Assembly: GCA_965262955.1 (NCBI GenBank)
Contig: CBDHGE010000001.1
Span: 208,046 to 272,045 of the forward strand
Length of the DNA: 64,000 bases
Source of the DNA: Candidatus Poribacteria bacterium
GTDB taxonomy: Bacteria > Poribacteria > WGA-4E > WGA-3G
Direction: 5' to 3'
In this document: piece by piece, positions 1-64,000 of the stretch
Numbering within the stretch: the first letter of the stretch is position 1
Layout of the letters: every line of letters begins with the position of its first letter
Position numbers and translations under genes: made by a program
The notes under the pieces: generated by a model
Database searches by the model: none
What the model was told of the DNA's origin: nothing
Seen by the model: only the letters and a program-made list of their open reading frames with translations

Positions 1-440
1 TGTTTGGAAACGAGTGTATAGGTGCCGCTGAGTGTTTGCGCAACCCTGTAGGATTTTGAATAGACGATGATTGATGCGGATTTGTGGACATCTTCCTCAC
101 CTCCATCCCGGACGTAGAGATAAACGGTCACGGCGACCGGCGGGACGACTTCTTCAGGTGGGAGTTCAGGCGCAGTCCACTGAACTGCGGGTCCTGCTTC
201 CCCAATCAAAGTGCCGTCGGATACATCCCACGTATACGTCAAAGGATCGTTTTCAGGATCAAAAACTCTGGATTTAAATTCAACGGTTTCACCGTATTCA
301 ACCTCACTGGGGACAGTGAAACTGGTTATTTTAGGTGGGTCATTAGTGAGTTTCCTATATTCGTCACAACCGCTGAATATAGCGATTTGGAAAACCACCA
401 AAATGATTACACCTATTTGCGTTAACTTAAAGGAATACAT
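1..440 (-). CDS. Partial lipoprotein running off the window start. The N-terminal domain is paralogous to the thioredoxin-domain lipoprotein at 5641..6972.
   Basis: Nucleotides 1-440 align at about 80% with 6536-6972. The minus-strand translation from the ATG at 440 is MYSFKLTQIGVIILVVFQIAIFSGCDEY, a signal peptide plus lipobox. The frame stays open to the window edge. It is absent from the ORF track because it is edge-truncated. Confidence 0.55.
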   Translation of the reverse strand, partial: MYSFKLTQIGVIILVVFQIAIFSGCDEYRKLTNDPPKITSFTVPSEVEYGETVEFKSRVFDPENDPLTYTWDVSDGTLIGEAGPAVQWTAPELPPEEVVPPVAVTVYLYVRDGGEEDVHKSASIIVYSKSYRVAQTLSGTYTLVSK

Positions 441-544
441 AAAACATGCTCCATGTTAGTTAATGGCAGTAATGTAGGTTCTGCCGTATGAATTGCTTAC
501 TATAGGAACTCAAGTTGGTTCCTAAAAAGTTGTAGGTGTTCACA

Positions 545-660
545 CACAATATTGTCTGAATGCACATCGCATGAATCAACGCCGAATGCGCGTGTGGCAT
601 TCGTCGGGGTCTTTACGCCGCAAACCAGGATTTACAGGATTTTTAAGATTTTCAGGATAA
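545..660 (-). promoter_or_regulatory. Conserved upstream motif (TTCAGACAA plus ATCCTGnAAAT direct repeats) before the lipoprotein paralog. Copy 1 carries an inserted hairpin.
   Basis: The motif is shared with 7015-7055 and 9820-9850, both upstream of cassette genes. In this copy the direct repeats lie at 625-660 and TTCAGACAA at 548-556. The two parts are separated by an imperfect inverted repeat, cgccgaatgc..gcattcgtcgg. Confidence 0.3.
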
Positions 661-681
661 CAGCCCCTCTCTGGTTGAAAT

Positions 682-702
682 GGGTAGGCACAAGGCCTAC
701 CC
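682..702 (-). terminator. Conserved hairpin GGGTAGGC-acaag-GCCTACCC, 18 nt downstream of the WD40-metzincin gene stop. It has no T-tract, so its terminator or RNA-processing role is uncertain.
   Basis: A perfect 8-bp stem. The same hairpin and flanks, ggttgaaatgggtagg..caag..cctacccctacagtag, recur at 7071-7091 after the second WD40 gene. Confidence 0.35.
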
Positions 703-719
703 CTACAGTAGAAGAAATA

Positions 720-3700
720 TTACTTGCGTATCAACATCTTCCGTGTTGCGGTGTAATCGCCTGCGGTTAAGGTATAGAAGTAAATTCCGCTTGCAACGGG
801 TTCACCGAATTCATTCCTGCCATCCCAATATACCGCACGACTCCTACCTCGATACATGCCAGCAGCTTGATGTCCTAACGACAAATAACGCACTAAACGA
901 CCGTCTATCCCATAGATATGTACCGTCACATCTGCAGGATTTGACAACTGATACGGGATCCATGTTTCTGGATTGAACGGGTTTGGATAGTTCGGCAATA
1001 GGGTTGTATCTTCTGGAACCTGCACTGCGGAGAGATGTATCGCTGGAGCTGCTTGGACAGCACCAGTCGTACTCCGAAAATACTCGTAGTCAACTACTAA
1101 GGTGCCTGTTTGTGCGGCTACACCGGCATAAATCCCCAACTGTAACGGTGGAGTCAATGGAAAATGCGTAACGCCAATCTCTATCCAAGGCTCTGCCGCA
1201 CGGGTTTTATACCATCCGGTGTAGGCATCCCCGTCTTTGCGGAGGCGGAAAAATAGTTCGGTATCTCCATGCGTCGGCGTGAACCCCGCATTACCTGTTA
1301 AACCGTCTCCATGTTCACGTCCTCTGGTTTGATACTGAATTCGTCCCTTTGCACCCGGACCTTGAGACCAAAACTTTAGGGTTACCCAGTTATTGTCCGT
1401 GGGACTTTTCACAACAAGTCCATTAACTCCTGCAGTGGTATCCCATCTGGCAAAAAAGTGGGTTTCTACATCAAATGTATCGGCATCTGTCTCCTGATAT
1501 AGGAAATGAGAGGTATCCGATGTCCACTGGTTCCGGTTGGTCTCACCCTCGATATGTAGGAAATTACTTCGAGTTTCTCCGACATCCCAATTCGCTGGTT
1601 CATTTTGCCACTGCCAATTGGGGTTTTGCAGTGCTGTTCCTTCAAAGGAATCGTCAAAGTTGTCGGATATTCGCGTCGTGGCTATCGGTGTAACAGAGGC
1701 ATCCGCACCCATCGCTCGCTTGATTTCGGATACGTCCAGAGCAACGTTCCAGATAGCGACCTCATCAATCAGACCGATGTAGTGTTCCCGATTCCCTTCA
1801 CTATTTCTTCCGATAGAGAGTGGCACGTCGTTGGTATCAATTCGACCCGTTGCCGCGGTTTCTACTTTAAGTTCACCGTTATAGTACAGTTTCATCCGAT
1901 TGCCATCGTAGGTTGCAGTTAGGTGTGTCCACTGATTTAGTGGCAGTTGCGGACTGGGTCCGTTCCCACAACGTACTTCTCGTCCGCCATCAACTGACAT
2001 AATGAAACCTGTTTTTCCGTTGGAACCACCTTGCTGATAGAGTCCATAAACCATCCAAGGTGCAGTATCCCCCGCCCACGTTTTGACGATAATACGAAGC
2101 CACTCATGTGTAAATCGTGTCGGGTGCACCCACGCCATCAATGTAATTTCATCGGTGATGTCCAGAGAGGGTGAGTCTGGCACCTCCACCCAGCTGCCGC
2201 GTTGTCCAGTTAGTTCGATGGCTTCCCCGTTCTTCCCTTGTACCCATCGTGCGTTATGAACAATTCCGTTATTGCTGTGCTTGGAGGCATCTGTGGCGGT
2301 CGTTCCGACCCCGGCGTCAAATGGAAGATAAAGCACCAAATCATCAGCGTGGATAGTTCCGATAACCGAATCGGTTTCTATGGTCTCTGTGACACGCACG
2401 TCTTCGACCTGTACTGTGATATGTCGCACAACGCGCGATGTGCCGTCGCTTGCTGTTATCGCTACCGTCGAATTACCGACGCCTCTTGGCACGATTGCTA
2501 TCTGGGTTCCCAACGTGCGGACAGTCACCACGCCTGTGTTCGTTGATTCAACCTCATAACTCAAAACATCGTTGTCGGGATCGTTGAAATAAGATGACAT
2601 GTTCAGCATCATAGTACTACCGACGGTCAAAGTTTGGGCAGGGATTGTGCCAATTGCAACTGGAGACCGGTTTGATGTGTCTTCTATCGTCAACGGAAAC
2701 GTCTGTTTTGTAATGTTTCCACTCACATCAATAACCTGAAGCGTTATCTCGCTATCAACCCCAACTGTTAAGTCGGTTGTGACGAATTCAACCGTCTGCC
2801 TTTTGCCATTCAGGGATTTGCAACTATGCAACTTTAAGCCTGAGGCAGGATCGGTAGCTGCTACCGGGACAAGCAGCTGTGCCTGACGGAGGCCATCTGC
2901 ATCGTTCAGTTCAAACTGGAGACGAAGAGTCCGCGGGTTTGAGGCATTCGAGGCACGCATAGCAATCGTCGCGTTTTCATTGAAAAAGATTGGATCGTTA
3001 TTGAAGAAACGATGGGCATCCAACCATTCGGTGGCACAGTGCGACAAACGTTGCTGGGTGCCGTATCCCATCAGATAGGCATTGTCCCGGAAATCGTGCT
3101 CTAATCCAAAGACGTGTCCGAGTTCATGAGCAGTAATACTGGGGTTAATGCATACACCAGAGGCTGGGATGACTGCTAACCCGCCAAAATCTCGCCGCCA
3201 ATTCTCGTTATCAGACGAATTCCAACCGCCACCGCCTATCCCACAGGTATTTTCGTTATTAATAAATTCGCTACTCACATCTATTGCGACTAAAAAGACG
3301 TTTTTTGACGTATCAAACTGCTCAGCGATCTCATTCAGTACTTTGTTGTAGGTATCCTGATGATAGTATGTATCCGTGAACTTTCCGGTAACATGGTGGA
3401 CTTGTGCGTAACCGGTAGGCTCGGTTTCAAAGGCAAAGGTTTTTCGGTTGCCAATGCCTTGCATCTGTTCTGCGTAGAAGTACTGTGTCCATCTTATCAA
3501 TGTGTCTAATTCCTTCTCGATCCCTTGTCGGTGTGAACGATCGCTTGGGCGGAAGTAGACTAAGCGAACCATTTCTCGTTCATACTGTTGGATGGCTGTA
3601 TCATCTTCGGTCTGCGATATGGGTGTATTCTGTTTGGGCTTTTGGCTGTCTGTTTCCCGTTGCAAACGTTGCGTGGCGATGGGTGTAACATCCCACAAGA

Positions 3701-5603
3701 GGACGGTGCCATCGGGACTCCCAGTAGCGAGTGTGGTACCATCTGGACTAAAGGCGAGACTTTCAATCCAGTGCGCATGTCCATAGAGGACTTTGAATCG
3801 TTCCCCTGTGGCAACATCCCAAAAGAGTATCTCGGCTCCATTTCCGCCGGTTACGAGCATAGTGCCATCGGGACTGAAACTAACACCAGAATAATAGCAG
3901 GATCTTGAGATTGGAAGTGCGGCTTTGCGTTGCCCAGTCGCGACATCCCACAGCACGACCTTGGCATCATTATATCGCTCCCCCGGAGTCTCCACAGCGA
4001 GCGTTTTGCCATCCGGACTAAAAGTGATCCCAACACCACCTTTGATATGCCCACCGAGGGTATGGAGGAGTCGTCCGGTACCAACATCCCACACCCGAAC
4101 GGTGTCGTCATTATAACCACCACTTGCAAGTATGCTACCATTGGGACTGAAACTGACGCTCTGGACATGGGCAGTATGTCCTCTGAGGGTGGCTTTATGT
4201 GCGCCAGACCTTGCGTCCCACAAGCGTACAGTGGAATCCCCACCGCCACCGGCAATTGTCCTGCCGTCCGGAGAATAGGCAACGCACCAGACCCACTCCG
4301 TATGTCCAGTAAGTGTTACCTTTTGCCGCCCTGTGCGAACATCCCACAGATGGACTACTTTTTGAGTTGCAACCGCCAGTGTAAGTCCATCAGGAGAATA
4401 CGCGAGCGTGTCGCCCCAATTAGACCTCGTGGGCGGTGAGGGTTTAAGTTGTTCTGTAGCAATATCCCACAACTGGACACCGCTGTCAGCTCCAATTGCC
4501 AACGTGCCACCATCGGGAGAATATACAACCCTAACGACTTCTTTCGTATAACCTTTAATCGTAGATGTAATTTGACCTGTGCGAACATCCCAGAAGTGTA
4601 TCGTTCCACTCCGACTTACCCCAGCGAGTGTACGACCATCCCGTTGAAACATGAGGGAGCCAACACTGAAGGCATACCCGGCAGTGGCTTGGATTTCCCC
4701 CGCTGTAGCACTTTCAAATGTAGCTTTGACTTGTCCTGTGGTAGCATCCCAGACTCGAATTTTTCCATCCCAATGGCTGCTTACGAATATGGTACCATCT
4801 GGACTGAAGCTGGTGCTCTCGCCCCACCAATGCTCTGTAAGTGTGGATCTGAATCGCCCTGTGCCAGCATCCCATAGTATTATTTTTCCATCCCAACCTC
4901 CAGATGCGAGGGTTCTGCCATCCGGACTAAAGCTGACGCTACCGATCATTTTGGTATGCCCCGTTAGGTTCGCTATGAGTCTACCAGATCCTACATCCCA
5001 CAACCGCACAGTGGTGTCTCCACTCCCACTTGCGAGGGTCCTACCATCCGGACTGAACGCAATACCGGTGATGTCACTTGTGTGCCCTTGCAAAGTTCTG
5101 AGGATCTTACCGGTGCGGGTGTCCCACAACCTTATAGCGTTGTCAGCATACCCAGCACAAGCGAGTATACGACCATCGGGCGAATACCGAATGCTCTGAA
5201 TATCAGCATAACGGTTTTCAATAGGCGGTACACTAAGTATGTCTCTGGACTGCCACGTGGCAGTATCCCAGAGATGCACGTCGTGAACACTCCCACTTGC
5301 GAGTGTTCGACCATCGGGAGAATAAGCAACACTCCGAAATCTACGCGGTTTAGACGGATCTGGGGTGAGCCATTCAAGTACTGCTTCCGTTTGTGCATCG
5401 TATACCCAAACCCCAACGGAACTGGCTACTGCAAGTTGCGTCTCATCTGGAGAATATGTCAGTTCTCTTATGATACCTTTTCCGAAGCGAGCAATTGCAC
5501 CTTCAGGTAAATTCCATTGCGTGTAACTTTGTGCGAAGCTGTTTGGCACAACAGCAAGTGCTATCAACACGACAGCCAAAATCGAAAATAGTGTGATTTT
5601 CAT
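720..5603 (-). CDS. Giant secreted multidomain protein of 1627 aa. It has a signal peptide, about 14 WD40 repeats (two beta-propellers), a matrixin-like zinc metalloprotease (HELGHVFGLEH), a cadherin-like Ig domain, LamG/ConA-like lectin domains, and a T9SS type-A C-terminal sorting domain.
   Basis: The N-terminal signal peptide is MKITLFSILAVVLIALAVVPNSFAQ. WD40 motifs such as LASGSGDTTVRLWD recur. The metzincin motif HExxHxxGxxH is encoded around 3085-3125. The C-terminus, NYPNPFNPETWIPYQL...GIYFYTLTAGDYTATRKMLIRK, matches the Por-secretion tail. Confidence 0.85.
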   Translation of the reverse strand: MKITLFSILAVVLIALAVVPNSFAQSYTQWNLPEGAIARFGKGIIRELTYSPDETQLAVASSVGVWVYDAQTEAVLEWLTPDPSKPRRFRSVAYSPDGRTLASGSVHDVHLWDTATWQSRDILSVPPIENRYADIQSIRYSPDGRILACAGYADNAIRLWDTRTGKILRTLQGHTSDITGIAFSPDGRTLASGSGDTTVRLWDVGSGRLIANLTGHTKMIGSVSFSPDGRTLASGGWDGKIILWDAGTGRFRSTLTEHWWGESTSFSPDGTIFVSSHWDGKIRVWDATTGQVKATFESATAGEIQATAGYAFSVGSLMFQRDGRTLAGVSRSGTIHFWDVRTGQITSTIKGYTKEVVRVVYSPDGGTLAIGADSGVQLWDIATEQLKPSPPTRSNWGDTLAYSPDGLTLAVATQKVVHLWDVRTGRQKVTLTGHTEWVWCVAYSPDGRTIAGGGGDSTVRLWDARSGAHKATLRGHTAHVQSVSFSPNGSILASGGYNDDTVRVWDVGTGRLLHTLGGHIKGGVGITFSPDGKTLAVETPGERYNDAKVVLWDVATGQRKAALPISRSCYYSGVSFSPDGTMLVTGGNGAEILFWDVATGERFKVLYGHAHWIESLAFSPDGTTLATGSPDGTVLLWDVTPIATQRLQRETDSQKPKQNTPISQTEDDTAIQQYEREMVRLVYFRPSDRSHRQGIEKELDTLIRWTQYFYAEQMQGIGNRKTFAFETEPTGYAQVHHVTGKFTDTYYHQDTYNKVLNEIAEQFDTSKNVFLVAIDVSSEFINNENTCGIGGGGWNSSDNENWRRDFGGLAVIPASGVCINPSITAHELGHVFGLEHDFRDNAYLMGYGTQQRLSHCATEWLDAHRFFNNDPIFFNENATIAMRASNASNPRTLRLQFELNDADGLRQAQLLVPVAATDPASGLKLHSCKSLNGKRQTVEFVTTDLTVGVDSEITLQVIDVSGNITKQTFPLTIEDTSNRSPVAIGTIPAQTLTVGSTMMLNMSSYFNDPDNDVLSYEVESTNTGVVTVRTLGTQIAIVPRGVGNSTVAITASDGTSRVVRHITVQVEDVRVTETIETDSVIGTIHADDLVLYLPFDAGVGTTATDASKHSNNGIVHNARWVQGKNGEAIELTGQRGSWVEVPDSPSLDITDEITLMAWVHPTRFTHEWLRIIVKTWAGDTAPWMVYGLYQQGGSNGKTGFIMSVDGGREVRCGNGPSPQLPLNQWTHLTATYDGNRMKLYYNGELKVETAATGRIDTNDVPLSIGRNSEGNREHYIGLIDEVAIWNVALDVSEIKRAMGADASVTPIATTRISDNFDDSFEGTALQNPNWQWQNEPANWDVGETRSNFLHIEGETNRNQWTSDTSHFLYQETDADTFDVETHFFARWDTTAGVNGLVVKSPTDNNWVTLKFWSQGPGAKGRIQYQTRGREHGDGLTGNAGFTPTHGDTELFFRLRKDGDAYTGWYKTRAAEPWIEIGVTHFPLTPPLQLGIYAGVAAQTGTLVVDYEYFRSTTGAVQAAPAIHLSAVQVPEDTTLLPNYPNPFNPETWIPYQLSNPADVTVHIYGIDGRLVRYLSLGHQAAGMYRGRSRAVYWDGRNEFGEPVASGIYFYTLTAGDYTATRKMLIRK

Positions 5604-5640
5604 TGGGAATCTCCTTCTTTAGCACGTGTCCCGTCAAAAT

Positions 5641-6972
5641 CTACTTTAGTGCATCTAAGATCTTCTCTGCAAAAACCGTTTTAGGCATTACCCCAACCAT
5701 TTTTCCGACCACTTTGCCATCTTGGAAGATAATATACGTTGGAATCCCATTGACTTTATATTCTCCGGGCGTCCGCGGGTTTGCATCAATATCCAATCGT
5801 CCAACGATGAAAGTATTACGGTGTTCCAATGCGACTGTCTCAACGACTGGCATCATTTGTCGGCAGAAGGGACACCAATCGGCAGCAAATTCAAGCACAA
5901 CGGGTGCCTTAGCATCCAGCACCTCGGTTTTGAATGTAGCATCGGTAATCTCAACAATTTTCCCATCAGCATTAATCAGTACTGGATCCACATCTTCTTC
6001 GGGAACTACATCAACGGGTTCGGGAACTACATCATCAACAATCTCAATCGGTTCATCAGCAACAGGTTCGGGAACTACATCATCAACGACTTCAATCGGA
6101 TCATCAGCAATCGGTTCAGGGACCACATCGTCAACGACTTCAATCGGATCATCAGCAATCGGTTCAGGGTCAATACCGTCATCAACAGGGACGGGATCGG
6201 TGTTGACCGGTTCAGGAGCAATATCTTTCGGATCATCGACTGTAATATCTCCAGTATCCTCTCCTATGATGCTGTAAACGTACCGCGTAGCAGTGGCTCG
6301 CATAAAGAGGACCAAGAGTCTACCGTCCCAAGTATATGTCCCCGTCAAAGGCGTAGGATTGCCATCAACAAACCAGTGAATCGTTCCTGTACTCTGGTCA
6401 AAAGGTGCAACAAGTTTATAGGTGCCCGAGCTATATTGAACTGGACCTTGGGCTTCGTCTTGGAATTCCCGTGTAAACGTTGAAATCGTGAGTCGCAGGA
6501 CGCCGGTTTCTTCAACGGGGTCTCCATGAACCTGCTTGGAAACGAGTTCATAGGTGCCGCTGAGTACTTGCGCAATCCGGTATGGTTTTGAAAAAATGAT
6601 AACTGATGCCGATTTGTGGACCTCTTCCTCGCCGCCATCCTGCACGGAAACGGAAACGGCTACCGTCGTTGGAGGCACAATTTCCTCAGGTGGAAGTTCT
6701 GGAGCAGTCCATTGAACTTCAGGTCCTGTGTCAACAATCAAAGTGCCTTTGGATACATCCCATACATAGGTTAAAGTATCATCTTCAGGATCAAATGCCC
6801 TCGCTTTAAATCTGACGGTTTCACCGTATGGGACTTCACCGGGGACAGTGAAACTGGTTATTTTAGGTGGGTCATTGGTGAGTTCATCATATTGGTCACA
6901 ACCGCTTAAGATGGCGATTTGGAGAGCTAACACAATGACCAAGCTGATCTGAGTTAGTTTAGAAAAATGCAC
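5641..6972 (-). CDS. Lipoprotein with an N-terminal Ig/FN3-like domain, an acidic 16-aa tandem-repeat linker and a C-terminal thioredoxin domain (WCPFC). It ends 37 bp upstream of the WD40-metzincin gene, so the two are probably co-transcribed.
   Basis: The signal and lipobox are ILSGC. Repeats of PEPIADDPIEVVDDVV occur about 3.5 times. The thioredoxin CxxC motif is WCPFCRQMMPV. Confidence 0.8.
   Translation of the reverse strand: MHFSKLTQISLVIVLALQIAILSGCDQYDELTNDPPKITSFTVPGEVPYGETVRFKARAFDPEDDTLTYVWDVSKGTLIVDTGPEVQWTAPELPPEEIVPPTTVAVSVSVQDGGEEEVHKSASVIIFSKPYRIAQVLSGTYELVSKQVHGDPVEETGVLRLTISTFTREFQDEAQGPVQYSSGTYKLVAPFDQSTGTIHWFVDGNPTPLTGTYTWDGRLLVLFMRATATRYVYSIIGEDTGDITVDDPKDIAPEPVNTDPVPVDDGIDPEPIADDPIEVVDDVVPEPIADDPIEVVDDVVPEPVADEPIEIVDDVVPEPVDVVPEEDVDPVLINADGKIVEITDATFKTEVLDAKAPVVLEFAADWCPFCRQMMPVVETVALEHRNTFIVGRLDIDANPRTPGEYKVNGIPTYIIFQDGKVVGKMVGVMPKTVFAEKILDALK
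5995..6180. repeat. Tandem repeat of 48 bp, about 3.5 near-identical copies, encoding the acidic PEPIADDPIEVVDDVV linker of the Trx lipoprotein.
   Basis: Repeated units of ggaactacatcatcaacgacttcaatcggatcatcagcaatcggttcagg are directly visible. Confidence 0.7.
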
Positions 6973-7014
6973 AAGATATCTCCTTGTAGACCACTACAAA
7001 TCTGTTGTCTGAAC

Positions 7015-7055
7015 CAAGATTTTCAGGATTTTTATAATTTTCAGGATTATTGACA
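7015..7055 (-). promoter_or_regulatory. Conserved ATCCTGAAAAT direct repeats (18-bp period) plus TTCAGACAA, 35-80 bp upstream of the Trx-lipoprotein start.
   Basis: The minus-strand reading is AATCCTGAAAATtataaaaATCCTGAAAATcttggTTCAGACAAcag. It is shared with 625-660 and 9820-9850. Confidence 0.35.
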
Positions 7056-7070
7056 CTTTCCGGTTGAAAT

Positions 7071-7091
7071 GGGTAGGTACAAGACCTACCC
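7071..7091 (-). terminator. Second copy of the conserved GGGTAGGT-acaag-ACCTACCC hairpin, downstream of the WD40-dockerin gene.
   Basis: Same structure and flanks as 682-702. Confidence 0.35.
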
Positions 7092-7108
7092 CTACAGTAG
7101 AAAAGATA

Positions 7109-9781
7109 TTATTTGCGTATCAGCATTTTACGCGTCGCAGTGAAATCGCCTGCGGTTAAGGTATAGAAATACACGCCGCTTGCGACGGATTCACCTACTG
7201 CGTTTTTGCCATCCCAATATGCCGCACGGCTACGGGATTGGTAGATGCCTACTGCTTTATGCCCTAATGACAACGTTCTGACCAAACTCCCACCTACCGC
7301 ATAGATACGCAGGGTCACATCTGCGGGAGTTGCCAACTGATACGGAATCCACGTCTCTGGATTGAACGGGTTCGGGTAGTTTGCTAACAACGCTGTCTCT
7401 TTTGGAGTTAATGTCAACAGCAGCTGCTCAAGGAAGCGGATACCGCGTTGAGAGATTGCATCGGTAAGATTAAGTTGCTGTGCTTGTGTTAACCACTGCT
7501 GCACGGTCTCTGGAGAGAGTCGAGAGAGATTCGCTACAGCAGCTGGTGCACTGGCAGCCGTTTCTCCGAATGCCGCAGCCACGGAAACAAGGTCCCGAAT
7601 GTCAACTGTGCCATCACCATTGATGTCAGCAGGCGTTTCGCCTGTTTCGCCAAATGCCGCTGCTACGGAGACGAGATCGCGTATGTCAACCGTTCCATCA
7701 CCCGTGACATCGGCTGCGAGGCGAGGCGGTTCGGGTTCGACTTCTGGTTCCGGTTCGGGTTCCGGTTCTGGAGCGAGGTCCCACAGCAGCACGGTGGAAT
7801 CTTCACTACCACTCGCCAATGTCCTACCATCTGGACTGAACGAGACACTCTCAACATACGAGGTATGCCCAGTGAACTGGGATTGCAGCGTCCCAGTAGC
7901 AACATCCCACAGCCGGACCGTGCCGTCAACACTTCCACTGGCAAGGGTAGCTCCATCTGGACTGAACGACACACTCTCAACTTCATCTGTATGCCCAGTG
8001 AGTTCGGATTGCAGCGTCCCTGTCCCTATATTCCACAAACGCACCGTGGTGTCCCAACCCCCACTCGCAAGCATCTGACTACTCGGATTGAACGATACAC
8101 TCCGGACAGGCAAAGTATGTCCCATGAGTTCGGATTTCAGTGTTTCTGTCCCAACGTCCCATATACGCACCGTGGTGTCCCGACCCCCACTCGCAAGCAT
8201 TGAACCATCGGGACTGAACAATACAGTTTTGACCCAATGCGTATGTCCTGTGAGTTCGGCTTTCAACGTCCCAGTTCCTACATCCCACAAACGTACTGTT
8301 CCGTCACTACTACCACTGGCAAGGGTAGCTCCATTTGGACTGAACGATACACTATGAACACCTTCCGTATGCCCCTCGAGCGTAGTTTTCAGCGCACCAC
8401 TCCCGACATCCCATAAACGAATGGTCCGGTCTGCACTTCCACTGGCAAGGGTAGTTCCATTCGGACTGAACGATACACTCTCGACCCAGAGCGTATGTCC
8501 TGTGAGTATAGTGCTGACCGCCCCTGTGCCAACACTCCATAAACGCACAGTATTGTCATAACTCCCGCTCGCAAGTGAGGTGCCTTTCGGACCGAATGAT
8601 ACACTCGCGACACCACCTATATGCCCGGTGAATGTGGTTTTGAGGTCCCCCGTCTCAACATCCCACCAACGTACCGTATTGTCATAACTCCAACTCGCAA
8701 GCGTTTGACCATCCGGGCTGAACGACACATTCAAGACCTCGCGCGTATGTTCGGTGAACGTGGTTTTGAGGTCCCCCGTCCCAACGTTCCACAAACGCAC
8801 CGTGGTGTCACTACTACCACTCGCTAACGTCATACTATCTGGACTGAACGATACACTCTCGATCAAGGACGTATGCCCCATAAGCTCAAATTTTAACGTG
8901 CCAGTCGCAACATTCCATAAACGTACTGATCCCTCTGAACTCCCACTAGCGAGGGTCGTGCCATCTGGACTGAACGACACACTAAAGACATGATCGGTAT
9001 GCCCTGTGAGTTCGGATTTCAGTGTTCCAGTCCCTACATCCCATAAATGCACTAGTCCGCGTAAACTCCCACTAGCGAGGGTCGTGCCATCTGGACTGAA
9101 CGACACACTCTTGACCCCAATCGCACCCCCTGTGAGTTCAGATTTCAGCGTCCCTGTCCCTACATCCCATAAATGCACCGAGCCACTACCACCCATACAG
9201 GCAAGCGTCGTGCCATCTGGACTGAATGACACACTCTTGATACCACCCCAATGCTTTTCGAGCTCGGATTTTAGCGTCCCTGTCCCTACATCCCATAAAC
9301 GCACCGTAGGGTCGGATAGCCCGCTACTCGCAAGCGTTTGACCATCTGGACTGAACGATACACTCGAAATCTGATGCGTATGTCCAGTAAGCGTCGCTTT
9401 CGGCACAGCCGTCATAACGTCCCACAAACGCACCGTCGTGTCCTCATTCCCACTCGCTAACGTCATGCCATCCGGACTAAACGACACACTCTTGACCGAG
9501 TTTGTATGCTCTGTGAGGAGTGCGAGTTCTTGGTATGTCTCGGTATCATAAAGCCATATACCGATGCTACTTCCTACCGCAAGCAGTGAACCGTCTGAAG
9601 AATATGTTACCGCATTTATACTACCTTTACCGAATCGCGCTTTGGCTCCTTCGGGTAAACCCAATTGCGTATACTCCTGATATTGTCCGAAGGTACTTGG
9701 TAGATACACTGTTGAAAATAAAATGAACGCCAAAATTATTGAAAATAATCTCGTTTTCATCGGAAGTTTACCTCTTTTCAA
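7109..9781 (-). CDS. Secreted WD40 beta-propeller protein of 890 aa, with about 14 repeats, a Pro-Glu linker, duplicated dockerin type-I repeats and a T9SS type-A C-terminal sorting domain.
   Basis: A signal peptide is present and LASGS.D.TVRLWDV repeats recur. The linker is PEPEPEPEPEVEPEPP. The dockerin repeats read DVTGDGTVDIRDLV twice. The C-terminus is NYPNPFNPETWIPYQL...GVYFYTLTAGDFTATRKMLIRK. The likely true start is M8, with AGAGG 9 nt upstream, at about 9760. Confidence 0.85.
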   Translation of the reverse strand: MKRGKLPMKTRLFSIILAFILFSTVYLPSTFGQYQEYTQLGLPEGAKARFGKGSINAVTYSSDGSLLAVGSSIGIWLYDTETYQELALLTEHTNSVKSVSFSPDGMTLASGNEDTTVRLWDVMTAVPKATLTGHTHQISSVSFSPDGQTLASSGLSDPTVRLWDVGTGTLKSELEKHWGGIKSVSFSPDGTTLACMGGSGSVHLWDVGTGTLKSELTGGAIGVKSVSFSPDGTTLASGSLRGLVHLWDVGTGTLKSELTGHTDHVFSVSFSPDGTTLASGSSEGSVRLWNVATGTLKFELMGHTSLIESVSFSPDSMTLASGSSDTTVRLWNVGTGDLKTTFTEHTREVLNVSFSPDGQTLASWSYDNTVRWWDVETGDLKTTFTGHIGGVASVSFGPKGTSLASGSYDNTVRLWSVGTGAVSTILTGHTLWVESVSFSPNGTTLASGSADRTIRLWDVGSGALKTTLEGHTEGVHSVSFSPNGATLASGSSDGTVRLWDVGTGTLKAELTGHTHWVKTVLFSPDGSMLASGGRDTTVRIWDVGTETLKSELMGHTLPVRSVSFNPSSQMLASGGWDTTVRLWNIGTGTLQSELTGHTDEVESVSFSPDGATLASGSVDGTVRLWDVATGTLQSQFTGHTSYVESVSFSPDGRTLASGSEDSTVLLWDLAPEPEPEPEPEVEPEPPRLAADVTGDGTVDIRDLVSVAAAFGETGETPADINGDGTVDIRDLVSVAAAFGETAASAPAAVANLSRLSPETVQQWLTQAQQLNLTDAISQRGIRFLEQLLLTLTPKETALLANYPNPFNPETWIPYQLATPADVTLRIYAVGGSLVRTLSLGHKAVGIYQSRSRAAYWDGKNAVGESVASGVYFYTLTAGDFTATRKMLIRK

Positions 9782-9819
9782 AGATTGAAGGTGGCTCTTA
9801 CATCAGGGATTTATTATCA

Positions 9820-9850
9820 GTTGTCTGAATCAGGATTTGCAGGATTAGAG
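9820..9850 (-). promoter_or_regulatory. Third copy of the ATCCTGnAAAT direct repeat plus TTCAGACAA motif, 40-70 bp upstream of the WD40-dockerin gene.
   Basis: The minus-strand reading is ATCCTGCAAATCCTGATTCAGACAACTG. Confidence 0.35.
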
Positions 9851-9886
9851 CGAACGCGTTTGTACAATTGCTGCACAGATGAAGCA

Positions 9887-12388
9887 TTAGGGTTCAGGCG
9901 ACTCTTTAGAATCACCCTCTAATTCCTCGATCCAACGCATAATCGTTTCGTAACTTTCAGTATCGTTTCGCTTCTGCAATTGATCGGCAAGTTGATTACC
10001 CGTCTCAACCAGTAACTCTCGCAATTCTGGTGTATAGGGTTCCGACTTTAACGCCAGTCGGTACTTCTCCATCGCATTCTTGGGCTGTCTGCGGTTCAGC
10101 AAACATCGGGCGAGGGCACACTGCACGCGAGCCAATTTCTCCGCAGTCGGGTCGGGCGTGTCTGGTATAGCATCAACGGTTGAAGCAGCCTCGTCAGTAC
10201 CGGGTTCTGACGAGGCTGCCGCTCTCGCTTTACTCAACGCAACATCAAGTTGCGATTCAAGCGAGAGCAGATTTTGATATGCAACAGTATTCCTCGGATG
10301 TTTAGAGAGGACGTTATCAAAAGTCGCCAAAGCTTTCAAATGATCATTCTGGACGAGATAGAGATAACCAATCATGTTGAGCATATCTACAGTTTTTTCA
10401 GATGCCGGAATCGCCTCAAAGACAACGACCGCTTCTGCATATCTCTTCTGATTCATCAAGGCATTTCCACGCCGGATTTGGAGGTTCAGGAGTTCTGTTT
10501 TTGCGTTTTTATGATTCGGATCTTGTGCTAAAATTCGCTCTAATTCCTCTCTTGCCTGATCATATTTGCCGAGACGTTGGTATACCTGCGATAAGGTCAG
10601 ACAGAGATTAAGGTCGGTTGGAAAGAGGTCTAATGCTTTCTGAAGCTGCACGGCTGCATTGCTATAATCTCTTCTATCTCTCAAGCCTTGCGCATATTGC
10701 AGATAGGCAGCGATGAGGTTATGCTGTGCCTGTTTGTCGGTGGGGAGTACTGTGTAAACTTTATGAAACGCCGAGATCGCTGCGGGATAATCTCGCACTT
10801 TGAGATATAATTCTCCAAGCAAACTCGCTATATCCGTATCATCTGGATGCAGTTTCTGTAATTCAAGATACGTGGCAATTGCACTGGTGGAACGTCCCGA
10901 TTGTCGATGTGCGTTTGCTTTTTGCCAAAGCACATCAATCAGGTTTGTTTTGGCGAGTTGATAGGTAGGTTGTAATCTTAAAGCGTTGCGATAGGCGCGA
11001 ATCGACGCATCCCATTCGCCGTTATTCCTGAGTGCCACGCCATGGTTATTATAGGCGTGTACGAGGTTCTTCTCCGTCACTTTATCGCCGGGTTCAATTT
11101 CTAACGCCTTTTGGTAATATGTAATCGCTGTAGAAAACTGAGAGACGTGGGCGTACCCGTCCGCCATGTGTCGATAGGTAGTAGCGTTCTGTGGGTCGAG
11201 ATGGATGGCTTTTTCAAAGTATGCGGTCGCCTCGTCAAAAGCCCTCATCTTTACAGCGTCAAATGCTTTTTGGCGAAAGAGCTGGTGGAGGTTTCGTTTT
11301 GCGGTTTTGTGATGCGGTGAGCGTTCAAGGGCTTTCTCAAACGCCTCTATCGCTTTGTTCAGATCGCCTTCTCGGTAATAGAGCGTGCCGAGGTAATTAT
11401 AGGAGTCGGCACTCTCATGGAAAGAGCGATGCCCTTGCTGGGTTTCCATTCTTTGTTCAACGATACGAATAGCTTGTTGTGACTGTCCAGTCTTTTGGTA
11501 GGCCTGAATCAGTTTCACCCTTGCGGGTTCAAAATTGGAATCAACGCCGAGACAGTTCTGAAAATTGGCGATTGCCTGTGTCATGTCGCCTTTGTCAAAG
11601 CAGACTGCACCAAGCAGGTAGTGCGGGCGGGCATGTCTTGGATTCGTTTGAATTTCCTTTTTTAGAAGTTCGATAGCAACGGCGTGCTGTGATGTATGGA
11701 GCGGTGTATTGTAAAGTTTCAATAATGTATTGATATCGCGAGCAGTTGGATACTGGGCGGTTGCCGTGGTGTGACAGACATCAAGGTCGTCTGGGCTGTG
11801 TCCCCACAAACCGATCGCATGCCCAAGTTCATGCAGGCACACTGTCCGCATCTCTTCTTGGGTCAGTTCACCGACGGTTCCATCTCCCTCTAACACAAAG
11901 AGAACCTCCACTGTGAAATCAATCGCTGTCCCTGAAACTTGTCCGGTGTTGGTACGCTGTCCTTGGACATCAGTACCAGAGACAGTGGATGTGCCTTGTT
12001 CAAGTCGCGTTAATTCGGCACTACCGAGTCGTGTATCAAGAAAACTCAGGCGACCACTGTAGGTTGGGGTAATGCGGATGTCTGCCTGCTCCAAGACTTC
12101 AGTCTCTTGAAAACGGACTTTGCCATTGGAAGCAGTTTCCCAAGTGCGCATGGCGTATCGTATTTCAGGGAGATAGGGGAGTGCTTTGAGGGTAGGTGAA
12201 ATGTGGACATGAATCGGCATCTGCGTAAAGCGCGTGATTCTGCCACCCGAAAACAGCGTAACCTGTTCAAAATAATCTGTCGAAGAGGTTGTCTCCGTCG
12301 CATTCTCAACAGGGTCCTGTGCTGTTACCTGTCCTATGAAACCGACAACTGTCAGTGTAAAGACGAAAAGGGTATAGTATTTTTTCAT
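9887..12388 (-). CDS. Secreted matrixin-like zinc metalloprotease (HELGHAIGLWGHS) fused to a long array of TPR repeats, 833 aa.
   Basis: A signal peptide is present. The HExxHxxGxxH motif sits about 200 aa in. More than 12 TPR-like 34-aa repeats follow, of the type AYxxLGxxYxxxGxxxxAIxxxxxAL. Confidence 0.8.
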   Translation of the reverse strand: MKKYYTLFVFTLTVVGFIGQVTAQDPVENATETTSSTDYFEQVTLFSGGRITRFTQMPIHVHISPTLKALPYLPEIRYAMRTWETASNGKVRFQETEVLEQADIRITPTYSGRLSFLDTRLGSAELTRLEQGTSTVSGTDVQGQRTNTGQVSGTAIDFTVEVLFVLEGDGTVGELTQEEMRTVCLHELGHAIGLWGHSPDDLDVCHTTATAQYPTARDINTLLKLYNTPLHTSQHAVAIELLKKEIQTNPRHARPHYLLGAVCFDKGDMTQAIANFQNCLGVDSNFEPARVKLIQAYQKTGQSQQAIRIVEQRMETQQGHRSFHESADSYNYLGTLYYREGDLNKAIEAFEKALERSPHHKTAKRNLHQLFRQKAFDAVKMRAFDEATAYFEKAIHLDPQNATTYRHMADGYAHVSQFSTAITYYQKALEIEPGDKVTEKNLVHAYNNHGVALRNNGEWDASIRAYRNALRLQPTYQLAKTNLIDVLWQKANAHRQSGRSTSAIATYLELQKLHPDDTDIASLLGELYLKVRDYPAAISAFHKVYTVLPTDKQAQHNLIAAYLQYAQGLRDRRDYSNAAVQLQKALDLFPTDLNLCLTLSQVYQRLGKYDQAREELERILAQDPNHKNAKTELLNLQIRRGNALMNQKRYAEAVVVFEAIPASEKTVDMLNMIGYLYLVQNDHLKALATFDNVLSKHPRNTVAYQNLLSLESQLDVALSKARAAASSEPGTDEAASTVDAIPDTPDPTAEKLARVQCALARCLLNRRQPKNAMEKYRLALKSEPYTPELRELLVETGNQLADQLQKRNDTESYETIMRWIEELEGDSKESPEP

Positions 12389-12705
12389 TTTTGCCTATAG
12401 TTAGAAACACATATTCGCACAGTCCGAGATTTTAGACAATCCTCGAGGGTGAGAGAACTCCCTCGTAAAATTTCTGTAACGAAAACCGGTGCGAATCTAT
12501 AATTCATTCAACTCATTATTATATATACAGAGCAAAAAGCGTGCCAGATGTAAATCGAGCGACGGAACGTTCAAAACGGTTATAGGCGGTAATGAAAAAA
12601 GAAATATACTTATAAAATAAGAAGGAAAATGAATACGGTAACACTATAAGAAAGAATTTTTCCATAGTATACCGAGAAAACACGAGAAAAAAAAAGAATG
12701 GAATA

Positions 12706-12753
12706 GTGCAAAAATTGTATAGTGCAAAAATTGTATAGTGCAAAAATTGTCCA
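12706..12753. repeat. Three perfect tandem copies of a 16-bp unit (ATAGTGCAAAAATTGT) in a 575-bp AT-rich region upstream of the metzincin-TPR gene.
   Basis: atagtgcaaaaattgt occurs three times, followed by a purine-rich A-tract region. Confidence 0.8.
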
Positions 12754-12964
12754 ATTATACAATTAATGTCTGTATTCAATTATAATACAACACATATATA
12801 GATTACGGAAGTTTAATTTACAATTCAGGGAAACTAACAGAATTGGCTTTTGGCTACAACTTAGGCAGGAAATAATCAGTCAACGCTTTGGATTCGTGGC
12901 TGAGATTTTGGAAGGTTCAAACAGTGAAAGGCAGGCGTTCTCCGGTTCAGAAATGTTTATCGGT

Positions 12965-13417
12965 TTAAATACCAAACGTTTTTTCCAGATTGTCTCTGAG
13001 TCGAGTTATAATTATCGCCTCTAATTGTTCAAGAGACTGTGTACTATCCACATCCACCAGTGCATCCACAAGTTGTAAGAGCTCTTCCTGCTCGGCTACG
13101 TCGCAGGCTCTAAGTGTGCCCACAATTTCACTGATCTGCGGTAAGACATAAGCTTTGAAATCGGGTGGTGCGTATTGGAGTTCTTCCATAATTATGTCCA
13201 TCTCCTCAACGGCATTTTTTAACTGCGATTCCAACGCCTCGAGTGCTTTTTGTTGCCTATTGATGGAATTGACTTGCAGGTTAACTGGCACTACGGTGTT
13301 GTGGACAGCAGCCTCCCTTGCTTCCAGAACCCTACTTTCCAAATCAACTAAGGCTCTGAATTTCTCTACGATTATGTCTGCCAGTTCCGTTGTCTGTCCA
13401 GTTTCTTTCTCAGTCAT
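12965..13417 (-). CDS. Small acidic, probably all-helical protein of about 150 aa, of unknown family. It is paralog A of 15286..15717.
   Basis: It shares about 50% identity with the protein at 15286..15717. The most conserved block is AYVLPQ[IM]SEI[VI]GTL[RK]ACD..LE[QE]LEAIITRL[RK]DNLE. The likely start is the ATG (M7) at 13417, with GGAGA 11 nt upstream. The track start is a GTG at 13435. Confidence 0.65.
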   Translation of the reverse strand: MTEKETGQTTELADIIVEKFRALVDLESRVLEAREAAVHNTVVPVNLQVNSINRQQKALEALESQLKNAVEEMDIIMEELQYAPPDFKAYVLPQISEIVGTLRACDVAEQEELLQLVDALVDVDSTQSLEQLEAIIITRLRDNLEKTFGI

Positions 13418-13631
13418 TCGTTCACTTTTCTCCACGGATTTAATTTGGCTTATAAGTCAATTATCGCTTATAGTCATATTAAGGCGTTACTACGTTTTTA
13501 CAATCATTTCAATATATCACATTTTATACGTTCTTTTCAAGATGCAACAATACCTTACTTAAACTTAAATTATAATAAAAGATAGATATGAATTTCTAAG
13601 TATCTTCCATAAAAGGCTAATATCTATACTT

Positions 13632-13647
13632 AAGCAAAAATCATGCC
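13632..13647 (-). promoter_or_regulatory. Near-consensus sigma-54 (-24/-12) promoter, TGGCATGATTTTTGCT, directed at small-protein paralog A.
   Basis: It matches TGGCAC-N5-TTGCW with exact GG-N10-GC spacing. It lies about 185 nt upstream of the ATG and is divergent from the sensorless sigma-54 activator gene. Confidence 0.5.
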
Positions 13648-13661
13648 ACTTTTGAAGTGGC
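13643..13661. promoter_or_regulatory. Perfect palindrome TGCCACTT-ttg-AAGTGGCA overlapping the -24 element. Its right arm supplies the TGGCA of a weaker plus-strand GG-N10-GC element (TGGCAaacgcgacGCA) pointing toward the activator gene.
   Basis: The 8-bp perfect inverted arms are directly visible. It could be an operator or back-to-back -24 elements. Confidence 0.4.
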
Positions 13662-13685
13662 AAACGCGACGCATACTTTTTGGAC

Positions 13686-13775
13686 GTCTGAACTTCTTCG
13701 GGACCACGATTGTTCCCTCAAACAAGACGGACATCCAGATGCAAATTATTGGAAAACTGAAGGTCCTAATTATCT
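13686..13775 (+). repeat. Intergenic repeat element, copy A, of about 90 bp. It is about 80% identical to 56836-56930.
   Basis: It shares gaactt[cg]ttcgggac...gttccc...catccagatg[ct]aaattattgga[at]aactgaa with copy B. Confidence 0.6.
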
Positions 13776-14058
13776 CTTGCACACAATTTCGCTATAGAAT
13801 ATAATACGAGGCACGGGAGATTTCTTTTGGTTTTATCCAAAATTGTTATCTTTAAATGATATTTCCTTCCGCTTGACTTATTTTTTTCATTATGCTATCT
13901 TGACCACTTTAGGACTTTACGACTACAATAATTAGTCACAAATATAATTATCCTAACATGGTTATAACGATTTAATTGCTTTGTTTCACTCAAGTTGCTT
14001 TAACAAGTAGATACACCACGTATGCCAACTACTCTAACAGAGTGGGACCTACTACCTC

Positions 14059-15219
14059 ATGAAAGACATGAAAAATAAGTCATTACCTATTACTTTGACA
14101 TCGGCACCGATGCAGGAAATTTATCACCAAGTAGAGCAAGTTGCGCCAACAGAAACGACTGTTCTTATTACCGGTGACACGGGTGTTGGTAAAGAGATCA
14201 TCGCCCATAAAATACACAAGGCAAGCTTGCGAAATGCCAAACTTTTCAAAGCCATCAACTGCAGTGCATTCCCTGACAATGGACTTTTGTTGAGTGAATT
14301 GTTTGGTCATGAGAAAGGAGCATTTACCGGGGCAGCACATCAGCGAAAAGGTGTATTTGAACAGGTAGACACTGGAACCCTACTTCTCGATGAAGTAAGC
14401 GAAATGAGCGCTGAAGTGCAGGCGATGTTTCTTCGCGTGTTAGAAACCCAAGAATTCACAAGAGTTGGTGGAAACAGGACGATTAAAGCGGATGTTCGTG
14501 TTGTCGCTGCTACAAACAAATGCCTCGAAACAGCAATTAAAAACAGTCAATTCAGAGAGGATCTTTATTACCGCCTCAACCACTTCCCCATTTACATCCC
14601 GTCTCTACGAGAGCACCGTGAAGATATTCCGCCTTTAGTTGATGCCTTTATCTCCGAATTCAATACCAAACATGAGAAAAGTGTTACGAACATCACACCT
14701 GAGGCAAGGAATTTTCTCAAATATGCTGCCTGGCCCGGTAATATCCGCCAACTCAGAAACACTGTTGAAAGGGCAATCATTCTAACCAAAACGAATGAAT
14801 TAACGTTCAGCGATTTGCCTGCTGACATTGCAATCGCGCCACAGATAGTAATAGCGACGCGTCCGTCGGACGCCAACACGTCCACCGCTATTCCAACAGA
14901 AGTTCGTCAAATATTGACACAAATTTCAGTGACGGAGTTCATCTTGATTTTTGGTGGAATACCGAATGCTGTTTGGCGAGTGCTTCCTGAAAAGACGCAG
15001 CAGTCTGTTATCCGTGAGGCATCATTTCATTTATCAACGCTTTTAGGCGGACATCAGGACACAATTCGGATCAGTGGTATGGATCGAAATCAAATCTTAG
15101 GGAAAGTTGCCCAGCACCGCATAAAAGAACATGGCTCTCTTGCGCGAGCCGCAAAGTCGTTAGGTGTAGATCGCCGAACACTTAAAACGTACACAAAAGC
15201 AGATGATGTGAGTGAATGA
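14059..15219 (+). CDS. Sigma-54-dependent transcriptional activator (bacterial enhancer-binding protein) consisting only of the AAA+ sigma-54 interaction domain and a C-terminal Fis-type HTH. It has no N-terminal sensory or receiver domain, making it a PspF/HrpS-class activator.
   Basis: Walker A is GDTGVGKE, the sigma-54 contact motif is GAFTGA and Walker B is LLLDEVSEM. The C-terminal HTH is HGSLARAAKSLGVDRRTLKTY. The AAA+ domain begins about 20 aa from the N-terminus. Confidence 0.9.
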   Translation: MKDMKNKSLPITLTSAPMQEIYHQVEQVAPTETTVLITGDTGVGKEIIAHKIHKASLRNAKLFKAINCSAFPDNGLLLSELFGHEKGAFTGAAHQRKGVFEQVDTGTLLLDEVSEMSAEVQAMFLRVLETQEFTRVGGNRTIKADVRVVAATNKCLETAIKNSQFREDLYYRLNHFPIYIPSLREHREDIPPLVDAFISEFNTKHEKSVTNITPEARNFLKYAAWPGNIRQLRNTVERAIILTKTNELTFSDLPADIAIAPQIVIATRPSDANTSTAIPTEVRQILTQISVTEFILIFGGIPNAVWRVLPEKTQQSVIREASFHLSTLLGGHQDTIRISGMDRNQILGKVAQHRIKEHGSLARAAKSLGVDRRTLKTYTKADDVSE

Positions 15220-15285
15220 AGCGAAATGGACGGACAGGGAGTCCGCCCACTGGTGAATCAAAATACAAGAAGAATGACTGACCGC

Positions 15286-15717
15286 CTACTCAAGACTAAA
15301 CGAGCGTTCAAGATTGTCCTTGAGTCGTGTTATAATTGCCTCTTCCAATTGCTCGGAGGACTCGGCGTTCTCGTCAGTCAGTGCCGTCACAAGTTGGGTA
15401 AGTTCACTGCGATCAGCTGCATCGCAGGCTTTAAGTGTTCCAATAATTTCACTCATCTGCGGTAAGACGTAAGCTCTGAAACAAGGCGTTGCGAGCGTGA
15501 GTTCGTCCGTAATCCCATCCAACTCTTCAACACTCTCCTTTAATTCCGATTCCAATGCCGCCAAGCCATCAGGAGTGCCGCCATTGGCAGAGCGTTGGAG
15601 TGCGGTGTCCCGCGTCTCCAGAACTTTGTCCTCCAAGGCAACTAAGTCTCTAACTTTCGCCACAATTGCATCCGCGCGTTCTTGCGCCTCTCTAAGTTCC
15701 TGCTCAGTCATTTGCAT
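15286..15717 (-). CDS. Small acidic helical protein, paralog B of 12965..13417, convergent with the activator gene.
   Basis: Paralogy is as described for paralog A. The strong RBS GGGAGG lies 7 nt before the ATG at 15717. The longer track ORF starts further upstream in the Fe-ADH 3' gap. Confidence 0.65.
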   Translation of the reverse strand: MQMTEQELREAQERADAIVAKVRDLVALEDKVLETRDTALQRSANGGTPDGLAALESELKESVEELDGITDELTLATPCFRAYVLPQMSEIIGTLKACDAADRSELTQLVTALTDENAESSEQLEEAIITRLKDNLERSFSLE

Positions 15718-15774
15718 TTGTGTGCCTCCCAAAGTTAAACCATAGAATGTTGACCATGCCACCAATTGCTACAG

Positions 15775-15803
15775 ATTATACAAACCTTTCCAATTTTTGT
15801 CAA
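15775..15803 (-). promoter_or_regulatory. Perfect consensus sigma-70 promoter, TTGACA-17 bp-TATAAT, driving paralog B.
   Basis: The minus strand reads cTTGACAaaaattggaaaggtttgTATAATctg, about 55 nt upstream of the RBS. Confidence 0.55.
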
Positions 15804-15810
15804 GTCCCCT

Positions 15811-16980
15811 TCAAAATGCTGCTTCAAACAGCGCAACCATGTCCTCCTCCGTACACCGCCTCGGATTGAACTTGTGGCAGTGATCAAGCATTGCATCTGC
15901 ACCGAGTTTTGGAATCTTCCCTCGATCTAAGCCAGCAGCTCCGAGTCCCGTGGGCATATTCAGTTCAGTGTTAAACGCCCTAATTTTATCAATGGCGGCA
16001 TTTCCTGCTTCGTCGCCACTCATATCGCTGGTGTCTATACCTAAGGCACGGGCGACTTCGGCGTATTTCTCGCTTGCATGAGAGAAGTTAAACTCCATAA
16101 CAGGGGGAAGGAGAATCGCGTTCGCTACCCCATGCGGGATAGGAGCATCTGTAGAGAGTTGATGTGCCAGTGAGTGAACCGCGCCAAGCCCCTTCTGAAA
16201 CGAAAAAGCTGCCATGCACGATCCGAGTAGCATTTCCCCTCGCGCGGTTACGTCTTCACCATTGTGATAGACCTGCTGGATATTCGCACTCAACATTTTG
16301 AGTGCCTGCAACGCGACACCCTCAGCAATTGGATGGTATTTTGTCGCAACATACGCCTCAATACCGTGGGTGATGGCATCCATACCTGTCGCCGCTGTGA
16401 GTGCGGGGGGCATACCGACAGTTATCCCCGGATCAAGGAGTGCTACGTTCGCCATGTTAAACGGCGTAACGATGGCGCGTTTCCGCCACCGATTGGTTGT
16501 TTGGAACGAGGTATCCGTAATAATTGAACCTTGTGAAACTTCGCTGCCAGTGCCAGCGGTTGTTGGAACACATATTAGGGGTGGCATATCGTCACGGATT
16601 CGGTCTACTCCACCGACATCAGCGTAATAAGGTTCTAAAGGTGGTTCATGCGTCGTTAAGAGGCGGATGGCTTTAGCAGCATCCATTACACTTCCACCAC
16701 CGACAGCAACAACAACATCACATGCCTCGGCTTTGTAAGCATCTACGCCGTGTGTGATGCTGGTGTCCGTGGGATTCGGTTCGATGTCTGAATAGGTAGC
16801 ATGTGCTAAACCCGCCGCGTCCAATGCATCTATTGCTTTGGCGAGGATACCGGCATTAATAACGCCAGCATCACTCACAAGGAGCGGTTTTTTCCCATCA
16901 AACGCTTTGACATGCTCACCCAAGTCTTGGATGGTGCCGTCTCCAAATTCGATTCGTGGAGGTAAGAAATAACTCAACAT
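15811..16980 (-). CDS. Iron-containing (group III) alcohol dehydrogenase.
   Basis: The motif GGGSVMDAAKA is present, along with TTAGTGSE-like and His-rich metal-binding motifs. It overlaps the upstream TGT-like gene by 7 bp. Confidence 0.85.
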   Translation of the reverse strand: MLSYFLPPRIEFGDGTIQDLGEHVKAFDGKKPLLVSDAGVINAGILAKAIDALDAAGLAHATYSDIEPNPTDTSITHGVDAYKAEACDVVVAVGGGSVMDAAKAIRLLTTHEPPLEPYYADVGGVDRIRDDMPPLICVPTTAGTGSEVSQGSIITDTSFQTTNRWRKRAIVTPFNMANVALLDPGITVGMPPALTAATGMDAITHGIEAYVATKYHPIAEGVALQALKMLSANIQQVYHNGEDVTARGEMLLGSCMAAFSFQKGLGAVHSLAHQLSTDAPIPHGVANAILLPPVMEFNFSHASEKYAEVARALGIDTSDMSGDEAGNAAIDKIRAFNTELNMPTGLGAAGLDRGKIPKLGADAMLDHCHKFNPRRCTEEDMVALFEAAF

Positions 16981-18923
16981 TTTTTGTCAATTCCTATAAT
17001 TTTTTCCTGTATTACTTCAACCAAGGCATCTACGTTGGTGTGCCTGAAGAATTCTGCCAATCGTTGCTGTTTGGGAGCTTTCGGCAATAAAATGAATCCC
17101 GGAAAACGCTTCTCTGTAAGGGCAAAGACCGCTCTGTACGCCCTGCTCGTCGCGTATCCGATTGTAAATTTATAGTCATCTCGATACTTTTTGAGGTAGT
17201 CAATTAACCGAGTTGTACACCGCTCAATTTGTGCTTTGTTTTTATGCGAGAGCTGAAAATCGTAACGGATGACAGCATCCCATGTTTCAAATTCTTCGGG
17301 TACCGGACCGTAAAGTCCAGAAAGGGTTATCTTATGGATATAGTCCTGCTTTTCAGCAAGGACAGCCTGCAATCTATTTGTAATCATCGTATGCGTGCGC
17401 GACACGGAATACGGTTTTTTGCCAGCACAAGGAATCGCAAGCAGAATCTCTTTAGCATCTGGTGGTCGATAATCGTCAGGTACTCGGAAATCATCAGGCG
17501 TATAAGCGAGTGAGACGGTTCGAGGTGTTTGATCTTTCCCATCGTTGTTAGCGTCCCTGCGGGTGGAAGGAAAGAGTTCTAATTGATTCGGATTTAGCTG
17601 CGTACGCTTTGTAGACGATGGCGTAGGTTTCTGAATTAATGTACGGGTTAATCGGGTTGCAAGCACATCATCGTTTTCAGCAAGCCATGCCGATGCGCGC
17701 TTCAAGCCACGGAATCGTTGATACTTAGTGAGATACCGAATTAAGCACTCAAGCGCATCGTCTGCTGCGATTGCGGTGTGCATTTCGGTGAGAATGTCGG
17801 CTTCCATCTGGAAGTTGTGAAGTCCAATAGCGGCGTAGTATTCGCTTTTAAACTTGCCCGTGGAGGTGGCTCTGTAACTTTGCTTATCCATGAACGCCTG
17901 CTGTATTTCTTGAAGCGGATAGGCTTCACAGATGTAGCAAGTGCAGTCGGTTTCATCCATCTCCATGATTCTACGTTTCCCTTGGGTGTCTGGATCTGAG
18001 TATACAAGACTCCGAGACGTTTGAATATAGGCAGAACTGTCGAAAGTGTCAACACCGATATAGGCGAGAAGGGGGGTCAGCGCACCAGAAACACCGAAAG
18101 CGTGAACGGGAGTCGTATCTCGCCGAGACTCTGGAATCGCTTGGACAACGGCGTTAAGCATCTCCATAACTTCCGAGTCGTTCTTACCGCGGAAAGGTAC
18201 GAGCGATCCAACAGCAAGCCCAAAAGAGGGTAGCATGTCCCCTATCTGTGTAAATACGTTGTTCACATAATCTGTGATATCCTCCCCAGATTGTCCATGA
18301 CAAGAGGTGTAGAGATAAGGAACGGTCTGCATATCAGCAGAACTTGCCGTTAGACGCTCTGCGACTCGGACAGCATTTGCGAGGCTCTGTTCCATTCGCT
18401 CTTCAGCCTCTGATCGCGCTAAATTGGGTGGAAGTGGGTAATCGAAAGAGGCAACAATATCACCCTCAAAACCTAATTGCAGATTGAGGATGTCCTCCGC
18501 CTCCGTTTCCTTGTGAATCCCGAATTCTTCGAGATCCAAGCCTGTCTTGTAGAGAAGTTTGAAACCGCCGGAATCTAAAAAGAATGCGCCTTCATACTCG
18601 CCATTCTGCTCACGATAGTGTTCCCGCATTGATTTTCCATACCAATTTGCCAGATAGCGTCCAGTGAGTGGATAATCGAGAAAGTGCAAGATCTGAGATA
18701 ACATCGGTCTTTGCTGCTGCATCAGAATGTGCAGAATGTATTTCCAGACCCCACCGCCGCGCGTACTGGTGCCTGTCAGAAAGTTAACAACGGGATATAA
18801 ATATGGTGTTGTGAGTTTTCTACCGTTGGAACTGAGCCTAAGTTCACCGATCCGACCATGCGGGGTTGAGATGCGGGTTTCAAAGGTAGGAGTGGAGGTT
18901 CCGGTTTGGAGGTGTTCTTGCAT
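16974..18923 (-). CDS. tRNA-guanine transglycosylase superfamily protein (DpdA/ArcS-like) with a C-terminal extension of about 230 aa, possibly DUF5591-like.
   Basis: TGT hallmarks are TPHGRIG..TPYLYPVVN, the catalytic Asp contexts FLDSGGFK and GVDTFDSS, and the zinc site CTCYIC...LHNF. The ~230-residue C-terminal domain is not part of canonical bacterial Tgt. Confidence 0.7.
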   Translation of the reverse strand: MQEHLQTGTSTPTFETRISTPHGRIGELRLSSNGRKLTTPYLYPVVNFLTGTSTRGGGVWKYILHILMQQQRPMLSQILHFLDYPLTGRYLANWYGKSMREHYREQNGEYEGAFFLDSGGFKLLYKTGLDLEEFGIHKETEAEDILNLQLGFEGDIVASFDYPLPPNLARSEAEERMEQSLANAVRVAERLTASSADMQTVPYLYTSCHGQSGEDITDYVNNVFTQIGDMLPSFGLAVGSLVPFRGKNDSEVMEMLNAVVQAIPESRRDTTPVHAFGVSGALTPLLAYIGVDTFDSSAYIQTSRSLVYSDPDTQGKRRIMEMDETDCTCYICEAYPLQEIQQAFMDKQSYRATSTGKFKSEYYAAIGLHNFQMEADILTEMHTAIAADDALECLIRYLTKYQRFRGLKRASAWLAENDDVLATRLTRTLIQKPTPSSTKRTQLNPNQLELFPSTRRDANNDGKDQTPRTVSLAYTPDDFRVPDDYRPPDAKEILLAIPCAGKKPYSVSRTHTMITNRLQAVLAEKQDYIHKITLSGLYGPVPEEFETWDAVIRYDFQLSHKNKAQIERCTTRLIDYLKKYRDDYKFTIGYATSRAYRAVFALTEKRFPGFILLPKAPKQQRLAEFFRHTNVDALVEVIQEKIIGIDKKC

Positions 18924-19013
18924 ACTTCCGAAAATTTGAAGGGCTCTCTATAAAGGTAGCGCGAGACACTGCTGCCTCGCGCTATAGGTTCTTGGAGTGT
19001 TGAAAGTTAGAAT

Positions 19014-19736
19014 CTATTTCACGGATTTGAGATGTGCCCAAGTCGTAGCGATTTTACCTTTCGGGTCAACCGGCAACGAGGGTCCATCAGGTCCGTAAAC
19101 AACGACATCGTTATATTTGGCGACTGTTCTCCACGTTGCGAGACCGACTCGTCCGACCCCATTTTCGGTGTCATCGTCTACCTTTGCGACCTCTTCATCG
19201 TTGAGGATCACCGTGTAACTATCAGGCGTGTTGACGATCTTGATGTTATACCAATCTTTTTCGTCAATGATATCCTTGCTATGTGCGCCGGCTTTGCCAC
19301 CCCAAGATTCAACCTGCGAGCGTGTATTTCCCCAACCCCCAAGGTTCCACCAGTACTCCAGTGAGGGTTTGAGTTTTTCCATACGTGGCGGATGGTCTTC
19401 CAGTGCCTGTCCGCGGGGTTGCATCAAGCCTTGGCAGCGGAACATAATCAGGAACCCTTCGGCACCACTGACTTTGCTGCCTTTCACTTCATAGGTGTAC
19501 TCGTTCCAACTGTCATCCCAAAACTCATCAGCAACAACGCTCATGCAGTTAGAAGCATTTTGGAGTTGATGGTATTCATCATCTTTGAATTCCCATTCTC
19601 CGAAGAGTGGCACCCATTTCTCTTTAGATGCCTTCGCGTCATCAAAATTATCCTCAAAATAGGTTTGTGCCGTCGAGAGTGCAACGATGCCAAAGATCAT
19701 CGCACAGACAGCGATAAACAGTGAGCACTTATTCAT
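19014..19736 (-). CDS. Secreted protein with a probable DUF1080 jelly-roll (3-keto-disaccharide hydrolase-like) domain.
   Basis: A signal peptide is present. The size and W/G-rich beta-sandwich pattern fit. The call is by weak similarity only. Confidence 0.4.
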   Translation of the reverse strand: MNKCSLFIAVCAMIFGIVALSTAQTYFEDNFDDAKASKEKWVPLFGEWEFKDDEYHQLQNASNCMSVVADEFWDDSWNEYTYEVKGSKVSGAEGFLIMFRCQGLMQPRGQALEDHPPRMEKLKPSLEYWWNLGGWGNTRSQVESWGGKAGAHSKDIIDEKDWYNIKIVNTPDSYTVILNDEEVAKVDDDTENGVGRVGLATWRTVAKYNDVVVYGPDGPSLPVDPKGKIATTWAHLKSVK

Positions 19737-19823
19737 AACAAAATTCTCCTTTTACTTGTATCCAATGTAGCATAGCCTGTTAGGCTGTGCAAACCGTTAT
19801 ATCCAAATCTGTCGTTATTTCTC

Positions 19824-21476
19824 TTAATGGTTAAGCGAAAATTCGGCAGAATTTAATAAGACCCAGTAGAGGTCTTCGTAAGCAAGGTCTTTATCGGAAT
19901 AGAGACTTCGCTCTAAATAGCGTTGGAAATAGGTTTTCTCTTTAGAAGTTGGCAACCGAGACAGGACATTGAGGTAGATGTACTCCACTCGTTCAATCGG
20001 TTCACGCCATCTTCCGAGGACGTAATTTATAAAGCTGCCGCGATCCTCGTGGCTCGCGCTATCGTTCACTATATTCCCATTAATCATCATGAGTGCCTGA
20101 GGGATAGTTCCGTTGAAAGCTTCAATTTCTTCCATCTCACCGTTGTTAAGGAGAAAAAGAAACTTCTCAAGATGCTCACGTTTCATGTTCTCAAGCTCAC
20201 GCAGCATGTTCCTTCGGTCTTCGCCGCCTTCCCTTTTGATGCCTTCCATCTTGATTTGCTGGAGCCGTTCAAAGCCTGTGGCTTGCAGCATGGAATAGAA
20301 AAACTGCTCCGCACTGAGCGGTTTGACATACGCATGCGAATAATAGAGTTCATCATCTTTGTTCCTCTTCTTTGTTTCCGACGTGCGTTGGTATGCCTCA
20401 GAATTCAGGATGATCCGCATTAAGTGTTGCAGGTTATACCCGTGAATGACGAAATCGTTCGCGAGCCAGTCTAATAGGACAGGATTGGTGGGTAGGTTCT
20501 CCTCTCCGAAGCCATCAAGCGGTTCGACAAACCCCCGCCCCATAAAGTGTTTCCAGATCCGGTTCACAATCGCCCGGCTAAAATATGGATTCGATTTGTC
20601 AGTTACCCACTGTGCAAGCGCCTTGCGTTTCTCAATGGGAGTCCCTTTGTATTCAGTTCCATCAAGGAAGCGTGGGAAAACCTCTTCATCCATCCTCTCC
20701 ACCCAGATAGATTTTTCGGGTTCGTTGGTAATAAGAAAATTATCTATTCTTCTCTCATCACCGACCGAATTCATCGCCTGGATGTCTCCCTTTCTCTGAC
20801 TCTCAATCCCCGTAAAAAAGGCAGCGATACCGTAGAAATCCTTTTGGAGCCACGCCTCGGTCTTATGATCGTGGCACTCGGCACATTGCATAGGGAGACC
20901 TAAGAAGAGCCGTGAGGTCTGCGAGGTCAAGAGGACTGGTGAACGATCATAGCGGAGAACATAATTTCCAGCACCGTTGTTCCGTAACTCCCCATCAGCA
21001 GCGATGAGTTCTTGAACAAACTGATTGTAGGGTATATTTTTCTGCAATGCATCCTGCACCCAAGATGTTAATCCGATGCGTTGATCGTCATTATCACCGC
21101 GCCTGCCGATTAACCAGTTCACCCACAGTCTGGTCCAATAGTCAATGTACGCCTTGCTCTGGAGTAGGTCGTCAATCTTTTTCTGACGCTTCATTGAAGA
21201 ACCGTCATCAAGGAAATCACGTACCTCTTCAGGGGTCGGAATTTTTCCAGTCATATCAAGATGGATGCGACGTAGAAACTCGGCATCTTTTGACATTTTG
21301 GAAGGTTCAATCCCTTCTCTTTTGAGCACAGCGTTAATATGTCGGTCAAGGTGTTTTGTACTTGACGGAACCTGTCGAGACGCCGTCGGCGAGACTTTAG
21401 TGCAATTCAGCGTTAGGAAGGCAAAGATAAGCAGCGCAAGTATGGAAAAAATGGGGGTTCGAAAAAGAACTTTCAT
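19824..21476 (-). CDS. DUF1549/DUF1553 (PSD1-like) secreted protein.
   Basis: A signal peptide is present. The DUF1549 motif is QCAECHDHK. The DUF1553-like C-terminal region parallels 62847..64000. Confidence 0.7.
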   Translation of the reverse strand: MKVLFRTPIFSILALLIFAFLTLNCTKVSPTASRQVPSSTKHLDRHINAVLKREGIEPSKMSKDAEFLRRIHLDMTGKIPTPEEVRDFLDDGSSMKRQKKIDDLLQSKAYIDYWTRLWVNWLIGRRGDNDDQRIGLTSWVQDALQKNIPYNQFVQELIAADGELRNNGAGNYVLRYDRSPVLLTSQTSRLFLGLPMQCAECHDHKTEAWLQKDFYGIAAFFTGIESQRKGDIQAMNSVGDERRIDNFLITNEPEKSIWVERMDEEVFPRFLDGTEYKGTPIEKRKALAQWVTDKSNPYFSRAIVNRIWKHFMGRGFVEPLDGFGEENLPTNPVLLDWLANDFVIHGYNLQHLMRIILNSEAYQRTSETKKRNKDDELYYSHAYVKPLSAEQFFYSMLQATGFERLQQIKMEGIKREGGEDRRNMLRELENMKREHLEKFLFLLNNGEMEEIEAFNGTIPQALMMINGNIVNDSASHEDRGSFINYVLGRWREPIERVEYIYLNVLSRLPTSKEKTYFQRYLERSLYSDKDLAYEDLYWVLLNSAEFSLNH

Positions 21477-21599
21477 GATGAATCGTTTCTATAAACATAA
21501 CACTTTTAGCACTTACGAGAAAAACTGGGGACGACTTCCATGTACTTAAAAGTTTAACCCATTACTCGCAAAACATCAAGCGGAATCGACGAAAAAGTG

Positions 21600-22652
21600 T
21601 TAACTCCACCGAACACCTGTCGGAATGACGCCGACATCTTCACCGCGGCGCATAGCTTCAGCGGCATCAAGGATACTCGCTAAATCGTGCTGTGGTTCGT
21701 AGTCCAATAGTGTCTTGATTTTACTCAAATCAAATTCAAAATAGAGGGGTTGCGGGAGTTGGACATCAACAGAATCCATCTGGTAGCGTTCACATAGATA
21801 TGGGATTACCTCTTCATGTTTGAAAACCCCATTTCCACCGAGCGTGAATTCCTCGCCGACAGCAGTATCCTTTTCGATACCCAAAACCAACCCTTGCACA
21901 ATATCCCGTACATCGGTGAAATGCTCTTTATAGGGTCGTCCGTCAGGGTTGCGTTTCAGTATGAACTTCTCTTGTCCGTCCCAGAGGCGTTTGACGGTAT
22001 TGGCAGCCTCTAACTCGGCGGGGTCATCACCGGTATAATCCTTGTACCGATTGTAGATAGGACTAAAGACGAATTGCCTGGGCAAACCGTCTTCGTTGAG
22101 ATATTCACTCGGTTCAATGACGGTTGTGAACCTGAAGACTGTTGAAGGAACACCATACTGGTGGTGATAACTCATGCACAATTCCTCTCCAATCCATTTG
22201 GTAAGGAAATAGGGCATGTGATGGTATTTAGCAACCATGTCCTCAGTGATGCGTTCATTGAAAAGTCGTCCTTTTTGGGTGAGTTCCCAATAGATTGCTT
22301 CAGTACAGGCATAAACGAGGCGATGAATGTTCGGATTGAACTCACGGACACACTCTAAAATATTGAGCGTTCCCATACCGTTGATTGCTAAGTACTGACG
22401 GTTATCAAACGGACCACCAAAGGCAGCAGCAATATGATAGATGGCATCCACACCCTCAACGGCTTTTTTCACATCCTCATATTCCCGTAAATCGCCGAGG
22501 ACTGTTTCAACATCTTCGGTGTTATCCCATCTTCCGACACGATTGACATCACCGGGATAAACGAAGCTGCGGATACTGTGTCCTTTTTCCAACAATTTTT
22601 TGACGAGGTTGGATCCAATACGACCTGTGCCACCTGTGACTAAGATTTTCAC
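21600..22652 (-). CDS. NAD-dependent epimerase/dehydratase (extended SDR).
   Basis: The Rossmann motif is ILVTGGTGRIGSNLV. The likely true start is a GTG with AGGAGA 7 nt upstream at about 22652. The track ORF extends to 22775. Confidence 0.75.
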   Translation of the reverse strand: MKILVTGGTGRIGSNLVKKLLEKGHSIRSFVYPGDVNRVGRWDNTEDVETVLGDLREYEDVKKAVEGVDAIYHIAAAFGGPFDNRQYLAINGMGTLNILECVREFNPNIHRLVYACTEAIYWELTQKGRLFNERITEDMVAKYHHMPYFLTKWIGEELCMSYHHQYGVPSTVFRFTTVIEPSEYLNEDGLPRQFVFSPIYNRYKDYTGDDPAELEAANTVKRLWDGQEKFILKRNPDGRPYKEHFTDVRDIVQGLVLGIEKDTAVGEEFTLGGNGVFKHEEVIPYLCERYQMDSVDVQLPQPLYFEFDLSKIKTLLDYEPQHDLASILDAAEAMRRGEDVGVIPTGVRWS

Positions 22653-22782
22653 GACTTTTTCTCCTAAAAGGAAATAATGCATAAAAGAGTAATGCCCTTG
22701 CGGGAAGTGCATTACTCTTTTGAGGGTCATCTTTGCCGAAATGTAAGCGGTTCTGCGTCGCGCACAGTTTAGCAAAGAGGGA

Positions 22783-23637
22783 CTACTGTAAGGTTTTTAT
22801 TTCTCCCCATCTCACCGCTAATTTATCTCTCGGTTCTACATCAAATGCAGTACTTATGAGTTCTATATTATCTATCGCCCACCACCAATCATTTTGTGCG
22901 TCAATGACCCCGAAACTAATAGTCATCTCAGCGGCACCCGCGGGATTGTCGATCAGGATTTCTAACGTTTCGTTTATCTGTTCCCCATCGTTTATTTTTT
23001 CCTCTTTCAACTTAAGGGTAGGAATCGTAACAAGGGTATGCGCGCCAGCGTCAATACCGACGCTCTTGAAGAACAAGATTTGTTCTTCCGCGCCACCATC
23101 GAAACTGACGGTTATCTCTCCGTTTTGGGTATCTTCAGGACGCCAACTCGAATCCAATTTTAAGACAAGCGATTCTGCAGCTGCGCCTTTGATTTTAATG
23201 GGTGGTGTAATTAAGTGTCCATTCCAACGACTAATAGCGTCAGGATCTCCATTTAATTCCCAATCGTCCCACTCATCAGGATCAGAAACTGCCCCTTTAC
23301 CTATACCCTTGCCGTCATTATGTTTCCCAGTGAACTCACTACGACGCTGGTCTTCCGCTGTTGCTGTCCACCACTCAAAGTCAACAATCGCCCATGTTCG
23401 CCATTCGGGCATACCGAGATCATCGGGGTTTTCGTTTGTAATTTCCCAGCCCTCAGGTGGTGTACCTGACCAAACTTTTTTATCTTTAATTCGCTCCTTT
23501 ATGCTTGATTCGAGTTCCACTCCCTCAAAATCTTCTTCAAAAAGGACCGTATCAGCTCCCCAAATCGTTGGTACTACCAAACAAAAGGCTATCACAAGAA
23601 TCGTGTGTGTAACGATTCTTACAGCGTGGCGATCCAT
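22783..23637 (-). CDS. Secreted hypothetical protein of 284 aa.
   Basis: It has a signal peptide and no recognised motif. The plus-strand ORF 22733..23659 is its antisense shadow. Confidence 0.5.
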   Translation of the reverse strand: MDRHAVRIVTHTILVIAFCLVVPTIWGADTVLFEEDFEGVELESSIKERIKDKKVWSGTPPEGWEITNENPDDLGMPEWRTWAIVDFEWWTATAEDQRRSEFTGKHNDGKGIGKGAVSDPDEWDDWELNGDPDAISRWNGHLITPPIKIKGAAAESLVLKLDSSWRPEDTQNGEITVSFDGGAEEQILFFKSVGIDAGAHTLVTIPTLKLKEEKINDGEQINETLEILIDNPAGAAEMTISFGVIDAQNDWWWAIDNIELISTAFDVEPRDKLAVRWGEIKTLQ

Positions 23638-23776
23638 AATTATCCTCCGAGGATTTTAACCAAATCCAAATAATGCCATTATGGCAGCATATCTTGATAA
23701 CCCACCATAAATATTGTTAACACGCGTGCCTCTTCGTTACACAGTCCAAATTTTGCTAATATGAAGAACAATTCTC

Positions 23777-25414
23777 CTAAAAAGTAACGGCATATCCGTC
23801 TGTCCTCGGATCGGAACCACCGATGAGCGCTCCAGATTCAGGATGAACCATGATAGCCTGAGCACTCCCTGGACCACCCCAATCGCCAACATTCTGAAGT
23901 TCATGTCCTCTCTCCGCCAAGCCTTCTTTGGTATCCGAAGGGAACCTATTTTCTAACTGGAGGTCATTAGAACAGGTATGCGGAATGGTGGATTCCATCG
24001 GATTCTGAAGACTACGCCAACGCGGCGCAGAAACGGCTTCCTGTGGTGTCATTCCGAAATCGATCATATGGGTAACGAGTTGTAGATTCGTCTGGACCTG
24101 CGTATCTGCACCGGGTGTGCCACACGCTATAAACGGCTTCCCATCTTTTGTGACGATAACAGGATTCATTGTATGTCGAACGCGTTTGCCCGGCATCAGA
24201 CAATTGGGATGTCCCTCTTCTAAGTGCCAGTAGGTCATCCGATTGTTCAAGAGCACACCCGTGTCCCCAGCGACCAAACTGGAACCGAACCCCGATTGAA
24301 TGCTCTGTAGTATACAGACCAAGTTTCCTGCACGATCGGCAGTGCAGAAGCAGGTTGTATCCTCGTGCGACTCTGGACCTCCGGCGAGGACATCAATAGC
24401 TGCCTTATCTAAATTGATTTCTGCGGCTCGTTCGGCGGCATAGGATTTCGACAACATTCCATCCAAAGGAATATCAACCCAATTCGGATCCGCCATATAT
24501 TTTTCGCGATCAGCGAAAGCGAGCTTTTTCGCCTCAACCATTAGATGTACACTTTCAGGAGTATTACAGCCCAAATTTTGTAAATCAAAGAGTTCAACAA
24601 TGTTTAGTTCTTGAAGTAAGATATGACCGCTTGAATTGGGAGGCATCTCGTAAACCTCATACCCGCGGTAGTTTACATGTATCGGGTCAGCCCAATGCGC
24701 GTGGAAGTTGGCGAGATCCTCTGCTGTCAAGAGTCCATCGTGGGCACGGCTGAATTCGCCGATAGCCTTAGCGATCTCACCCTTGTAGAACACATCTCTT
24801 CCATGTTTTGCGATCTTTCGGAGAGTAGTACCGAGATTCGGATTGGAAATGAATTGACCTGCCGGAATAGGTTCACCGTCGTTTGTAAAGATGACACGAC
24901 TGTCAGGTTCGGCAGCGAAACGCGGGTTTTCACCTTTAAGACCACCAGCGAGTCTATGACTCACAGGAAATCCGTCTTCACAGAGCGAAATTGCCGGGGC
25001 AAAAACATCCTCTAATTTAAGTGAACCGTAGCGTTCATGTGCGAGAAGCCATGCGTCAACGATCCCTGGTACAGAAACGCTCCGTATACCTTTCATCGGG
25101 ATTCCACCGTCTTTGAGATAGGTTTCTCGGGTCGCGGCACTCGGAGCGGGTCCAGTTCCATTCACTGCCTCGACCTTCCCAGTTTCTGCCCAATAGATGA
25201 GAATAAATCCATCGCCACCAAGTCCGGAGCCAGCAGGTTCGACCATACCGAGTGCTACAGCAGTTGCGATAGCTGCATCAACAGCGTTGCCGCCTGCCAT
25301 CATTGTCTGAATACCTGCTTGCGACGCGAGTACATGTCCGGATGTAACCATACCATTTCTCCCCATCACCGAGGGACGAAATGCTGAAGCGGTAATGCCG
25401 TGTGGAGATTGCAT
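23777..25414 (-). CDS. ggt: Gamma-glutamyltranspeptidase.
   Basis: The N-terminus MVTSGHVLASQAG...GGNAVDAAIA matches the family. The Thr nucleophile region is DTTCFCTADRAGN. Confidence 0.9.
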   Translation of the reverse strand: MQSPHGITASAFRPSVMGRNGMVTSGHVLASQAGIQTMMAGGNAVDAAIATAVALGMVEPAGSGLGGDGFILIYWAETGKVEAVNGTGPAPSAATRETYLKDGGIPMKGIRSVSVPGIVDAWLLAHERYGSLKLEDVFAPAISLCEDGFPVSHRLAGGLKGENPRFAAEPDSRVIFTNDGEPIPAGQFISNPNLGTTLRKIAKHGRDVFYKGEIAKAIGEFSRAHDGLLTAEDLANFHAHWADPIHVNYRGYEVYEMPPNSSGHILLQELNIVELFDLQNLGCNTPESVHLMVEAKKLAFADREKYMADPNWVDIPLDGMLSKSYAAERAAEINLDKAAIDVLAGGPESHEDTTCFCTADRAGNLVCILQSIQSGFGSSLVAGDTGVLLNNRMTYWHLEEGHPNCLMPGKRVRHTMNPVIVTKDGKPFIACGTPGADTQVQTNLQLVTHMIDFGMTPQEAVSAPRWRSLQNPMESTIPHTCSNDLQLENRFPSDTKEGLAERGHELQNVGDWGGPGSAQAIMVHPESGALIGGSDPRTDGYAVTF

Positions 25415-25542
25415 GTAAAGCCTCCATATTCAATTTGTCGTATATTTGCGTTGCTACAAGTGCTTCGTTAGGTGCTTGCTATATAGGAAAACCGAGGAAG
25501 TGCGCCTTGTTTTGTTATAAAATTGGAAGGGACCGCTGCTGA

Positions 25543-26610
25543 TTAATCAAACATCTTCTTGGCGAACGCTTCGACATCAACCCGTTCGTGCGTTCGTGCA
25601 GATTCATTGCATGCCTCCATCAACACCCACGTACCGAGTGTTGTCTCCTGGATCCACTCACGATCTGTGCCTTTTGCAATTGCCTGCGCAAATGCATCAA
25701 ATTGGAGTCGGTCGTCTTCTATCAGACCTGCATGCAGATCTTGGAGGGTTAGATCCTCAAGAGTTTCACCGAGACGGAAAAGCTGCAAGTGTCCGGCATC
25801 TCGTCGGAGATCGCCATCTTCACCGTGAAATGTCCAACTGCCACTCCAACCGAAAGGGCCGCTATGTCCTGCACGAGTTCCTGCATAAGAGAACGGTGCA
25901 CCGTTTGCATATTCCATGAGTGCGTTACCGCCAGCGGTTCCCCAAGCCTCTATTTGTCCGAGTTCGGGATCACGACGGTTGTGGATATGTGCTGTGACGT
26001 ACTTTGGAAGCCCTTTCGCAGCAACAAGCTGATCGAGTTGGTGGCTCGTGCCTGCGTGAAAGAAAAGTCCGTCAACATAAGCATCGGGCTGTCGGGAATC
26101 GGGTCCGGTGTACAGATTTTGTCGAATCCAGAATCGACACTCACCCGCCAACATTTCACCAATACCACCATCTTCTCGGAGCCATTCTCGCATTTTTGCG
26201 GCGGCAGGATTCCAACGCTTGTTATGCCCTTGAACAAGCATCAAGCCGGGGTTTGCTTTATGTGCTTGGATAATATCGTGGAATTCCGTCTGTGTCGTTG
26301 CGATTGGTTTGACACAGAGGGTATGCATACCCAGATTCAGACTTTCGACAATTAACTTGGCGTGAACGGTTGTTGAGGCGTAGATAAGGCAGGCTTGTGC
26401 GTCGTGTTTCTCTTTCGCCTCGGTTATAGTGGTGTAGATACGGTCTTCCAAACCTTTAGGGGCACCGTCTATTGACAATACACCTTCGCGTGCGGCTTCA
26501 AGGTTGATATCTACACACGCGACGGGTTCCAGTCCGTGCGAATTGACTTGCGCTTGTAAACGTCCATGAGCGAAATGGGTGCATCCCACATGAATGGTAG
26601 GGATCGGCAT
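25543..26610 (-). CDS. Gfo/Idh/MocA family oxidoreductase.
   Basis: It has an N-terminal Rossmann fold and family-typical length and motifs. Confidence 0.7.
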   Translation of the reverse strand: MPIPTIHVGCTHFAHGRLQAQVNSHGLEPVACVDINLEAAREGVLSIDGAPKGLEDRIYTTITEAKEKHDAQACLIYASTTVHAKLIVESLNLGMHTLCVKPIATTQTEFHDIIQAHKANPGLMLVQGHNKRWNPAAAKMREWLREDGGIGEMLAGECRFWIRQNLYTGPDSRQPDAYVDGLFFHAGTSHQLDQLVAAKGLPKYVTAHIHNRRDPELGQIEAWGTAGGNALMEYANGAPFSYAGTRAGHSGPFGWSGSWTFHGEDGDLRRDAGHLQLFRLGETLEDLTLQDLHAGLIEDDRLQFDAFAQAIAKGTDREWIQETTLGTWVLMEACNESARTHERVDVEAFAKKMFD

Positions 26611-26736
26611 TCATGACTCTCCTTTAGTATCCCAAACTATTATTATTACAATTTTCTGCTCAAGTAGCAGACAGAAATTGAGGCAGAACTCGTAGTTTGT
26701 ATATAAATTTCGGTTAATTGGGTAGCAAATTCGTAG

Positions 26737-27891
26737 TTAGGATACCTCAACAACAGGTGGGTTAATGAAATCGTGATATTTTTCTGCTACCTTACCAGTG
26801 GCTGCATCGCCTGCATGGATAAGAACGCGGAATCGGAAATACATCTGTTCACCCTTTTTGAGCGTGTAGGAGCCATCTTTAGACGGGTCTCCTTCAAAAG
26901 TGCCACCCCCGAAGATATTGCTTCCCATTAATCCGTAATTCCGCACATGCCAGTAAGTTGGATAGCGAGGATTGACGAGGTGATCAAATACAGCAAGCCC
27001 GACAGGTGTTCCATCAACAACACCAGAATAATCGCACCAGTTCGCACGTTTGCCCCAAGTCTCATCCTCATTGATACCACCAAAAGCGTTCTCTATCTTT
27101 CCACCATCAGAGGCATTCATCGACGGATGGACGCGGATGGACATAATACCACCCTCTTTGGTATCTCCGAAGTAGACATCTCCTGCTGAAGCGATAAAAG
27201 TTAAATCAAGGTCGAGAAGTGCGGCATCCTCAGGTAGGTTATAGATGCGGAAGTTCTGCTTGTCCGTCATCAACACGTCGCCATCTTTGGTCTCCCAACT
27301 ATTTTCAGTATAAATCTTAGCGACGACAGCACCACCGTGTTTTTGGGTAAAACCTTGATGCACGACCTTTCCAGAATTGCTTCCTTCACCCCATAGATCA
27401 ACGTCATTAACTTCGCCGTATGCGACGTAGAGGGAACGGTGATGCACATGATCTGCAGAGATGTCACTCGTTTCCCCGCGTGTTACTTCGCATCCATTCG
27501 GACCGAGGACAGGAAAAAAGTAAGGGCGGAACTGCGATTTAGCATAGCGGAACGTTGTAAACGGTCGATCATTGAGTGTAACCGCGATAGTTCCGGTTTC
27601 CTCTTTCAACTGAACGCCTGATTCGCCTGCGACGCTTCCTTCAGACAAGGAATAGGTCCGCGATTCACCGACAGCGAGTCCATCAAGTACCCAACTTAAG
27701 GTGGTACCACCATCCTCGTTGGCATCGCACTGTGCCGAGATGACGCTACCAGTTGCCGTATCTGTCAAGGTGACAGCACGATTGTGAAGTTGGTTCACAC
27801 CAGGATGGTCAAGGTTAGCACTAACGGGACATCCATCGCGATCGTGAAAACCAGCGTTGACAGTAAGCGTTGGAAGGTTCTGATTTGCCAT
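26737..27891 (-). CDS. PmoA-like family protein (DUF6807).
   Basis: A WHVRNYGL-type motif is present. It is adjacent to a Gfo/Idh/MocA oxidoreductase, as is typical for this family. Confidence 0.5.
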   Translation of the reverse strand: MANQNLPTLTVNAGFHDRDGCPVSANLDHPGVNQLHNRAVTLTDTATGSVISAQCDANEDGGTTLSWVLDGLAVGESRTYSLSEGSVAGESGVQLKEETGTIAVTLNDRPFTTFRYAKSQFRPYFFPVLGPNGCEVTRGETSDISADHVHHRSLYVAYGEVNDVDLWGEGSNSGKVVHQGFTQKHGGAVVAKIYTENSWETKDGDVLMTDKQNFRIYNLPEDAALLDLDLTFIASAGDVYFGDTKEGGIMSIRVHPSMNASDGGKIENAFGGINEDETWGKRANWCDYSGVVDGTPVGLAVFDHLVNPRYPTYWHVRNYGLMGSNIFGGGTFEGDPSKDGSYTLKKGEQMYFRFRVLIHAGDAATGKVAEKYHDFINPPVVEVS

Positions 27892-27998
27892 AAATTTCCT
27901 TTTCTTATCAGGGATTCCTTTTCTAAGCTGGAGCCATTTAGCTTTCGATCGTGGCTAAAGCCGGGCAGAGGTAGAACTAAATGGCTCTACCCGATCTA

Positions 27999-28352
27999 TT
28001 AACTTTCCTCAGAGGTCAGCGCAAGGATTCCCTCTTCTTCACTATTGTAGGTCTCGAAAACGCTCATTAATCTGCCGAGAATAAGAAGGTTTCGGATATG
28101 TGCCCCTGCGTTGACGAGTGCGGTCCGCCCTCCTTTACGGGAGACCGTCACGTTTACAGAGACAAGGGTGCCGAGACCGCTACTATCCATCCGAGTAACA
28201 TTCTCAAGGTTGAAGATAACCTTTGGAGAGTCAAAGTGCTCCTCAAGTTCCTCATTAATCTGCTCTCTGATTTCAGCGTTCGCCGCACCAATCATGCGGC
28301 CCGTGGGTCGAATAACAATAACACCTTCTCTTTGACGTATTTCTGCTAACAT
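27999..28352 (-). CDS. STAS-domain protein (anti-sigma-factor antagonist, SpoIIAA/RsbV-like).
   Basis: It has the STAS fold pattern, with NLENVTRMDSSGLGTL, at 117 aa. Confidence 0.8.
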   Translation of the reverse strand: MLAEIRQREGVIVIRPTGRMIGAANAEIREQINEELEEHFDSPKVIFNLENVTRMDSSGLGTLVSVNVTVSRKGGRTALVNAGAHIRNLLILGRLMSVFETYNSEEEGILALTSEES

Positions 28353-28570
28353 CTATTTTCCTTTCTTAGTTGATTGGGTTATTACACCGATATAGATTGT
28401 GATTTATAACCTAACAAAAGATGTTCAATAGGTTAATATAGTTGATTTTAAAAACTATGTCAAGACTTTAGTGAATTTTTAGGAAGATTCGTTTTTGGGC
28501 ATGCAATATTTGTCAGGTACGCGCAAAAACGGATTGCCAAAGATTTCCAGTTGTCTTAATTCTTTTACAG

Positions 28571-30325
28571 TCATTTTTCAACTCCTTTGGAATAAGAACG
28601 ATACTCTATCAACGCGGATCTGCCTATAATTGCAACGATTCGTACCATCAGTTCCCTTCCGTCAGCATCCGTGAGACGCAAATCTTCTCCAGGAATAAAA
28701 GTAACTGGCTGCTGTTGTCCCTCATTGATGGCTATGTTGGAGGCATAGAGATAGGTGCGGTCGTGCGTGTCGCGTTTCGGATTCAAACGTCCAGACAAGC
28801 CGGGTATATGTCCTGTTGCTTCTGGAAAGATTACCGAGCCACCATCAGAGAGACTTTGCATTTCAAGTGCCAGTTGCCCTTCTGCGGGTACCCAATCGTG
28901 TTCAAGATGTGCAGCAAACCCAGGGGAAGCCGCATATACTGTCATTGGGAGATGGGTCGTGTGCAAATCGATTTGCGCTGTGCCATTCTCGTCGGTAGTT
29001 GTCTGTTTCCATGTTTTATTTGGAAATAGTGTTAATATTTCAACGCGGGGCAGCGGATTGCAGCGGTGGTGAGTAAGGATATTCGCAGTGGCAGGCGTAG
29101 GTTCTGTATCCGCAGCCGGAAGAGTGAGAACCAGATCCGAATTATCAATGAGTCGATACTCTGGAGTTCTTCCGCTTAAAGCCTCAGTTTCACGAAAGAT
29201 TGTTGGCACCCCATCTCCTCGTCGTTCCATAAAGAATTGTCGATCACCAGAGCCTTGGATGTCCGCAACGGGTATTCGTCCAAGCATTGAGGCAAGAGCT
29301 TCGTTTCGCGTTGATTGGCGGACATCCATACTGTCGATTGTTAGGTTGTTCGGTAGTCTGCCGGGAGAGTTTATTTCAAGGCGATCCACGAACATTGAGA
29401 GTCGAATTCGGCTTCCACGAATTGAGTAGTCGCGGTGAACAACAGCATTGACGATTGCTTCAAACAGCACCTTTTCACTATACTGTGGTAGGTCGGTACG
29501 CGCAGGACTCTTGTAAGCACCAACACGCATGTTTCGGACTGCAAAGGCAATTGTCTCAGTAATTTGCCGGTTTAGCGGACCAGTAATTATCTGGGCATCT
29601 ATCTGACCGGATGCTCGATCTTTGCCTCGATAACAGGTTGCAGCGATACAAGCATTGGAAAGCCATTCTTCTGGCGAGGGGCTGCACAACAGCACCCCCG
29701 CCACCGTGGCGCGTAGAATTCCATTTTCGTCGCTGGTCAGAAGTCCCATCTTCTCCAGTGCCAATTCAGGGGCAGCGGCACCCTCGGCACTCAACAAAGG
29801 TTTCCAAAGAGATTCATCTAAAGATCCAAAACCTGTCCCCAGAACCGCTTGCTTATCGAACCAAAGGAAGCGGGACTGTGCACGCTGCTGTGCGAGACGT
29901 AACCTTTCATCACTCGTCATTTGGCACTTTGAACTACCAACGCGGTGGTAGCTGCGACCGGGACTGTCGTATTGGGTGTTCCCTTGCGGAATCTCGATTA
30001 ACAAAAACGGTAAGCCTGTCTCTATTTCTCTGCGGAGGATAGTAGGACGGATCGCGGGTTTAATCATGTCGGTGCAAACCTCTACCAAAAGTCTCTCCAA
30101 TTCATCCATCTGCTCACGTGACATACCTTGAATATCGCCGCTGTCGGTTACACCACAAAGTAATACACCTCCATCTGTATTGGCAAACGCAGCAAGTTCG
30201 TCTGCGAGATCAGCACGACGAGGACGTTTAGGTTCCCTTCCTGCGAACTCAATTTCCTTGAACTCCCAGTGACTATCTTCGCCTAAACGCATCTGGCGTT
30301 TAATTTCTTCGTCACTGAAATGCAT
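28571..30325 (-). CDS. Schlafen/AlbA_2 DNA-binding domain plus HATPase_c_4 (RecG C-terminal-like) putative regulator, 584 aa, with an extra C-terminal region of about 150 aa.
   Basis: The N-terminus HWEFKEIEFAGREPKRP...LAAFANTDGGVLLCGV is AlbA_2-like. The central region is ATPase-like. Confidence 0.6.
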   Translation of the reverse strand: MHFSDEEIKRQMRLGEDSHWEFKEIEFAGREPKRPRRADLADELAAFANTDGGVLLCGVTDSGDIQGMSREQMDELERLLVEVCTDMIKPAIRPTILRREIETGLPFLLIEIPQGNTQYDSPGRSYHRVGSSKCQMTSDERLRLAQQRAQSRFLWFDKQAVLGTGFGSLDESLWKPLLSAEGAAAPELALEKMGLLTSDENGILRATVAGVLLCSPSPEEWLSNACIAATCYRGKDRASGQIDAQIITGPLNRQITETIAFAVRNMRVGAYKSPARTDLPQYSEKVLFEAIVNAVVHRDYSIRGSRIRLSMFVDRLEINSPGRLPNNLTIDSMDVRQSTRNEALASMLGRIPVADIQGSGDRQFFMERRGDGVPTIFRETEALSGRTPEYRLIDNSDLVLTLPAADTEPTPATANILTHHRCNPLPRVEILTLFPNKTWKQTTTDENGTAQIDLHTTHLPMTVYAASPGFAAHLEHDWVPAEGQLALEMQSLSDGGSVIFPEATGHIPGLSGRLNPKRDTHDRTYLYASNIAINEGQQQPVTFIPGEDLRLTDADGRELMVRIVAIIGRSALIEYRSYSKGVEK

Positions 30326-30776
30326 GAATCTTCTCCAAAGTCGAGCGTTGCACTATTTTTGTTGGTGTTTTTACCTGATTTCTTTCTTGTCATACACTTT
30401 TAAACAGTCCTACCTACAGTAAAACGGACAGTTAACAATGCGGCGTGAACCAGCGAGGGTAGGAAGCCTCGCCTACCAAACGGTAGGTGTTCCATCTTGT
30501 AGTTAAAATAATATCACATGTGGTGTAGAGATTCAACGACTTTATAGTAAAACCCATAATTATTTATACATCGGATAGGGTTAGTAAGGGCTGGGTTATC
30601 CAGCCCCTACGAGCGTCCCATGTGGGCCTTCATATTTCAGAGTGACCATATATTTTCGGATTTTACTATAAGGAAAGGCCAGCACCAATCGTCTGAATCA
30701 ATGTTACGGGGATAGTAAGGAGAGTTAGAATGAGTGGTGCGGTTGCAAACCGCACCTACCATTTTGAAACCGCTAT

Positions 30777-32234
30777 TTAACGTCCTGTAGATGGCTGTGG
30801 TGGCCAGTGCAGTCCGCGTTGACCCGATAAGGCGCGATTGGGAGACGGGCGATACTCCCGATCTGGTAAACCGACGAGTTTGCCATCTTGCAACCAGTCT
30901 TCATCGCTCCCATAAAGTTCACCTATCAGATGGTTTGTCAATTGATCAAGGATTTCAGCATGCTCTGGCGAATCGGCAAGGTCGTTCAACTCCCTCGGAT
31001 CTTCTTCCAAATCAAAGAGTTGTCGATAGTTTCCCGTGGCATAATAGATAAGTTTGAAACGTCCAGCATGAACCATCCGAGTCGCATTCCCGCCAACACC
31101 GCATTCACCATATAACCACTCGCGCTTTTGATCGCCTACCATAGGTATGCCGTCAACCGTATCTGGAATATCAATGCCTGCTAAGTGGAGTAGCGTCGGC
31201 ATTACGTCCTGCCATCCGACGAGTCGATCGTCTACTCTATGATGTCCCACCCGTTCATCGCCTGCAGTACCGACGAGGAGCATAGGAACGTTAGCGGAAT
31301 CTTCATAGTAGAGCCGTTTCGCCCACATCCGATGATTGCCGAGCATATCGCCGTGATCAGATGTGAAAAGCAGAATTGTGTTGTTCAACATCCCTTCTTC
31401 CCGCAAAGTACCGATGACAACACGGAGTTGATGGTCAATATGCGTACAGAGGGCATAAAACGCTTGGCGTGCCGAGCGAACCTGATCCTCTGTAAAGTGC
31501 TCATCTTGTTTCTGTCGTCCTTTTATTGGTAAAGGCAGCTGATCAGTCTGCTTTGCCCACTCACCATAATATGGCATATCTACGTCAATATCGCGATACA
31601 TGTCCATATAACACTGGAGAGGTGCCAGCGGCGGATGCGGATGGCAATAAGAAAGAAACCAGAATCCGGGTCGCGTTGGGTCGCGGCGTTTAATCATCCG
31701 CACCATCTGCTGGGTGCTCCAGTTCGTGACGTGGCAGTCCTCTGGTAAATGCCAAGGTCGATTGAGATAGTCGTTATTGCACATACCGTGTGCGAATTGT
31801 TGACCGGCATAACCTCTATCGCCAAGGAAAAGCTCATAATCGTCAACTGCGCCGTATTGTAATCTGCCTTCTTCACCCAATATCACATCGTCGAACCCGA
31901 TGCGGTCGCGTTGTGGATAAACATGCAGCTTGCCAACAGCATAAGCCTGATAACCGGCGTTTCGAAAGGTTTGTGCGATCGTCGGGAGGCCATCAATCCC
32001 TTGCTGGTCGTTAAAAACCCGATCTTTGTGGGTGCGTGTTGTTGTTCCGGTCATCAACGTTTTGCGTGCAGGAACACAGACTGGACATTCGCTGTAACCG
32101 CGGGTAAAACGGGTACCAGCACGAGCGAGTGTGTCTAAGGTTGGAGTTTGGATGGCGGTATGTCCACTGACACCTAACAGTGAGTTGGGCCAATGATCCG
32201 TTGAAATCAGAAGTACATGTGGTTTGTCAGACAT
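30777..32234 (-). CDS. Sulfatase (arylsulfatase family).
   Basis: The formylglycine motif CVPAR lies in SECPVCVPARKTLMTGT. The N-terminus LLISTDHW matches the family. Confidence 0.85.
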   Translation of the reverse strand: MSDKPHVLLISTDHWPNSLLGVSGHTAIQTPTLDTLARAGTRFTRGYSECPVCVPARKTLMTGTTTRTHKDRVFNDQQGIDGLPTIAQTFRNAGYQAYAVGKLHVYPQRDRIGFDDVILGEEGRLQYGAVDDYELFLGDRGYAGQQFAHGMCNNDYLNRPWHLPEDCHVTNWSTQQMVRMIKRRDPTRPGFWFLSYCHPHPPLAPLQCYMDMYRDIDVDMPYYGEWAKQTDQLPLPIKGRQKQDEHFTEDQVRSARQAFYALCTHIDHQLRVVIGTLREEGMLNNTILLFTSDHGDMLGNHRMWAKRLYYEDSANVPMLLVGTAGDERVGHHRVDDRLVGWQDVMPTLLHLAGIDIPDTVDGIPMVGDQKREWLYGECGVGGNATRMVHAGRFKLIYYATGNYRQLFDLEEDPRELNDLADSPEHAEILDQLTNHLIGELYGSDEDWLQDGKLVGLPDREYRPSPNRALSGQRGLHWPPQPSTGR

Positions 32235-32245
32235 AACTGTTCCTT

Positions 32246-33037
32246 TTACCGATCATACCGGGCAAAGTAAAAAGTCTTGAGGGGTTCATCTGTGTCGTTG
32301 ATGAGGCTATGCCCTGGATTCGATGAAGCTACTGAGACCGCATCGCCCGGCATCTGCCGATAAACATTCCTGCTGACGACGTGGATGCCGTTGCCTTCAA
32401 GCATATACCAGACCTCATCCATATCGGGACCGTGACCGTGTGTATCTGGTGTTTGCATCGCTTCAATTCGGACTACCAGCACTGAATGCAGCACCACTAA
32501 ACCGTCATCCGCACCGAAAATCGAATGTACAAGATGTGTCCAATGCCCTTGTCCTAAAGGACGTTCTCGGTAGTTACGAATGAGAGCGTCTTTACGCGGT
32601 GCCTCCACGCCATCCGGGACAACTTCTTCCAACATTAGGAATTCCAGCGGTGCGTTCTCTGGATTATCCAAAACGTGTGTGAGTCCGGGCGGGACGAGGA
32701 TCGCATCACCTTCTGCGACATGCTGTTTCAAGTCTCCTGCTTCAAATACACCCGTTCCATCAACGACATAAAAAATAAGTTGACGGTCATCCAACGCTGT
32801 TGGAACGGAAGCAATTCTCGGCTCAAGATAACATCGCGAGAAACTATCAACATATCTTAGGATTGCTCCCTCTCCATCCGCAGCGTCCCCTGTGCTTTTG
32901 CTAAAGATTTCGCGCTTAATGATATTGCCATGTGTTAGGCTCGAAGGGCTCTGTAACCAATGCCGCATATACATTACGAAGTACCTCCAATGTGGATCAG
33001 TTGAATGAACACGCGCATCAAATACAACACGCACCAT
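32246..33037 (-). CDS. Cupin (bicupin-like) domain protein.
   Basis: Two cupin-like G..H.H...E motif regions are present. Similarity is weak. Confidence 0.4.
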   Translation of the reverse strand: MVRVVFDARVHSTDPHWRYFVMYMRHWLQSPSSLTHGNIIKREIFSKSTGDAADGEGAILRYVDSFSRCYLEPRIASVPTALDDRQLIFYVVDGTGVFEAGDLKQHVAEGDAILVPPGLTHVLDNPENAPLEFLMLEEVVPDGVEAPRKDALIRNYRERPLGQGHWTHLVHSIFGADDGLVVLHSVLVVRIEAMQTPDTHGHGPDMDEVWYMLEGNGIHVVSRNVYRQMPGDAVSVASSNPGHSLINDTDEPLKTFYFARYDR

Positions 33038-33184
33038 CCTATCATCAGTGGTGATAATTCACAATGAAAAAGTTCTGTAGATAGGCACTCAGTTGTCTGT
33101 TGTCTGTTCTCAGTAACAGAAACGTATAGCAGTAAACATCGTCTTATATGCTACAAACTGACACCAATTACTGTTCCAAGTCTA

Positions 33185-34315
33185 TCACACAGACATAACG
33201 GTTGTATTTGTTAGATAGGGGGATTGAAAATGGGTCATATCACCGGCTTGGCATCCAGGGACAGGAAAAAGACGCACGGATAAAGGCTTGGCGAGTTGCG
33301 TAGAGAGAGCAGCGACATCCGTTAGAATAGCAGCAATCTGAGATGTTGAAGCATCGCCAGGTATAGGAATTGTATCCAGACCCGTACCGCAGACAGAAGA
33401 ATAGAGAAGGAGGCTGTCTAAGTTAAAATAGCCTGCTTCACTGCGTTTTCCCAATCCGACATCCTCAAGAACGGGGAGCATTAATCCTGAATAACCACAT
33501 AACGGTAGGTCAAGTGCTCGGAGTGTCCGTGTTATACCTGCCGCAACTGCCAGTGTGCCGCGTTCGCCAAAATAGCCGGGCAGCTGCTGTTCCATGGCGT
33601 GAGCGATACTTTCATTGCCCATCGGAGCGGGTGACACATCAATACCGACAAACTTCATTCCCCACTCCTGCGAAAGCGTTTGCGCAAGTTCCACAATCTT
33701 CTGTCCCTCGGTTTCCATACAGGTCTTCAGGTTATGCAATCCGATTTCCAAATTAGGGGCATCCATGAAAGCGTCTTGCACAAGATCTGCCGCCTGCCAT
33801 CCGATGCCGAAGTTAGTTCTGGTGTCGCGCCAGAATGCAGCTGGGAAAAAGGGGGTATTTGGTGGGCAGTTCATCAACGCTGCAAAACGGAGGTTCCCGT
33901 AACCAGCATCGGTTCGATGTGCTATCTGCTGAATGACCTTTGCGGTGCTTTCAGTGATATCCGATGCTACGTCCCCAGACTGTGTTGTAAGGGTAGCAGT
34001 GGCAAAAAGGATCTTACTCTGGACAATCACATCAGCAACAAGGTCAAGATGCATTTGGGTGTGCCGTTTTCCCGGCAGAACTGTCCCCAAGTTGAGGAAC
34101 TCTATTCCTAATGCCCGCGCCTCAGATTCTAATCTCAGAATTGCATTTACATCCCGTGTCTCATCCCAGATTTGACAACTTACACGTGTTGTTTGTACGT
34201 CGTAACCGTTCGCTTCAAAATAGACTTGGGAGGCAGCGTTAAACCTTGCTGTGCGTTGAAGTTGGTACGGCGAAAAAGGGAGCGGAATGCCAGTAGTAAT
34301 CGTACGAATTTTCAT
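33185..34315 (-). CDS. UPF0210/DUF711-like protein.
   Basis: The N-terminus MKIRTITTGIPL resembles the DUF711 MxIRTITxGI signature. Confidence is low. Confidence 0.35.
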   Translation of the reverse strand: MKIRTITTGIPLPFSPYQLQRTARFNAASQVYFEANGYDVQTTRVSCQIWDETRDVNAILRLESEARALGIEFLNLGTVLPGKRHTQMHLDLVADVIVQSKILFATATLTTQSGDVASDITESTAKVIQQIAHRTDAGYGNLRFAALMNCPPNTPFFPAAFWRDTRTNFGIGWQAADLVQDAFMDAPNLEIGLHNLKTCMETEGQKIVELAQTLSQEWGMKFVGIDVSPAPMGNESIAHAMEQQLPGYFGERGTLAVAAGITRTLRALDLPLCGYSGLMLPVLEDVGLGKRSEAGYFNLDSLLLYSSVCGTGLDTIPIPGDASTSQIAAILTDVAALSTQLAKPLSVRLFPVPGCQAGDMTHFQSPYLTNTTVMSV

Positions 34316-34333
34316 ATCGCTCGCGCTAACGTA

Positions 34334-35305
34334 TCAAGCAGAATCTTCGCCATAAAGCCCGATATGCCGGTAACGTTCATGTCTTTGTTGGACCAATTGT
34401 TGAGGGGTCATCTGCATCAATTCGGTGAAGTGTCTACGTATTGAACGTCTGACACTACGTACTGCGGCTTCAGGATCCCTGTGCGCGCCGCCCAATGGTT
34501 CGCGGATAACCTGGTCGATAATACCCAACTTAAGCAGGTCGGGGGCTGTAGGTTTATAGCCTTCGGTTGCCTCTGGAGCGTGTTCGCCTTTATCCTTCCA
34601 CACAATACCGCTACAGGCTTCAGGTGGCGCGACGCAGTAGATAGCATACTCCATCATTAACACGCGGTTTCCGACTGCAATTGCCAAGGCACCACCGCTC
34701 CCACCTTCTCCGATAATAACGACCAAAATTGGAACGCGCATCGCCATCATTTCAGCAAGATTCTCAGCAATCGCCATTGCTTGACCATATTCCTCGGAAC
34801 GGAGATCGAAATGCGCGCCCGGTGTATCGACAAAACAGAGCAGCGGACGATTGAATTTATTTGCTAATTGCATCAACCGCCTTGCCTTGCGATAGCCTTC
34901 TGGGTGCGTGTAACCGAAATTCATTTCCTGCCGTTCTTCGAGATTTGTGCCTTTCTGCTGCGCGAGATAGACGATGGGTTGTCCATCAAACCATGCCAAA
35001 CCTCCGATGAGTGCCCGGTCGTCGCCGTATAACTTATCATTATGAAGTTCAGTGGGTTCATCAAGGAGCGCGTTGATATAGAAAGGAGCTTGTGGACGTT
35101 GCGCATGACGCGCCAACCTCACTTTATCCCAACGGCTTAACTTTTGGAACGTCTGTTTTGTGAGCGTATCCACATTTTGCTTTAGCGCATCAAGCCCCTC
35201 AGCGAGATCCAAATCCGGGTTGGTTTCTGCAAAGGCTTCCAATTCCGTGAGATGGTGCTCCAATTCAATGAGTGGTTTTTCAAATTCAAGTTCTGCTGTA
35301 TTCAT
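34334..35305 (-). CDS. accA: Acetyl-CoA carboxylase carboxyltransferase alpha subunit.
   Basis: ELEFEKPLIELE...LARHAQRP...GGSGGALAIAVGNRV is collinear with E. coli AccA. The likely start is MNTAELEF at 35305. Confidence 0.9.
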   Translation of the reverse strand: MNTAELEFEKPLIELEHHLTELEAFAETNPDLDLAEGLDALKQNVDTLTKQTFQKLSRWDKVRLARHAQRPQAPFYINALLDEPTELHNDKLYGDDRALIGGLAWFDGQPIVYLAQQKGTNLEERQEMNFGYTHPEGYRKARRLMQLANKFNRPLLCFVDTPGAHFDLRSEEYGQAMAIAENLAEMMAMRVPILVVIIGEGGSGGALAIAVGNRVLMMEYAIYCVAPPEACSGIVWKDKGEHAPEATEGYKPTAPDLLKLGIIDQVIREPLGGAHRDPEAAVRSVRRSIRRHFTELMQMTPQQLVQQRHERYRHIGLYGEDSA

Positions 35306-35436
35306 ACTTTGATTCCGTCGTATTAGTTGTCGGCAATCAGCCATCGGCTATCGGTAAATACCTGTAGCACTTGTGTAGTATGTCCATACCACAAACTGCC
35401 CTTATCCGACTGTCGACAGCTGACTGCTAACCGCTA

Positions 35437-37047
35437 TTAAGATTCACGTAGTTCGCGGCTAAGCCCGATCCAGACACAGATACCCATGCCCAATAACACA
35501 ATAGCGAAAGGGAAACCCGTCGCGAGGGAAGCAGCTTGTAATGATTTCAGCCCTCCGCCGAGCAGTAACGCTATAGCGACTAATCCTTCAGCGGTACACC
35601 AGAATACACGTTGCGGTATCGGTGCATCAACCTTGCCACCCGCTGCGATGATGTCAATTATCAGAGACCCTGAGTCCGACGAGGTAACGAAAAAGATTAT
35701 TGTTAACGTCATACCGACACAGGAAAGGAGCAATGTCAACGGAAGCCCTTCAAACATTTTGAAGAGTGCGAGTTCTGGCTTATATGCTTCAACTATCTCG
35801 GTTACGCCCGTGTACCCCGTAGTGAGGAACTGGTGGAGGGCAGTCCCACCAAAAGCACTAAACCAGAGTAGACATAATATTGTCGGTAGAAGAAGGACGA
35901 AGATGACGAACTCGCGAACCGTGCGTCCCTTTGAAATTCGGGCAATAAAAGTGCCGATAAAAGGTGCCCAAGCGATCCACCACGCCCAATAGAAAGTCGT
36001 CCATCCGTGGAAGAATCCAGTGTCCTCGCGACCGATCCAGTTGCTGAGCGGCACAATCTTCATGACATAGGTGCCGAGCCCCGTGAAGATAGTGCGGAAA
36101 ATATAGAGCGTTGGACCGAGTAGGAAAACGGCTAATAGTAATAAAAAGGCGAGAATGATATTGAATTGGCTGAGACGCTTGATACCGACATTAATACCAG
36201 TCATCACAGAAACCAACGCGATTGCCGTAATGAATACAATCAGAAGCACCATCGTGAGGCCGCTCGCTGGAATCCCAAACAAATAGTCAAGCCCGGAGGT
36301 TACCTGTTGCACCCCCAAACCCAGCGAGGTAGCGAGTCCAAAGATACCTGCGAATATGGCAAAGGTATCAATGATGTGCCCAGGCCAACCCCATATACGG
36401 TCGCCGAATATAGGATAAAATGCTGAGCGAATGAGTAATGGAAATCCCTTGTTGTAGGCGTAAAACGCGAGCGCAAGCCCAACGACACCATAAATTGCCC
36501 AACCTTGCAGTCCCCAGTGAAAGACCGTCGCGGCTATACCCAAGGAAGCTGCGGCCTTAACTTTGGAATCCCCAGCGTCGGGCACATTTTCAGCGGTATA
36601 GATCGTATCTGTGTTATAAGCCGTTTCTACGCCGAGCGGTGGACTCTGAAAGTAGGTAACCGGCTCCAACACACCAAAGAACAGAAGCCCAATGCCCACG
36701 CCTGCCGAAAAGATCATGGCAAGCCATGTTAGGTAGGAGTATTCGGGTTCGGCATCTGCCCCACCAAGGCGGATTTTTCCGAGTGGAGAAAATGCCACAA
36801 CCAGACAAAACAGAAAAACGAGATTGGTGGTAATCATGAACAGCCAATCAAGATTCGTGGTGAGCCAAACTCTGAGATCTCCAAAGAGTTTTGTTGCCCC
36901 CTCCTGGAAAATAAGAGACCCGATAATAAAAACAATGATAGCGATACTGGAAATAACAAATACAGGTGTGAGGTAAATCTCTAAACCGAATAACTTCTTA
37001 TACTCCCTCTCCTGCATATATTTGGGCTGATTTCCTTCTTCGCGCAT
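35437..37047 (-). CDS. BCCT family (betaine/carnitine/choline) transporter.
   Basis: The BCCT signature is WWIAWAPFIGTFIARISKGRTVREF. The protein is polytopic. Confidence 0.85.
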   Translation of the reverse strand: MREEGNQPKYMQEREYKKLFGLEIYLTPVFVISSIAIIVFIIGSLIFQEGATKLFGDLRVWLTTNLDWLFMITTNLVFLFCLVVAFSPLGKIRLGGADAEPEYSYLTWLAMIFSAGVGIGLLFFGVLEPVTYFQSPPLGVETAYNTDTIYTAENVPDAGDSKVKAAASLGIAATVFHWGLQGWAIYGVVGLALAFYAYNKGFPLLIRSAFYPIFGDRIWGWPGHIIDTFAIFAGIFGLATSLGLGVQQVTSGLDYLFGIPASGLTMVLLIVFITAIALVSVMTGINVGIKRLSQFNIILAFLLLLAVFLLGPTLYIFRTIFTGLGTYVMKIVPLSNWIGREDTGFFHGWTTFYWAWWIAWAPFIGTFIARISKGRTVREFVIFVLLLPTILCLLWFSAFGGTALHQFLTTGYTGVTEIVEAYKPELALFKMFEGLPLTLLLSCVGMTLTIIFFVTSSDSGSLIIDIIAAGGKVDAPIPQRVFWCTAEGLVAIALLLGGGLKSLQAASLATGFPFAIVLLGMGICVWIGLSRELRES

Positions 37048-37120
37048 TTTCTAAATTCTCCTTATTAGGCTAATAGGTACGCTTTGCAAACGCGCCCAAT
37101 GTTCCTATAGGCGTAACTGA

Positions 37121-38494
37121 TTAGAAGTAATAACCGAAGTTAAAATTAAGTCGCAAATTCCAAGCATTATTTCCGTTAGCACCAAAGTCCCCTGCACCAT
37201 CGTAGATATTGCCGTAGCCCTCTTTCTCGCCATCACTTGTCTGATTTCCAACAAAGGAGTTTCCATCGGAAAGCCCTACATCAGTATACACATATAGTGC
37301 CCCGAAGATTGTCCAACTTGCACCGATTGTCACAAGTGTACTGGGATTGTAGTCATCCACGGTCTTCAGGATCGTGCTCCACTCCACATAAGGCGTAACG
37401 CTGTCAATCCACGAGATACCTGAGGTACTTATACCACCATAACGAAGAGAGAGCGCGGGTATTAACCCCTCAGAAGCGATGGGCCAAGCGAAGTCGTAAG
37501 CCCCCATGGGAATTAAATCTCCAGTTCCCCACGGTGTATCGTCAGTGATATTATGCGCATAATAAGAGAATTGTGAAAAGAGCGTGAAGTCTGCGAAGGT
37601 GTTCTTCATGTGCGCGGAAAATGCGTAGTGGTTACCACTATCATCCGTTCCCACATTTGTACCCTTTAACAGTCCAAATTGCAGCGATACACCAACATCT
37701 GCAATGTTTTCAAGTGCGTAGATGGCACGCAGGTTAAATTGATGCTGTTCATCATACCCGTTTTCACCTGCACCCCATTTGACGTCCCCCTTTGCATCGG
37801 CTTTCTCTTCCCATCTGACGACGTCATAACTGTATCGTGAACTCGCCAGACTACCCCCAAATGTTTGGGGTTCACTCATTGGGTAGTAGGCCGCATCAAG
37901 CGTCAGCTTATCAAAGGTGTCAGTCCATCTGATTCCTAAATCCATATCGTCGGCAAGTCCGACATAAAAATGTTGGTCAAAAAACCAACTCGTAGAAACA
38001 CCATAGGCGGTCGGTCCGAAGGGTACCCGAACAATCCCAGCTTTAAGTGTGCTGGAATCACTTAACTTATACCCTAACCACGCCGTGTGTATCATGCTGT
38101 ACCCGTGGGTCCCTCCGAAATACCTGGGATACCACCGGTATTCAAGTCTACCAATGATGTTATTATAGTCCAAGTCGGCATTGATGCGTAAAATCTCAAG
38201 GTCAACATCTCCGATTTTTTCGCCTCGTCCTTGATCGACGTAAGTGCCATAGATGTAGTTCGCCCGCATCGCCCCGCCGATCTTTATAGGACTCTTCTTC
38301 GGTGCTGGAGCCTCAACGGCTTCCGTTGTTTCTTCGGTTGTATCAGCTATCGCAAATGCAGCAAAAAGAAATAAAACCGTAACGCTGATGCCGAAGAAGT
38401 ATTGATACTGTCGACTTTTCGTAACAAAAAAATTAAGGAAGCCTTTGTGTTTAGACACTGGATTCTCCTCCTTAGATATGGTGATACCCCTCAA
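37121..38494 (-). CDS. Outer-membrane beta-barrel protein (porin-like).
   Basis: A signal peptide is present. Amphipathic beta strands alternate and the C-terminus ends in ...NFGYYF, with a terminal aromatic residue. Confidence 0.5.
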   Translation of the reverse strand: MRGITISKEENPVSKHKGFLNFFVTKSRQYQYFFGISVTVLFLFAAFAIADTTEETTEAVEAPAPKKSPIKIGGAMRANYIYGTYVDQGRGEKIGDVDLEILRINADLDYNNIIGRLEYRWYPRYFGGTHGYSMIHTAWLGYKLSDSSTLKAGIVRVPFGPTAYGVSTSWFFDQHFYVGLADDMDLGIRWTDTFDKLTLDAAYYPMSEPQTFGGSLASSRYSYDVVRWEEKADAKGDVKWGAGENGYDEQHQFNLRAIYALENIADVGVSLQFGLLKGTNVGTDDSGNHYAFSAHMKNTFADFTLFSQFSYYAHNITDDTPWGTGDLIPMGAYDFAWPIASEGLIPALSLRYGGISTSGISWIDSVTPYVEWSTILKTVDDYNPSTLVTIGASWTIFGALYVYTDVGLSDGNSFVGNQTSDGEKEGYGNIYDGAGDFGANGNNAWNLRLNFNFGYYF

Positions 38495-38997
38495 TCTAAA
38501 ATACCACCTAAATAATGGTACCGCGGTGGGAAAAAATACTGGAACACCCCGCGAACAGTTAACATTTTAGTTTATTATACAAACCCAAGTTGCTACCTCA
38601 CCTAAGTTGCCATTCAAACGAAAAAACCGAAGCAAAACAACGAGGATTCAACTTTTAAAACCATATTAGGACAGTAATTTATAATGATTAAAGGTAGAAA
38701 TCATGATTCCTAACATACAGATAATAGCATAACCCAAAAAATAAAGGTAGAAAAAAGCAATTTTTTTACAAGGTGGCAACTTGGATTATTAATAGACAAG
38801 TAAATAATTAACAATATTGCTGTATTATGATTATAAGATTAGATTTCAACACATAGATTAAGTTAAATCTGTGTATGATTTCAAAATGAGTGGAACTTGG
38901 TACGGTATCCATGCTAAAAGATGTGAGAATAAATCCGAGTATGACGCAATATGAGAGAAAATTACCACAATTTTTAGTGGCAATTCGCGTAATAATT

Positions 38998-39041
38998 GTA
39001 GGTAAGCTCTCAAAAATTGTAGGTAAGCTCTCAAAAATTGC
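38998..39041. repeat. Two direct copies of a 22-bp unit, GTAGGTAAGCTCTCAAAAATTG, in an AT-rich intergenic region.
   Basis: Directly visible. Confidence 0.8.
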
Positions 39042-39085
39042 TGTGTATGTTAAATTTAACATTATCATACAATAAAAAAAGAAGC

Positions 39086-39126
39086 AAGAAAATAAAAAAT
39101 CGCCCACAAGTCAATTGTGGGCGATT
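39086..39126 (-). terminator. Rho-independent terminator for the lipoprotein gene 39138..41156.
   Basis: The 11-bp perfect stem ATCGCCCACAA/TTGTGGGCGAT with a 5-nt loop lies 12 nt after the stop. It is followed on the minus strand by TTTTTTATTTT. Confidence 0.6.
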
Positions 39127-39137
39127 TGGAAACGGAC

Positions 39138-41156
39138 TTATTGCATTTGTCCCATTCCCTGCATCATCATCACCATCTGGACAAGCTGTTTGAAGTCCCC
39201 AAGAGTGAGAAGCAGTTTGCCACCTATTCCACCCTCCTGGACCTTCGCAGAGTAGCTTATGCTGTAACTATCTGGCATATTCATGATCATCCCAGACAGC
39301 ATTTGTGCCATGGATGCAGCACTCGGATCCGTTCTTGCCAGAATAGGCAACACGTTTTTCATCATGAGTATGGGTGAAACCGCCACGAGCATATTGTTCT
39401 CCAACCCGAAGGTATCCACCAGTTTTCCATAATTCGGATCCTCAGAAAAGTTAGACGACATATTCCCCACTTCCGTTCTATTGTCCAAAGCCATTTTCAT
39501 TAGCCCCGGACTACCTGATGCCATAAAAAGGTAACCATCAGCAAAAGCGTAATACAAACCCAATGTCTCGGGCAGGAATATAGCAGCTTCAGGGGGCATC
39601 TCTCCTAACATGGCACCGAAATTAGGAAAAACGAAACTCTTAATCTCAACGCCTTCATGGATCTCGGACTCCCCTTGATGCACACCTTCGTACATCTTAA
39701 GAGCTGGCAAATCGCCTACTGCGTCGCGAGCGATTTCTATCGAATCCTTGAGCAGTTTTAGAAGTGATTCTTCTACATAGGTTTTCACCTTCTGCTCATC
39801 TTTCATCTCACAGACAATCAAATAATCTGGAAGAAAACTATCGCCAAAATCGGCAGTGAAAGCCCACTCATCACCGAGAGACCCATAGAAATCTTCCAAT
39901 TTTTCCCCAAACTCGTTAATTAACGCAGACTGCTCTGGGGAAGCATTTGGCGAATACATTTTTAGCCAGAGTCTACTCATCTCAATTGTAAACTTCGGTT
40001 TAATTTGAAACGAACTATTCATAAACGCCTTACTTGGAAGTGTACCGAGAAGTGCCAATTCGTTGGGTTCACTCTCTTTCAATATCTGTTGAATTTTACT
40101 ATCGCTCTTGAATTTCAGAAACGGCGCGAGTTGTACATCTGTTCCTTCCACTGCAAGCGTTGCGCTTAGAGATTTTACCTGATCAAGCAAATCCATAGCT
40201 GCCGTGACAAGAGTCTCATAGAATGGTGCCATTGACATTGCAGCCGGATCACTTTCGAGACTGTCTACTGTTGATTCCATCTCTTCCTGAAGCGAATCAC
40301 TTAAAGTAGGGGCAATAGATTCAAGATCAAAATGAACAGCGAGTTGCGCAGTTCCCTCAGCAATGTGGGTAAGGAAGGAGTTATAGCCTGGATTGGCTGC
40401 CACAGACGGTTTAGTTCCTTTATAGGCATCAATCACACTTTCACAAACTTCAGCAGACCGTGAGAAGACAAGAGTGTTTTCTATGATAGCGAAATTACCT
40501 TCCCCGTTCAGCGTACTCCAATAAGTTACACCGTTATATTGGGTTGGGGCACTTCCTTCGCTCTCCGCATCAATCACCTGTTTCATGGCTTCAGGATCCA
40601 AGAGCTGCACAGTTGCGGACAGATCAGGTGGTTCCAAGGAAGTCATGAAGATTGCAAAATCTTGGCTCAGGTCCAGCCCGATTTGCTCTAATTCTGCGAG
40701 ACTTTCAAATCCCGCCCCGAAGGTGTCTGCCAAAATTCTGGCGAGGACCTGCGGAGGATCAGCAGTTGGCATTAAGTCGGTCACCAACATGTTGATCCGA
40801 TTATCCAAGTCAGTCAAACTGGGACAATAGATAAGTCCAAGCGTATCTTTAGGAATCAGAGACAGGACACTGCCACTCGGAATATCTACGGTTGGTATTG
40901 TCTCTTCAGGTTTACTTTCGGCGTGTATTTCTTGTTCGGATGAATCGGGTTTTTCTTCCAGTACTGCCTCAGGCGAATCCGATTTATCCGCCACCTCTGC
41001 TTCGGTGGCAGGAGTGTCATCGGTCAGTTCTGGTGCCTGAATCGGTGCTGCTGCGGCATCTGGTATAGGTGTTGTTTCTTTCGCGCTACATCCGATAAAT
41101 ACAAACGTTGTCAGTAGTAGGAACGCGATGAAGGGTAAAGGCAAATATTTTTTCAT
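39138..41156 (-). CDS. Large lipoprotein of 672 aa and unknown function, with a Met/Gln-rich C-terminus.
   Basis: The signal and lipobox are FVFIGCSA. An acidic low-complexity N-terminal region follows. The C-terminus is MMMQGMGQMQ. Confidence 0.6.
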   Translation of the reverse strand: MKKYLPLPFIAFLLLTTFVFIGCSAKETTPIPDAAAAPIQAPELTDDTPATEAEVADKSDSPEAVLEEKPDSSEQEIHAESKPEETIPTVDIPSGSVLSLIPKDTLGLIYCPSLTDLDNRINMLVTDLMPTADPPQVLARILADTFGAGFESLAELEQIGLDLSQDFAIFMTSLEPPDLSATVQLLDPEAMKQVIDAESEGSAPTQYNGVTYWSTLNGEGNFAIIENTLVFSRSAEVCESVIDAYKGTKPSVAANPGYNSFLTHIAEGTAQLAVHFDLESIAPTLSDSLQEEMESTVDSLESDPAAMSMAPFYETLVTAAMDLLDQVKSLSATLAVEGTDVQLAPFLKFKSDSKIQQILKESEPNELALLGTLPSKAFMNSSFQIKPKFTIEMSRLWLKMYSPNASPEQSALINEFGEKLEDFYGSLGDEWAFTADFGDSFLPDYLIVCEMKDEQKVKTYVEESLLKLLKDSIEIARDAVGDLPALKMYEGVHQGESEIHEGVEIKSFVFPNFGAMLGEMPPEAAIFLPETLGLYYAFADGYLFMASGSPGLMKMALDNRTEVGNMSSNFSEDPNYGKLVDTFGLENNMLVAVSPILMMKNVLPILARTDPSAASMAQMLSGMIMNMPDSYSISYSAKVQEGGIGGKLLLTLGDFKQLVQMVMMMQGMGQMQ

Positions 41157-41203
41157 TCGTTCATCCTCTTATCTAATTGTGACTTCCATCGAAATTGATG
41201 GCA

Positions 41204-42292
41204 TTAATTTTGGGTTTTTGCGATTTTTTCTTCAAACGCATCTATTTCCGCGTTGGAGGTTAGCACACCGATCTCTACCTCATAGTGCCTTCTACCACCG
41301 GGTTCAATAAACTGTAGCGTGCCGCGTTCGCGCTCCTTCGCCCTACCTTCTACCCCACAGTTTGACGGTTCTAAGCCCATGACATAGGTGCCCTCACCAC
41401 ACATTTTCCATTGGACGAAGTTCGGGAATTGTGTTTTATGATAACGCACCGATACACCGATGCCTTGTCTATTATTAAAATTGCGATTTACGAGTGCAAC
41501 ATGAATGTGATTATCAACATCCGGTTCCATTTCGTGATAGAACGCCTGTTCCTGAAAATCAACGGTCGGCGGTTCGCAGAAATTATAGTTATTCAAGTCA
41601 GCGGCAGCCGTTTCATCCCGCGGTGTGACCTGTGAGGATGGAGCAAGGAGTTCACTGTTCTGAGTGAGAATCGGAAATCCAACGTTAATATGGAAAAGGT
41701 ACATGTGTGGTGAATCTTGGTATCCCAAGTTTTCAACGATATCCTCAATATGCAACGTCTTTGAACCTAATTCGGTCCAAATCCTACGGGTACGTGAAAG
41801 GTGTTCGCCCAAAGCAGCGGTCTCTTTAACTTTACCTTGCGCCCATAACATATAGCGCTGTCCTTCCCATCGACTGTCAACCCAAACGTTTTTTGCGGGG
41901 ATATTCGAGACTCTGCCATGGAGTCCCAATGCTTCATCGTCATCTTCACTCGGCACGCCAACTTGCCGCATACCACAAGTTGTCAATAAACCACCGTAGA
42001 AACCGCGTAGCCAACCAAGCTCATTTGGCTCATAATACGCGGGACTGACATCTCCTGTGCTTGAACGCCAACAGAGCGGAATGCCTTGATAGTCTGCATA
42101 AGAGATATCTAATCCGCGGCTCGGTAACACGGTAAAATTGAGGCCGCTTCCAGTCCGAAAGTCAATTGCATCAACGCCCTTCTCATTACCATCTGTCAGC
42201 TGATATATCTTGGCATGGGCGATTTGCGACACATCTCCGACGTGGCGAAGCAGCTGTATCCTGTCATACGTTGCTCCATATAAGTTTATCAA
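41204..42292 (-). CDS. Aldose-epimerase-like or DUF4432-like protein.
   Basis: The resemblance is weak. Confidence 0.3.
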   Translation of the reverse strand: MINLYGATYDRIQLLRHVGDVSQIAHAKIYQLTDGNEKGVDAIDFRTGSGLNFTVLPSRGLDISYADYQGIPLCWRSSTGDVSPAYYEPNELGWLRGFYGGLLTTCGMRQVGVPSEDDDEALGLHGRVSNIPAKNVWVDSRWEGQRYMLWAQGKVKETAALGEHLSRTRRIWTELGSKTLHIEDIVENLGYQDSPHMYLFHINVGFPILTQNSELLAPSSQVTPRDETAAADLNNYNFCEPPTVDFQEQAFYHEMEPDVDNHIHVALVNRNFNNRQGIGVSVRYHKTQFPNFVQWKMCGEGTYVMGLEPSNCGVEGRAKERERGTLQFIEPGGRRHYEVEIGVLTSNAEIDAFEEKIAKTQN

Positions 42293-42560
42293 GTTAAGGT
42301 TCTCCTTTTTCGGTGCAGCTTGGGGGTTTTGATTTAAGGGCGTTCCATCAGCCCATATTGAGAATACGAATTGAAGTTTTCTGTGTACTGAACAGAAATT
42401 ATAGCACAGATATAGAAAAATGGCAAGTTTTCCTTCTGGAATAGTAGGACATTCAGTTTCCCAATAGGCGCGTTCACTCTATTGCCATGCCACCTAATTT
42501 TCAGTTGCTCTGAACCCACTTTTGTGTTATTCTTAATAGGATGAAAAGGAACTATTAACC

Positions 42561-43196
42561 GTGTCATCTGTGCCAAATACCCGCACACGAGATGTCAACA
42601 TTAGTATCAATCCCCGGGTAAATTTAAAATTCATGATTGAAACGATAAGAAATAGAATTGAGCAGATTGTTGAACAAGCTTGTGATGCCGATACCAACAT
42701 CTTCGGTTACGACATTTGGACCCACCACATCCTACAAGTCGTTCAAAACGCAAAACAACTCGCCCCTCGCTTTGATGCCAATCCCGAAATTGTGGAATTT
42801 GCGGCGTTACTTCATGATTATGCCAGCATAAAAGACGAAGCACTCTACGCCGATCACCATATACATAGTCCGATTGAAGCAGAGAAGCTTCTCAAGCGTT
42901 TCAGCTATCCAGAAGAAAAAATAGAAGCTGTCAAGCATGCTATTGCATCACACCGAGCGAGTGTAACAGTCGAACACCGAAGTGCTGAGGGAGCATGCCT
43001 TGCCAATGCTGATGCCATGGCACACATTGAACAAACACCTTCGCTTTTATACTTGGCTTATGTTCATCATGAAATGGAAATTGATGAAGGTAGAATGTGG
43101 GTTAAGGCAAAGCTGCAACGGAGTTGGCAGAAACTACGAGAGGATGTCCAAGACATCGTTAGAGACACATACGAAGCTGCATTGAAGATACTTTGA
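42561..43196 (+). CDS. HD-domain phosphohydrolase.
   Basis: The H...HD motif appears in AALLHDYAS, with downstream His residues. The start is a GTG. Confidence 0.65.
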   Translation: MSSVPNTRTRDVNISINPRVNLKFMIETIRNRIEQIVEQACDADTNIFGYDIWTHHILQVVQNAKQLAPRFDANPEIVEFAALLHDYASIKDEALYADHHIHSPIEAEKLLKRFSYPEEKIEAVKHAIASHRASVTVEHRSAEGACLANADAMAHIEQTPSLLYLAYVHHEMEIDEGRMWVKAKLQRSWQKLREDVQDIVRDTYEAALKIL

Positions 43197-43217
43197 CCAG
43201 AGGAAATATAATTTTCA

Positions 43218-43751
43218 ATGCCTTGTGTAGACTATATGACTGCTGACATGGTTCACTGGTTCCTTGATCTTTTCGATGAACTTGGCATTACCGTCTGGAT
43301 TGACGGAGGTTGGGGTGTCGATGCGCTATTAGGTGAATGCACCCGGAAACACGCAGATCTGGACATCATGATCTCTTGGGAAGATTCAGCAATACTTACT
43401 GAGGCACTCTTCGTCCACGGTTTTGTCGATGTCTATACGGACGACCATAAGGATCGAAATTTCGTGGTGGGACACCGATTGCACGGAAAGATCGACTTTC
43501 ATGTCATCGAACTGACTGAGGATGGAGGCGCGGTCTACGGTCCCGGCGAGATTGATTGGGTCATCACTGAATCGGAGTTGAACGCTGTAGGCTCTATTGG
43601 TGGGCGGGAGGTGCACTGTCTGTCAGCAGATTATCAAGTGCGTTCACACGCTGGGTATGCGTTGAAAGATACAGATTTTGCTGATCTACGTGCATTGCAA
43701 GAAAAATTTGAGGTTGAGCTGCTCCCTGAGCAGATCAAAAAATTAATATGA
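43218..43751 (+). CDS. Nucleotidyltransferase of the aminoglycoside-2''-adenylyltransferase or lincosamide NTase-like family.
   Basis: The motif is WIDGGWGVDALLGECTRKHADLDIMIS. Confidence 0.6.
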   Translation: MPCVDYMTADMVHWFLDLFDELGITVWIDGGWGVDALLGECTRKHADLDIMISWEDSAILTEALFVHGFVDVYTDDHKDRNFVVGHRLHGKIDFHVIELTEDGGAVYGPGEIDWVITESELNAVGSIGGREVHCLSADYQVRSHAGYALKDTDFADLRALQEKFEVELLPEQIKKLI

Positions 43752-44134
43752 TTATCGTATACGGAATTAAAGAAAAGTTGAACCCAATAAAAGCAGAATT
43801 ATCGGATGTAATTCATGGGTGTATGCAGTCTGTGCTCGGTATGCCAGAGGATAAACGTGCGCACCGTTTTGTGCCTATGGATAAAGAAGATTTTTACTAT
43901 CCTGGAGGACGCACAGATGCGTATACTGTCATTGAAATCAATATGATGTCAGGTCGTCAACCAGAAACCCAAAAACGACTCATAAAAATGCTATTCAAAG
44001 AAATCGAAAGTCAACTGTCCATTTCCCCAATAGATGTTGAAATTACGATAAAAGAACAAGCTACTCACTGCTGGGGTTTCCGTGGGATAACGGGTGATGA
44101 AGCCAACGATCTGAAATACAAGGTTAAGGTTTAG
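43748..44134 (+). CDS. Small protein, possibly tautomerase-superfamily-like. It overlaps the NTase gene by 4 bp.
   Basis: Its size and N-terminal MIIVYG resemble the family. The assignment is weak. Confidence 0.3.
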   Translation: MIIVYGIKEKLNPIKAELSDVIHGCMQSVLGMPEDKRAHRFVPMDKEDFYYPGGRTDAYTVIEINMMSGRQPETQKRLIKMLFKEIESQLSISPIDVEITIKEQATHCWGFRGITGDEANDLKYKVKV

Positions 44135-44214
44135 CGAAATACTTATGCCATAGTGCGTTCTCACAGATATTCCGGTGCGGTATTTGTGTTATAGTATTTT
44201 GTTAGGAGAAAATT

Positions 44215-44235
44215 GGCGAGGTTACAAACCTCGCC
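44215..44235. terminator. Bidirectional hairpin GGCGAGGTT-aca-AACCTCGCC between two convergent genes.
   Basis: A 9-bp stem with a 3-nt loop. The minus-strand reading is followed by AATTTTCTCC. A second hairpin, GAAAACACT-gag-AGTGTTTTC, lies at about 44249-44267. Confidence 0.45.
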
Positions 44236-44264
44236 TACTAAACAGGGAAAACACTGAGTGTTTT

Positions 44265-44906
44265 CTAATGCTTCCAGAAAAGGGTAACAACTCCAGCTAT
44301 CATCAAAGCGATAGACCACAGCAGATCCAGATTAAACCACGCCTTGCGAAGTAAGGCAAGTCCTACCACCTCGTAGACGATAACCGCTACAATCCCCGTT
44401 ACAACGAAAAAACTGAGGGTGTGCACACCAACCGCGGATAATAACACTACGGCACTATCCGTCATGCTTGCTGGTGCGTGGTGCATGTGTCCTGAGTGTT
44501 CTGCAGCGGGCATCCGTAACAAAAGTGGTGCAAGCATCAAGCCTGCTCCATGTGCCGAAGCCATCAGGAACGACCAGATTGTTAAGTCCTTGAAATTAAC
44601 CCGCATCCCCACCCATCTCGGGTGTCGAGCACTGAAAAATTTGTACACGCCAAACCCAAACAGGACAACCGCACAGGCAATGCGAAGAACATCTTCCGGC
44701 AGCTGCCGTTGTGCTAAGGCGATGACGAAAACCACGACTGCGATTGAAACAGCGTGTCCAAGAGCCATTGGGAAAAGTGCCCCAATAACTGCACTTCTCC
44801 GTTTTTCCTGCATCCCTAAAGCGACTGCAAAAAGCCATCCCATCCCCGGATTAATGCCGTGATATACGCCGAGGAGGGTGTAACTTAACCATGAGACAGT
44901 ATCCAT
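44265..44906 (-). CDS. Integral membrane protein with a His-rich loop, possibly a HupE/UreJ-like metal transporter.
   Basis: About 6 transmembrane segments are predicted. The His-rich loop is EHSGHMHHAP and an HGINPGMGW motif is present. The family assignment is uncertain. Confidence 0.35.
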   Translation of the reverse strand: MDTVSWLSYTLLGVYHGINPGMGWLFAVALGMQEKRRSAVIGALFPMALGHAVSIAVVVFVIALAQRQLPEDVLRIACAVVLFGFGVYKFFSARHPRWVGMRVNFKDLTIWSFLMASAHGAGLMLAPLLLRMPAAEHSGHMHHAPASMTDSAVVLLSAVGVHTLSFFVVTGIVAVIVYEVVGLALLRKAWFNLDLLWSIALMIAGVVTLFWKH

Positions 44907-45048
44907 AAAAAATATCTTTCTACTGATAATATGAGGGTGCTACAAGATAACTTGCGCACCCTCTTCTGAAGAAAAGTAGCAATTTAAAACCGCGTTGCGG
45001 GGCATGTGCACTTACGGAACGAAGTTGAGTACCTCGCCAGCAACATGC

Positions 45049-46437
45049 TTATGGGTAACAAAAAGTATCAGATGAGCTATCGCCACCCTGCAACCGAATC
45101 TGATGGGCACGACTTTCACCGAAGTCTACAAAGAAGTCGGGATCCAATTCGAGTCCGCCATCCGAGTTAATATCCGCCTTCACCATCCACCCGTTTGCGC
45201 CATCCGGATAGAATTGGTTATCCCACGCGACATAGAGCGAATTGGTGAAGTAAAGACGTTTGCCATCGCGGCTCAATTCAACCATCTGGGGACCACCACT
45301 AACAGGTCCAGCTGCCGGATGCGGATGTGATTTTGTAATACCACCTATCTTAAGGGTACCAGTATGCTTGGGATTCAACGGATCAGATACGTCATATTGC
45401 AACATTTCACCGGTGCCCCAACAAGAAACATACAAGAACCTGTCATCCAACGAGAGGATGTGATCCGTAACAAGAGGCGGAATCATCCCGATATCCTTCA
45501 AGGCAGGTGGTAAATCATCTGGGTTTTCAGGTACCTGCGCGGGAATATCAATAATCTTTTGGATGTTCCAATCGTCTCCATCCTTGTACCATGTCCAGAT
45601 CGAACTGGATAGGTCGTTCATATTCAGGACCGCATTGACGAACCCGTGTGCCTTCGTTGGATCGTGGGCAGGACGTAACTCCAAAATCATCTGGTAGTCA
45701 TCGCCTAAATCTAAAGTCTGGATGTTCTTACGGTGTCGAATATCCCAAATATGGATTTTATGCCCGAATTTGCGAGCACCTAAGTCTTCGAGGCTAACAC
45801 CGTTTTCAATCATTGCCGGGGTGCCCCACTCACTGGTAACAGCAATGTCATAGCCCAAGTGCCACCAGAAATCGTAAGAGAGAGATTGAGGACCACGCTC
45901 TACTTCCCACTGTCCCAGAATATTGAAGTTGTAGTGATCCATGAGGAATATACCACCCGGTCCCTCTTCCGAACCGGCTGTAGCCAAAGCACTGACATAG
46001 ATCCCTTCGGGACCACAATGCACCGTATGCGGACGGGTATACCCGGATTTATCTTCAACTTCATCCGCTGTCAAGGTTTTAATGAGTTTGGGTACTTTCG
46101 GATCCTCTTTGACATCAAGGATATAGATATGAGAGCCTCGCAGTGCTGGCACAACGAGATAGCGGCGTTCTATATAAGGGTGCGGTGCGTACGGACAGAG
46201 GGCTGCACTGCATGCGTTCCAACCGAAGTGATGGATTTCGTCACGAATGCCGAGCTCCAACTTGTTAACAATCTGGCCATAGGTATCAGATGCTTTGTTG
46301 AGATCGACAACGTTCATAGTGTCAGGTTTGCCGTCATCCCGAGGCGCAGCGACATAAGCGACTTCTTCAGCAGGTGCTTCAATCGCCATCTTGGGGGAAG
46401 GATAAAAAGTCGGATCAGGTGTCCATTGTTGTAACAA
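45049..46437 (-). CDS. Selenium-binding protein SBP56 family (methanethiol oxidase-like).
   Basis: IHHFGWNACSAALCP...RRYLVVPALRGSHIYILDVKEDPKVPKL is collinear with eukaryotic and bacterial SBP56. Confidence 0.85.
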   Translation of the reverse strand: MLQQWTPDPTFYPSPKMAIEAPAEEVAYVAAPRDDGKPDTMNVVDLNKASDTYGQIVNKLELGIRDEIHHFGWNACSAALCPYAPHPYIERRYLVVPALRGSHIYILDVKEDPKVPKLIKTLTADEVEDKSGYTRPHTVHCGPEGIYVSALATAGSEEGPGGIFLMDHYNFNILGQWEVERGPQSLSYDFWWHLGYDIAVTSEWGTPAMIENGVSLEDLGARKFGHKIHIWDIRHRKNIQTLDLGDDYQMILELRPAHDPTKAHGFVNAVLNMNDLSSSIWTWYKDGDDWNIQKIIDIPAQVPENPDDLPPALKDIGMIPPLVTDHILSLDDRFLYVSCWGTGEMLQYDVSDPLNPKHTGTLKIGGITKSHPHPAAGPVSGGPQMVELSRDGKRLYFTNSLYVAWDNQFYPDGANGWMVKADINSDGGLELDPDFFVDFGESRAHQIRLQGGDSSSDTFCYP

Positions 46438-46451
46438 AGTGATTTCTCCTT

Positions 46452-47342
46452 TTAGTGTGACATATTTGCATCGTTTTGTGCACGGTCAAGCCAACCGGGC
46501 AGTTTTATATTCTCGGAAATTTTCCAAGCTGTTAAATAGAGGGATGCGGTCCAACGCACCGATTCACGCGCCCGATCATTTGTGAAATCGACCAGTGCGG
46601 GTGAGGGGTTTTTCAGATTTTTCCAGTCTTCCGCAATCGCGTAAACGCTATCAACCAGACTGAAACCTGCTTTAACCTGTTCAATTATTGCTGGCATTAA
46701 ATCTTCAACGGCTGCAACTTCTTGCCCTTTTGCGAGTTCTGCAGGATCTAATTTTAACATCTCAACCGCAGAATCGACTTTTTCATGGATGCCACGGTGT
46801 AAGCGGGTCCCGTCTTCTTGAACAATACCGTCGAAATGAATTGTTAGATGCAACGGTTGACACATATCCTGCGCATAGTGCGAAAGGAAGCCTGCATAGA
46901 GGAAACATTTGTACTGAATCATCGGATTGTCGGGCCACTTGCGATGTTCTGCGAAAGCGACAGCGAGTCGCTCTGTCCATTCTGCCAGTGCATAGGGCAG
47001 TAAGCCAACCGATCGCGGCGCAAGATCTAATTCTGCACACAACTTAATATGCGCCTCGCGCCCCTCTGGAATCGGATTGTCTTTTAGGAGCTCTACATCA
47101 ATATAGTGTTCACCGTATTCAGCCTGCCGCGCGTGCGGCGTGCCACGCTCCTTTGATATGTCCGGATCGTAAACACAATGCGCAATCATTTTTTCGGCAG
47201 ATCGAAAAAATTCAGGCATCTCCTCTGGAAGTGTTTTGACGGCTGCCTGTGTAAGGATATCGTGTCCACCTCCCCACCATGCCCACGCTGGCGTAGTGAG
47301 AAGCATCGAAAATAGAATGATGATATTATAGAAACGCTTCAT
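46452..47342 (-). CDS. Secreted zinc-dependent S1/P1 nuclease or phospholipase C superfamily protein.
   Basis: The signal peptide is followed by WWGGGHDILTQAAV, matching the family's W..GH.... N-terminus. The likely start is MKRFYNII at 47342. Confidence 0.5.
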   Translation of the reverse strand: MKRFYNIIILFSMLLTTPAWAWWGGGHDILTQAAVKTLPEEMPEFFRSAEKMIAHCVYDPDISKERGTPHARQAEYGEHYIDVELLKDNPIPEGREAHIKLCAELDLAPRSVGLLPYALAEWTERLAVAFAEHRKWPDNPMIQYKCFLYAGFLSHYAQDMCQPLHLTIHFDGIVQEDGTRLHRGIHEKVDSAVEMLKLDPAELAKGQEVAAVEDLMPAIIEQVKAGFSLVDSVYAIAEDWKNLKNPSPALVDFTNDRARESVRWTASLYLTAWKISENIKLPGWLDRAQNDANMSH

Positions 47343-47355
47343 AATTCTCCTTCTG

Positions 47356-48306
47356 TTAGTCTGCGGCGAGGTAATCTGCCGGACTTGATTCTTGCCATTG
47401 GAACTGAAGTTCAGCTGTTTCATGCGGCTTAAACGATGTTGCTACGGTTTCTACAGCCGGCCCAACAACGTCAATCTCACTCAGATCTGCAACGCCGTAG
47501 CCCATTTCATTTGCGTAATGAAAAAGCCCAATCTCCAACGGTTCAAATCCCATCGCTTTTGTCGTGACAGCGTCCGCTGCAAAGACATCACCACTCACAA
47601 CTGCGATGCCGAGAGGAACAGAATCAGTCCCACCAGGTCCATTGCCCTGTAATCCAACAGTGCCATCGACGATAGCGATATCGGGCTTAAGGTGGCGTGA
47701 GAGACGAAGTAAGTTGATATTGAGGGTCTGTGCTTCGCGGGGAAGTACCCGGTCAGCGTGACTGTGATAGCCGTGCATTTTAATCCGGTCTTCACTGTGC
47801 AGGGTGCCCATAATCATATTCTTCATAGCAAGCGTCACGACCCCTGCATCATGCGTTTTGGCAATAGCAACAGAGATAGTGCACGGGCAATCCAAGACTA
47901 TCTTAGGCATCCGCACTGTATCTTCATTACGCTCAGCAAGAAAGACCTTAGTTTCTGCCCACTCGGTTTCTTGATGTAAATCGACGAGTCGGATGGGAAG
48001 ATCGTACTCTGCTTGGAGTGCCTCATAGCCGAAAACCTGGAACGCCTCACCAGAAAATTTCTCGTTGGCACCTTCAGCAATAATCACCTCTTTAGGCGGC
48101 TGCGGTGTACTCAGTAGGAAATCAAGTGCCCCACGCATTGCATCCGGATGTGACGAAGCGAGCTGATTCGTACTGGAGAGGAAATTCGGTTTCAACAGCA
48201 CCTGTTCACGGACCTTTGGTGTAAGTTCCTCACGTATATTGTTGAGTGCTTCAAAAACGTTAGAACGTCGCCTGCCGGTTTTGGCAAGCCCAACTTTCGT
48301 ACCCAT
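47356..48306 (-). CDS. DUF362 domain protein.
   Basis: VLLKPNFLSS matches the DUF362 start. Confidence 0.55.
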   Translation of the reverse strand: MGTKVGLAKTGRRRSNVFEALNNIREELTPKVREQVLLKPNFLSSTNQLASSHPDAMRGALDFLLSTPQPPKEVIIAEGANEKFSGEAFQVFGYEALQAEYDLPIRLVDLHQETEWAETKVFLAERNEDTVRMPKIVLDCPCTISVAIAKTHDAGVVTLAMKNMIMGTLHSEDRIKMHGYHSHADRVLPREAQTLNINLLRLSRHLKPDIAIVDGTVGLQGNGPGGTDSVPLGIAVVSGDVFAADAVTTKAMGFEPLEIGLFHYANEMGYGVADLSEIDVVGPAVETVATSFKPHETAELQFQWQESSPADYLAAD

Positions 48307-48355
48307 GGTTGCTCCTTATAAATTGCGCGCTTGAAAACGCGTCTGCAAGGATAGG

Positions 48356-49249
48356 TTAATGTTCTTTATCAAGAATCGCTCTCAGAAATCCAGCGTGTCT
48401 TTCCAATAATGCGTTTGCGTCTGTCGAACTTAACCCTTCTGAGAGCATTACAATGGCTAACTTTGCGCGTCCGCCTGCCTGCGCTAAGGCTGCTTCGGCT
48501 ACTGCAGTATTAACGCCAGTAACGGCTTGAACGATTCGGATACTCCGAGCGACCAATTTCGCGTTAGAAGCGTGGACGTCTACCATTAGATTGTCATAGA
48601 CCTTGCCCAATTTTATCATAGAGACAGTCGTCAACATGTTCAAGACCAGTTTCGTCGCTGTCCCCGCTTTTAATCGGGTTGAACCCGCAATGATCTCTGG
48701 ACCGACAATCGGCGTGATGAAATGCGTCACCCATTCCTTAAGTTGCTCAGGGGGTTGGACACAACAGAGAAATATCGTTGTTGCCCCAATAGTATGCGCT
48801 TCCTTCAAAGCCCCTATGACATAAGGTGTTCGCCCACTACTCGCAATTCCGACGAGGACATCTTGTGGTGTGAGTTGCCGTTCTCGGATGGCTTGTGCGC
48901 CTCGATCGGGTTTGTCCTCCTCGCCTTCTATGGAACGACGTAAGGCAACATCACCACCGGCTATAATTCCTTGTACCATTTCAGGAGGCGTACTAAAGGT
49001 TGGTGGACACTCGGATGCATCTAACACCCCAAGCCTACCACTTGTGCCTGCGCCTACATAAAACAGTCTACCACCAGCACGAAACGCATCAACACACAAG
49101 TCAATAGCATGTGCGATTGCATCGGACTCTGCTTCTACTGCAGCGACTGCATCTCGGTCTCCTTCGTGAAAAATCTGAACGATTTCTGAAGTTGACTTTA
49201 GATCAATGCCGATAGAATTCAGATTTCGTTGTTCTGTGCTGGACTGCAT
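48356..49249 (-). CDS. murQ: N-acetylmuramic acid 6-phosphate etherase.
   Basis: The SIS domain contains GGRLFYVGAGTSGRLGVLDASECPPTF. Confidence 0.85.
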   Translation of the reverse strand: MQSSTEQRNLNSIGIDLKSTSEIVQIFHEGDRDAVAAVEAESDAIAHAIDLCVDAFRAGGRLFYVGAGTSGRLGVLDASECPPTFSTPPEMVQGIIAGGDVALRRSIEGEEDKPDRGAQAIRERQLTPQDVLVGIASSGRTPYVIGALKEAHTIGATTIFLCCVQPPEQLKEWVTHFITPIVGPEIIAGSTRLKAGTATKLVLNMLTTVSMIKLGKVYDNLMVDVHASNAKLVARSIRIVQAVTGVNTAVAEAALAQAGGRAKLAIVMLSEGLSSTDANALLERHAGFLRAILDKEH

Positions 49250-49276
49250 GCATTCCTTTGTTGATAGAATGTCCGA

Positions 49277-50197
49277 CTACAATTTCGCTTGTGCTAATAA
49301 CACTGCCCCATAAGCAGGTTCATGTTTTGGGAGTAGCACTGACGCTTCTGGTTGAATCTCTGCCAACCGGTGGCGGAGCAAACTCGCAAACATCGGTTGA
49401 TGGACGAGGTTCCCACCACTGAGAACAACATCAAATGGTGCATCAAATTTTAACTGTCCAATCACACTACCTGCGGCACAGACAAGCTCATCGGCAGCGT
49501 CCTCAACAATCCCTTCTGCGACAGTGTCCCCTGCCATAGCAGTGTCAAATATGATCGCTGCCAACTGCGCAATAGTATCCCGGCTTGCAGCATGTACCCA
49601 GCGAATTAACGCATTCGGCTCATTCAACTCAAGCTTCGTGAGAATTCGGTTTGTCAATGCCGTTGGATCACCTCTACCATCCGCAGCACGAACGATGGCT
49701 CGGAGTCCTTGTATAGCAATATCGTAGCCGCTGCCTTCATCTCCAAGCAGATATCCCCAACCACTCGCACGTGCTTCCTTGCCGTCAGCATTGATCCCGT
49801 AAACGATAGCACCGGTCCCAGAAATGATGATCACACCTTCCTGCTTCGCAGTGCCTCCAACGAGCGCGATGTGTGCATCATGGGTTAGGATACGCCGAAT
49901 CCCATTACTAAACTCAGGGATGCCAAGATCATCACAAATCTGTCCAATTACCTTTTGATCCGCGGCGCGTCCCAAGCCTGCCATTCCCAAACAGAACTGG
50001 ATAGGACTTGATCTTGAAATACCTGCTTTTTCACATAGCCCTTCAACGACGCTTTCCAGAACCGATTGCGTCTGTGTTTCGCCAACAACATGATAGTTTG
50101 CAGGTCCAGATTGTACTTCGGCGATGTGTTGTCCCGTTTCTGTTGTCAAGATACCAACGGTTTTTGTCCCGCCGCCATCAATTCCAATGATGTACAT
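49277..50197 (-). CDS. BadF/BadG/BcrA/BcrD-type ATPase (GlcNAc/MurNAc kinase-like).
   Basis: The ASKHA fold start is MYIIGIDGGGTKTV. It is adjacent to murQ. Confidence 0.75.
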   Translation of the reverse strand: MYIIGIDGGGTKTVGILTTETGQHIAEVQSGPANYHVVGETQTQSVLESVVEGLCEKAGISRSSPIQFCLGMAGLGRAADQKVIGQICDDLGIPEFSNGIRRILTHDAHIALVGGTAKQEGVIIISGTGAIVYGINADGKEARASGWGYLLGDEGSGYDIAIQGLRAIVRAADGRGDPTALTNRILTKLELNEPNALIRWVHAASRDTIAQLAAIIFDTAMAGDTVAEGIVEDAADELVCAAGSVIGQLKFDAPFDVVLSGGNLVHQPMFASLLRHRLAEIQPEASVLLPKHEPAYGAVLLAQAKL

Positions 50198-50321
50198 AAT
50201 ACGCCAATCAACACCCTTATAAGCACTTGACAATTCACCGCAGATCCTCTATAATAATTATAATTTATCACGACTTAGAAATAGATGCAAATAAAAATTT
50301 TGTTTCAAAAAGGGACCTGCA

Positions 50322-51260
50322 ATGCAGAAAAAAAATTACCTCACGCTAATCCTATTATGTGGAAGTCTCGTGTATTTCGGTTGCTCCGAAGACACATCAC
50401 AATTTGAGTGGCGACAGATTGAGAGTGGCACAAACACACATCTTTACGGCGTCCATTTTGTTGATGCCAAACACGGTTGGGCAGTCGGTGCTGCAGGCAC
50501 GGTCCTGTCTACTGCCGATAGCGGAACGACTTGGACAGCCTCCTCTGTCTCTAAAGATACACTAACGCAGGTTAATTTCACGACCCAAAATAATGGTTGG
50601 CTTGCGACCATCGGACAAGTGCATTACACTGCAAGCGGTGGTGCTACGTGGAATGTCCAACACCAGATACGTAGTCAAAGTAAGCCTCCAGGTATCTTGG
50701 ACCTTCATTTCGTTAGCAAAACAGAAGGTTGGGCAGTCGGCGGAAAAGGGACAATTCTTTGGACAGAAAACGGTGGCGGACATTGGGAAAACGTGCAAGA
50801 TCTTTCAGATAAACACCTATGGGGTGTCCACTTTGTCGATCCAGAGCACGGCTGGATCGTTGGTGAAGAAGGCGAGGTGCTTCACACCCAAGATAGGGGA
50901 AAACGCTGGGTTCGTCAGAGAAGCAATGCCGAACAGCCATTACTCGCTGTCTATTTCGTAAATCCCACGCACGGATGGATTGTAGGGACAAATGGCTTGA
51001 TCCTCCACACAACTGATGGCGGAAGAATATGGCTTCGGCAGAAAAGTCCTGTTAATCAAAGCTTACGAGATGTCGCGTTTCACGATGAGAAACGCGGCTG
51101 GGCAATCGGCGAAAAAGGATTAATCCTTCATACAATCGATGGCGGTAACCTATGGAACCGCTATCCCTCACCAGCACAATATAACTTGCAGGACATTTAC
51201 CTCAACAAAAACACCGGTTGGATCGTTGGTGCGAAAGGAACCGTTCTACGAAGTTATTAG
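50322..51260 (+). CDS. Lipoprotein with Ycf48/BNR-like beta-propeller repeats.
   Basis: The lipobox is YFGCSE. GW.VG..GT.L.T.DGG..W repeats occur about 6 times. Confidence 0.6.
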   Translation: MQKKNYLTLILLCGSLVYFGCSEDTSQFEWRQIESGTNTHLYGVHFVDAKHGWAVGAAGTVLSTADSGTTWTASSVSKDTLTQVNFTTQNNGWLATIGQVHYTASGGATWNVQHQIRSQSKPPGILDLHFVSKTEGWAVGGKGTILWTENGGGHWENVQDLSDKHLWGVHFVDPEHGWIVGEEGEVLHTQDRGKRWVRQRSNAEQPLLAVYFVNPTHGWIVGTNGLILHTTDGGRIWLRQKSPVNQSLRDVAFHDEKRGWAIGEKGLILHTIDGGNLWNRYPSPAQYNLQDIYLNKNTGWIVGAKGTVLRSY

Positions 51261-51270
51261 AATTCAAGCC

Positions 51271-51642
51271 CTAATGAATTTTTATTAGCCAGATAGATAA
51301 ACAGAGGATAATCCCACCAATAACGATTAAATTTTGGGTTACAGGTGAACGACGGTTCCATGTGTGCTTTAACCACATCGGGAAGAATGCCACTGAAACA
51401 GCCAATCCAACGAGTAAAAAAGAGAACGGATGGTAGTCCCACGCAGCACCGAATTTTCCCTGAACTAAAGCGAGGCACGCCCGTGTCATACCACATCCCG
51501 GACATACCAGATCTGTCAACGAATGAAATATACACGGAATCAACGAAACCTCTCTGACGGACATTTCAGACATTGCAGTATAAAGCCCTACCCCACCTAA
51601 TCCAATAAGAAATAGGCGAGCGAGAAACGTATGGTTAAACAT
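51271..51642 (-). CDS. DUF2752 membrane protein.
   Basis: The CPGCGMTRA motif is present. The start is probably an internal Met (MFNH at 51642). The track ORF extends to 51705 and overlaps the upstream gene. Confidence 0.55.
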   Translation of the reverse strand: MFNHTFLARLFLIGLGGVGLYTAMSEMSVREVSLIPCIFHSLTDLVCPGCGMTRACLALVQGKFGAAWDYHPFSFLLVGLAVSVAFFPMWLKHTWNRRSPVTQNLIVIGGIILCLSIWLIKIH

Positions 51643-52033
51643 TCGGACCTCGTTCATAGAGTCTGTTAATTTGGTGCTGCTGAACAGCAAGTGAAGCAAT
51701 ACCAAAACCGAAAATTGCTAACAAAACACAGATGACTGGTAGACTTGAATCGAAGACCAGATCATTATCAGCTTGGACTGTATTAATGCCGCTCGCCATT
51801 TTGTACTCGTAGTAGATACCAAAGATACCGCAAGTGATAATTGACAGAAAAAACCAGAGCCAAAAAGAATACTCACTTCTCTTCAACCAAGCGTTAAGCG
51901 TTGCCATTTGTTTGTATTGCCAATAAATCCCATAAATACCACAAGTTATTAGGGTTAGCAAAATTCCAACCACAAGATTTCGCCTACCTTCGGATTCTGG
52001 ATAAGGGTATTGATTAATCATAAAACTCTCCAT
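51635..52033 (-). CDS. DUF4234-like small membrane protein.
   Basis: The CGI[YF]GIY[WY].YK motif occurs twice. Confidence 0.45.
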   Translation of the reverse strand: MESFMINQYPYPESEGRRNLVVGILLTLITCGIYGIYWQYKQMATLNAWLKRSEYSFWLWFFLSIITCGIFGIYYEYKMASGINTVQADNDLVFDSSLPVICVLLAIFGFGIASLAVQQHQINRLYERGPNV

Positions 52034-52063
52034 CCTGCAAGAGCATCTAACACTTGTCAGGCA

Positions 52064-53113
52064 CTATTCGCGCGGAAGCGAAACTGTATTAGGGACAACA
52101 ATCTCGCCAGAAATGATTTTTGTCCTTAGCGATTCGACAGTCCCTATGATATTGTCCGAAAGCAACGGTTGATTGTGTTCATCAAGGGCATAACTGACCC
52201 CGCCATCCTCAAGTCCGAAGTATCGAACCCCTGCCATAAATTCGTTTTCAACTGATTCACCGACAATTCTCAGCACAGAAGCCGGAATCTCTTTTGTCAT
52301 ACTTGTCAAGACGAGTCCTGGAGCAAGATGGTTACCATTGGAGTCAACCCAAATGATAAACTGTTGTTGTTCCTGTGCTGCTTCGAGTACCCCTTGACCA
52401 GATCCGCCAGCAGCGACATAAATCACATCAATACCGTTTGCATATTGTGCTAAAGCCAGTTCTTTCGCTTTTTCAGGTTGACCGAAACCTGCCGCATCTT
52501 TGCTAATATATTCTACAGTGATTTCCGCGTCTGGATTGACTGCGTGAATCCCTGCAACATAGCCTGCCTCAAATTCATGTAATAGCGGAACATCGGCACC
52601 CCCGATATAGCCGATTTGGTTACTCTCTGATTTTAAACCCGCAATTGCCCCAACCAGAAACGACCCTTCGTTAGATTTATAGTTCACAGAAGCCACATTT
52701 GGAATATCCATTACAACATCAAAAATTGCGAATTTGACATCAGGAAATTCTGGCGCTACACGCGCAAGCACATCTCCCATCTGATAACCCGCCGTCAAAA
52801 CAAGATCTGAATTTTGTGCTGCATCTCTTAGGAGCATCTCTGTAGCCACAGGATCGTTTTCCAGACCGTTCACTTCAGTTAGTGCAATTCCAAGTTCTTT
52901 CTCCGCAGTCCGGACACCGGTATGGAAAGCAGTACAGTAAGCAGCGGAGCCAACACAATCGCTGGGATATATCATAGTTACGCGAAGCGGTGGGGTGTCC
53001 GTTTCGCTTGGAGCCTCAGTTAAGAGCATGTCTTGAACAGCGTCACAACCACAAATTAAAAGCAGTCCTAATAATAAAAAAACGGATTTATGCACGATGT
53101 TAAAATTTTTCAT
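52064..53113 (-). CDS. BMP-family (PnrA-like) ABC transporter substrate-binding lipoprotein.
   Basis: The lipobox is LICGCDA. The pattern is BMP-family. Confidence 0.75.
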   Translation of the reverse strand: MKNFNIVHKSVFLLLGLLLICGCDAVQDMLLTEAPSETDTPPLRVTMIYPSDCVGSAAYCTAFHTGVRTAEKELGIALTEVNGLENDPVATEMLLRDAAQNSDLVLTAGYQMGDVLARVAPEFPDVKFAIFDVVMDIPNVASVNYKSNEGSFLVGAIAGLKSESNQIGYIGGADVPLLHEFEAGYVAGIHAVNPDAEITVEYISKDAAGFGQPEKAKELALAQYANGIDVIYVAAGGSGQGVLEAAQEQQQFIIWVDSNGNHLAPGLVLTSMTKEIPASVLRIVGESVENEFMAGVRYFGLEDGGVSYALDEHNQPLLSDNIIGTVESLRTKIISGEIVVPNTVSLPRE

Positions 53114-53356
53114 GTTTTCTCCTTAAAAAAACTTATTACAAAAGTCTGAAAAATTGTTCATCAATGAATTATAGGGATATTATATTACAAAAACGAGGGA
53201 ATATCAATAAAACAGACGTTATGCCTGTGAAAGAGGAAAGCTAAACAGGGCCGAGCATACTAAAAAACACGGTCATTCCGCACATCTACATTCTGCTTTT
53301 CGCCATCTTGTGTGGTATACTGTTAGGGCTGAACGCTATGACAGAAAGATTAGGCA

Positions 53357-53626
53357 GTGAGGATCATACAAGGAGAGGCAATGAACCAAAAACTCATTGA
53401 ACGTTGGCAGGCAGAATTTGAAACAGCAGATATACAGACAGTTCAACAAATGCTGGCTGAAGCACCGGAACTCGTAAACGTGAAAGTGAACCGGATATCA
53501 CCGCTCCTTAATGCAAGTGTTAGAACCAAAGATCTTGATAAAGTCAAGGCACTTGTAGAGGCAGGTGCGGACGTAAACAACAATGACCTCGGCACACATT
53601 GGGCCCAGCCACGATTACGAGATTAA
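53357..53626 (+). CDS. Ankyrin-repeat protein, N-terminal fragment. It ends where an apparent -1 frameshift occurs.
   Basis: One ANK repeat is ISPLLNASVRTKDLDKVKALVEAGADVNNND. Confidence 0.45.
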   Translation: MRIIQGEAMNQKLIERWQAEFETADIQTVQQMLAEAPELVNVKVNRISPLLNASVRTKDLDKVKALVEAGADVNNNDLGTHWAQPRLRD

Positions 53627-54195
53627 CCGAATATCTCATCAGTCAGGGAACTGACGTCAATCAACCGAGCTATCTTGGGTTTCATGGCGTCGGCGTCACC
53701 AACTTCGATTCCTTTCTGCTCATGATGGAAAACGGATTGGATTCAAATTTCGCATGGCCCTACAACAGTGAAACCTTACTCCATGTGCAATCCCGCCACG
53801 ATGACGATACGCATCTTGCACAAGCCTATATCCTGATTAAAGCAGGCGCAAACGTCAACGCACAAGCACTGAGTGGACTTGATGACGAACCCATCATGGA
53901 TAACGAACATTTCGTTGCATACGGCAAGGAAACACCGCTACATTTCGCCGTCCGGCTGGGTAATCTGCGGATGGTTCGGTTACTGTTAGATCACGGTGCC
54001 GATACGTCACTGAAAACGGTCAGCCGCATGCGTCAACCCAAACAGTTCACCGAATGGACAGATGAAGTTACCTCACTGGTCTGGCCACTACGTGAATTTA
54101 AGAGAGTTGTGTTTCAACCCTATGAAGGAGAGACACCGCTCGACATGGCGTTACGTGAAGGCAACACAAAAATTGTCAACACACTTAAGCGATAA
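53587..54195 (+). CDS. Ankyrin-repeat protein, C-terminal continuation in the -1 frame.
   Basis: ANK repeats include TPLHFAVRLGNLRMVRLLLDHGAD. The frame is open from 53587 and overlaps the upstream fragment at a GGGCCC run. Confidence 0.5.
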   Translation, partial: PRHTLGPATITRLTEYLISQGTDVNQPSYLGFHGVGVTNFDSFLLMMENGLDSNFAWPYNSETLLHVQSRHDDDTHLAQAYILIKAGANVNAQALSGLDDEPIMDNEHFVAYGKETPLHFAVRLGNLRMVRLLLDHGADTSLKTVSRMRQPKQFTEWTDEVTSLVWPLREFKRVVFQPYEGETPLDMALREGNTKIVNTLKR

Positions 54196-54245
54196 ACGAG
54201 GTTCAAGGCTTTCTTTTCATGGGTATCTCCAGCAGCTCAACGATT

Positions 54246-54695
54246 TCACAGAAAACATTGCTCACAAATCTGATACGGGTTGTTAGTATAAACGCGATAA
54301 ACGACCCGACCCGAAAAATCGAGCATATCTTTCATTCGATCATAAATTGCCGGATTTGATATACGTTGCAAAGCCGAATCGCGCGCAATCCACTCTGTTT
54401 CCAGACTCTCGTCGCTTGTACTTAATTCACCACCGACGTAATCTCCCAAGAAACCAAACATCAATTTAGTAGGAGACTTGATGTTTGAGTAAACACCGAC
54501 CAATGACCCAATTGATGTCGTGACGCCAGCCTCCTCTTGAATTTCACGTCTCAATGCTTCAATAAGATTTTCACCCTCTTCGACTTGACCACCCGGAAAC
54601 TCCCACCCACGACGTGGACTTCGTATGAGCAAGATTTTACCGTTGGGATGACTGATCAATCCAGAGACAGCAACGATGTGTTTCGGATGATTCAC
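54246..54695 (-). CDS. NUDIX hydrolase.
   Basis: The Nudix box is GGQVEEGENLIEALRREIQEEAGV. Confidence 0.85.
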   Translation of the reverse strand: MNHPKHIVAVSGLISHPNGKILLIRSPRRGWEFPGGQVEEGENLIEALRREIQEEAGVTTSIGSLVGVYSNIKSPTKLMFGFLGDYVGGELSTSDESLETEWIARDSALQRISNPAIYDRMKDMLDFSGRVVYRVYTNNPYQICEQCFL

Positions 54696-54758
54696 CTAAC
54701 CCCTCACTTTTGCTTACGCTATCATAATTTACCTTACCAAACGCAGCACATTTATAGG

Positions 54759-56378
54759 CTACACACCTATAGCATATCCATCGCGCCGTGGGTCAGCACC
54801 ACCCATGAAACTTCCTTCTTCGGGATCAAAGGCGATACCGTGACCGCCTCCTACAGTTGCTGTCCAATCGGGCAACACCTCTACCTCATGCCCACGTGCT
54901 TCCAACGCTGCACGGACTGCTACTGGAATACGTCCCTCCATACTCACATGCGTCCCGGGATTAATCAATCGAACGCGCGGTGCTTCAATCGCTGCTTGGA
55001 CGTTCATCCCGTGTTCAATTAGATTCAACACCATCTGCAACGTTGTCTGGAGGATGCCATGGCTTCCCGGCGTACCGATCGCAGCAAAGGGATTTCCACC
55101 TTTCCAGACTTGGCACGGCGACATGCACATCTCTATCCGCTTATGCGGTCCAACAGCATTCGGACTCTCTGGAATTCTATCGAACCAATTCATGAAATTG
55201 TTGAGGAACATTCCTGTCGAACCGAGGATTACCCCCGAACCGAAGGGCTGACCGAGACTCTGTGTCACCGCGACGACATTGCCCTCCGCATCAGCAGTGT
55301 CAAAGTGGGTTGTACATTCAGTTGTCCAATCGTCAGCGACGATCTCACCGGGGAGCTTGTCCTTTGACCAGCGTTCACCACCACTGACCGCTGCTTGCTC
55401 GCCGATGCGCTCGCGTAGTGAACGCGCATAATCCTTCGACAGCAAACGTTCGATGGGTGGATTCGGACGCGGGGCATATTCAGCTCTATCTGCACTCGCC
55501 AGCTTAATCGCTTCAATCAATAAATGTAGGTATTCGGGAGTATTGTGTCCGAGTTCACCTAAAGCATCGTTTTCTAAAATATTCAGTGTTTCCAGATACT
55601 GAAAACCTGAACACGGCGGCGGTGGACAGTAGACTTCGTAATCCCTGTAGGTAACAGAGAGTGGATCCTGCCACAATACCTCAAAATCAGTTAAATCCTT
55701 TTCAGTTATTAACCCGTCGGTTTCTTCAGAAAAACGGACAATTTCTTTGGCAATGTCGCCGCGATAGAACGCCTCTGCGCCGCCTTCCGCAACCGTACGG
55801 AACGTTTGGGCGAGATCCTTCTGCACCAAAACCTCACCCGGGTGCGGCGTTCTACCGCGTGAGGCGACGACCTCTGCAGCCCTTTCCGAAAAATAGTGGT
55901 AGGCACCCTCCATAAATTCCGCATTCTTGACGGTGACGGCGTATCCATTTTCTGCCAATTCAATCGCTGGGGCAAAGACATCGGCGCGAGACATGCTCCC
56001 ATAGCGATCCAGTGCAGCCAACCATCCGCCGCAGCCACCAGGAACCATACCCGCACGAATGCCAATCTGCTGACTTTCGAGCGTCGGATAGACATCCAGC
56101 GTCGCCGCGTAAGGGGCAGTGCCCAGATAATCTATCACGCGGTGTGTTTTTTCCTTTGCGCTATAGAGTAACATATACCCATTGCCAGCAATACCCGACA
56201 TATAAGGCTCAACGACGTTGAGCGTTGAGGCCACCGCGACTGCTGCGTCAAACGCATTGCCTCCAGCAAGCAGCATGCGTGCGCCAGCAAGACTTGCAAG
56301 CGGGTGAGCACTCGTCGCCATTCCGCGCGTCCCTGTTACAGTAGATCGGTGTGTTGTGCCGTGTGATGGAAAAGCCAT
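54759..56378 (-). CDS. ggt: Gamma-glutamyltranspeptidase, second paralog.
   Basis: It is collinear with the first GGT. The nucleophile region is TTHFDTADAEGNVV. Confidence 0.9.
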   Translation of the reverse strand: MAFPSHGTTHRSTVTGTRGMATSAHPLASLAGARMLLAGGNAFDAAVAVASTLNVVEPYMSGIAGNGYMLLYSAKEKTHRVIDYLGTAPYAATLDVYPTLESQQIGIRAGMVPGGCGGWLAALDRYGSMSRADVFAPAIELAENGYAVTVKNAEFMEGAYHYFSERAAEVVASRGRTPHPGEVLVQKDLAQTFRTVAEGGAEAFYRGDIAKEIVRFSEETDGLITEKDLTDFEVLWQDPLSVTYRDYEVYCPPPPCSGFQYLETLNILENDALGELGHNTPEYLHLLIEAIKLASADRAEYAPRPNPPIERLLSKDYARSLRERIGEQAAVSGGERWSKDKLPGEIVADDWTTECTTHFDTADAEGNVVAVTQSLGQPFGSGVILGSTGMFLNNFMNWFDRIPESPNAVGPHKRIEMCMSPCQVWKGGNPFAAIGTPGSHGILQTTLQMVLNLIEHGMNVQAAIEAPRVRLINPGTHVSMEGRIPVAVRAALEARGHEVEVLPDWTATVGGGHGIAFDPEEGSFMGGADPRRDGYAIGV

Positions 56379-56408
56379 GCCTACCTCCCTTTTTTTCTAC
56401 AGCAAGTT

Positions 56409-56681
56409 TTAGCTTACAAGCTTCGCTAAAAGTGTCCAAAACCGGTGCCATTGCAATTGCCACACCAACTTTCTTCGGGCAACGCGATGAATAAAAAGTT
56501 GTTTTCCATCCATCTCAAGCACCGGAATCATAAGTTTATATTTTGTGAACAGTCCTAAATTCTGTGTGATGTCAATTTCCTCTATCGCAATAAACGATGT
56601 CTTCGCTTCGATGCTTTGCAGCACTGCCTTTGCCTCGTCACAGAGCGGGCAATCTGGTTTCGTATAGAACTGGAGTTGCAT
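56409..56681 (-). CDS. Glutaredoxin-like (DUF836-type) small thiol-disulfide protein.
   Basis: The CPLC motif lies in LQFYTKPDCPLCDEAK. The likely start is MQLQFY. Confidence 0.55.
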   Translation of the reverse strand: MQLQFYTKPDCPLCDEAKAVLQSIEAKTSFIAIEEIDITQNLGLFTKYKLMIPVLEMDGKQLFIHRVARRKLVWQLQWHRFWTLLAKLVS

Positions 56682-56835
56682 CGGTTCAGTTTTCAATAGA
56701 ATCGCCAAAGGAAAATAAGAGATAATATCGGAAAATCGATACTTTAGAGTTTAGCACAAGTCGCCAAAAATCTCACTCACTTTTTACTAAGGTCACTTAG
56801 TATAAGAACCAGGCTTACGGTTGCGAAAGTCCTTT

Positions 56836-56930
56836 TTCCAGACGCCCGAACTTGTTCGGGACGGTGGTTGTTCCCCCGAACAAGTTCGGGCATCCAGATG
56901 TAAATTATTGGATAACTGAACGATCCTGAC
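56836..56930 (+). repeat. Intergenic repeat element, copy B. It contains the inverted 16-mers CCCGAACTTGTTCGGG and CCCGAACAAGTTCGGG, which can form a long hairpin.
   Basis: Directly visible. It is homologous to 13686-13775. Confidence 0.6.
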
Positions 56931-57038
56931 TTTTTACGTGAGTCAATAGAAATTCTATGATAGAATCATGTTAGATTTCACCCAATGTTTTTAGCAATCA
57001 CAGGTTTCAAAGGTAATACTATCTAAGGAGAACAATAC

Positions 57039-58028
57039 GTGAAAATAAGACTTGCACAATACGGTATTTCTCACGACCACGCTTCAGGGAAAGCCCGCGT
57101 GATGAAGGAAAGTGACGAAATTGAGTTCGCTGGTGTCTTTGAACCATCACCAGAAGTCCGAGAAACCCTTGGTCAAAGTTCGGTCTACGAACGCGTTCAC
57201 TGGTTTACGTCCAAAGAAGAAATACTCAATGATGAAACAATTGTTGGGGTTGCAGTACAAGGACGTGTGTCACAGAATCTCACCTTTGCACGGGAGATCC
57301 TTGAACACGGAAAGCACGTTTGGTTTGATAAACCCGCTGGCGATAACCTTGATGAATTTCGAGAGGTATTGGACATCGCACGAGACAGAAAGCTGCTCGT
57401 TCAACTCGGTTATATGTTCCGATATAATGCTGGCTTTCAGTTTATCATTGATTGGGCAAACTCTGGCAAACTCGGTGATATTTTTTCTGTTCGCGGACGT
57501 ATCTCATCAGGGCCCTCAAGCGATGCGCATTGGCAACGTTGGGATTCGCTCGGTGAACACTCAGGCGGCATCATGTTTATCCTTGCCTGTCATCTCACCG
57601 ATATTATCGTTGCCCTATTAGGACGACCGACACGGGTAACGCCATTTACGAGGCACGACGGACATGACGTGCCGTGGTATCGGAACAATACAGCGGCTGT
57701 ATTTGAATATCCGAGAGCATTGGCGATTCTTGAGTCTACGGCGTTGGAAGTCGATTCGGGAAAATCGAGGCGATTGGAAGTCTATGGGACACGCGGGAGT
57801 GCCATTCTTGAACCGCTTGAACAGCCAGAATTGCGGTTGTGTCTTGATGAAGAACGGGATGGATATGCTAAAGGTTGGCAGACAGTACCTGTGGAGCCAC
57901 GTCCGCGTTACGTCGAAAGTCTACGTGCGTTTGTCGCCGATATCCGGGGCGAGAAATCTCCTGATCGATCTCTCGACCACGAGTTTGCAGTTCAGGAAAC
58001 AGTCTTGCGGGCGGCAGGGTTGCAATAA
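57039..58028 (+). CDS. Gfo/Idh/MocA family oxidoreductase.
   Basis: It has an N-terminal Rossmann fold and the family's characteristic C-terminal domain. Confidence 0.75.
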   Translation: MKIRLAQYGISHDHASGKARVMKESDEIEFAGVFEPSPEVRETLGQSSVYERVHWFTSKEEILNDETIVGVAVQGRVSQNLTFAREILEHGKHVWFDKPAGDNLDEFREVLDIARDRKLLVQLGYMFRYNAGFQFIIDWANSGKLGDIFSVRGRISSGPSSDAHWQRWDSLGEHSGGIMFILACHLTDIIVALLGRPTRVTPFTRHDGHDVPWYRNNTAAVFEYPRALAILESTALEVDSGKSRRLEVYGTRGSAILEPLEQPELRLCLDEERDGYAKGWQTVPVEPRPRYVESLRAFVADIRGEKSPDRSLDHEFAVQETVLRAAGLQ

Positions 58029-58126
58029 TCTAAGTTGGTGTTTATTCAAGACATCCTCCTTGACGCGATCGCTTCCAAAAACTGAGGCAGTTCCGCGTCA
58101 AGGAGAGTTTCTTTCTGAAAATCTGG

Positions 58127-59158
58127 TTATGCGAATCGAACGCCTAACTTTACATTCTCACCCGGATGCGTCGCGATCTTCGGATACTCGTCCAACAAAT
58201 CGTCAAAATCGACAACGGGATGTATAACAGGTTCAGATTTTAGACTGCCATCGCAAAGCAGCCGCCAACTGATTTCAAAGAGCCTACCTTCATTCCAATT
58301 TGGATATTCGGGATTCGGTTCGCTACAGGCGCGGGAGAAGACAATGGTCGGGCGATTGAAATGTGCTTCGGCACCGAGATCCAATCCTGTTGGATAGATA
58401 CCCGGCCATGCGCCAGCGACGACTGTCCCTAAATACATCACGCCACGGATAGCGGCTTGTAGTGCAGTATGATGACCACTATATTCAATGCAAACATCCG
58501 CACCACGCTTGTTGGTAGCTTTTTTAATCTCCAACCCAGCATCCTCTGTTGTAGGGTCAATAACAATATCAGCACCACATTCGAGGGCTACATTGCGGCG
58601 TAATTCGAGCGGATCCACACCAATTACAGGGTAGGCACCCGCCAACTTAGCAAGCTGCAGTGCCATTAGCCCAATTCCACCCATTCCAAAGACTGCTACG
58701 GCATCACCAATGCGGACGTTCCCGTCTCGCACTGCCCCCAAAGCAAAATCTGTTGGATCTAAACAGACGGCTGCCTGCCAAGGCACACCATCGGGAAGTT
58801 TCCGGACACCAGCTGCATCCCAAACATTTTCCTCACGGAAGGAACTGTGCCGAAAAACTCGCTCTCCGACCTTAATATCGGTAACGTCCGCTCCAATCTC
58901 AGTTACCTCGCCAACACACATATTACCAAGTCCTGAAGGATAGCTCACCATCCCGGTGCCGTTTTCTTGAAAAATCTTATATTCCGAATCGTAGGCACCG
59001 CGTGGACCAGCATAGCCCTTATACGATGCCATCTCTGAACCGTGTTTAGCGGCACCAAACTGGCTTTTGACCCGAATTTCATTAGGTTGCAAGGGAGCAC
59101 TTTCATATTCCCGGAAAGCAACCTGTTCTTGGGCTGGCGCAATGAGTTCTCTTAGCAT
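58127..59158 (-). CDS. Medium-chain dehydrogenase/reductase (zinc-ADH superfamily).
   Basis: The MDR fold is present. The NAD-binding motif is GMGGIGLMALQLAKLAGA. Confidence 0.75.
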   Translation of the reverse strand: MLRELIAPAQEQVAFREYESAPLQPNEIRVKSQFGAAKHGSEMASYKGYAGPRGAYDSEYKIFQENGTGMVSYPSGLGNMCVGEVTEIGADVTDIKVGERVFRHSSFREENVWDAAGVRKLPDGVPWQAAVCLDPTDFALGAVRDGNVRIGDAVAVFGMGGIGLMALQLAKLAGAYPVIGVDPLELRRNVALECGADIVIDPTTEDAGLEIKKATNKRGADVCIEYSGHHTALQAAIRGVMYLGTVVAGAWPGIYPTGLDLGAEAHFNRPTIVFSRACSEPNPEYPNWNEGRLFEISWRLLCDGSLKSEPVIHPVVDFDDLLDEYPKIATHPGENVKLGVRFA

Positions 59159-59249
59159 ATTGGTTAATTTCCTTCCTGCGTTATTTGCGGTTCAACATCA
59201 CATGAACGCGCAATAGTTCTCATGTTTGTAAAAAAGATAATATTTAATT

Positions 59250-60542
59250 TCAATCGGCGATTGCTTGATAGCAGAGGATACGAATTTTCTCTCCGAGATC
59301 CAAACCACCGCTCGGATGCAATTGGCACATGAAGATACCAATCATCTGTTCTTGAGGGTCAATAAAGAAATTAGTAAAGAAGAAACCACCCCAGCCAAAC
59401 GTCCCAACAGACCCGACTTCATTAAGGTCCGATTCGTCTCGAACAACGCTAAAGCCTAAACCGAACCCGTAATCTACATCCATATCGGCGAGCTGATTCA
59501 CAGTCATCAATTCAACGGTTTTTCGGCTCAACAACCGGACCCCGTTAAATCTTCCACCGTTGAGCATCATTTGTGAAAATCGGGCGTAATCCGAAGCAGT
59601 GGATACCAATCCGCCACCACCAGCGAAATAGGTTCGCGGACCATTGTAGGGATAGTCAGTTGAATAAATCAGCGAACCTTCAACCGTCGGTTCTTGGGAT
59701 TTCCGCTTTATAGGTCCATCTTTGGTTCGCTCATACACCGTTGCGATCCGTTCGCGTTTTGCATCCGGGAGAAAAAAATGTGTGTCTTGCATACCAAGCG
59801 GTTTGAAGATACGTTCTGAGAAAAACGCATCGAGCGACATCCCAGACACAACTTCGACGAGATAACCGAGTACATCTATTGACAGCCCGTACTCATTCCC
59901 GGCACCCGGTTGATGCAACAACGGAATAGTCGCCAACACTTTCATTTTCTCAGCAAGAGTGCTCTCATCTTGTAGAAGTCCGTGGGTGATATTCGCAGCG
60001 GCGTATTGTGGACCGAGGCGTTCATTCCAGTGATAGGTTAGACCGGAAGTGTGGGTCAACAGGTTCCAAATTGTAATCTGCCGTTTTGCCGGTACAGGTT
60101 CCGTCGAATCTTCGTCAGATTCCGGTGGCAACACGTGCATCTCTTTGAAAGCTGGAATGAACTTTGAGACCGGCTCGTTTAGTCGAAAATGCCCTTCTTC
60201 ATAAAGCATCATGATAGCGACGCTCGTAATCGGTTTCGTCATTGACGCAATACGGAAAATGGTGTCAGGTGCCATCGACTTTCCTGTTTCAACATCCATC
60301 ATCCCGTATGCACCCAAATGTGCAATCTTCCCCTGCCGAGCAAGCAACACCACGCCACCAGCGATTTTCTTCTCAGCGACATGTGCTTCCATTGCTTTAT
60401 CAATTCTTGAGATCCGCTCGGTAGAAAGTCCAACCGCTTCAGGCTCTACCAAAGGGAGCGAGTGACAGAAGGCAGATACCGTCAGAACCAACAAGAACGA
60501 GATGTATACTAAAATACTGTTCGTTTTTTTCTTATAAGTCAC
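59250..60542 (-). CDS. Beta-lactamase-family serine hydrolase (class C/PBP-like), secreted.
   Basis: A signal peptide is present. The SxxK motif SMTK lies in FRIASMTKPITS. Confidence 0.8.
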   Translation of the reverse strand: MTYKKKTNSILVYISFLLVLTVSAFCHSLPLVEPEAVGLSTERISRIDKAMEAHVAEKKIAGGVVLLARQGKIAHLGAYGMMDVETGKSMAPDTIFRIASMTKPITSVAIMMLYEEGHFRLNEPVSKFIPAFKEMHVLPPESDEDSTEPVPAKRQITIWNLLTHTSGLTYHWNERLGPQYAAANITHGLLQDESTLAEKMKVLATIPLLHQPGAGNEYGLSIDVLGYLVEVVSGMSLDAFFSERIFKPLGMQDTHFFLPDAKRERIATVYERTKDGPIKRKSQEPTVEGSLIYSTDYPYNGPRTYFAGGGGLVSTASDYARFSQMMLNGGRFNGVRLLSRKTVELMTVNQLADMDVDYGFGLGFSVVRDESDLNEVGSVGTFGWGGFFFTNFFIDPQEQMIGIFMCQLHPSGGLDLGEKIRILCYQAIAD

Positions 60543-60629
60543 TTTGCTACCTCGCTACCTCTGCTTACTGAAAACCTACGGAGTGTATCTACTACTTTGC
60601 AGACGGAACACAGAGTGTGTCTACTACTT

Positions 60630-62069
60630 TTAAGATAAAATGTCGCGAACGACATGTCCGTGGACATCGGTGAGACGGAAGTCTCGCCCTTGGAAGCGGT
60701 AGACCAGTTTCTCGTGGTTAATTCCGAAGAGATGGAGCATTGTAGCGTGGAAGTCGTGGACATGCACGATATTTTCAACGGAGTTATATCCCAGCTCATC
60801 GGTGTTCCCGTAACTGATACCGCCTTTGATTCCACCGCCAGCCATCCACATCGAGAATCCTTGAATATGGTGATCGCGTCCGGTGCCTTGTGCCATCGGT
60901 GTCCGACCAAATTCACCGCCCCAAATCACCAAGGTTTCGTCTAACATGCCGCGCTGTTTCAAATCATTGACGAGTGCAGCAGTCGCCTTATCAACATAGC
61001 CAGAAGTTGTCTTGATAGCGTCCTCAATACCGCCATGATGATCCCAACCGCGATGGTAAAGTTGGATAAACCGCACCCCGCGCTCTGCTAACCGTCGTGC
61101 AAGTAGACAGTTTGAGGCATAGGATCCATCTCCCGGTTCCGCCCCGTACATATCGAGAACGTGTTGCGGTTCTTTTGAGATGTCAGTCAACTCCGGCACA
61201 CTTGTTTGCATTCTGAACGCCATTTCGTATTGGCTAATGCGCGTGGCGATTGTGGGATCGTCTACAGTCTCATCAAACATACTGTTAAGGGTTTGCACAG
61301 TATCCACAACATCCCGCTGCTGTTCAGTGCTTACGCCATCAGGGTTGTTAACGTAGTGAACGGGATCACCAGCTGAATGGAACTGGACGCCCTGAAATTG
61401 ACCTGGGAGGAATCCGCTGTGCCACTGTCGCGTTGCGATCGGCTGGTCCTGACCGCCCCCCGCAGAGGTAAGAACGACGTAACCCGGTAGGTTTTCGTTT
61501 TCACTGCCGAGTCCATAGAGCAGCCACGAACCCATGCTTGGTCTGCCAGCGATTGCGGTCCCCGTGTTCATAAAGGTATGTGCCGGATCGTGATTAATCT
61601 GCTCGGTTTTCAGGGAGCGGACGATGCAAATATCATCAGCGAGGCTTCCTATGTGTGGGAATGCTGTGCTCATCTCTTGCCCAGATTCTCCCCATTTCTT
61701 AAATTCATGTGTGGGACCGAGACATTTGAGCGAGTCTGCTTGTCCTTGAAGCTGCGCAATCGGTTGTCCTTCAGTGAAAGACTTCGGCATCGGCTGCCCG
61801 TGCAGTTCCGCAAGCTTCGGCTTGTAATCCAAAGTCTCCAGATGCGATGGACCGCCTGCCATGCAGAGATGGATAATGCACTTTGCCTTCGGTGGCACAT
61901 GCGGTGTGGTGATAATACCGGGCCACCGCTCAATTTCCGGCACTGCATTGATAATCGATGGTGTCAGCAAAGATGCGAGGGCAAGAGATCCGACACCGCG
62001 CACCGTCTTCCCCAAAAATGTCCGCCTCGTAAGACGAAGATTCGTTTCTTCATGAATATCCATAGCCAT
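60630..62069 (-). CDS. DUF1501 (sulfatase-like) protein with a Tat signal.
   Basis: The twin-arginine motif is TRRTFLGKTV. DUF1501 is collinear. The likely start is MAMDIHEE. Confidence 0.8.
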   Translation of the reverse strand: MAMDIHEETNLRLTRRTFLGKTVRGVGSLALASLLTPSIINAVPEIERWPGIITTPHVPPKAKCIIHLCMAGGPSHLETLDYKPKLAELHGQPMPKSFTEGQPIAQLQGQADSLKCLGPTHEFKKWGESGQEMSTAFPHIGSLADDICIVRSLKTEQINHDPAHTFMNTGTAIAGRPSMGSWLLYGLGSENENLPGYVVLTSAGGGQDQPIATRQWHSGFLPGQFQGVQFHSAGDPVHYVNNPDGVSTEQQRDVVDTVQTLNSMFDETVDDPTIATRISQYEMAFRMQTSVPELTDISKEPQHVLDMYGAEPGDGSYASNCLLARRLAERGVRFIQLYHRGWDHHGGIEDAIKTTSGYVDKATAALVNDLKQRGMLDETLVIWGGEFGRTPMAQGTGRDHHIQGFSMWMAGGGIKGGISYGNTDELGYNSVENIVHVHDFHATMLHLFGINHEKLVYRFQGRDFRLTDVHGHVVRDILS

Positions 62070-62158
62070 ACCTATACCTCCTGTTCGTGTTTCATAATTT
62101 TTCAACAGGTGCTCTGACAAGCGTGAACACACCAAAAGATCCCTTAATTTGATGAAAT

Positions 62159-62506
62159 TTAAGTCTTTGACTGAGCAGACGAAGCACTATTAACAGCATG
62201 CGTGAAGGTCTCTGCTGCCCATTGGTCAAGATCTTTTCCACTGGCTTCTGCAGCTTTCACAATAGCTACATGGATGTCCTGAGGAATTCGCAAACTCAAA
62301 TTTCCGGAATATGGCTTTTGCGGCGGTTTATTCAGCTTTTCACATGTTTCCAGATAATCCTCTACGGCTTCTTCAAAAGCTTCTTGAAGTTCAGGAACAG
62401 TATCGCCATGAAATCCGACGATATCAGTGATTCCTGCAATATGACCGACAAGGCACCTATCTTCTTCACTATACTCAATATGCGCACTATAACCTTTGTA
62501 CTTCAT
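62159..62506 (-). CDS. hicB: HicB-family antitoxin.
   Basis: MKYKGYSAHIEYSEEDRCLVGHIAGI...TVPELQEAFEEAVEDYLE is the typical HicB N-terminal domain. A C-terminal DNA-binding region follows. Confidence 0.75.
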   Translation of the reverse strand: MKYKGYSAHIEYSEEDRCLVGHIAGITDIVGFHGDTVPELQEAFEEAVEDYLETCEKLNKPPQKPYSGNLSLRIPQDIHVAIVKAAEASGKDLDQWAAETFTHAVNSASSAQSKT

Positions 62507-62814
62507 GGAATTATTCCTGCCTCTTCAAGAAAACGCCGAGCGTCCTTCACCTGATAGGAACGTGCTTCTTTTCGACCATGTGGACGGTGAAATGTTGCCG
62601 TAACGCCATTCAACTCAAATCTCACTCTAGACCCTCTTCCCTCAATGGACTTTGCTCCACATGCCACCAAGAGAGATTCTATCTGCCTCCATTTCAACGT
62701 TGTCGGGACTGGAGTTCTGAAAATGGCATTTAAAGTTCTTTCATGTCGTCTATTCACCTGATTTCTCAAATTTGTGTTATGGCAGCGAAGTAAACTTAAA
62801 CAGAGAGTGTTCAA
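62503..62814 (-). CDS. hicA: HicA-family toxin (YcfA-like mRNA interferase). It overlaps hicB by 4 bp. The functional start may be internal.
   Basis: The core is GSRVRFELNGVTATFHRPHGRKEARSYQVKDARRFLEEAGI. Confidence 0.65.
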   Translation of the reverse strand: MNTLCLSLLRCHNTNLRNQVNRRHERTLNAIFRTPVPTTLKWRQIESLLVACGAKSIEGRGSRVRFELNGVTATFHRPHGRKEARSYQVKDARRFLEEAGIIP

Positions 62815-62846
62815 TCTGACAAATTTCTCTCAACAGATTCTTAAAC

Positions 62847-64000
62847 TTAATATCGCGTAATCGTCTCATGCAAATTCAATATCACCCGTGCCACAGAAGT
62901 CCATGCCGCCAATTCATTAGGTTCAATACCTTCTGTCACGGGAGCTTCACCCGTTGCAACCAGCATGCCTGCAGCATCAAGGTTGGCAGTATACTCGGCT
63001 TGATGCTTCTCATAGAGATTTGTCATAATCTCCAATTCCGACGGTTGTGGCGGGCGGGAGAGCGTCCATTGGTACGCCCAGTTGATACGTTCAGCGACGG
63101 ATTCACCACCTTCTTGGATAATCCGCGATGCAAAGACACGCGCCGACTCAACATAACTCGGATCGTTAAGCAGTGTCAACGCTTGCATCGGCGTGTTAGA
63201 AGTAGCACGCTCAGCGGTACACTCCTGACGACTCGGTGCATCAAACGCCATCATACTTGGATGCAAAAAAGTGCGCTGCCAATGCGTATAGAGACCACGG
63301 CGATACTGACTCTCCCCTGTATCGTGGACGTAGACCCGTTTCGGGAAGTTCAGGTTGGAATAGTATCCGACTGGCTGGTAAGGTCTCACACTCGGCCCAC
63401 CGATTTTGGGGACAAGGAGTCCACTCAAAAGTAAGGCATTATCGCGGACTGTCTCTGCATCAAGTCTCCAGCGTGATTGGCGTGCCATTAATCGGTTATA
63501 AGCATCCTTTTCGTCCAATATCTCGTTCGGTTTCGAAGATTGACGATAGGTGCTTGAGGTAACCATAAGCTTCACGATATGTTTGACGTTCCATCCACTC
63601 TCCATAAACTCCACAGCGAGCCAATCAAGGAGTTCAGGATGTACCGGCGGCTCTCCTTGTGCCCCGAGATCGTCCAAGACACGAGATAATCCTGTACCAA
63701 AATAGAGTGCCCAGACACGATTTACAAATGCCCGTGCAGTTAACGGATTTTCCTTCGACACTACCCATCGTGCAAGTTCTAATCGGGTCGGACGGCGGTT
63801 CTTAATATCCAAATCACCAAGGAAAGTCGGTATCATCGGTTCGACAATCTCACCGGAATCGTCCATCCAGTTGCCCCGCGGCAACACACGCGTCGTCCGA
63901 GGTAGCGTGGATACGGTTGTTAGCGAGTAAAGAATCTCCGCTTCCAGCTCAGTTTTCTGTTTCTGTAGATTTGCAATCTGGTTTCGGATGCCGTCAAGGG
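62847..64000 (-). CDS. DUF1549/DUF1553 (PSD1-like) protein, 5'-truncated by the window end.
   Basis: The DUF1553 region is collinear with 19824..21476. The frame stays open upstream of the track's GTG at 63887 to the window edge. Confidence 0.75.
   Translation of the reverse strand, partial: LDGIRNQIANLQKQKTELEAEILYSLTTVSTLPRTTRVLPRGNWMDDSGEIVEPMIPTFLGDLDIKNRRPTRLELARWVVSKENPLTARAFVNRVWALYFGTGLSRVLDDLGAQGEPPVHPELLDWLAVEFMESGWNVKHIVKLMVTSSTYRQSSKPNEILDEKDAYNRLMARQSRWRLDAETVRDNALLLSGLLVPKIGGPSVRPYQPVGYYSNLNFPKRVYVHDTGESQYRRGLYTHWQRTFLHPSMMAFDAPSRQECTAERATSNTPMQALTLLNDPSYVESARVFASRIIQEGGESVAERINWAYQWTLSRPPQPSELEIMTNLYEKHQAEYTANLDAAGMLVATGEAPVTEGIEPNELAAWTSVARVILNLHETITRY

Follow-up and report, generated by a model that had tools for sequence, protein, structure and literature searches.

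The 64,000-nt stretch of DNA analysed here (the window) begins with genes for large exported proteins beside a lipoprotein that carries a thioredoxin domain, which raises the question of whether each exported protein has a redox partner of its own. The sequence-only reading had seen two lipoprotein-plus-cargo units in positions 1-9860, as a tandemly repeated cassette in which a motif precedes a thioredoxin lipoprotein, a WD40 T9SS cargo and a hairpin, with ATCCTG/TTCAGACAA as a shared regulatory site and a separate thioredoxin for each cargo. The gene content already contradicts this, and we regard such a tandem cassette as very unlikely. On the minus strand, the M10-like/TPR gene is followed by the WD40-dockerin gene, the thioredoxin lipoprotein gene, the WD40-metzincin gene and the start of a second lipoprotein gene, both WD40 genes ending in a C-terminal domain (CTD) (Table 1). 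Positions 1-9860 thus hold one complete thioredoxin lipoprotein, not two, and the dockerin protein follows the 833-aa M10-like/TPR gene with no lipoprotein upstream, so that the pairing of each cargo with a thioredoxin did not hold. The duplication stands in a looser form: in relatives, a gene of beta-helix/YWTD/dockerin/CTD make-up comes after that of the second lipoprotein, and the order of lipoprotein and then cargo recurs, but not as identical cassettes.

Table 1. Features at the left end of the window, in order of position
Feature	Position	Strand	Description
Second lipoprotein paralogue (lipo2), 5' part (146 codons)	1..440	-	From translation; leaves the window at its left end
ATCCTG repeats of 9-nt period (624-658) and TTCAGACAA (552-560)	552..658	-	Split by a ~51-nt insertion lacking in the other copy (alignment)
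GTAG + hairpin GTAGGGGTAGGCCTTGTGCCTACCC	682..706	-	8-bp stem, 5-nt loop; begins 14 nt past the 1627-aa stop codon
1627-aa exported protein	720..5603	-	Signal peptide, ~14 WD40 blades, reprolysin-like metzincin, beta domain, Ig-like domain, Laminin_G_3, second ConA-like domain, T9SS type-A-like CTD
443-aa lipoprotein (lipoTrx1)	5641..6972	-	Lipobox LSGC then Asp, Ig-like domain, 8-stranded beta domain, acidic tether, TrxA-type thioredoxin
Two ATCCTGAAAAT repeats, then GGTTCAGACAA	7005..7047	-	End 33 nt before the lipoprotein GTG
Second GTAG + hairpin GTAGGGGTAGGTCTTGTACCTACCC	7071..7095	-	Begins 14 nt past the 890-aa stop codon
890-aa exported protein	7109..9781	-	Signal peptide, 14 WD40 repeats, PE-rich linker, dockerin, T9SS type-A-like CTD
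ATCCTGCAAATCCTGATTCAGACAA	9821..9845	-	Upstream of the 890-aa gene; no adjoining hairpin
833-aa exported protein	9887..12388	-	M10-like domain (HELGHAIGLWGH) and many TPR repeats; conserved island head gene
Sigma-54-type promoter TGGCACGCTTTTTGCT	12531..12546	-	12/12 consensus positions; ~143 nt upstream of the 833-aa gene
Three tandem 17-mers (CAATTTTTGCACTATA)	12701-12750		Upstream of the 833-aa gene
156-aa conserved small protein	12965..13435	-	No known family
Sigma-54-type promoter TGGCATGATTTTTGCT	13633-13648	-	Promoter of the 156-aa gene
386-aa sigma-54 activator	14059..15219	+	AAA+ domain and weak HTH, without N-terminal sensor domain (PspF-like layout)

The locus was compared with 17 related Poribacteria loci by tblastn and ORF maps. 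Positions 1-12.4 kb belong to a gene island that is conserved among Candidatus Poribacteria (sponge symbionts), the host group, and synteny extends over the 17 related loci. The stable core comprises the M10/TPR protein, the thioredoxin lipoprotein, the WD40-metzincin protein and the second lipoprotein; cargo genes alternate with these two paralogous lipoproteins (Ig-like domain plus family-restricted beta domain) and multiply in some lineages and disappear from others, the additional WD40-CTD genes numbering 0 to 4. The cargo products are predicted to be Sec-exported "eukaryote-like" proteins, each starting with a signal peptide and ending in a T9SS type-A-like CTD, with a WD40 double propeller and variable modules in between. 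Although protein sequences differ between the loci by as much as ~50% and other island genes come and go, the thioredoxin lipoprotein gene lies directly upstream of the WD40-metzincin gene in 15 of the 17 (one is cut by a contig end), so that the pairing of thioredoxin lipoprotein and CTD cargo is co-conserved at this junction. The two genes are 37 nt apart in the window, 38 nt in loci L020 and L021 and ~10-80 nt elsewhere, with no repeats between them; the remaining island junctions measure 115-450 nt and contain repeats. Judged from this arrangement, the two genes probably form one transcription unit.

Proteases are typical T9SS type-A cargo in the Bacteroidota/FCB group, e.g. the gingipains of Porphyromonas gingivalis. 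The island cargo resembles these in its N-terminal Sec signal, its ~90-residue C-terminal beta-sandwich above the TIGR04183 cut-off and its final KMLIRK-type strand, but differs in bearing WD40 double propellers. TIGR04183 scores 34.8 bits in the 1627-aa protein and 30.9 bits (cut-off 23) in the 890-aa protein, in agreement with the double propeller and Por-secretion domain that had been proposed, and the dockerin expected on one cargo was found in the 890-aa protein (PF00404, duplicated-loop, 31.7 bits, cut-off 22.9). The real start of the latter gene is probably the ATG at 9760, after a GAGG ribosome-binding site, and the protein collection held no identical 890-aa sequence. No PorU, PorV or SprA gene was found in the 64-kb window or the related loci, and to our knowledge T9SS machinery has not been reported from Poribacteria. 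WD40 proteins carrying a Por C-terminal domain have already been published from this phylum (Kamke et al., 2014, PLoS One 9:e87353; PMC3909097), and the same paper reports finding no Por/T9SS structural genes in its partial single-cell genomes. These proteins belong to the same class (WD40, signal peptide and TIGR04183); the passages devoted to them give domain counts and are silent on the island and its sigma-54 head, on lipoproteins as partners, on the fusion to a metzincin and on dockerin or cohesin modules, and the term thioredoxin does not occur in the searchable text of that paper (PMC3909097).

The protease of the 1627-aa protein had been called matrixin-like. The metzincin and the LamG module (Laminin_G_3, 97 bits) are real, but Reprolysin_3 lies above its cut-off (24.4 versus 22.4 bits) whereas Peptidase_M10 falls below (16.2 versus 24), and the supposed cadherin module scores as Big_9, which at 22.3 bits is borderline, just below the cut-off of 23.6. 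The metzincin site, HELGHVFGLEHD, is intact. It is invariant in 15/15 orthologues (HELGHVFGL(E/Q)HD, AYLM(A/G)YG), as are four cysteines of the domain, and these features together make a dedicated redox or folding partner for the protease alone plausible. WD40-only cargo contains 0-2 cysteines, often none, and therefore cannot need disulfide chemistry, which also speaks against a thioredoxin for every cargo.

The candidate partner is the 443-aa lipoprotein, whose gene starts with GTG. As the sequence-only reading had described, it combines a signal peptide and lipobox (LSGC) with an Ig-like domain (PKD-like, weak), acidic P/E-rich repeats and a C-terminal thioredoxin (PF00085, 82.6 bits, active site WCPFC). 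The best PDB relatives of the latter are TrxA (E down to 5e-29), which places it with the TrxA-type rather than the TlpA/ResA-type. WCPFC is retained in 53/55 homologues, the first active-site cysteine being absent in the other two (WDPFC, WSPFC), and the GIPT motif keeps its Pro without exception. The acidic, P/E-rich tether (residues 239-328, ~90 residues) is disordered (pLDDT <50) and differs in length among homologues. All homologues with a source name or a titled genome contig came from Poribacteria (120 clusters among the matches listed), and the complete two-domain N-terminal part was found in only ~10 of 1.84 billion representatives.

We consider it moderately probable that the locus is a conserved island with sigma-54 input at its head and repeats that are not cassette-specific, in which the thioredoxin lipoprotein serves as redox partner of the metzincin only. 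After Sec export the lipoprotein would stay lipid-anchored, the Asp at +2 suggesting the inner membrane by the E. coli rule, which may not hold here. The four cysteines of the metzincin would then be the substrate of the tethered WCPFC domain, which might form, isomerise or reduce disulfides there; export or display of the folded protease via its CTD would follow, and the other cargo proteins would make no use of the thioredoxin.

Lipid-anchored extracytoplasmic thiol-disulfide oxidoreductases are represented by DsbA1/DsbA2 of Neisseria meningitidis and ResA/StoA of Bacillus. Like these, the island lipoprotein would present a membrane-held CxxC thioredoxin fold to exported proteins on the periplasmic or extracytoplasmic side, but its domain is TrxA-type and C-terminal, after an Ig-like domain, a beta domain and a tether, and its gene is coupled to that of one protease only. 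It is quite unlikely that the protein is a general envelope oxidoreductase (ResA/TlpA/DsbE- or lipoprotein DsbA-like) that neighbours the metzincin by inherited synteny, with no functional coupling. Its occurrence once per genome (genome scan) and a weak NCBIfam similarity to ResA, DsbE and TlpA would fit such a role, and in loci L003 and L007 the lipoprotein persists in the absence of the orthologous cargo, so the thioredoxin need not be strictly cargo-dedicated. However, the domain class disagrees with it, as does an adjacency with a very short gap that has outlasted the divergence of the loci.

The second lipoprotein bears on a further explanation. A paralogue had been expected at the left end, and the fragment there does contain a lipobox (FSGC, then Asp) and a PKD-like Ig domain (PKD_4, 28.1 bits) and is 72% identical to the 443-aa protein, but its orthologues in relatives (239-242 aa) lack a thioredoxin domain. 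The N-terminal parts of lipo1 and lipo2 share 60-72% identity with the thioredoxin on one only, and this common Ig and beta part points to a thioredoxin-independent function. The lipoproteins could be envelope anchors or receptors whose Ig and beta part putatively binds the cognate CTD protein, with the thioredoxin as an accessory, an explanation that we consider conceivable but unlikely. In this island, CTD cargo genes across Poribacteria are preceded by three kinds of lipoprotein: one with a tethered thioredoxin, one with the Ig and beta part alone, and one whose P/E tether carries a cohesin (PF00963, 52.5 bits). The supposed binding is likened to that of the last kind, which would bind dockerin-bearing cargo; the two homologues without the nucleophilic cysteine also fit an accessory thioredoxin. 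Nevertheless, Foldseek returned no informative structural relative of the beta domain (TM <=0.37), the active site is otherwise strongly conserved, and a selenocysteine version of a tethered thioredoxin lipoprotein in the same island argues for true redox catalysis. Cohesin-dockerin (cellulosome-type) assemblies are paralleled by the dockerin of the 890-aa protein together with the cohesin proteins, one a lipoprotein, that relatives encode in the same island; the differences are that the 64-kb window contains no cohesin and that the modules are WD40, beta-helix, YWTD and metzincin, not glycoside hydrolases.

The motif, the hairpin and the paralogous genes from which the tandem cassette was drawn are real and statistically non-random. 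The hairpin and the ATCCTG block each appear twice because the junction from CTD through intergenic DNA to lipoprotein 5' end exists in two paralogous copies (83% nucleotide identity). The hairpins (2 in the window, 0.01 expected) are not identical, as had been claimed: stems GGGTAGGC..GCCTACCC and GGGTAGGT..ACCTACCC differ by a compensated change at the 8th pair. Five GTAGG-headed perfect hairpins lie on the coding strand of the 64-kb window, 14 nt (706, 7095) or 18 nt (30759) past a stop codon, just beyond an ORF end (44238) or deeper in the intergenic region of 30759 (30610), and three of the five adjoin unrelated genes. Counting both strands, GTAG + hairpin sites number 6 versus 1.5 in shuffles. 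The island hairpin is thus a member of a REP-like class of GTAGG-hairpin 3' elements that has other members in the window as well. REP/BIME elements of Enterobacteria and Pseudomonas are GTAG-headed hairpins recognised by RAYT transposases. The likeness lies in GTAG(G) directly before a GC-rich perfect hairpin, the 3' intergenic position on the coding strand and several different copies per window (counted within 64 kb), but the L021 copies have GTAT, not GTAG.

ATCCTGNAAAT occurs five times, always on the minus strand within 630-9845 (0.22 expected), and TTCAGACAA five times in the window (0.84 expected), three of them within 1-9860. Phased ATCCTG repeats were present in 58 of 120 metagenome stretches bearing the 15-base core, where an estimated ~3.5 would be expected by chance. 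Stretches with the ATCCTG/TTCAGACAA block are intergenic, range from 28 to 56% GC and are not consistently oriented relative to the genes beside them, which identifies the block as a member of an interspersed repeat family found across contigs of widely differing base composition. More distant Poribacteria have other repeats at the same junctions and no ATCCTG module. The proposed regulatory motif and conserved hairpin are therefore over-represented, but as general intergenic repeats and not as cassette-specific regulators. In the window, L020 and L021, the ~105-nt intergenic module always points toward the island gene downstream of it, whose start codon is 31-46 nt away where the copy is uninterrupted, and is conserved at least as well as flanking coding DNA (six copies, three genomes). 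Given this conservation and constant orientation, the module may have a local promoter or RNA function.

The recognisable regulatory input appears to lie at the head of the island, where sigma-54 promoters adjoin a PspF-like activator gene that is divergent from the island. Sigma54_activat matches the 386-aa activator with 218 bits from residue 14, and NCBIfam PspF with 240 bits, under the cut-off of 443. The layout resembles PspF-PspA regulation in that an activator with only AAA+ and HTH domains diverges from a small-protein gene with a sigma-54 promoter, but differs in this PspF score and in the small proteins, which match no Pfam family, PspA included. The promoter of the 833-aa gene is also present in L020 and L008, and the 833-aa protein (Peptidase_M10, 25.8 bits, cut-off 24) is 69-74% identical in 14 loci and 93% identical in L020.

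On the minus strand, the cargo and lipoprotein genes follow the order cargo, hairpin, motif, lipoprotein, cargo, hairpin, motif, lipoprotein, the motif being a block of ATCCTG repeats and TTCAGACAA in intergenic DNA and the hairpin a stem-loop headed by GTAG(G) 3' of the cargo genes. The first cargo gene is itself preceded by a third copy of the motif, here without the hairpin. The sequence-only reading split this order into two units, pairing a thioredoxin lipoprotein with a WD40 cargo gene in each, and took the DNA motifs for regulatory signals. The observation was partly confirmed and its interpretation partly supported: the genes and a conserved island stood, and the DNA motifs had been over-interpreted. 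The division into two like units did not stand, as there is a single complete lipoprotein (443 aa) and the gene upstream of the 890-aa cargo gene encodes an M10/TPR protein.

The proteins of the window were mapped onto 17 related loci: 15 from genomes, and the two close metagenome contigs L020 (lipoprotein 84% identical to the 443-aa protein) and L021 (81%). The conserved order of the island that emerges from these 17 loci begins with the M10/TPR gene, followed by 0 to 4 WD40 genes with a type-A-like C-terminal domain (CTD, TIGR04183), the thioredoxin lipoprotein, the WD40-metzincin-CTD gene and a second lipoprotein. Homologues of the 443-aa protein formed 120 clusters among the matches listed, at 40-84% identity except for one weak match and with one locus per genome; those with a source name or a titled genome contig all come from Candidatus Poribacteria. 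The region is a real, conserved and lineage-specific gene island. For the DNA left of the window start, the content is predicted from the relatives alone, in which the second lipoprotein has 239-242 aa and no thioredoxin domain; in several of them it is followed by a protein of about 1100 aa with a beta-helix, a YWTD propeller, a dockerin and a CTD. The 833-aa protein joins an M10-like domain, whose zinc motif HELGHAIGLWGH (HExxHxxGxxxH) exceeds the metzincin consensus by one residue, to some 600 residues of TPR repeats.

Features of the window, with the corresponding features of related loci (positions in related loci are preceded by the locus)
Feature	Position	Strand	Remark
Further lipoprotein gene, first 146 codons	1-440	-	start at 440; 72% identical paralogue of the 443-aa protein
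WD40-metzincin-CTD gene, 1627 aa	720-5603	-
Thioredoxin lipoprotein gene, 443 aa	5641-6972	-
WD40-dockerin-CTD gene, 890 aa	7109-9781	-
M10/TPR gene, 833 aa	9887-12388	-	signal peptide, M10-like domain, many TPR repeats
Sigma-54 promoter match, 12/12 positions	12531-12546		about 143 nt upstream of the M10/TPR gene
Three tandem 17-mers (CAATTTTTGCACTATA)	12701-12750		four in L020
Small protein, 156 aa	12965-13435		paralogous pair flanking the activator
Sigma-54 promoter match, 11/12 positions	13633-13648		upstream of the 156-aa gene
PspF-like sigma-54 activator	14059-15219	+	AAA+ domain and weak HTH, no sensor domain
Small protein	15286-15765		second of the paralogous pair
GTAGG with perfect GC-rich hairpin, different stem	30588-30610	-	coding strand; deeper in the intergenic region of the site ending at 30759
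GTAGG with perfect GC-rich hairpin, different stem	30736-30759	-	coding strand; 18 nt past the stop of an unrelated gene
GTAGG with perfect GC-rich hairpin, different stem	44215-44238	-	coding strand; just past the end of an unrelated ORF
Metabolic rest of the window: two gamma-glutamyltranspeptidases, SBP56 selenium-binding protein, sulfatase, PSCyt2/PSD1 (DUF1549/DUF1553) protein, BCCT transporter	23777-25414 and 54759-56378; 45049-46437; 30777-32234; 19824-21476
ATCCTG repeats with TTCAGACAA	624-658, 7015-7047, 9831-9845		further members in metagenome repeat loci L024-L140
Candidate selenoprotein gene	L002 ~19650-20136, L003 ~12700-13217, L006 ~17300-17790, L007, L011, L013, L014, L015		corresponds to the left of the window start
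Cohesin domains	L002 1115-1792; L020 19184 onward; L021 16471-18477; L007 ~3915-4301

Within the island, the WD40-metzincin gene directly follows the thioredoxin lipoprotein in 15 of the 17 related loci (one of the 15 being cut by a contig end). The exceptions are L003, which keeps only a WD40 fragment at this place, and L007, which has other genes there. The gap between the two genes is repeat-free and short (37 nt in the window, 38 nt in L020 and L021, roughly 10-80 nt elsewhere); the remaining island junctions measure 115-450 nt and are full of repeats. The concern that lipoprotein and cargo show no co-conservation therefore falls away, for the thioredoxin-metzincin pair alone.

Both lipoproteins have a signal peptide ending in a lipobox that fits [LVI][ASTVI][GAS]C, namely LQIAILSGC-D (LSGC, then Asp) in the 443-aa protein and FQIAIFSGC-D in the second, and the lipobox cysteine is kept in at least 90% of 55 homologues. 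In the 443-aa protein, an Ig domain with weak similarity to PKD and a set of acidic P/E-rich repeats precede the C-terminal thioredoxin, which is of the TrxA type (PF00085, 82.6 bits at a cut-off of 23.5; best PDB E-values down to 5e-29). The active site reads WCPFC in 53 of the 55 homologues and WDPFC or WSPFC in the other two, and the proline of the GIPT motif, our criterion for the cis-proline, is invariant in all 55. In AlphaFold models built with 55-58 homologues, residues 36-127 form a confident Ig-like domain and residues 129-235 a helix followed by an eight-stranded beta domain; residues 239-328 form a disordered acidic tether (pLDDT <50) whose length varies among homologues, and the thioredoxin fold comes after it. 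A Foldseek search with the beta domain gave no informative PDB match. Of 1.84 billion representative proteins, only about 10 contain the two-domain N-terminal part; the remaining matches, roughly 1500, cover the Ig-like repeat alone.

Downstream of the relatives' second lipoprotein lies a gene that might be taken for a free cytoplasmic trxA; this was rejected, because its product is a lipoprotein and its active-site region contains an in-frame TGA. This candidate selenoprotein was seen in eight loci and is a lipoprotein of about 160 aa in which a short acidic linker leads to a thioredoxin; in all eight, the TGA is the first codon of the active site (W-U-G-F/A-C). A conserved SECIS-like hairpin, TGATGCA-GT-TGCATCA, lies about 28 nt downstream. 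Compared with the thioredoxin domain in the window lipoprotein, the candidate selenoprotein is 52-58% identical, and the junction 'DGKPI.VTDATF' is common to both. Given this resemblance and the shared junction, the window lipoprotein looks like a fusion of an N-terminal part of the second-lipoprotein type to a tethered thioredoxin in which selenocysteine has been replaced by cysteine.

The two cargo proteins start with Sec signal peptides, assigned by inspection (MKITLFSILAVVLIALAVVPNSFAQ and MKTRLFSIILAFILFSTVYLPSTFGQ), and both end in a CTD that passes the TIGR04183 cut-off of 23 (34.8 bits in the 1627-aa and 30.9 bits in the 890-aa protein); FlgD_ig also matches both CTDs, at 32-33 bits with a cut-off of 27. 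The 890-aa protein consists of 14 WD40 repeats, a PE-rich linker, a type I dockerin (PF00404, 31.7 bits, cut-off 22.9) with two Ca-binding loops, DVTGDGTVDIRDL and DINGDGTVDIRDL, and the CTD. The 1627-aa protein carries about 14 WD40 blades, a metzincin domain, an Ig-like module, Laminin_G_3 (97 bits), a second ConA-like domain and the CTD; the cadherin module formerly assigned to it was not recovered, the sole match being Big_9, a bacterial Ig family, at 22.3 bits against a cut-off of 23.6. Its zinc site HELGHVFGLEHD fits HExxHxxGxxH and is followed six residues on by AYLMGYG, a Met-turn by sequence position only. HELGHVFGL(E/Q)HD, AYLM(A/G)YG and four cysteines of the metzincin domain are invariant in 15/15 orthologues apart from the variants indicated, and the protease site proposed earlier is thus intact. 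The matrixin label has to be revised, since the domain scores 24.4 bits with Reprolysin_3 (cut-off 22.4) and only 16.2 bits with Peptidase_M10 (PF00413), below the gathering score of 24. Judged by these profiles, the protease is better described as M12/reprolysin-like, and one relative is named 'M12 family metallo-peptidase' by NCBI.

The sequence-only reading had paired a thioredoxin with each cargo protein. The WD40-only cargo proteins contain 0-2 cysteines, many of them none, whereas the metzincin domain has its four invariant cysteines; we therefore tie the thioredoxin to the protease only. As a lipid-anchored, tethered periplasmic thiol-disulfide oxidoreductase, the 443-aa protein would act on the protease domain before export, and we infer such a predicted role from the cysteine pattern. 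A serious rival is that the lipoproteins serve instead as an anchor or receptor for the cargo: the Ig and beta part is common to both lipoproteins, and a cohesin lipoprotein is present in relatives. One relative's cohesin belongs to a lipoprotein with a P/E-rich tether encoded just before the beta-helix/dockerin/CTD gene. Cohesin domains were found in the islands of four related loci and not in the window, and together with the dockerins they suggest that Poribacteria may build cohesin-dockerin surface assemblies.

Poribacteria are dominant, uncultured symbionts of sponges, and the 'eukaryote-like' proteins that they export are believed to mediate host contact. The exit route of Por-type CTD proteins has been a standing question since 2014: Kamke et al. 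(2014, PMC3909097) reported that poribacterial WD40 proteins often bear TIGR04183 and that they found no genes for the structural part of the Por system in poribacterial single-cell genomes, so that the secretion route was left open. This statement was the only one returned by our literature searches on T9SS or Por secretion in Poribacteria, and a broader search on the distribution of T9SS added nothing. No gene for the T9SS core (PorK/L/M/N, SprA, PorV, PorU) or another secretion system was detected among the window ORFs of at least 200 aa scanned to 56.4 kb, and those extra island genes of relatives that were scanned likewise yielded no T9SS component. A bolder scheme, to which we give little credence, is that Poribacteria handle CTD proteins by another route, with gene-paired lipoproteins as envelope receptors or anchors and a tethered thioredoxin (Cys here, Sec in relatives) that would use thiol chemistry to capture or release cargo. 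The receptors or anchors of such a route would be proteins with the Ig and family-restricted beta domains, with or without the tethered thioredoxin, and the cohesin lipoproteins. The locus offers a conserved and compact test case, with an active-looking protease cargo and its presumably dedicated tethered thioredoxin, recurring lipoprotein-cargo pairs, dockerins whose cohesin partners would be those in the islands of relatives, and a sigma-54/PspF-like control region. As far as our literature searches show, the conserved island, the architecture of the thioredoxin lipoprotein and its coupling to the metzincin, the lipoprotein-cargo pairs and the sigma-54 head are new, although none is categorically so; the combination of WD40 and TIGR04183 in Poribacteria was already described by Kamke et al. 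(PMC3909097).

The motifs and the hairpin are repeated non-randomly, as had been noticed. ATCCTGNAAAT occurs five times in the window, always on the minus strand at 630-9845 (0.22 expected), TTCAGACAA five times (0.84 expected), three of them inside the region originally singled out, and the hairpin twice (0.01 expected). The stretch running from the CTD-coding sequence through the intergenic DNA to the 5' end of the lipoprotein gene is paralogous, with 83% identity over about 870 aligned bases and insertions of about 51 and 78 nt in the left copy, and the repetition of motif and hairpin follows from the paralogy of this junction. The module has no GG-N10-GC match to a sigma-54 promoter (TGGCAC-N5-TTGCW, GG at -24 and GC at -12). 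No sigma-70 promoter or intrinsic terminator coincided with the module or the hairpin in a scan of positions 1-13500, in which the totals did not exceed the shuffle expectation, and the sole match to Rfam 15 at 1-13800 was HgcG at chance level (E = 0.53).

Metagenomes were scanned with a 15-base core, and phased ATCCTG repeats lie upstream of it in 58 of the 120 stretches among the matches listed, against an estimated 3.5 or so by chance. These 58 stretches have a GC content of 28-56%, are mostly intergenic and vary in orientation to the neighbouring genes; 13 of them carry an inverted copy (GTCTGAATCAGGAT) at most 160 nt upstream. Among the Poribacteria loci compared, the block is found in the window, L020 and L021 only, and distant poribacterial lineages have CAGTTNT-type heptamer repeats instead. 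As its metagenome copies span a wide GC range, are mostly intergenic and keep no fixed gene orientation, we conclude that the block belongs to an interspersed repeat family of wide occurrence, and that in one lineage this family colonised the junctions described here. The supposed cassette-specific regulatory signals are accordingly generic intergenic repeats, which corrects the over-reading. The block may still have a local function, because in six copies the conservation of the module of about 105 nt equals or exceeds that of the coding DNA beside it, and because it always points to the downstream island gene, with uninterrupted copies 31-46 nt from the start codon.

The family has the form (ATCCTGnAA)n-ATCCTG[A/G]TTCAGACAA, is sometimes palindromic (TTGTCTGAATCAGGATT...AATCCTGATTCAGACAA) and forms tandem arrays in four metagenome loci (L040, L085, L094, L123). 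In other cases it directly follows genes whose C-terminal coding sequence, we presume, resembles that of GxxExxY-family proteins. Our literature search found no name for the repeat and no paper quoting its sequence. In L001-L015, GCGAGTACGCAGTTGTCAG is conserved right after the stop codon of the CTD genes; next come tandem heptamers of three kinds (CAGTTNT, CCAGTTA, GTACTCA) together with inverted partners, which recall the STRR repeats of cyanobacteria. In L020 a small repeat of the CCCCCTGATAAGGGGGATTTAGGGGG type (~4290-4330) lies in the gap that separates the TPR gene from the first cargo gene; since it also adjoins ATCCTG blocks in the unrelated contigs L103 and L111, the pattern suggests that several small repeat families travel together.

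The two hairpins, at first taken to be identical, differ at two compensating positions: where one has C-G as its 8th pair, the other has U-A. At this pair the L020 copy reads U-G, and the three L021 copies are mismatched. The hairpin has no T-run, is followed by ATTTCAACC and was not recognized as an intrinsic terminator. Counting the unrelated sites in the table, the window holds five coding-strand copies of GTAG with a hairpin, and six over both strands compared with 1.5 in shuffles. In other Poribacteria GTAGG is followed by different hairpins at the equivalent junctions. By their layout, a GTAG head and a palindrome in 3' intergenic DNA, the hairpins of the window are candidate REP-type elements, a class that is also marked by many intergenic copies and an associated RAYT gene.

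Beyond the M10/TPR gene lies a putative sigma-54 control region. Both sigma-54 promoter matches are kept in L020 and L008 and partly in L005, and the tandem 17-mers look like a putative enhancer. The PspA label was withheld for the two small proteins beside the activator, as they match no family. The arrangement of the whole region is conserved in L020, L008 and L005.

Follow-up and report, generated by a model that had tools for sequence, protein, structure and literature searches.

The locus described here raises the question of how a sigma-54 activator that carries no sensor of its own is kept in check, and what it switches on. Only a handful of such activators under trans control have been studied well, chiefly PspF and HrpR/S, and each has taught a distinct lesson on AAA+ gating. 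Neither has a cis regulatory domain; control comes in trans, from PspA and HrpV respectively, and HrpG relieves HrpV by binding it (PMC3105312). The window, a 64-kb stretch of DNA from a Candidatus Poribacteria bacterium, contains a gene for an enhancer-binding protein (EBP) on the plus strand (14059..15219, 386 aa, the longest possible ORF), flanked by two minus-strand genes for small proteins, paralog A (12965..13417, 150 aa) and paralog B (15286..15717, 143 aa). Every feature named in the first-pass annotation is present, its coordinates agreeing to within one base.

The Sigma54_activat domain (PF00158) covers residues 14–178 of the EBP (E 7.6e-65) and is followed by AAA_lid_14 at residues 184–258 (E 1.5e-25). 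Walker A (GDTGVGKE), Walker B (LLLDE) and the GAFTGA loop (window position 14317) can be read directly off the sequence, giving the protein the hallmarks of a bacterial sigma-54 activator. The AAA+ domain begins at residue 14, which leaves no space for a sensor upstream of it. The protein consists of 13 residues, the AAA+ domain and a C-terminal HTH, with nothing longer available in the ORF, and thus has the layout of the sensorless PspF/HrpR/HrpS class, as the first-pass annotation had recognized. In the alignment, all intact orthologues likewise begin directly with the AAA+ domain and lack a sensor; they are 362–421 aa long as called, the shortest being truncated by a contig end. Walker A, Walker B and a GAFTGA-type loop are kept in 16 orthologues, with the variants GTFTGA, GSFTGA, GAYTGA and GAFTDA. 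By the NCBIfam equivalog models the protein is not a PspF orthologue (TIGR02974, 240 bits versus a cut-off of 443.6; PRK11608, 196 versus 529). No rpoN gene is present within the 64-kb window.

To this domain layout our analysis adds a strongly conserved, predicted helical region of about 100 aa between the lid and the C-terminal end (residues ~283–386), which is not a plain linker. It ends in a Fis-type HTH, matched weakly by HTH_8 in Pfam (residues 358–375, E 0.018) and preceded by an extra conserved subdomain (~283–330). The HTH segment GSLxxAAKSLGIDRRTLKxY is conserved; its structure model superposes only weakly on the DNA-binding domains of EBPs and Fis. The structure model of residues 255–386 is poor (pLDDT 60), and this part gave no significant fold or sequence match; searches with the C-terminal domain returned 10 fragments from proteins and one 1.4-kb contig from metagenomes.

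The two small proteins are 52% identical to each other (BLASTP E 7e-46) and acidic (pI 4.3 for A and 4.2 for B), in agreement with the earlier description of two flanking acidic paralogues about 50% identical. B is predicted to be all-helical. The A gene is divergent from the EBP gene across a 641-bp spacer, and the B gene is convergent with it across 66 bp. The first reading had placed both outside PspA and any recognized family, and this held in every search. Neither protein has a match in Pfam, NCBIfam, PADLOC or PHROGs, and the family profile found nothing below E 0.24 among all PDB sequences. A profile search of 1.84 billion protein representatives recovered only the family itself (27 representatives), with no distant known relatives and no fusion proteins. 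A and B are not PspA/IM30/Vipp1 proteins, with no similarity to PF04012 (PspA_IM30) or to solved PspA/Vipp1 chains; hhalign of the family against a provisional E. coli PspA sequence gave a probability of 0.1%. As for HrpV and HrpG, neither A nor B matches any Pfam or NCBIfam family at a meaningful E-value. A flagellar chaperone had been named beforehand as the identity that would speak against a regulatory role; A and B show no family-level match to FliS or FliT and no specific fold similarity that exceeds the background of generic helical bundles. The fold of B offers no functional clue, since its model is of low confidence (pLDDT 65) and resembles generic helical bundles only. A and B are therefore an orphan family without a Pfam, NCBIfam or PDB relative. 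The family comprises 191 and 177 cluster representatives (E≤1e-3) with 45–89% amino-acid identity between species, and every source-named match and every GTDB locus belongs to Poribacteria.

Across 19 non-redundant Poribacteria loci (196.6 kb), the conserved core consists of B and the EBP, accompanied by a repeat array and a sigma-54 promoter facing cargo genes, both of which are conserved in all loci with enough flanking sequence. B adjoins the EBP in the window, in all 15 GTDB species loci and in the metagenome loci with an intact EBP, the last having been fetched through B and counted where the EBP was intact. B orthologues elsewhere share 54–83% identity, and every main-clade locus has B and the EBP in convergent orientation. 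The two family members that diverge most, P0216 and P0232 (E 2.7e-5 against the profile of the family), also adjoin an EBP; at the P0232 locus the gene order differs and the two genes are co-directional. B matches the AAA+ protein in degree of conservation: identity to the window proteins is 69% for B versus 55% for the EBP in one locus (L004), and 72% versus 57% in another (L009).

Adjacency of B and the EBP thus bears out two members of the conserved triad that the first-pass annotation had envisaged, but A, the third, is present in only part of the phylum and is absent from at least five species. In the tree, A and B form sister clades, with longer branches in A. A is a lineage-restricted, faster-evolving duplicate of B.

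The strict sigma-54 pattern (TGGYAY-N5-TTGCW, with a −24 TGGCAC, a −12 TTGCW and 5-nt spacing) occurs twice in the 64-kb window versus 0.25 expected, a count of two being reached in 3 of 100 shuffles. One match, P_A (TGGCATGATTTTTGCT; 13633..13648, minus strand), is the predicted promoter of A, 215 nt upstream of it. A sigma-54 promoter had been proposed here, one base away; the element is kept upstream of A in 7 of the 8 non-redundant A-containing loci, and an insertion sequence sits at that place in L016. The other match, P2 (TGGCACGCTTTTTGCT; 12531..12546, minus strand), is a predicted second sigma-54 promoter located just downstream of A and 143 nt upstream of the first cargo gene. Both elements match the consensus, lie upstream of a gene and are conserved in orthologous loci, as expected for genuine sigma-54 promoters, which they probably are. 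Over the 19 loci the strict pattern occurs 24 times versus about 0.8 expected from the window shuffle rate. Twenty-two of these matches lie between the EBP and exported-protein genes in the orientation of the cargo; L023 accounts for the remaining two, of which one is a further copy downstream and the other lies on the strand of the EBP.

B and the EBP gene are preceded by sigma-70-type promoters. That of B (TTGACA-17-TATAAT; 15775..15803, minus strand) matches the consensus at 12/12 positions, as first annotated, and 9 of the 15 loci examined have an 11–12/12 match between −86 and −137 relative to the start of B, a tenth locus having 10/12. The probable EBP promoter (TTGACT-17-TATCTT; 13873..13901, plus strand) matches at 9/12 positions with a TG extension and sits inside a sequence block conserved over 6–7 species. 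Rfam gave no match in 12300–16000.

A putative enhancer (UAS) array is located at 12703..12752 on the minus strand. It consists of three perfect tandem 16-bp repeats (ATACAATTTTTGCACT; TRF, 3.0 copies, 100% identity) with the core CAATTTTTG, and each unit contains the near-palindrome TACAA-N3-TTGCA. The pattern RCAATTTTTGY occurs four times in the window versus 0.38 expected, three of them inside the array, whose PWM scores of 16.8–24.1 bits compare with a 99.99th percentile of 8.8. In 14 further non-redundant loci a homologous array precedes a sigma-54 promoter by 147–310 bp; these arrays are built of 15–16-bp units, two to six in number and usually three. Among the 19 loci, 51 of 57 enhancer cores fall in arrays upstream of sigma-54 promoters. 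Outgroup arrays persist with a changed spacing (42 bp in L023) or a changed core (CACTTTTTGCAC in L022). Being repeated, partly palindromic, roughly 100–300 bp upstream of a sigma-54 promoter and near the EBP gene, the array has the properties of a UAS and would serve as one. A head-to-tail arrangement of 15–16-bp units is unusual for EBP sites. We also considered the repeats as degenerate sigma-54 promoters, an idea rejected because the −24 GG element is missing.

These counts bear on the objection that chance could account for the motif matches and that the small ORFs lack function. Beyond the general caveat that a consensus match does not prove function, nothing speaks for it, whereas promoters and arrays greatly exceed the expected numbers, their positions are conserved, and the small proteins are found in 191 and 177 cluster representatives (E≤1e-3) at 45–89% identity across species. 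We regard this objection as effectively refuted.

The genes downstream of P2 encode exported proteins. The first (9887..12388, minus strand) specifies a secreted TPR protein of 833 aa that carries a metzincin-type motif, HELGHAIGLWGH, in its N-terminal part, and its L025 orthologue has a weak Peptidase_M10 match. Possible further cargo genes follow on the same strand with short intergenic gaps (720..9781), each product having an N-terminal signal sequence: a WD40 protein (7109..9781, minus strand), a thioredoxin lipoprotein (5641..6972, minus strand) and a WD40 and LamG_3 protein (720..5603, minus strand). A signal or lipoprotein leader is present in the first cargo ORF of all 13 loci checked. 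The type of cargo varies over loci and includes TPR/metzincin-like, WD40, LamG and PA14 proteins and a thioredoxin lipoprotein, among others. The repeat enhancer and the second sigma-54 promoter for secreted and lipoprotein genes, which together point to the output of the system, had been overlooked in the first-pass annotation.

The best explanation for this arrangement appears to be a Poribacteria-specific sigma-54 regulatory cassette. In this cassette, a constitutively expressed, sensorless EBP very probably activates one or more adjacent divergent sigma-54 promoters, likely via the repeat array, and the output would be variable exported proteins. The EBP would be made constitutively and, having no sensor of its own, would be recruited by the tandem 15–16-bp array, its likely binding target. 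It would then switch on cargo such as PA14/LamG lipoproteins, WD40 and TPR "eukaryote-like" repeat proteins, thioredoxin lipoproteins and others.

How P_A would be served is a separate matter. The A–EBP pair had been described as arranged exactly like pspA and pspF; the divergent orientation stands, but the spacer between the two genes (13418–14058) contains no enhancer-like site above 8 bits in the PWM scan, and the array lies beyond A. It is the only array at the locus, about 0.9 kb downstream of P_A. One may therefore ask whether P2 alone belongs to this EBP, with P_A served by an EBP encoded elsewhere and A outside any feedback loop. The empty spacer would fit such a division, and the conserved blocks upstream of P_A are explained by the sigma-70 promoter and 5′ UTR of the EBP gene. 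Enhancers of sigma-54 activators such as NtrC act at kilobase distance and from either side, however, and the array is merely ~0.9 kb away. P_A is moreover kept beside this EBP in 7 of 8 A-containing species, and A is a paralogue of the EBP-linked B. We consider a separate activator for P_A quite improbable and propose that P_A, lacking a separate array, would be reached by looping from the one ~0.9 kb away.

Gene linkage suggests that B is a trans-acting control subunit of the EBP, most likely an anti-activator of the PspA/HrpV kind, a proposal for which we judge the balance to be even. A trans-acting subunit is the most likely role since the EBP is sensorless, B is co-inherited wherever the EBP is intact, and the sigma-70 promoter of B is much the stronger. 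B would hold the EBP inactive until some signal removes it, as PspA does with PspF and HrpV with HrpS. A, a duplicate of B behind its own sigma-54 promoter, would be a member of the regulon that feeds back on the switch. In the negative form of this feedback, A would bind the EBP too; in the positive form, A would titrate B as HrpG titrates HrpV. We slightly favor negative feedback because A keeps the most conserved motifs of the family.

The same B–EBP linkage also applies to a positive role, since the sign of regulation cannot be read from it. A and B could be positive partners, acting in trans as a sensor or co-activator that the EBP needs to assemble or to engage sigma-54. Driving A from a sigma-54 promoter would then give positive autoregulation, and Cys79 and Cys98, kept in the sampled members of the B clade, could make B a redox sensor. 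These cysteines are absent from the deep branches P0216 and P0232, however, so redox sensing through them is a weak proposal. EBP AAA+ domains in isolation usually show constitutive activity, which also argues against a required co-activator. Finally, the sensorless precedents PspF and HrpR/S are under negative trans control (PMC3105312). A positive role is therefore unlikely in our estimate.

A different possibility is that A and B do not regulate the EBP at all and are cytoplasmic helpers that travel with the cassette, for example chaperones or adaptors for exported cargo, with a FliT-like dual role as a variant. At least one lineage keeps an intact B/A chimera after the loss of the EBP, both promoters and the array, and the divergent paralogue P0212 is encoded with no EBP nearby. 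Since these stand without an adjacent EBP, the family may have an EBP-independent role. A pure helper function seems to us somewhat unlikely, if the least so of the alternatives considered here, and we keep trans-acting control by B as the leading reading.

Taken as a whole, the scheme would make A and B the founding members of a new regulator family that acts in trans, is confined to one phylum and has no kinship with PspA or HrpV, in which B sets the off-state and A closes a feedback or partner-switch loop, acting on exported eukaryote-like repeat proteins in sponge symbionts through an EBP recruited by an unusual head-to-tail 16-bp array. We put this complete picture forward tentatively, as a possibility. 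If true, it would open a new test case for EBP gating and add a third solution beside PspA and HrpV, namely a partner family related to neither that naturally comes as one constitutive and one inducible paralogue. It would also provide sponge microbiology with a first regulatory handle on exported TPR/WD40 "eukaryote-like" proteins, which are abundant in Poribacteria and have been proposed as mediators of host interaction (PMC3909097). Our literature search found no paper linking Poribacteria to sigma-54 control. The system is compact, comprising a single EBP with one or two small proteins plus a 48-bp array and a sigma-54 promoter that matches the consensus. Because its elements look compatible with E. 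coli sigma-54, heterologous testing is possible despite the uncultivated hosts.

Among known systems, TraM (anti-TraR) and FliT (anti-FlhDC and export chaperone) are small, acidic, all-helical anti-activators, and FliT ties regulation to cargo export. A and B share this general character and could similarly neutralize an activator by direct binding, but the targets of TraM and FliT belong to other activator classes (LuxR-type and FlhDC), and there is no sequence or specific fold match to A/B. In NifL–NifA and other anti-activator pairs, an EBP is restrained by a separately encoded protein, as proposed here. NifA, however, carries a GAF domain of its own, and its partner NifL is a large flavoprotein of PAS/kinase-like type; A and B, by contrast, are helical proteins of ~150 aa without a recognizable cofactor or sensor domain.

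The HrpR/HrpS–HrpV–HrpG system, which controls type III secretion in Pseudomonas syringae, also uses sensorless EBPs inhibited by a small protein, HrpV, and its output concerns host-directed proteins, as may be the case here. A partner switch between B and A could follow the pattern of HrpG antagonizing HrpV (PMC3105312). HrpV and HrpG are not paralogues, in contrast to A and B at 52% identity, and no sequence relationship of the Hrp proteins to A/B was detected in Pfam, NCBIfam or PDB sequences. The duplicated component is the EBP in Hrp and the partner here. Since the predicted sigma-54 promoters sit directly on the cargo, a HrpL-type sigma cascade has no counterpart in this locus.

Compared with PspF–PspA, the partner is non-homologous to PspA, and the conserved partner gene (B) is sigma-70-driven and convergent rather than the divergent sigma-54 gene. 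The enhancer consists of two to six direct 15–16-bp repeats beyond A instead of lying in the divergent spacer, the output would be exported repeat proteins rather than membrane-stress effectors, and the EBP carries an extra conserved helical subdomain before its HTH. Several features are shared with Psp. In both cases the EBP consists of AAA+ and HTH only, its gene has its own sigma-70-type promoter, and a small helical protein, here a candidate trans-regulator, is encoded alongside. One small-protein gene, A in this locus, is divergent from the EBP gene and predicted to be sigma-54-dependent, so that the presumed regulator would itself belong to the regulon, as in Psp.

The enhancer-binding protein (EBP) gene at 14059..15219 (+) is called in the ORF listing as 386 aa, in which Pfam recognizes Sigma54_activat (residues 14–178), AAA_lid_14 (184–258) and, weakly, HTH_8 (358–375). 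The ORF cannot be extended upstream, so the protein is truly sensorless at its N-terminus, in agreement with the first-pass annotation of an AAA+/HTH activator devoid of a sensory domain. Many NCBIfam EBP equivalogs match it, via the AAA+ core only and all below cut-off; pspF, for example, scores 240 bits against a cut-off of 443. Alignment of the orthologues shows that the Walker A, Walker B and GAFTGA-type loops are kept, and that a C-terminal region of ~100 residues is strongly conserved (SVTEFILIFGGIPNAVWR...REASFHL...GSLxxAAKSLGIDRRTLKxY). This region is predicted to be helical, a unit of roughly four helices preceding a three-helix HTH, although with low confidence (pLDDT 60), and the model returned no significant matches in the PDB. 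Natural variants of the GAFTGA loop (GAFTDA, GTFTGA, GSFTGA and GAYTGA) occur among the orthologues of L004, L009, L001, L020 and L005 (L numbers denote the compared Poribacteria loci); these proteins are otherwise intact, and the repeat array and promoter described below are kept.

A strict sigma-54 promoter pattern occurs exactly twice in the 64-kb window, where 0.25 matches are expected. The first, P_A (TGGCATGATTTTTGCT, 13633–13648, minus strand), lies ahead of the small-protein gene A, as had been proposed. The second, P2 (TGGCACGCTTTTTGCT, 12531–12546, minus strand), was overlooked in the first-pass annotation; it follows A and is separated by 143 nt from the next gene downstream. Three perfect tandem 16-bp repeats (unit ATACAATTTTTGCACT, 12703–12752) precede P2 by about 160 bp. 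Their core, RCAATTTTTGY, is found four times in the window (0.38 expected), three of them within the array. With a PWM built from related loci, the array units score 16.8–24.1 bits, compared with a 99.99th percentile of 8.8 bits for the window. Each unit contains a near-palindrome, TACAA-N3-TTGCA, which in L005 becomes a perfect GTACAA-TTT-TTGTAC; such units look like the site of a dimeric HTH protein. No rpoN gene was found within the 64-kb window. A further sequence, TGGCACCGGTTTTGGA at 56435–56450 (−), fits the sigma-54 pattern with one mismatch (−12 GC), 57 nt upstream of the ORF at 54759–56378.

The arrangement was compared across 19 non-redundant loci (196.6 kb in total). A strict sigma-54 promoter, divergent from EBP, is present wherever the flank is long enough: loci in which A is missing have one, and loci in which A is present have two, P_A preceding A and P2 following it. 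The exception is L016, whose P_A position is taken up by an insertion sequence. Of 24 strict matches, 22 fall between EBP and the downstream cargo genes, in cargo orientation, and the remaining two are both in the outgroup L023. The putative enhancer core is similarly concentrated, with 51 of 57 occurrences in arrays of 2–6 units, spaced at 15–17 bp and placed 147–310 bp upstream of the cargo promoter. The array is kept in L023 with 42-bp spacing and also in the outgroup L022, where its core is changed and four CACTTTTTGCACCTGA units are present. Conservation thus strongly supports a cis architecture running from the EBP gene through the array and a sigma-54 promoter to genes for predicted exported proteins. 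The natural reading is that EBP would bind the repeats and activate the sigma-54 promoter(s). The two matches in L023, at 7843–7858 (−) and 11433–11448 (+), are a sigma-54-like promoter (TGGCACAAAATTTGCT) ahead of the EBP gene itself and a duplicate of the cargo promoter, identical in sequence, 3 kb farther downstream.

The spacer between A and EBP contains no enhancer-like site above background in the PWM scan; P_A therefore has no proximal array, the nearest being ~0.9 kb downstream of it. Most of the conservation of this spacer is due to a cross-species block holding the weaker, sigma-70-like promoter of the EBP gene (TTGACT-17-TATCTT, 13873–13901). An 8-bp inverted repeat (TGCCACTT/AAGTGGCA, 13644–13662, minus strand), flagged as terminator-like, overlaps the −24 element of P_A and is not conserved among the orthologous promoters. 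The 5′ UTR of A (13560–13630, minus strand) carries a block, AGCCTTTTATGGAAGATACTTAGAAATTCATATC, downstream of P_A that L001, L007 and L021 conserve in part and that has no match in Rfam; the leader varies from ~55 to 390 nt, depending on the species.

In all 13 loci checked, L023 included, the first ORF past the cargo promoter carries a leader of the signal or lipoprotein type. Its commonest product is a lipoprotein (MRKYxWIAV...C) bearing PA14 or LamG_3 domains; in the window it is a TPR protein with an HExxHxxGxxH motif. Further cargo comprises WD40 propellers, a thioredoxin lipoprotein, a caspase-like protein and an FGE-sulfatase-type protein. The TPR protein (9887–12388, minus strand) carries N-terminally HELGHAIGLWGH, a metzincin-type zinc-protease motif, and its L025 orthologue matches Peptidase_M10 weakly. 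Near-matches to the sigma-54 pattern recurring every 126 bp at 8948–9215 (−), in the WD40 gene at 7109–9781, reflect DNA-level WD40 repeats and were rejected as promoters. TPR and WD40 proteins that carry export signals belong to the "eukaryote-like proteins" that are highly abundant in Poribacteria and have been proposed as mediators of host interaction (PMC3909097). A literature search turned up no account of sigma-54 regulation in this phylum. Among the other neighbors, a 649-aa protein (16974–18923, minus strand) has both a queuine/archaeosine tRNA-ribosyltransferase (TGT) domain and DUF5591, with a 7-base overlap between its gene and the stop of an Fe-alcohol dehydrogenase gene. L001 and L003 have a methylase/MutH/PDDEXK cluster in the vicinity, on the upstream side of the Fe-alcohol dehydrogenase gene.

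The small proteins A (12965..13417, minus strand, pI 4.3) and B (15286..15717, minus strand, pI 4.2) are indeed acidic paralogues of no recognized family: they are 52% identical (E 7e-46) and have no match in Pfam, NCBIfam, PADLOC or PHROGs. B is modeled as five helices (5–43, 52–76, 78–97, 100–114 and 121–140; pLDDT 65), and a PDB sequence search with the family profile found no relative. At E ≤ 1e-3 there are 191 cluster representatives for B and 177 for A, and all named hits are "Candidatus Poribacteria" proteins annotated as hypothetical. The contig that carries the copies of the window is 4.03 Mb long. A 37-member profile searched against 1.84 billion representatives retrieved only 27 proteins, all ≤163 aa and none fused to another domain, and among 185,579 species genomes scanned the family occurred in 15 loci, all from Poribacteria. 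It is therefore an orphan family restricted to this phylum.

In all main-clade loci where EBP is intact, B is the convergent neighbor of this sensorless protein's gene (362–421 aa, lengths as called), and its degree of conservation equals that of the AAA+ protein. The two most divergent family members also adjoin a sensorless EBP: P0216 (L023) is convergent with it, and P0232 (L022; profile E-value 2.7e-5) lies upstream of it in the same direction, so the pairing survives a change in gene order. A is present only in the window, L001, L007, L012, L014, L016, L020 and L021. Of the triad expected to be conserved, the B–EBP pair thus holds, but A does not. In a neighbor-joining tree A and B are sister clades within the family, with longer branches in A and single-copy lineages placed deeper; together with its patchy occurrence, this makes A a later duplicate, missing from some lineages.

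Several loci cut the other way. In L025 and L026, a chimeric gene (P0117, similar to P0186; L025:5001–5447, L026:1479–1925) with the N-half of B and the C-half of A sits between the usual neighbors, where B, EBP and A would be; EBP, sigma-54 promoter and repeat array are all missing. The crossover falls within the conserved YVLPQMSEIVGTLKACDAAE core, and it looks as if EBP was deleted by recombination between the directly repeated paralogues. The chimeric ORF is intact, which indicates either a recent loss of EBP or an EBP-independent role of the protein. In L018 (6547–8868), EBP is interrupted by a 572-aa ATPase-like ORF, leaving its C-terminal 138 aa; B (141 aa) is undamaged, and neither a sigma-54 promoter nor an array can be detected. 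P0212 (L027:2273–2734, L028:526–987), a divergent paralogue away from any EBP, has a TGGCACAAAACTTGC element (TGGCACAAAACTTGCG) ~270 nt upstream. DUF1326, DUF2283, three PhyH genes and a pectate lyase come after P0212, which could belong to the regulon as a distant member.

The TTGACA-17-TATAAT promoter of B (15775–15803, minus strand) matches the sigma-70 consensus at 12 of 12 positions and merits its earlier description as textbook. The promoter is conserved: a match of 11–12/12 lies 86–137 nt upstream of the B start in nine of 15 loci examined, and a tenth has 10/12. An enhancer-like site, TTCCAATTTTTGTCA (15788–15802, plus strand; 8.1 bits, just under the 99.99th percentile of 8.8), overlaps its −35 hexamer, with similar overlaps in L016 and L012. 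On this post hoc observation EBP might repress B, although the likeness may stem from TTGACA and the A-rich spacer.

We propose that B, and possibly A, control EBP in trans, because EBP has no sensor of its own and because one paralogue is sigma-54-driven at the window locus. For B, the role is further suggested by its co-inheritance, in two gene orders and with at least equal conservation, wherever EBP is intact; its promoter, much stronger than that of EBP, would fit a stoichiometric inhibitor. A is an accessory paralogue within the putative regulon, and could provide negative feedback or titrate B. The observation of the first-pass annotation is confirmed and its interpretation partly supported, with the center moved to the B–EBP pair and, along with it, the repeat enhancer, one or more sigma-54 promoters and the genes for exported cargo.

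The earlier suggestion of Psp- or Hrp-like logic built from non-homologous parts is consistent with these results. B shows an hhalign probability of 0.1% to a manually entered E. coli PspA sequence, and the pspF model remains below cut-off. By analogy, the cassette would work like the trans-controlled activators of the PspF/HrpS class, with a logic matching that of PspA/PspF and HrpV(/HrpG)/HrpS (PMC3105312); its parts are unrelated, and it belongs to neither the Psp nor the Hrp family.

Follow-up and report, generated by a model that had tools for sequence, protein, structure and literature searches.

The window analysed here, a stretch of 64,000 nucleotides of Poribacteria DNA, carries a gene in which a TGT-type domain is fused through a linker to a DUF5591 domain, and this gene overlaps that of an iron-dependent alcohol dehydrogenase (Fe-ADH; Table 1). 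In the AF2 model of the fusion protein, pLDDT is mostly >85 over the TGT domain and falls below 50 in linker residues 430–466; the linker columns are also variable and gappy in two family alignments. The ∼180 residues that follow the linker consist of DUF5591 only, as judged by Pfam and the AF2 model; C2 and PUA domains are absent, with no PUA match at E<=0.1 in the Pfam scan.

Table 1. Features of the fusion gene and its surroundings, in window coordinates.
Feature	Residues	Positions	Strand	Basis or remark
Fe-dependent alcohol dehydrogenase gene		15811..16980	(-)	Downstream, co-directional; Pfam Fe-ADH and ADH_Fe_C
TGT-DUF5591 fusion gene	649 aa	16974..18923	(-)	ORF list; Pfam TGT and DUF5591
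7-bp overlap ATGTTGA (ADH start/TGT stop)		16974..16980	(-)	Read from the sequence
DUF5591/ArcS C1-type Rossmann-like domain	470-649	16977..17516	(-)	
ArcS signature motif P498-C-AGK-KPY-SV-S-RT-H511	498-511	17391..17432	(-)	Fits PC-X3-KPY-X2-S-X2-H exactly
Linker	429-469	17517..17639	(-)	Poorly conserved, predicted disordered
TGT-type (beta/alpha)8 catalytic domain and zinc subdomain	1-428	17640..18923	(-)	Complete, ArcTGT-like
Zinc site Cys327-x-Cys329-xx-Cys332 ... His369	327-369	17817..17945	(-)	CTCYIC aligned to CSCPVC of 1iq8
Asp295 codon (FDS; ArcTGT Asp249, nucleophile)	295	18039..18041	(-)	Aligned to D249 of 1iq8
Asp117 codon (LDSGG; ArcTGT Asp95)	117	18573..18575	(-)	Aligned to D95 of 1iq8
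8-bp GC-rich hairpin AGCGCGAG-N10-CTCGCGCT		18958..18983	(-)	Between the stop of the upstream gene and the TGT start; found by eye

The initial annotation had read this open reading frame as a TGT-superfamily enzyme with intact catalytic and zinc-site motifs, and all of the motifs it quoted are present: FLDSGGFK (D117), GVDTFDSS (D292/D295) and CTCYIC (C327/C329/C332) followed by H369, together with the N-terminal GRIG...TPYLYPVVN. The Pfam TGT model (PF01702) matches residues 110–402 (E 4e-18; 66 bits, cut-off 26.3), and the score with TIGR00449 (tgt_general; 62.1 bits, cut-off 47.6) places the protein in the TGT superfamily. With TIGR00430, the model of the bacterial queuosine Tgt, it scores 35.1 bits against a cut-off of 306.75, which rules out an ordinary bacterial Tgt and agrees with the earlier statement that the enzyme is not canonical. 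It likewise stays under the cut-off of the ArcTGT (TgtA) model TIGR00432 (75.7 bits, cut-off 350). Archaeal ArcTGT is the closest match to the TGT domain by HMM, PDB sequence and fold alike: the Pyrococcus horikoshii enzyme (1iq8), whose catalytic residues are D95 and D249 (PMC5699537), is the PDB sequence match and the best Foldseek match (E 4e-20). Asp117, Asp295 and the four zinc ligands are invariant in all 65 full-length family members, which come from six phyla.

Compared with the Pfam models of DUF5591 and PUA, as had been proposed for it, the C-terminal extension matched the former alone (PF17884, residues 480–591; E 2.7e-13; 50.4 bits, cut-off 26). The stretch that best matches the NCBIfam ArcS alpha model is residues 480–600, and the PDB sequence match is 2q07 (AF0587; E 0.0024). 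Residues 498–511 read PCAGKKPYSVSRTH and conform to the ArcS C1 motif as defined previously (PMC10516641; PMC5699537). Within it, C499, K503, P504, Y505 and S508 are invariant in 65 of 65 members and H511 is kept in 62. The scores remain well below the ArcS alpha equivalog cut-offs (NF040592, 76.2 bits against 440; NF053620, 43.2 bits against 600). The DpdA models NF041059 and PADLOC PDLC02807/02808 gave no match at E<=0.1, while the same models do match other TGT-only proteins; DpdA membership is therefore rejected. Thus, of the earlier placement with DpdA/ArcS-like enzymes, the ArcS C1 domain and the predicted 7-deazaguanine-type chemistry stand and the affiliation with DpdA does not, the TGT domain being closest to ArcTGT.

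The neighbours of the fusion gene in the window are housekeeping genes. As the initial annotation had stated, Que and Dpd partners are missing there, both by tblastn with 15 partner proteins from related loci and by Pfam among the 20 distinct window ORFs scanned, out of roughly 50; no helicase or nuclease partner came to light in the window either. Neither a preQ1 nor any other riboswitch was found upstream of the gene in the window or at three loci of relatives (L036, L070 and L076). The window copy is solitary, and restriction-type partners are absent in the window and in its Poribacteria clade; a PLD-SNF2 helicase lies upstream in three members of that clade.

Judged by its sequence, the fusion protein belongs to an uncharacterised family, for which we found no public name and of which a search with the window protein recovered >300 full-length homologous clusters. 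The family is widespread in Poribacteria, within which the gene has been passed on vertically with strong conservation, and it occurs sporadically in Cyanobacteria, Chloroflexota, Acidobacteriota, Symbiobacteriaceae and on haloarchaeal megaplasmids. Carriers that can be cultivated include Allocoleopsis franciscana PCC 7113 and Thermosporothrix hazakensis. Members of the window's clade are 59–90% identical over their full length and keep every catalytic residue; split or truncated copies are found at two loci (L068 and L071). No relatives were found in IMG/VR or among GenBank phages, and a phage or prophage origin was rejected for this reason.

The gene context of these relatives is informative. 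At the 19 non-Poribacteria loci whose flanks could be read, a nuclease, helicase or NTPase is always among the neighbours, and at none of them does a translation-related partner occupy a conserved position. Some non-Poribacteria members lie beside HerA and NurA-like genes or beside PLD and PD-(D/E)xK nucleases; DpdJ homologues are also found (491 and 191 bits), together with a weak DpdH match. At eight cyanobacterial loci the neighbours are GmrSD_N (NsnA/PD-T4-2_A-like) and HEPN; the DGxQR motif of the GmrSD_N/DUF262 NTPase resembles DGQQR in ParB-fold DpdB. Haloarchaeal megaplasmid copies adjoin a protein annotated as DEAD/DEAH box helicase (1571 aa) or as AAA domain-containing (1493 aa). In Poribacteria, an N6_N4 DNA methyltransferase is encoded directly upstream at 17 loci, accompanied by a MutH-like nuclease at seven of them. 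Genes for precursor supply recur as well: bona fide QueC, above the TIGR00364 cut-off, adjoins the family gene at L060, L062 and L076, a queuosine-precursor transporter (TIGR00697, above cut-off) adjoins it at L070, and a QueD-like PTPS gene, fragmentary at several Poribacteria loci, lies directly upstream in a Poribacteria paralogue clade. DpdB and DpdC were not identified at the relatives' loci, and neither CD-NTase nor, at any locus or among the scanned window ORFs, a RaSEA-like Radical_SAM protein was found among the annotated neighbours. TGT or ArcS neighbours are not mentioned in a review of the QueC family. A nucleic-acid modification activity, raised as a possibility in the initial annotation, would gain from this context, which adds preQ0 supply genes and Dpd-like and other defence modules.

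We believe that, on balance, the protein is probably a two-activity writer that uses one polypeptide to make a preQ0-derived, dG+-type modification, most likely in DNA. The ArcTGT-like domain, in which the catalytic residues are all in place, would act first as a base-exchange transglycosylase that replaces a target guanine with preQ0. In this step Asp295 would be the nucleophile and Asp117 the general acid/base; a pocket motif, GSLVP, resembles by eye the GGVVP of preQ0-specific ArcTGT. The tethered DUF5591/ArcS-C1 domain would then attach an amine, supplied by ammonia or by an amino acid, to the preQ0 nitrile, as suggested by the ArcS motif and by a phage precedent described below. The base would thereby become either a formamidine of archaeosine type (G+) or an adduct of preQ0 with an amino acid. 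The chemistry of this second step is uncertain, because no RaSEA-like radical-SAM partner is seen near any member and the phage ArcS2 made dG+ only in traces. Since relatives in other microbes lie in anti-virus gene islands, the unusual guanine is probably written into nucleic acid, and the gene context points to DNA as the most likely target. Outside Poribacteria, the family would supply the modification part of Dpd-like and other restriction-type islands. In the window's clade, the enzyme would mark the genome on its own, as a solitary ‘orphan’ transcribed together with an unrelated Fe-ADH, and genes elsewhere in the genome would presumably make or import its preQ0. Because Que, Dpd, helicase and nuclease partners are lacking in the window, a DNA target is here extrapolated from relatives 32–64% identical, and part of the family's gene adjacency may be mere clustering in defence islands.

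A further possibility, which we advance tentatively, is that the Poribacteria as a phylum, sponge symbionts included, carry a chromosomally fixed dG+ or preQ0-amino-acid adduct in their own DNA. It would be written by this fused transglycosylase-amidinotransferase, descended from the modification module of Dpd-like restriction systems and retained after loss of its restriction partners in the manner of an orphan methyltransferase. If so, these would be the first cellular genomes with dG+, and a single protein would for the first time be seen to take guanine in DNA to an archaeosine-type base. Such a genome-wide mark would affect the reading of long-read signals and the restriction barriers in an uncultivated, ecologically important phylum.

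To our knowledge, 7-deazaguanine modifications of DNA are so far confined to the DpdABC system (dPreQ0 and dADG) and to phages (eight derivatives). Should the family write such a base into DNA, fusion of insertion to ArcS-type tailoring would bring this chemistry to the chromosomes and plasmids of bacteria and archaea, and Dpd-like, BRIGADE-like, HerA-NurA and GmrSD_N/HEPN islands would gain a defined ‘self’ mark. A single gene would, moreover, be a compact tool for introducing a guanine analogue with a positive charge into DNA.

Comparison with known systems shows where the fusion protein stands apart. The euryarchaeal ArcS alpha (for example in Thermococcus kodakarensis and Methanocaldococcus jannaschii) likewise has a TGT-related N-terminal part followed by a C1/DUF5591 domain with the motif, and both are expected to add an amine to the nitrile of preQ0 that is bound in nucleic acid. 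In contrast, the window protein is bacterial and lacks C2 and PUA, and no RaSEA-type neighbour was seen at any locus. ArcS of T. kodakarensis requires RaSEA. DUF5591 begins at residue 480 in the window protein as compared with ∼284 in the ArcS model, because here a TGT domain of full length, its Asp/Asp/zinc set complete, comes before it. With ArcTGT the resemblance covers residues 1–410; ArcTGT differs in having C2 and PUA, while the C-terminal domain of the window protein has the ArcS-specific insertion and motif.

The closest parallel in DNA is that of Vibrio phage nt-1, in which DpdA2 together with ArcS2, a stand-alone DUF5591 protein, produced dPreQ0 and then dG+ in Escherichia coli plasmid DNA, the latter in trace amounts only (PMC10516641). 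The same two activities are expected of the fusion enzyme, the phage DUF5591 protein is likewise PUA-less, and a TGT-like protein of phage nt-1 ranks with the top viral matches by fold. However, the window enzyme is cellular and unites the two parts in a single polypeptide, and by sequence its TGT domain resembles ArcTGT and not DpdA2. The Dpd system also employs a TGT-superfamily enzyme, and in several lineages the family adjoins Dpd restriction components and QueC or preQ0-transporter genes; the window protein differs in keeping the canonical TGT zinc site, and no DpdB, DpdC or DpdD-K was found in the window. DUF5591 stands where the Dpd system has a separate DpdC, and a G+-type product is predicted from this rather than ADG. 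The contexts at L054, L055, L060, L062, L070 and L079-L081 fit BRIGADE or ‘Dpd-like’ YprA-helicase systems, in which a 7-deazaguanine cluster is combined with YprA/DpdJ-type helicases and PLD or PD-(D/E)xK nucleases in haloarchaea (bioRxiv 10.1101/2025.09.15.676423). All of these partners are missing at the window copy, and that preprint reports BRIGADE in haloarchaea only and names no TGT, ArcS or DUF5591 enzyme in its text.

The strongest alternative to a DNA-modifying enzyme, though one we think rather unlikely, is that the protein acts on tRNA or another RNA in bacteria, inserting preQ0 that the C1 domain converts to an archaeosine-like base, with the defence-island copies a separate use. 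Poribacteria would then have a tRNA modification in the archaeal style, and no archaeosine-type pathway for tRNA would have been known in Bacteria before. The proximity of the TGT domain to ArcTGT, the failure of the DpdA models to match and the exact ArcS C1 motif agree with this, as does public annotation, in which the protein is a tRNA-guanine transglycosylase. The C2 and PUA domains that would bind tRNA are missing, PUA being the tRNA-binding element of ArcS in the literature; however, ArcS of T. kodakarensis is active even on preQ0 nucleoside 5'-monophosphate, so PUA is not needed for C1 chemistry. Vertical inheritance and strong conservation in Poribacteria, with housekeeping neighbours in the window, would also fit a housekeeping tRNA enzyme. 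Against this, the protein scores far under the ArcTGT and ArcS equivalog cut-offs, a DNA methyltransferase and a MutH-like nuclease lie upstream at Poribacteria loci, and the nuclease, helicase or NTPase neighbours at the 19 readable non-Poribacteria loci are not matched by any translation-related partner in a conserved position. Furthermore, the haloarchaeal copies reside on megaplasmids next to giant helicases, and haloarchaea also possess their own tRNA enzymes.

It is improbable that the substrate is something other than nucleic acid, namely a protein-linked or free 7-deazaguanine, as in the Cap9/Cap10 ‘deazaguanylation’ of type IV CBASS or in QatBC, or that the protein is a sensor or regulator that binds the base but does not transfer it. 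Defence systems have indeed recruited TGT- and QueC-family proteins for protein–nucleobase conjugation, and the present family is found in defence islands, at some loci beside QueC. Cap10 shares the TGT fold, the retained nucleophilic Asp and a defence context. Yet it is a protein of ∼340 aa that lacks the zinc site and binds a 7-deazaguanine-modified CD-NTase, whereas the zinc site is kept in 65 of 65 family members and no CD-NTase is found among their annotated neighbours. The adjacent QueC proteins pass the cut-off of the genuine QueC equivalog, a preQ0-type transporter is co-located, and the PADLOC ‘TGT’ (Cap10-type) model PDLC00913 gives no match to the window protein. By zinc site, size, missing CD-NTase and model score, a Cap10 identity and protein deazaguanylation were rejected.

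The Fe-ADH gene that follows the fusion gene scores under all NCBIfam equivalog cut-offs. The sequence confirms the 7-bp overlap reported earlier: the fusion gene ends ...AAA TGT TGA, its stop codon being 16974..16976, and the dehydrogenase gene starts ATG TTG AGT. In the window's Poribacteria clade, the next gene after the fusion gene is always Fe-ADH; the gap in related genomes is mostly −8 to +13 bp and the exact overlap is not conserved. Fe-ADH is absent at all non-Poribacteria loci and in other Poribacteria clades. The pairing noted in the initial annotation is thus real in the window and its clade, where it is a clade-specific operon, and is no feature of the whole family; Fe-ADH was accordingly rejected as a functional partner of the family, while a role specific to this clade is conceivable. 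Least probable of all is that the gene is a relic in this clade, its defence partners lost, with no current role or an Fe-ADH-linked one without 7-deazaguanines: the missing partners, the fragmentary QueD-like neighbours, the broken copies elsewhere and the conserved Fe-ADH adjacency would suit such a view, but the open reading frame is intact, Fe-ADH is restricted to the clade, and the identity within it, with all catalytic residues kept, argues for purifying selection on both activities. The GC-rich hairpin upstream of the fusion gene is a possible terminator, which would set the TGT and ADH genes apart as a unit of their own.

The 649-aa product of the TGT-DUF5591 fusion gene is predicted to join a complete ArcTGT-like catalytic domain, through a linker, to the C1 (DUF5591) domain of archaeosine synthase ArcS, and to lack C2 and PUA, which serve tRNA in canonical ArcTGT and ArcS; this architecture is drawn from domain matches, PDB alignments, the C1 motif, an AlphaFold2 model and its Foldseek ranking. 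The initial annotation had described the ORF correctly in all details: the catalytic motifs LDSGGFK (Asp117) and GVDTFDSS (Asp292/Asp295), the zinc motif CTCYIC (Cys327/329/332) followed by His369-Asn370, and the N-terminal GRIGEL...TPYLYPVVN are all present. The 7-bp overlap with the iron-type alcohol dehydrogenase (Fe-ADH) gene is likewise there, the ATG of the latter lying within the last codons of the fusion gene ('...AAA TGT TGA' versus 'ATG TTG AGT'). On the other side, 90 bp separate the upstream gene from the start of the TGT gene, and this spacer holds a GC-rich inverted repeat of 8 bp (AGCGCGAG-N10-CTCGCGCT), which could be a terminator or regulatory hairpin.

Features of the window, the fusion protein and related loci (L0xx, loci carrying family members, with positions within each locus)
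Feature	Location	Strand	Match or remark
TGT-DUF5591 fusion gene	16974..18923	-	ORF, 649 aa
Fe-ADH gene, directly downstream, co-directional	15811..16980	-	Pfam Fe-ADH and ADH_Fe_C
TGT domain	residues 110-402		PF01702, E 4e-18 (Pfam)
DUF5591 domain	residues 480-591		PF17884, E 2.7e-13 (Pfam)
TGT superfamily TIGR00449			62 bits, cut-off 47.6, passed (NCBIfam)
Bacterial Tgt TIGR00430			35 bits, cut-off 307, failed (NCBIfam)
ArcTGT TIGR00432			76 bits, cut-off 350, failed (NCBIfam)
ArcS alpha NF040592			76 bits, cut-off 440, failed (NCBIfam)
Inverted repeat	18958..18983	-	
Broken fusion gene	L068, 9953-11834		two ORFs
Shortened fusion gene	L071, 9992-10471		159 aa
Fragmentary QueD-like genes	L032, L038, L042, L045, L049, near 9700-9993		
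Compact island	L062, 9166-21998		
Same layout as first part of L062 island	L078, 7354-14787		
Diadenylate cyclase and nucleoside 2-deoxyribosyltransferase	L060, 7908-9665 and 16321-16725		
DUF366 gene	L070, 9313-9912		PF04017, 198 bits
Paralogous small proteins	12965..13435 and 15286..15765	-	156 and 159 aa
Gene between them	14059..15219	+	386 aa
AT-rich stretch	12001-14000		GC 0.386 versus about 0.48
Second low-GC stretch	38001..40000		GC 0.411
Repeated gene pairs	1..440, 5641..6972; 720..5603, 7109..9781	-	
Ankyrin-repeat protein	53599..54195	+	Pfam Ank
Three-gene group	42561..44134	+	

The protein had been set apart from canonical Tgt, and its score rules out that identity. Its placement as DpdA/ArcS-like held for ArcS, through the C1 domain and motif, but not for DpdA, which is excluded: neither NCBIfam NF041059 nor the PADLOC DpdA models gave any match, and no DpdB or DpdC was identified in the window or beside relatives. 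The PADLOC model 'TGT', taken to be of the CBASS Cap10 type, did not match either, so that the protein does not qualify as Cap10; these DpdA and 'TGT' models do exist and match other, TGT-only proteins. ArcS is alike in domain order, but the fusion protein falls short of both ArcS and ArcTGT on score and on C2/PUA, no PUA domain being found by Pfam at E<=0.1 in a C-terminal extension that does contain DUF5591.

In the PDB the N-terminal part has a single sequence relative, P. horikoshii ArcTGT (1iq8), whose catalytic residues D95 and D249 (PMC5699537), together with CSCPVC, align with Asp117, Asp295 and CTCYIC of the fusion protein. AlphaFold2, given 34 family sequences, produced a confident model (mean pLDDT 83.5, pTM 0.81) that placed a TGT barrel with zinc subdomain at residues 1-428, a disordered linker at 430-466 and an alpha/beta C-domain at 470-649; in a Foldseek comparison with the PDB, ArcTGT ranked first (E 4e-20), with bacterial TGTs coming next. 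For the C-terminal 197 residues the only PDB match was 2q07 (Archaeoglobus AF0587, E 0.0024), spanning the motif region; AF0587, labelled there as an uncharacterized protein, is presumably the C-terminal fragment of a split ArcS. Residues 498-511, PCAGKKPYSVSRTH, fit exactly the ArcS C1 signature PC-X3-KPY-X2-S-X2-H (PMC10516641; PMC5699537).

The fusion belongs to a family of more than 300 full-length homologous clusters, with TGT and DUF5591 together in 120 of 120 among the matches listed. Searching 1.84 billion representatives with a profile yielded 123 clusters at E<=1e-30, among them split forms with the TGT part only or the DUF5591 part only. When one genome per GTDB species was scanned, the window was assigned to a Candidatus Poribacteria genome, the nearest loci being 85% identical to its gene. 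The family is widespread in Poribacteria, with two copies in at least four genomes. Members further removed (32-42% identity) come from other groups, in Cyanobacteria (Nostoc, Planktothrix, Spirulina, Coleofasciculus, Allocoleopsis), in Chloroflexota (Anaerolineaceae, Chloroflexia, Thermosporothrix), in one Symbiobacteriaceae and one Blastocatellia MAG, and on haloarchaeal megaplasmids; no relatives turned up in the viral collections searched. Carriers that can be cultivated are Allocoleopsis franciscana PCC 7113 (CP003630), Nostoc sp. MG11, Spirulina subsalsa, Thermosporothrix hazakensis ATCC BAA-1881, Haladaptatus sp. YSMS36 and Natrinema sp. SYSU A 869, and many of the Poribacteria records are assembled to chromosome level. 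Public records name members just 'tRNA-guanine transglycosylase' or similar, and a literature search found no published account of a TGT-DUF5591 fusion.

Asp117, Ser118, Gly119, Asp161, Gly239, Ser240, Val242, Pro243 and Asp295 of the TGT domain are invariant in all 65 full-length sequences, as are the three Cys of the zinc site with His369, and Cys499, Lys503, Pro504, Tyr505 and Ser508 of the C1 motif; the C1 His is the only key position that varies (3/65). Because of this invariance, both halves look catalytically active and jointly under selection. Some lineages carry signs of decay, in the form of a fusion gene broken in L068 and shortened in L071, and of fragmentary QueD-like genes upstream of the Poribacteria paralog at five loci.

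Within Poribacteria, clades were defined from a neighbour-joining tree with neighbour maps. In two of them an N6_N4 DNA methyltransferase lies directly upstream on the same strand (17 loci), with a MutH/MvaI-type endonuclease between it and the fusion gene in seven of the 17. A paralog clade, which shares genomes with these methyltransferase-linked clades, has directly upstream a 128-aa PTPS/QueD-family gene, divergent at 35 bits versus the QueD cut-off of 89; at one locus (L026), QueD-like, methyltransferase and fusion genes are consecutive. Members of the window's clade (59-100% identity) differ in their upstream gene, which in L011, L013 and L014 encodes a 1100-aa PLD + SNF2 helicase matching PADLOC 'HKD+Snf2' (267 bits). 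Downstream, the gene is Fe-ADH in every case, mostly at -8 to +13 bp and at times at 78-251 bp, the 7-bp overlap being specific to the window's lineage; linkage to Fe-ADH was found neither in the other Poribacteria clades nor at non-Poribacteria loci. As had been reported, no Que or Dpd partners were found in the window, by tblastn with 15 partner proteins of related loci or among the 20 ORFs scanned with Pfam, and neither the relatives' partner genes nor a riboswitch was found in it; its other Pfam-scanned ORFs are genes of ordinary metabolism or of symbiont type (PSCyt2/PSD1, 3-keto-disaccharide-hydrolase-like, epimerase, cupin, HD, ankyrin and others).

Outside Poribacteria no neighbour is common to all loci; the same themes nevertheless return in independent lineages, and all 19 loci with usable flanks (L051, L054-L057, L059, L060, L062, L066, L068, L070-L072, L074, L076, L078-L081) have at least one neighbour of the 7-deazaguanine-supply or restriction-type class. 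QueC adjoins the fusion gene in L060, L062 and L076, above the equivalog cut-off (182-206 bits versus 150), and in L078, where it was assigned by Pfam only. A Vut_1/YhhQ-type queuosine-precursor transporter does so in L060, L068, L070 (122 bits versus 51), L076 and L078. PADLOC identified DpdJ homologs of ~1200-1400 aa with DEAD/Helicase_C and, in some, an MrfA zinc-binding domain (491 bits, E 1e-147, in L062; 191 bits in L055), and a STAND-like NTPase of ~1000 aa weakly matched DpdH (62 bits). L060 and L070 have small PLD nucleases, L079 has a PD-(D/E)xK nuclease together with a helicase of 1389 aa, and HerA and NurA-like genes flank the fusion gene in Thermosporothrix, Blastocatellia and L076. 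On haloarchaeal plasmids the annotated neighbours are a DEAD/DEAH box helicase (1571 aa, Natrinema) and an AAA domain-containing protein (1493 aa, Haladaptatus); Haladaptatus, like L062, has two convergent fusion copies.

In eight cyanobacterial loci, genes for a GmrSD_N/DUF262 protein and a HEPN protein come after the fusion gene, the DUF262 protein scoring 208 bits with PADLOC NsnA and 144 bits with PD-T4-2_A and containing IDGLQRV, a DGxQR motif. DpdB, the ParB-fold ATPase required by DpdA, has a DGQQR motif and is a structural homolog of SspE, the N-terminal domain of which is DUF262.

The island in L062 (Symbiobacteriaceae MAG) comprises QueC, TGT-DUF5591, a 259-aa protein without a Pfam family and the STAND/DpdH-like NTPase, with a second, convergent 756-aa paralog and the DpdJ-type helicase in addition; together with L078 it looks like a distinct Dpd-like system without DpdA, DpdB and DpdC. 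In L060 (Anaerolineaceae MAG) the gene immediately upstream of the fusion encodes a DisA-type diadenylate cyclase equipped with DACNG/DACNH sensor domains, and downstream, beyond the DpdJ-like helicase and the PLD nuclease, comes the gene for a nucleoside 2-deoxyribosyltransferase. A DUF366 protein directly upstream in L070 (Chloroflexia MAG) is a single occurrence.

Our functional proposals are based on sequence, structure prediction and gene context. Both domains have complete, invariant active-site sets in the family comparison: in the TGT domain these are the ArcTGT nucleophile, the Asp that serves as acid/base, Asp161 for base recognition and the zinc site, and in the C-domain the ArcS signature. 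ArcTGT and DpdA exchange guanine for preQ0, and ArcS attaches an amine to the bound preQ0 at its nitrile. The T. kodakarensis enzyme uses lysine, with RaSEA acting next, and the M. jannaschii enzyme uses ammonia, Gln or Asn. The fusion would carry out both steps on a single substrate molecule and may work like phage DpdA2 and ArcS2 joined, a pair that, with a PUA-less ArcS2, yields dG+ in plasmid DNA in E. coli (PMC10516641). An alignment by eye pairs the pocket motif GSLVP with GGVVP of preQ0-specific ArcTGT and GGLAV of bacterial TGT, and an equivalent of Glu235 is absent, which suggests preQ0 rather than preQ1 as the substrate base. G+, an amide and a lysine adduct are all possible products of the second step, since the annotated neighbours of the loci and the scanned window ORFs showed no RaSEA-like gene and phage ArcS2 was inefficient.

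Gene context inclines us, if modestly, towards DNA as the target, because supply genes occur with Dpd-type and other nuclease/helicase modules, and because of the DNA methyltransferase and restriction-endonuclease neighbours, the plasmid-borne archaeal copies and the absence of PUA. The main rival, that the enzyme acts on tRNA or another RNA, draws on its ArcTGT-like sequence and on vertical, housekeeping-like conservation in Poribacteria, and we consider it possible but doubtful. It seems very improbable that the substrate is a protein or small molecule, as for Cap10 or QatC, and about equally improbable that the fusion is a relic.

The fusion enzyme is a concrete candidate for the writer of a new hypermodification of cellular DNA (or bacterial tRNA). 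A 2025 preprint describes haloarchaeal 'BRIGADE' and unnamed 'Dpd-like' classes, in which a 7-deazaguanine cluster accompanies YprA/DpdJ helicases and PLD or PD-(D/E)xK nucleases (bioRxiv 10.1101/2025.09.15.676423). These overlap with the defence-island side of the family; the enzyme itself is undescribed there, the accessible text and supplements making no mention of a TGT, ArcS or DUF5591 enzyme. For the solitary, phylum-wide form in Poribacteria no published description was found in the literature.

Elsewhere in the window, the gene between the two paralogous small proteins looks, by eye, like a sigma-54-type AAA+ transcriptional activator; the 156-aa paralog has no Pfam family match, and an AT-rich stretch covers this region in part. 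An ORF of 99 aa in the second low-GC stretch has the short internal repeat IFESLPT in two copies. In the repeated gene pairs, two predicted lipoproteins with a common N-terminus (…KLTQI…SGCD.Y..LTNDPPKITSFTVP.EV.YG) are each encoded, on the minus strand, 5′ of the gene for a very large secreted protein; the two secreted proteins, of 1627 and 890 aa, resemble each other at the N-terminus. The three-gene group encodes HD-domain, aminoglycoside-2''-adenylyltransferase-family (114 bits) and tautomerase-family proteins. Ankyrin-repeat proteins, one of which is encoded in the window, are a hallmark of sponge-symbiont genomes, which fits the Poribacteria origin.
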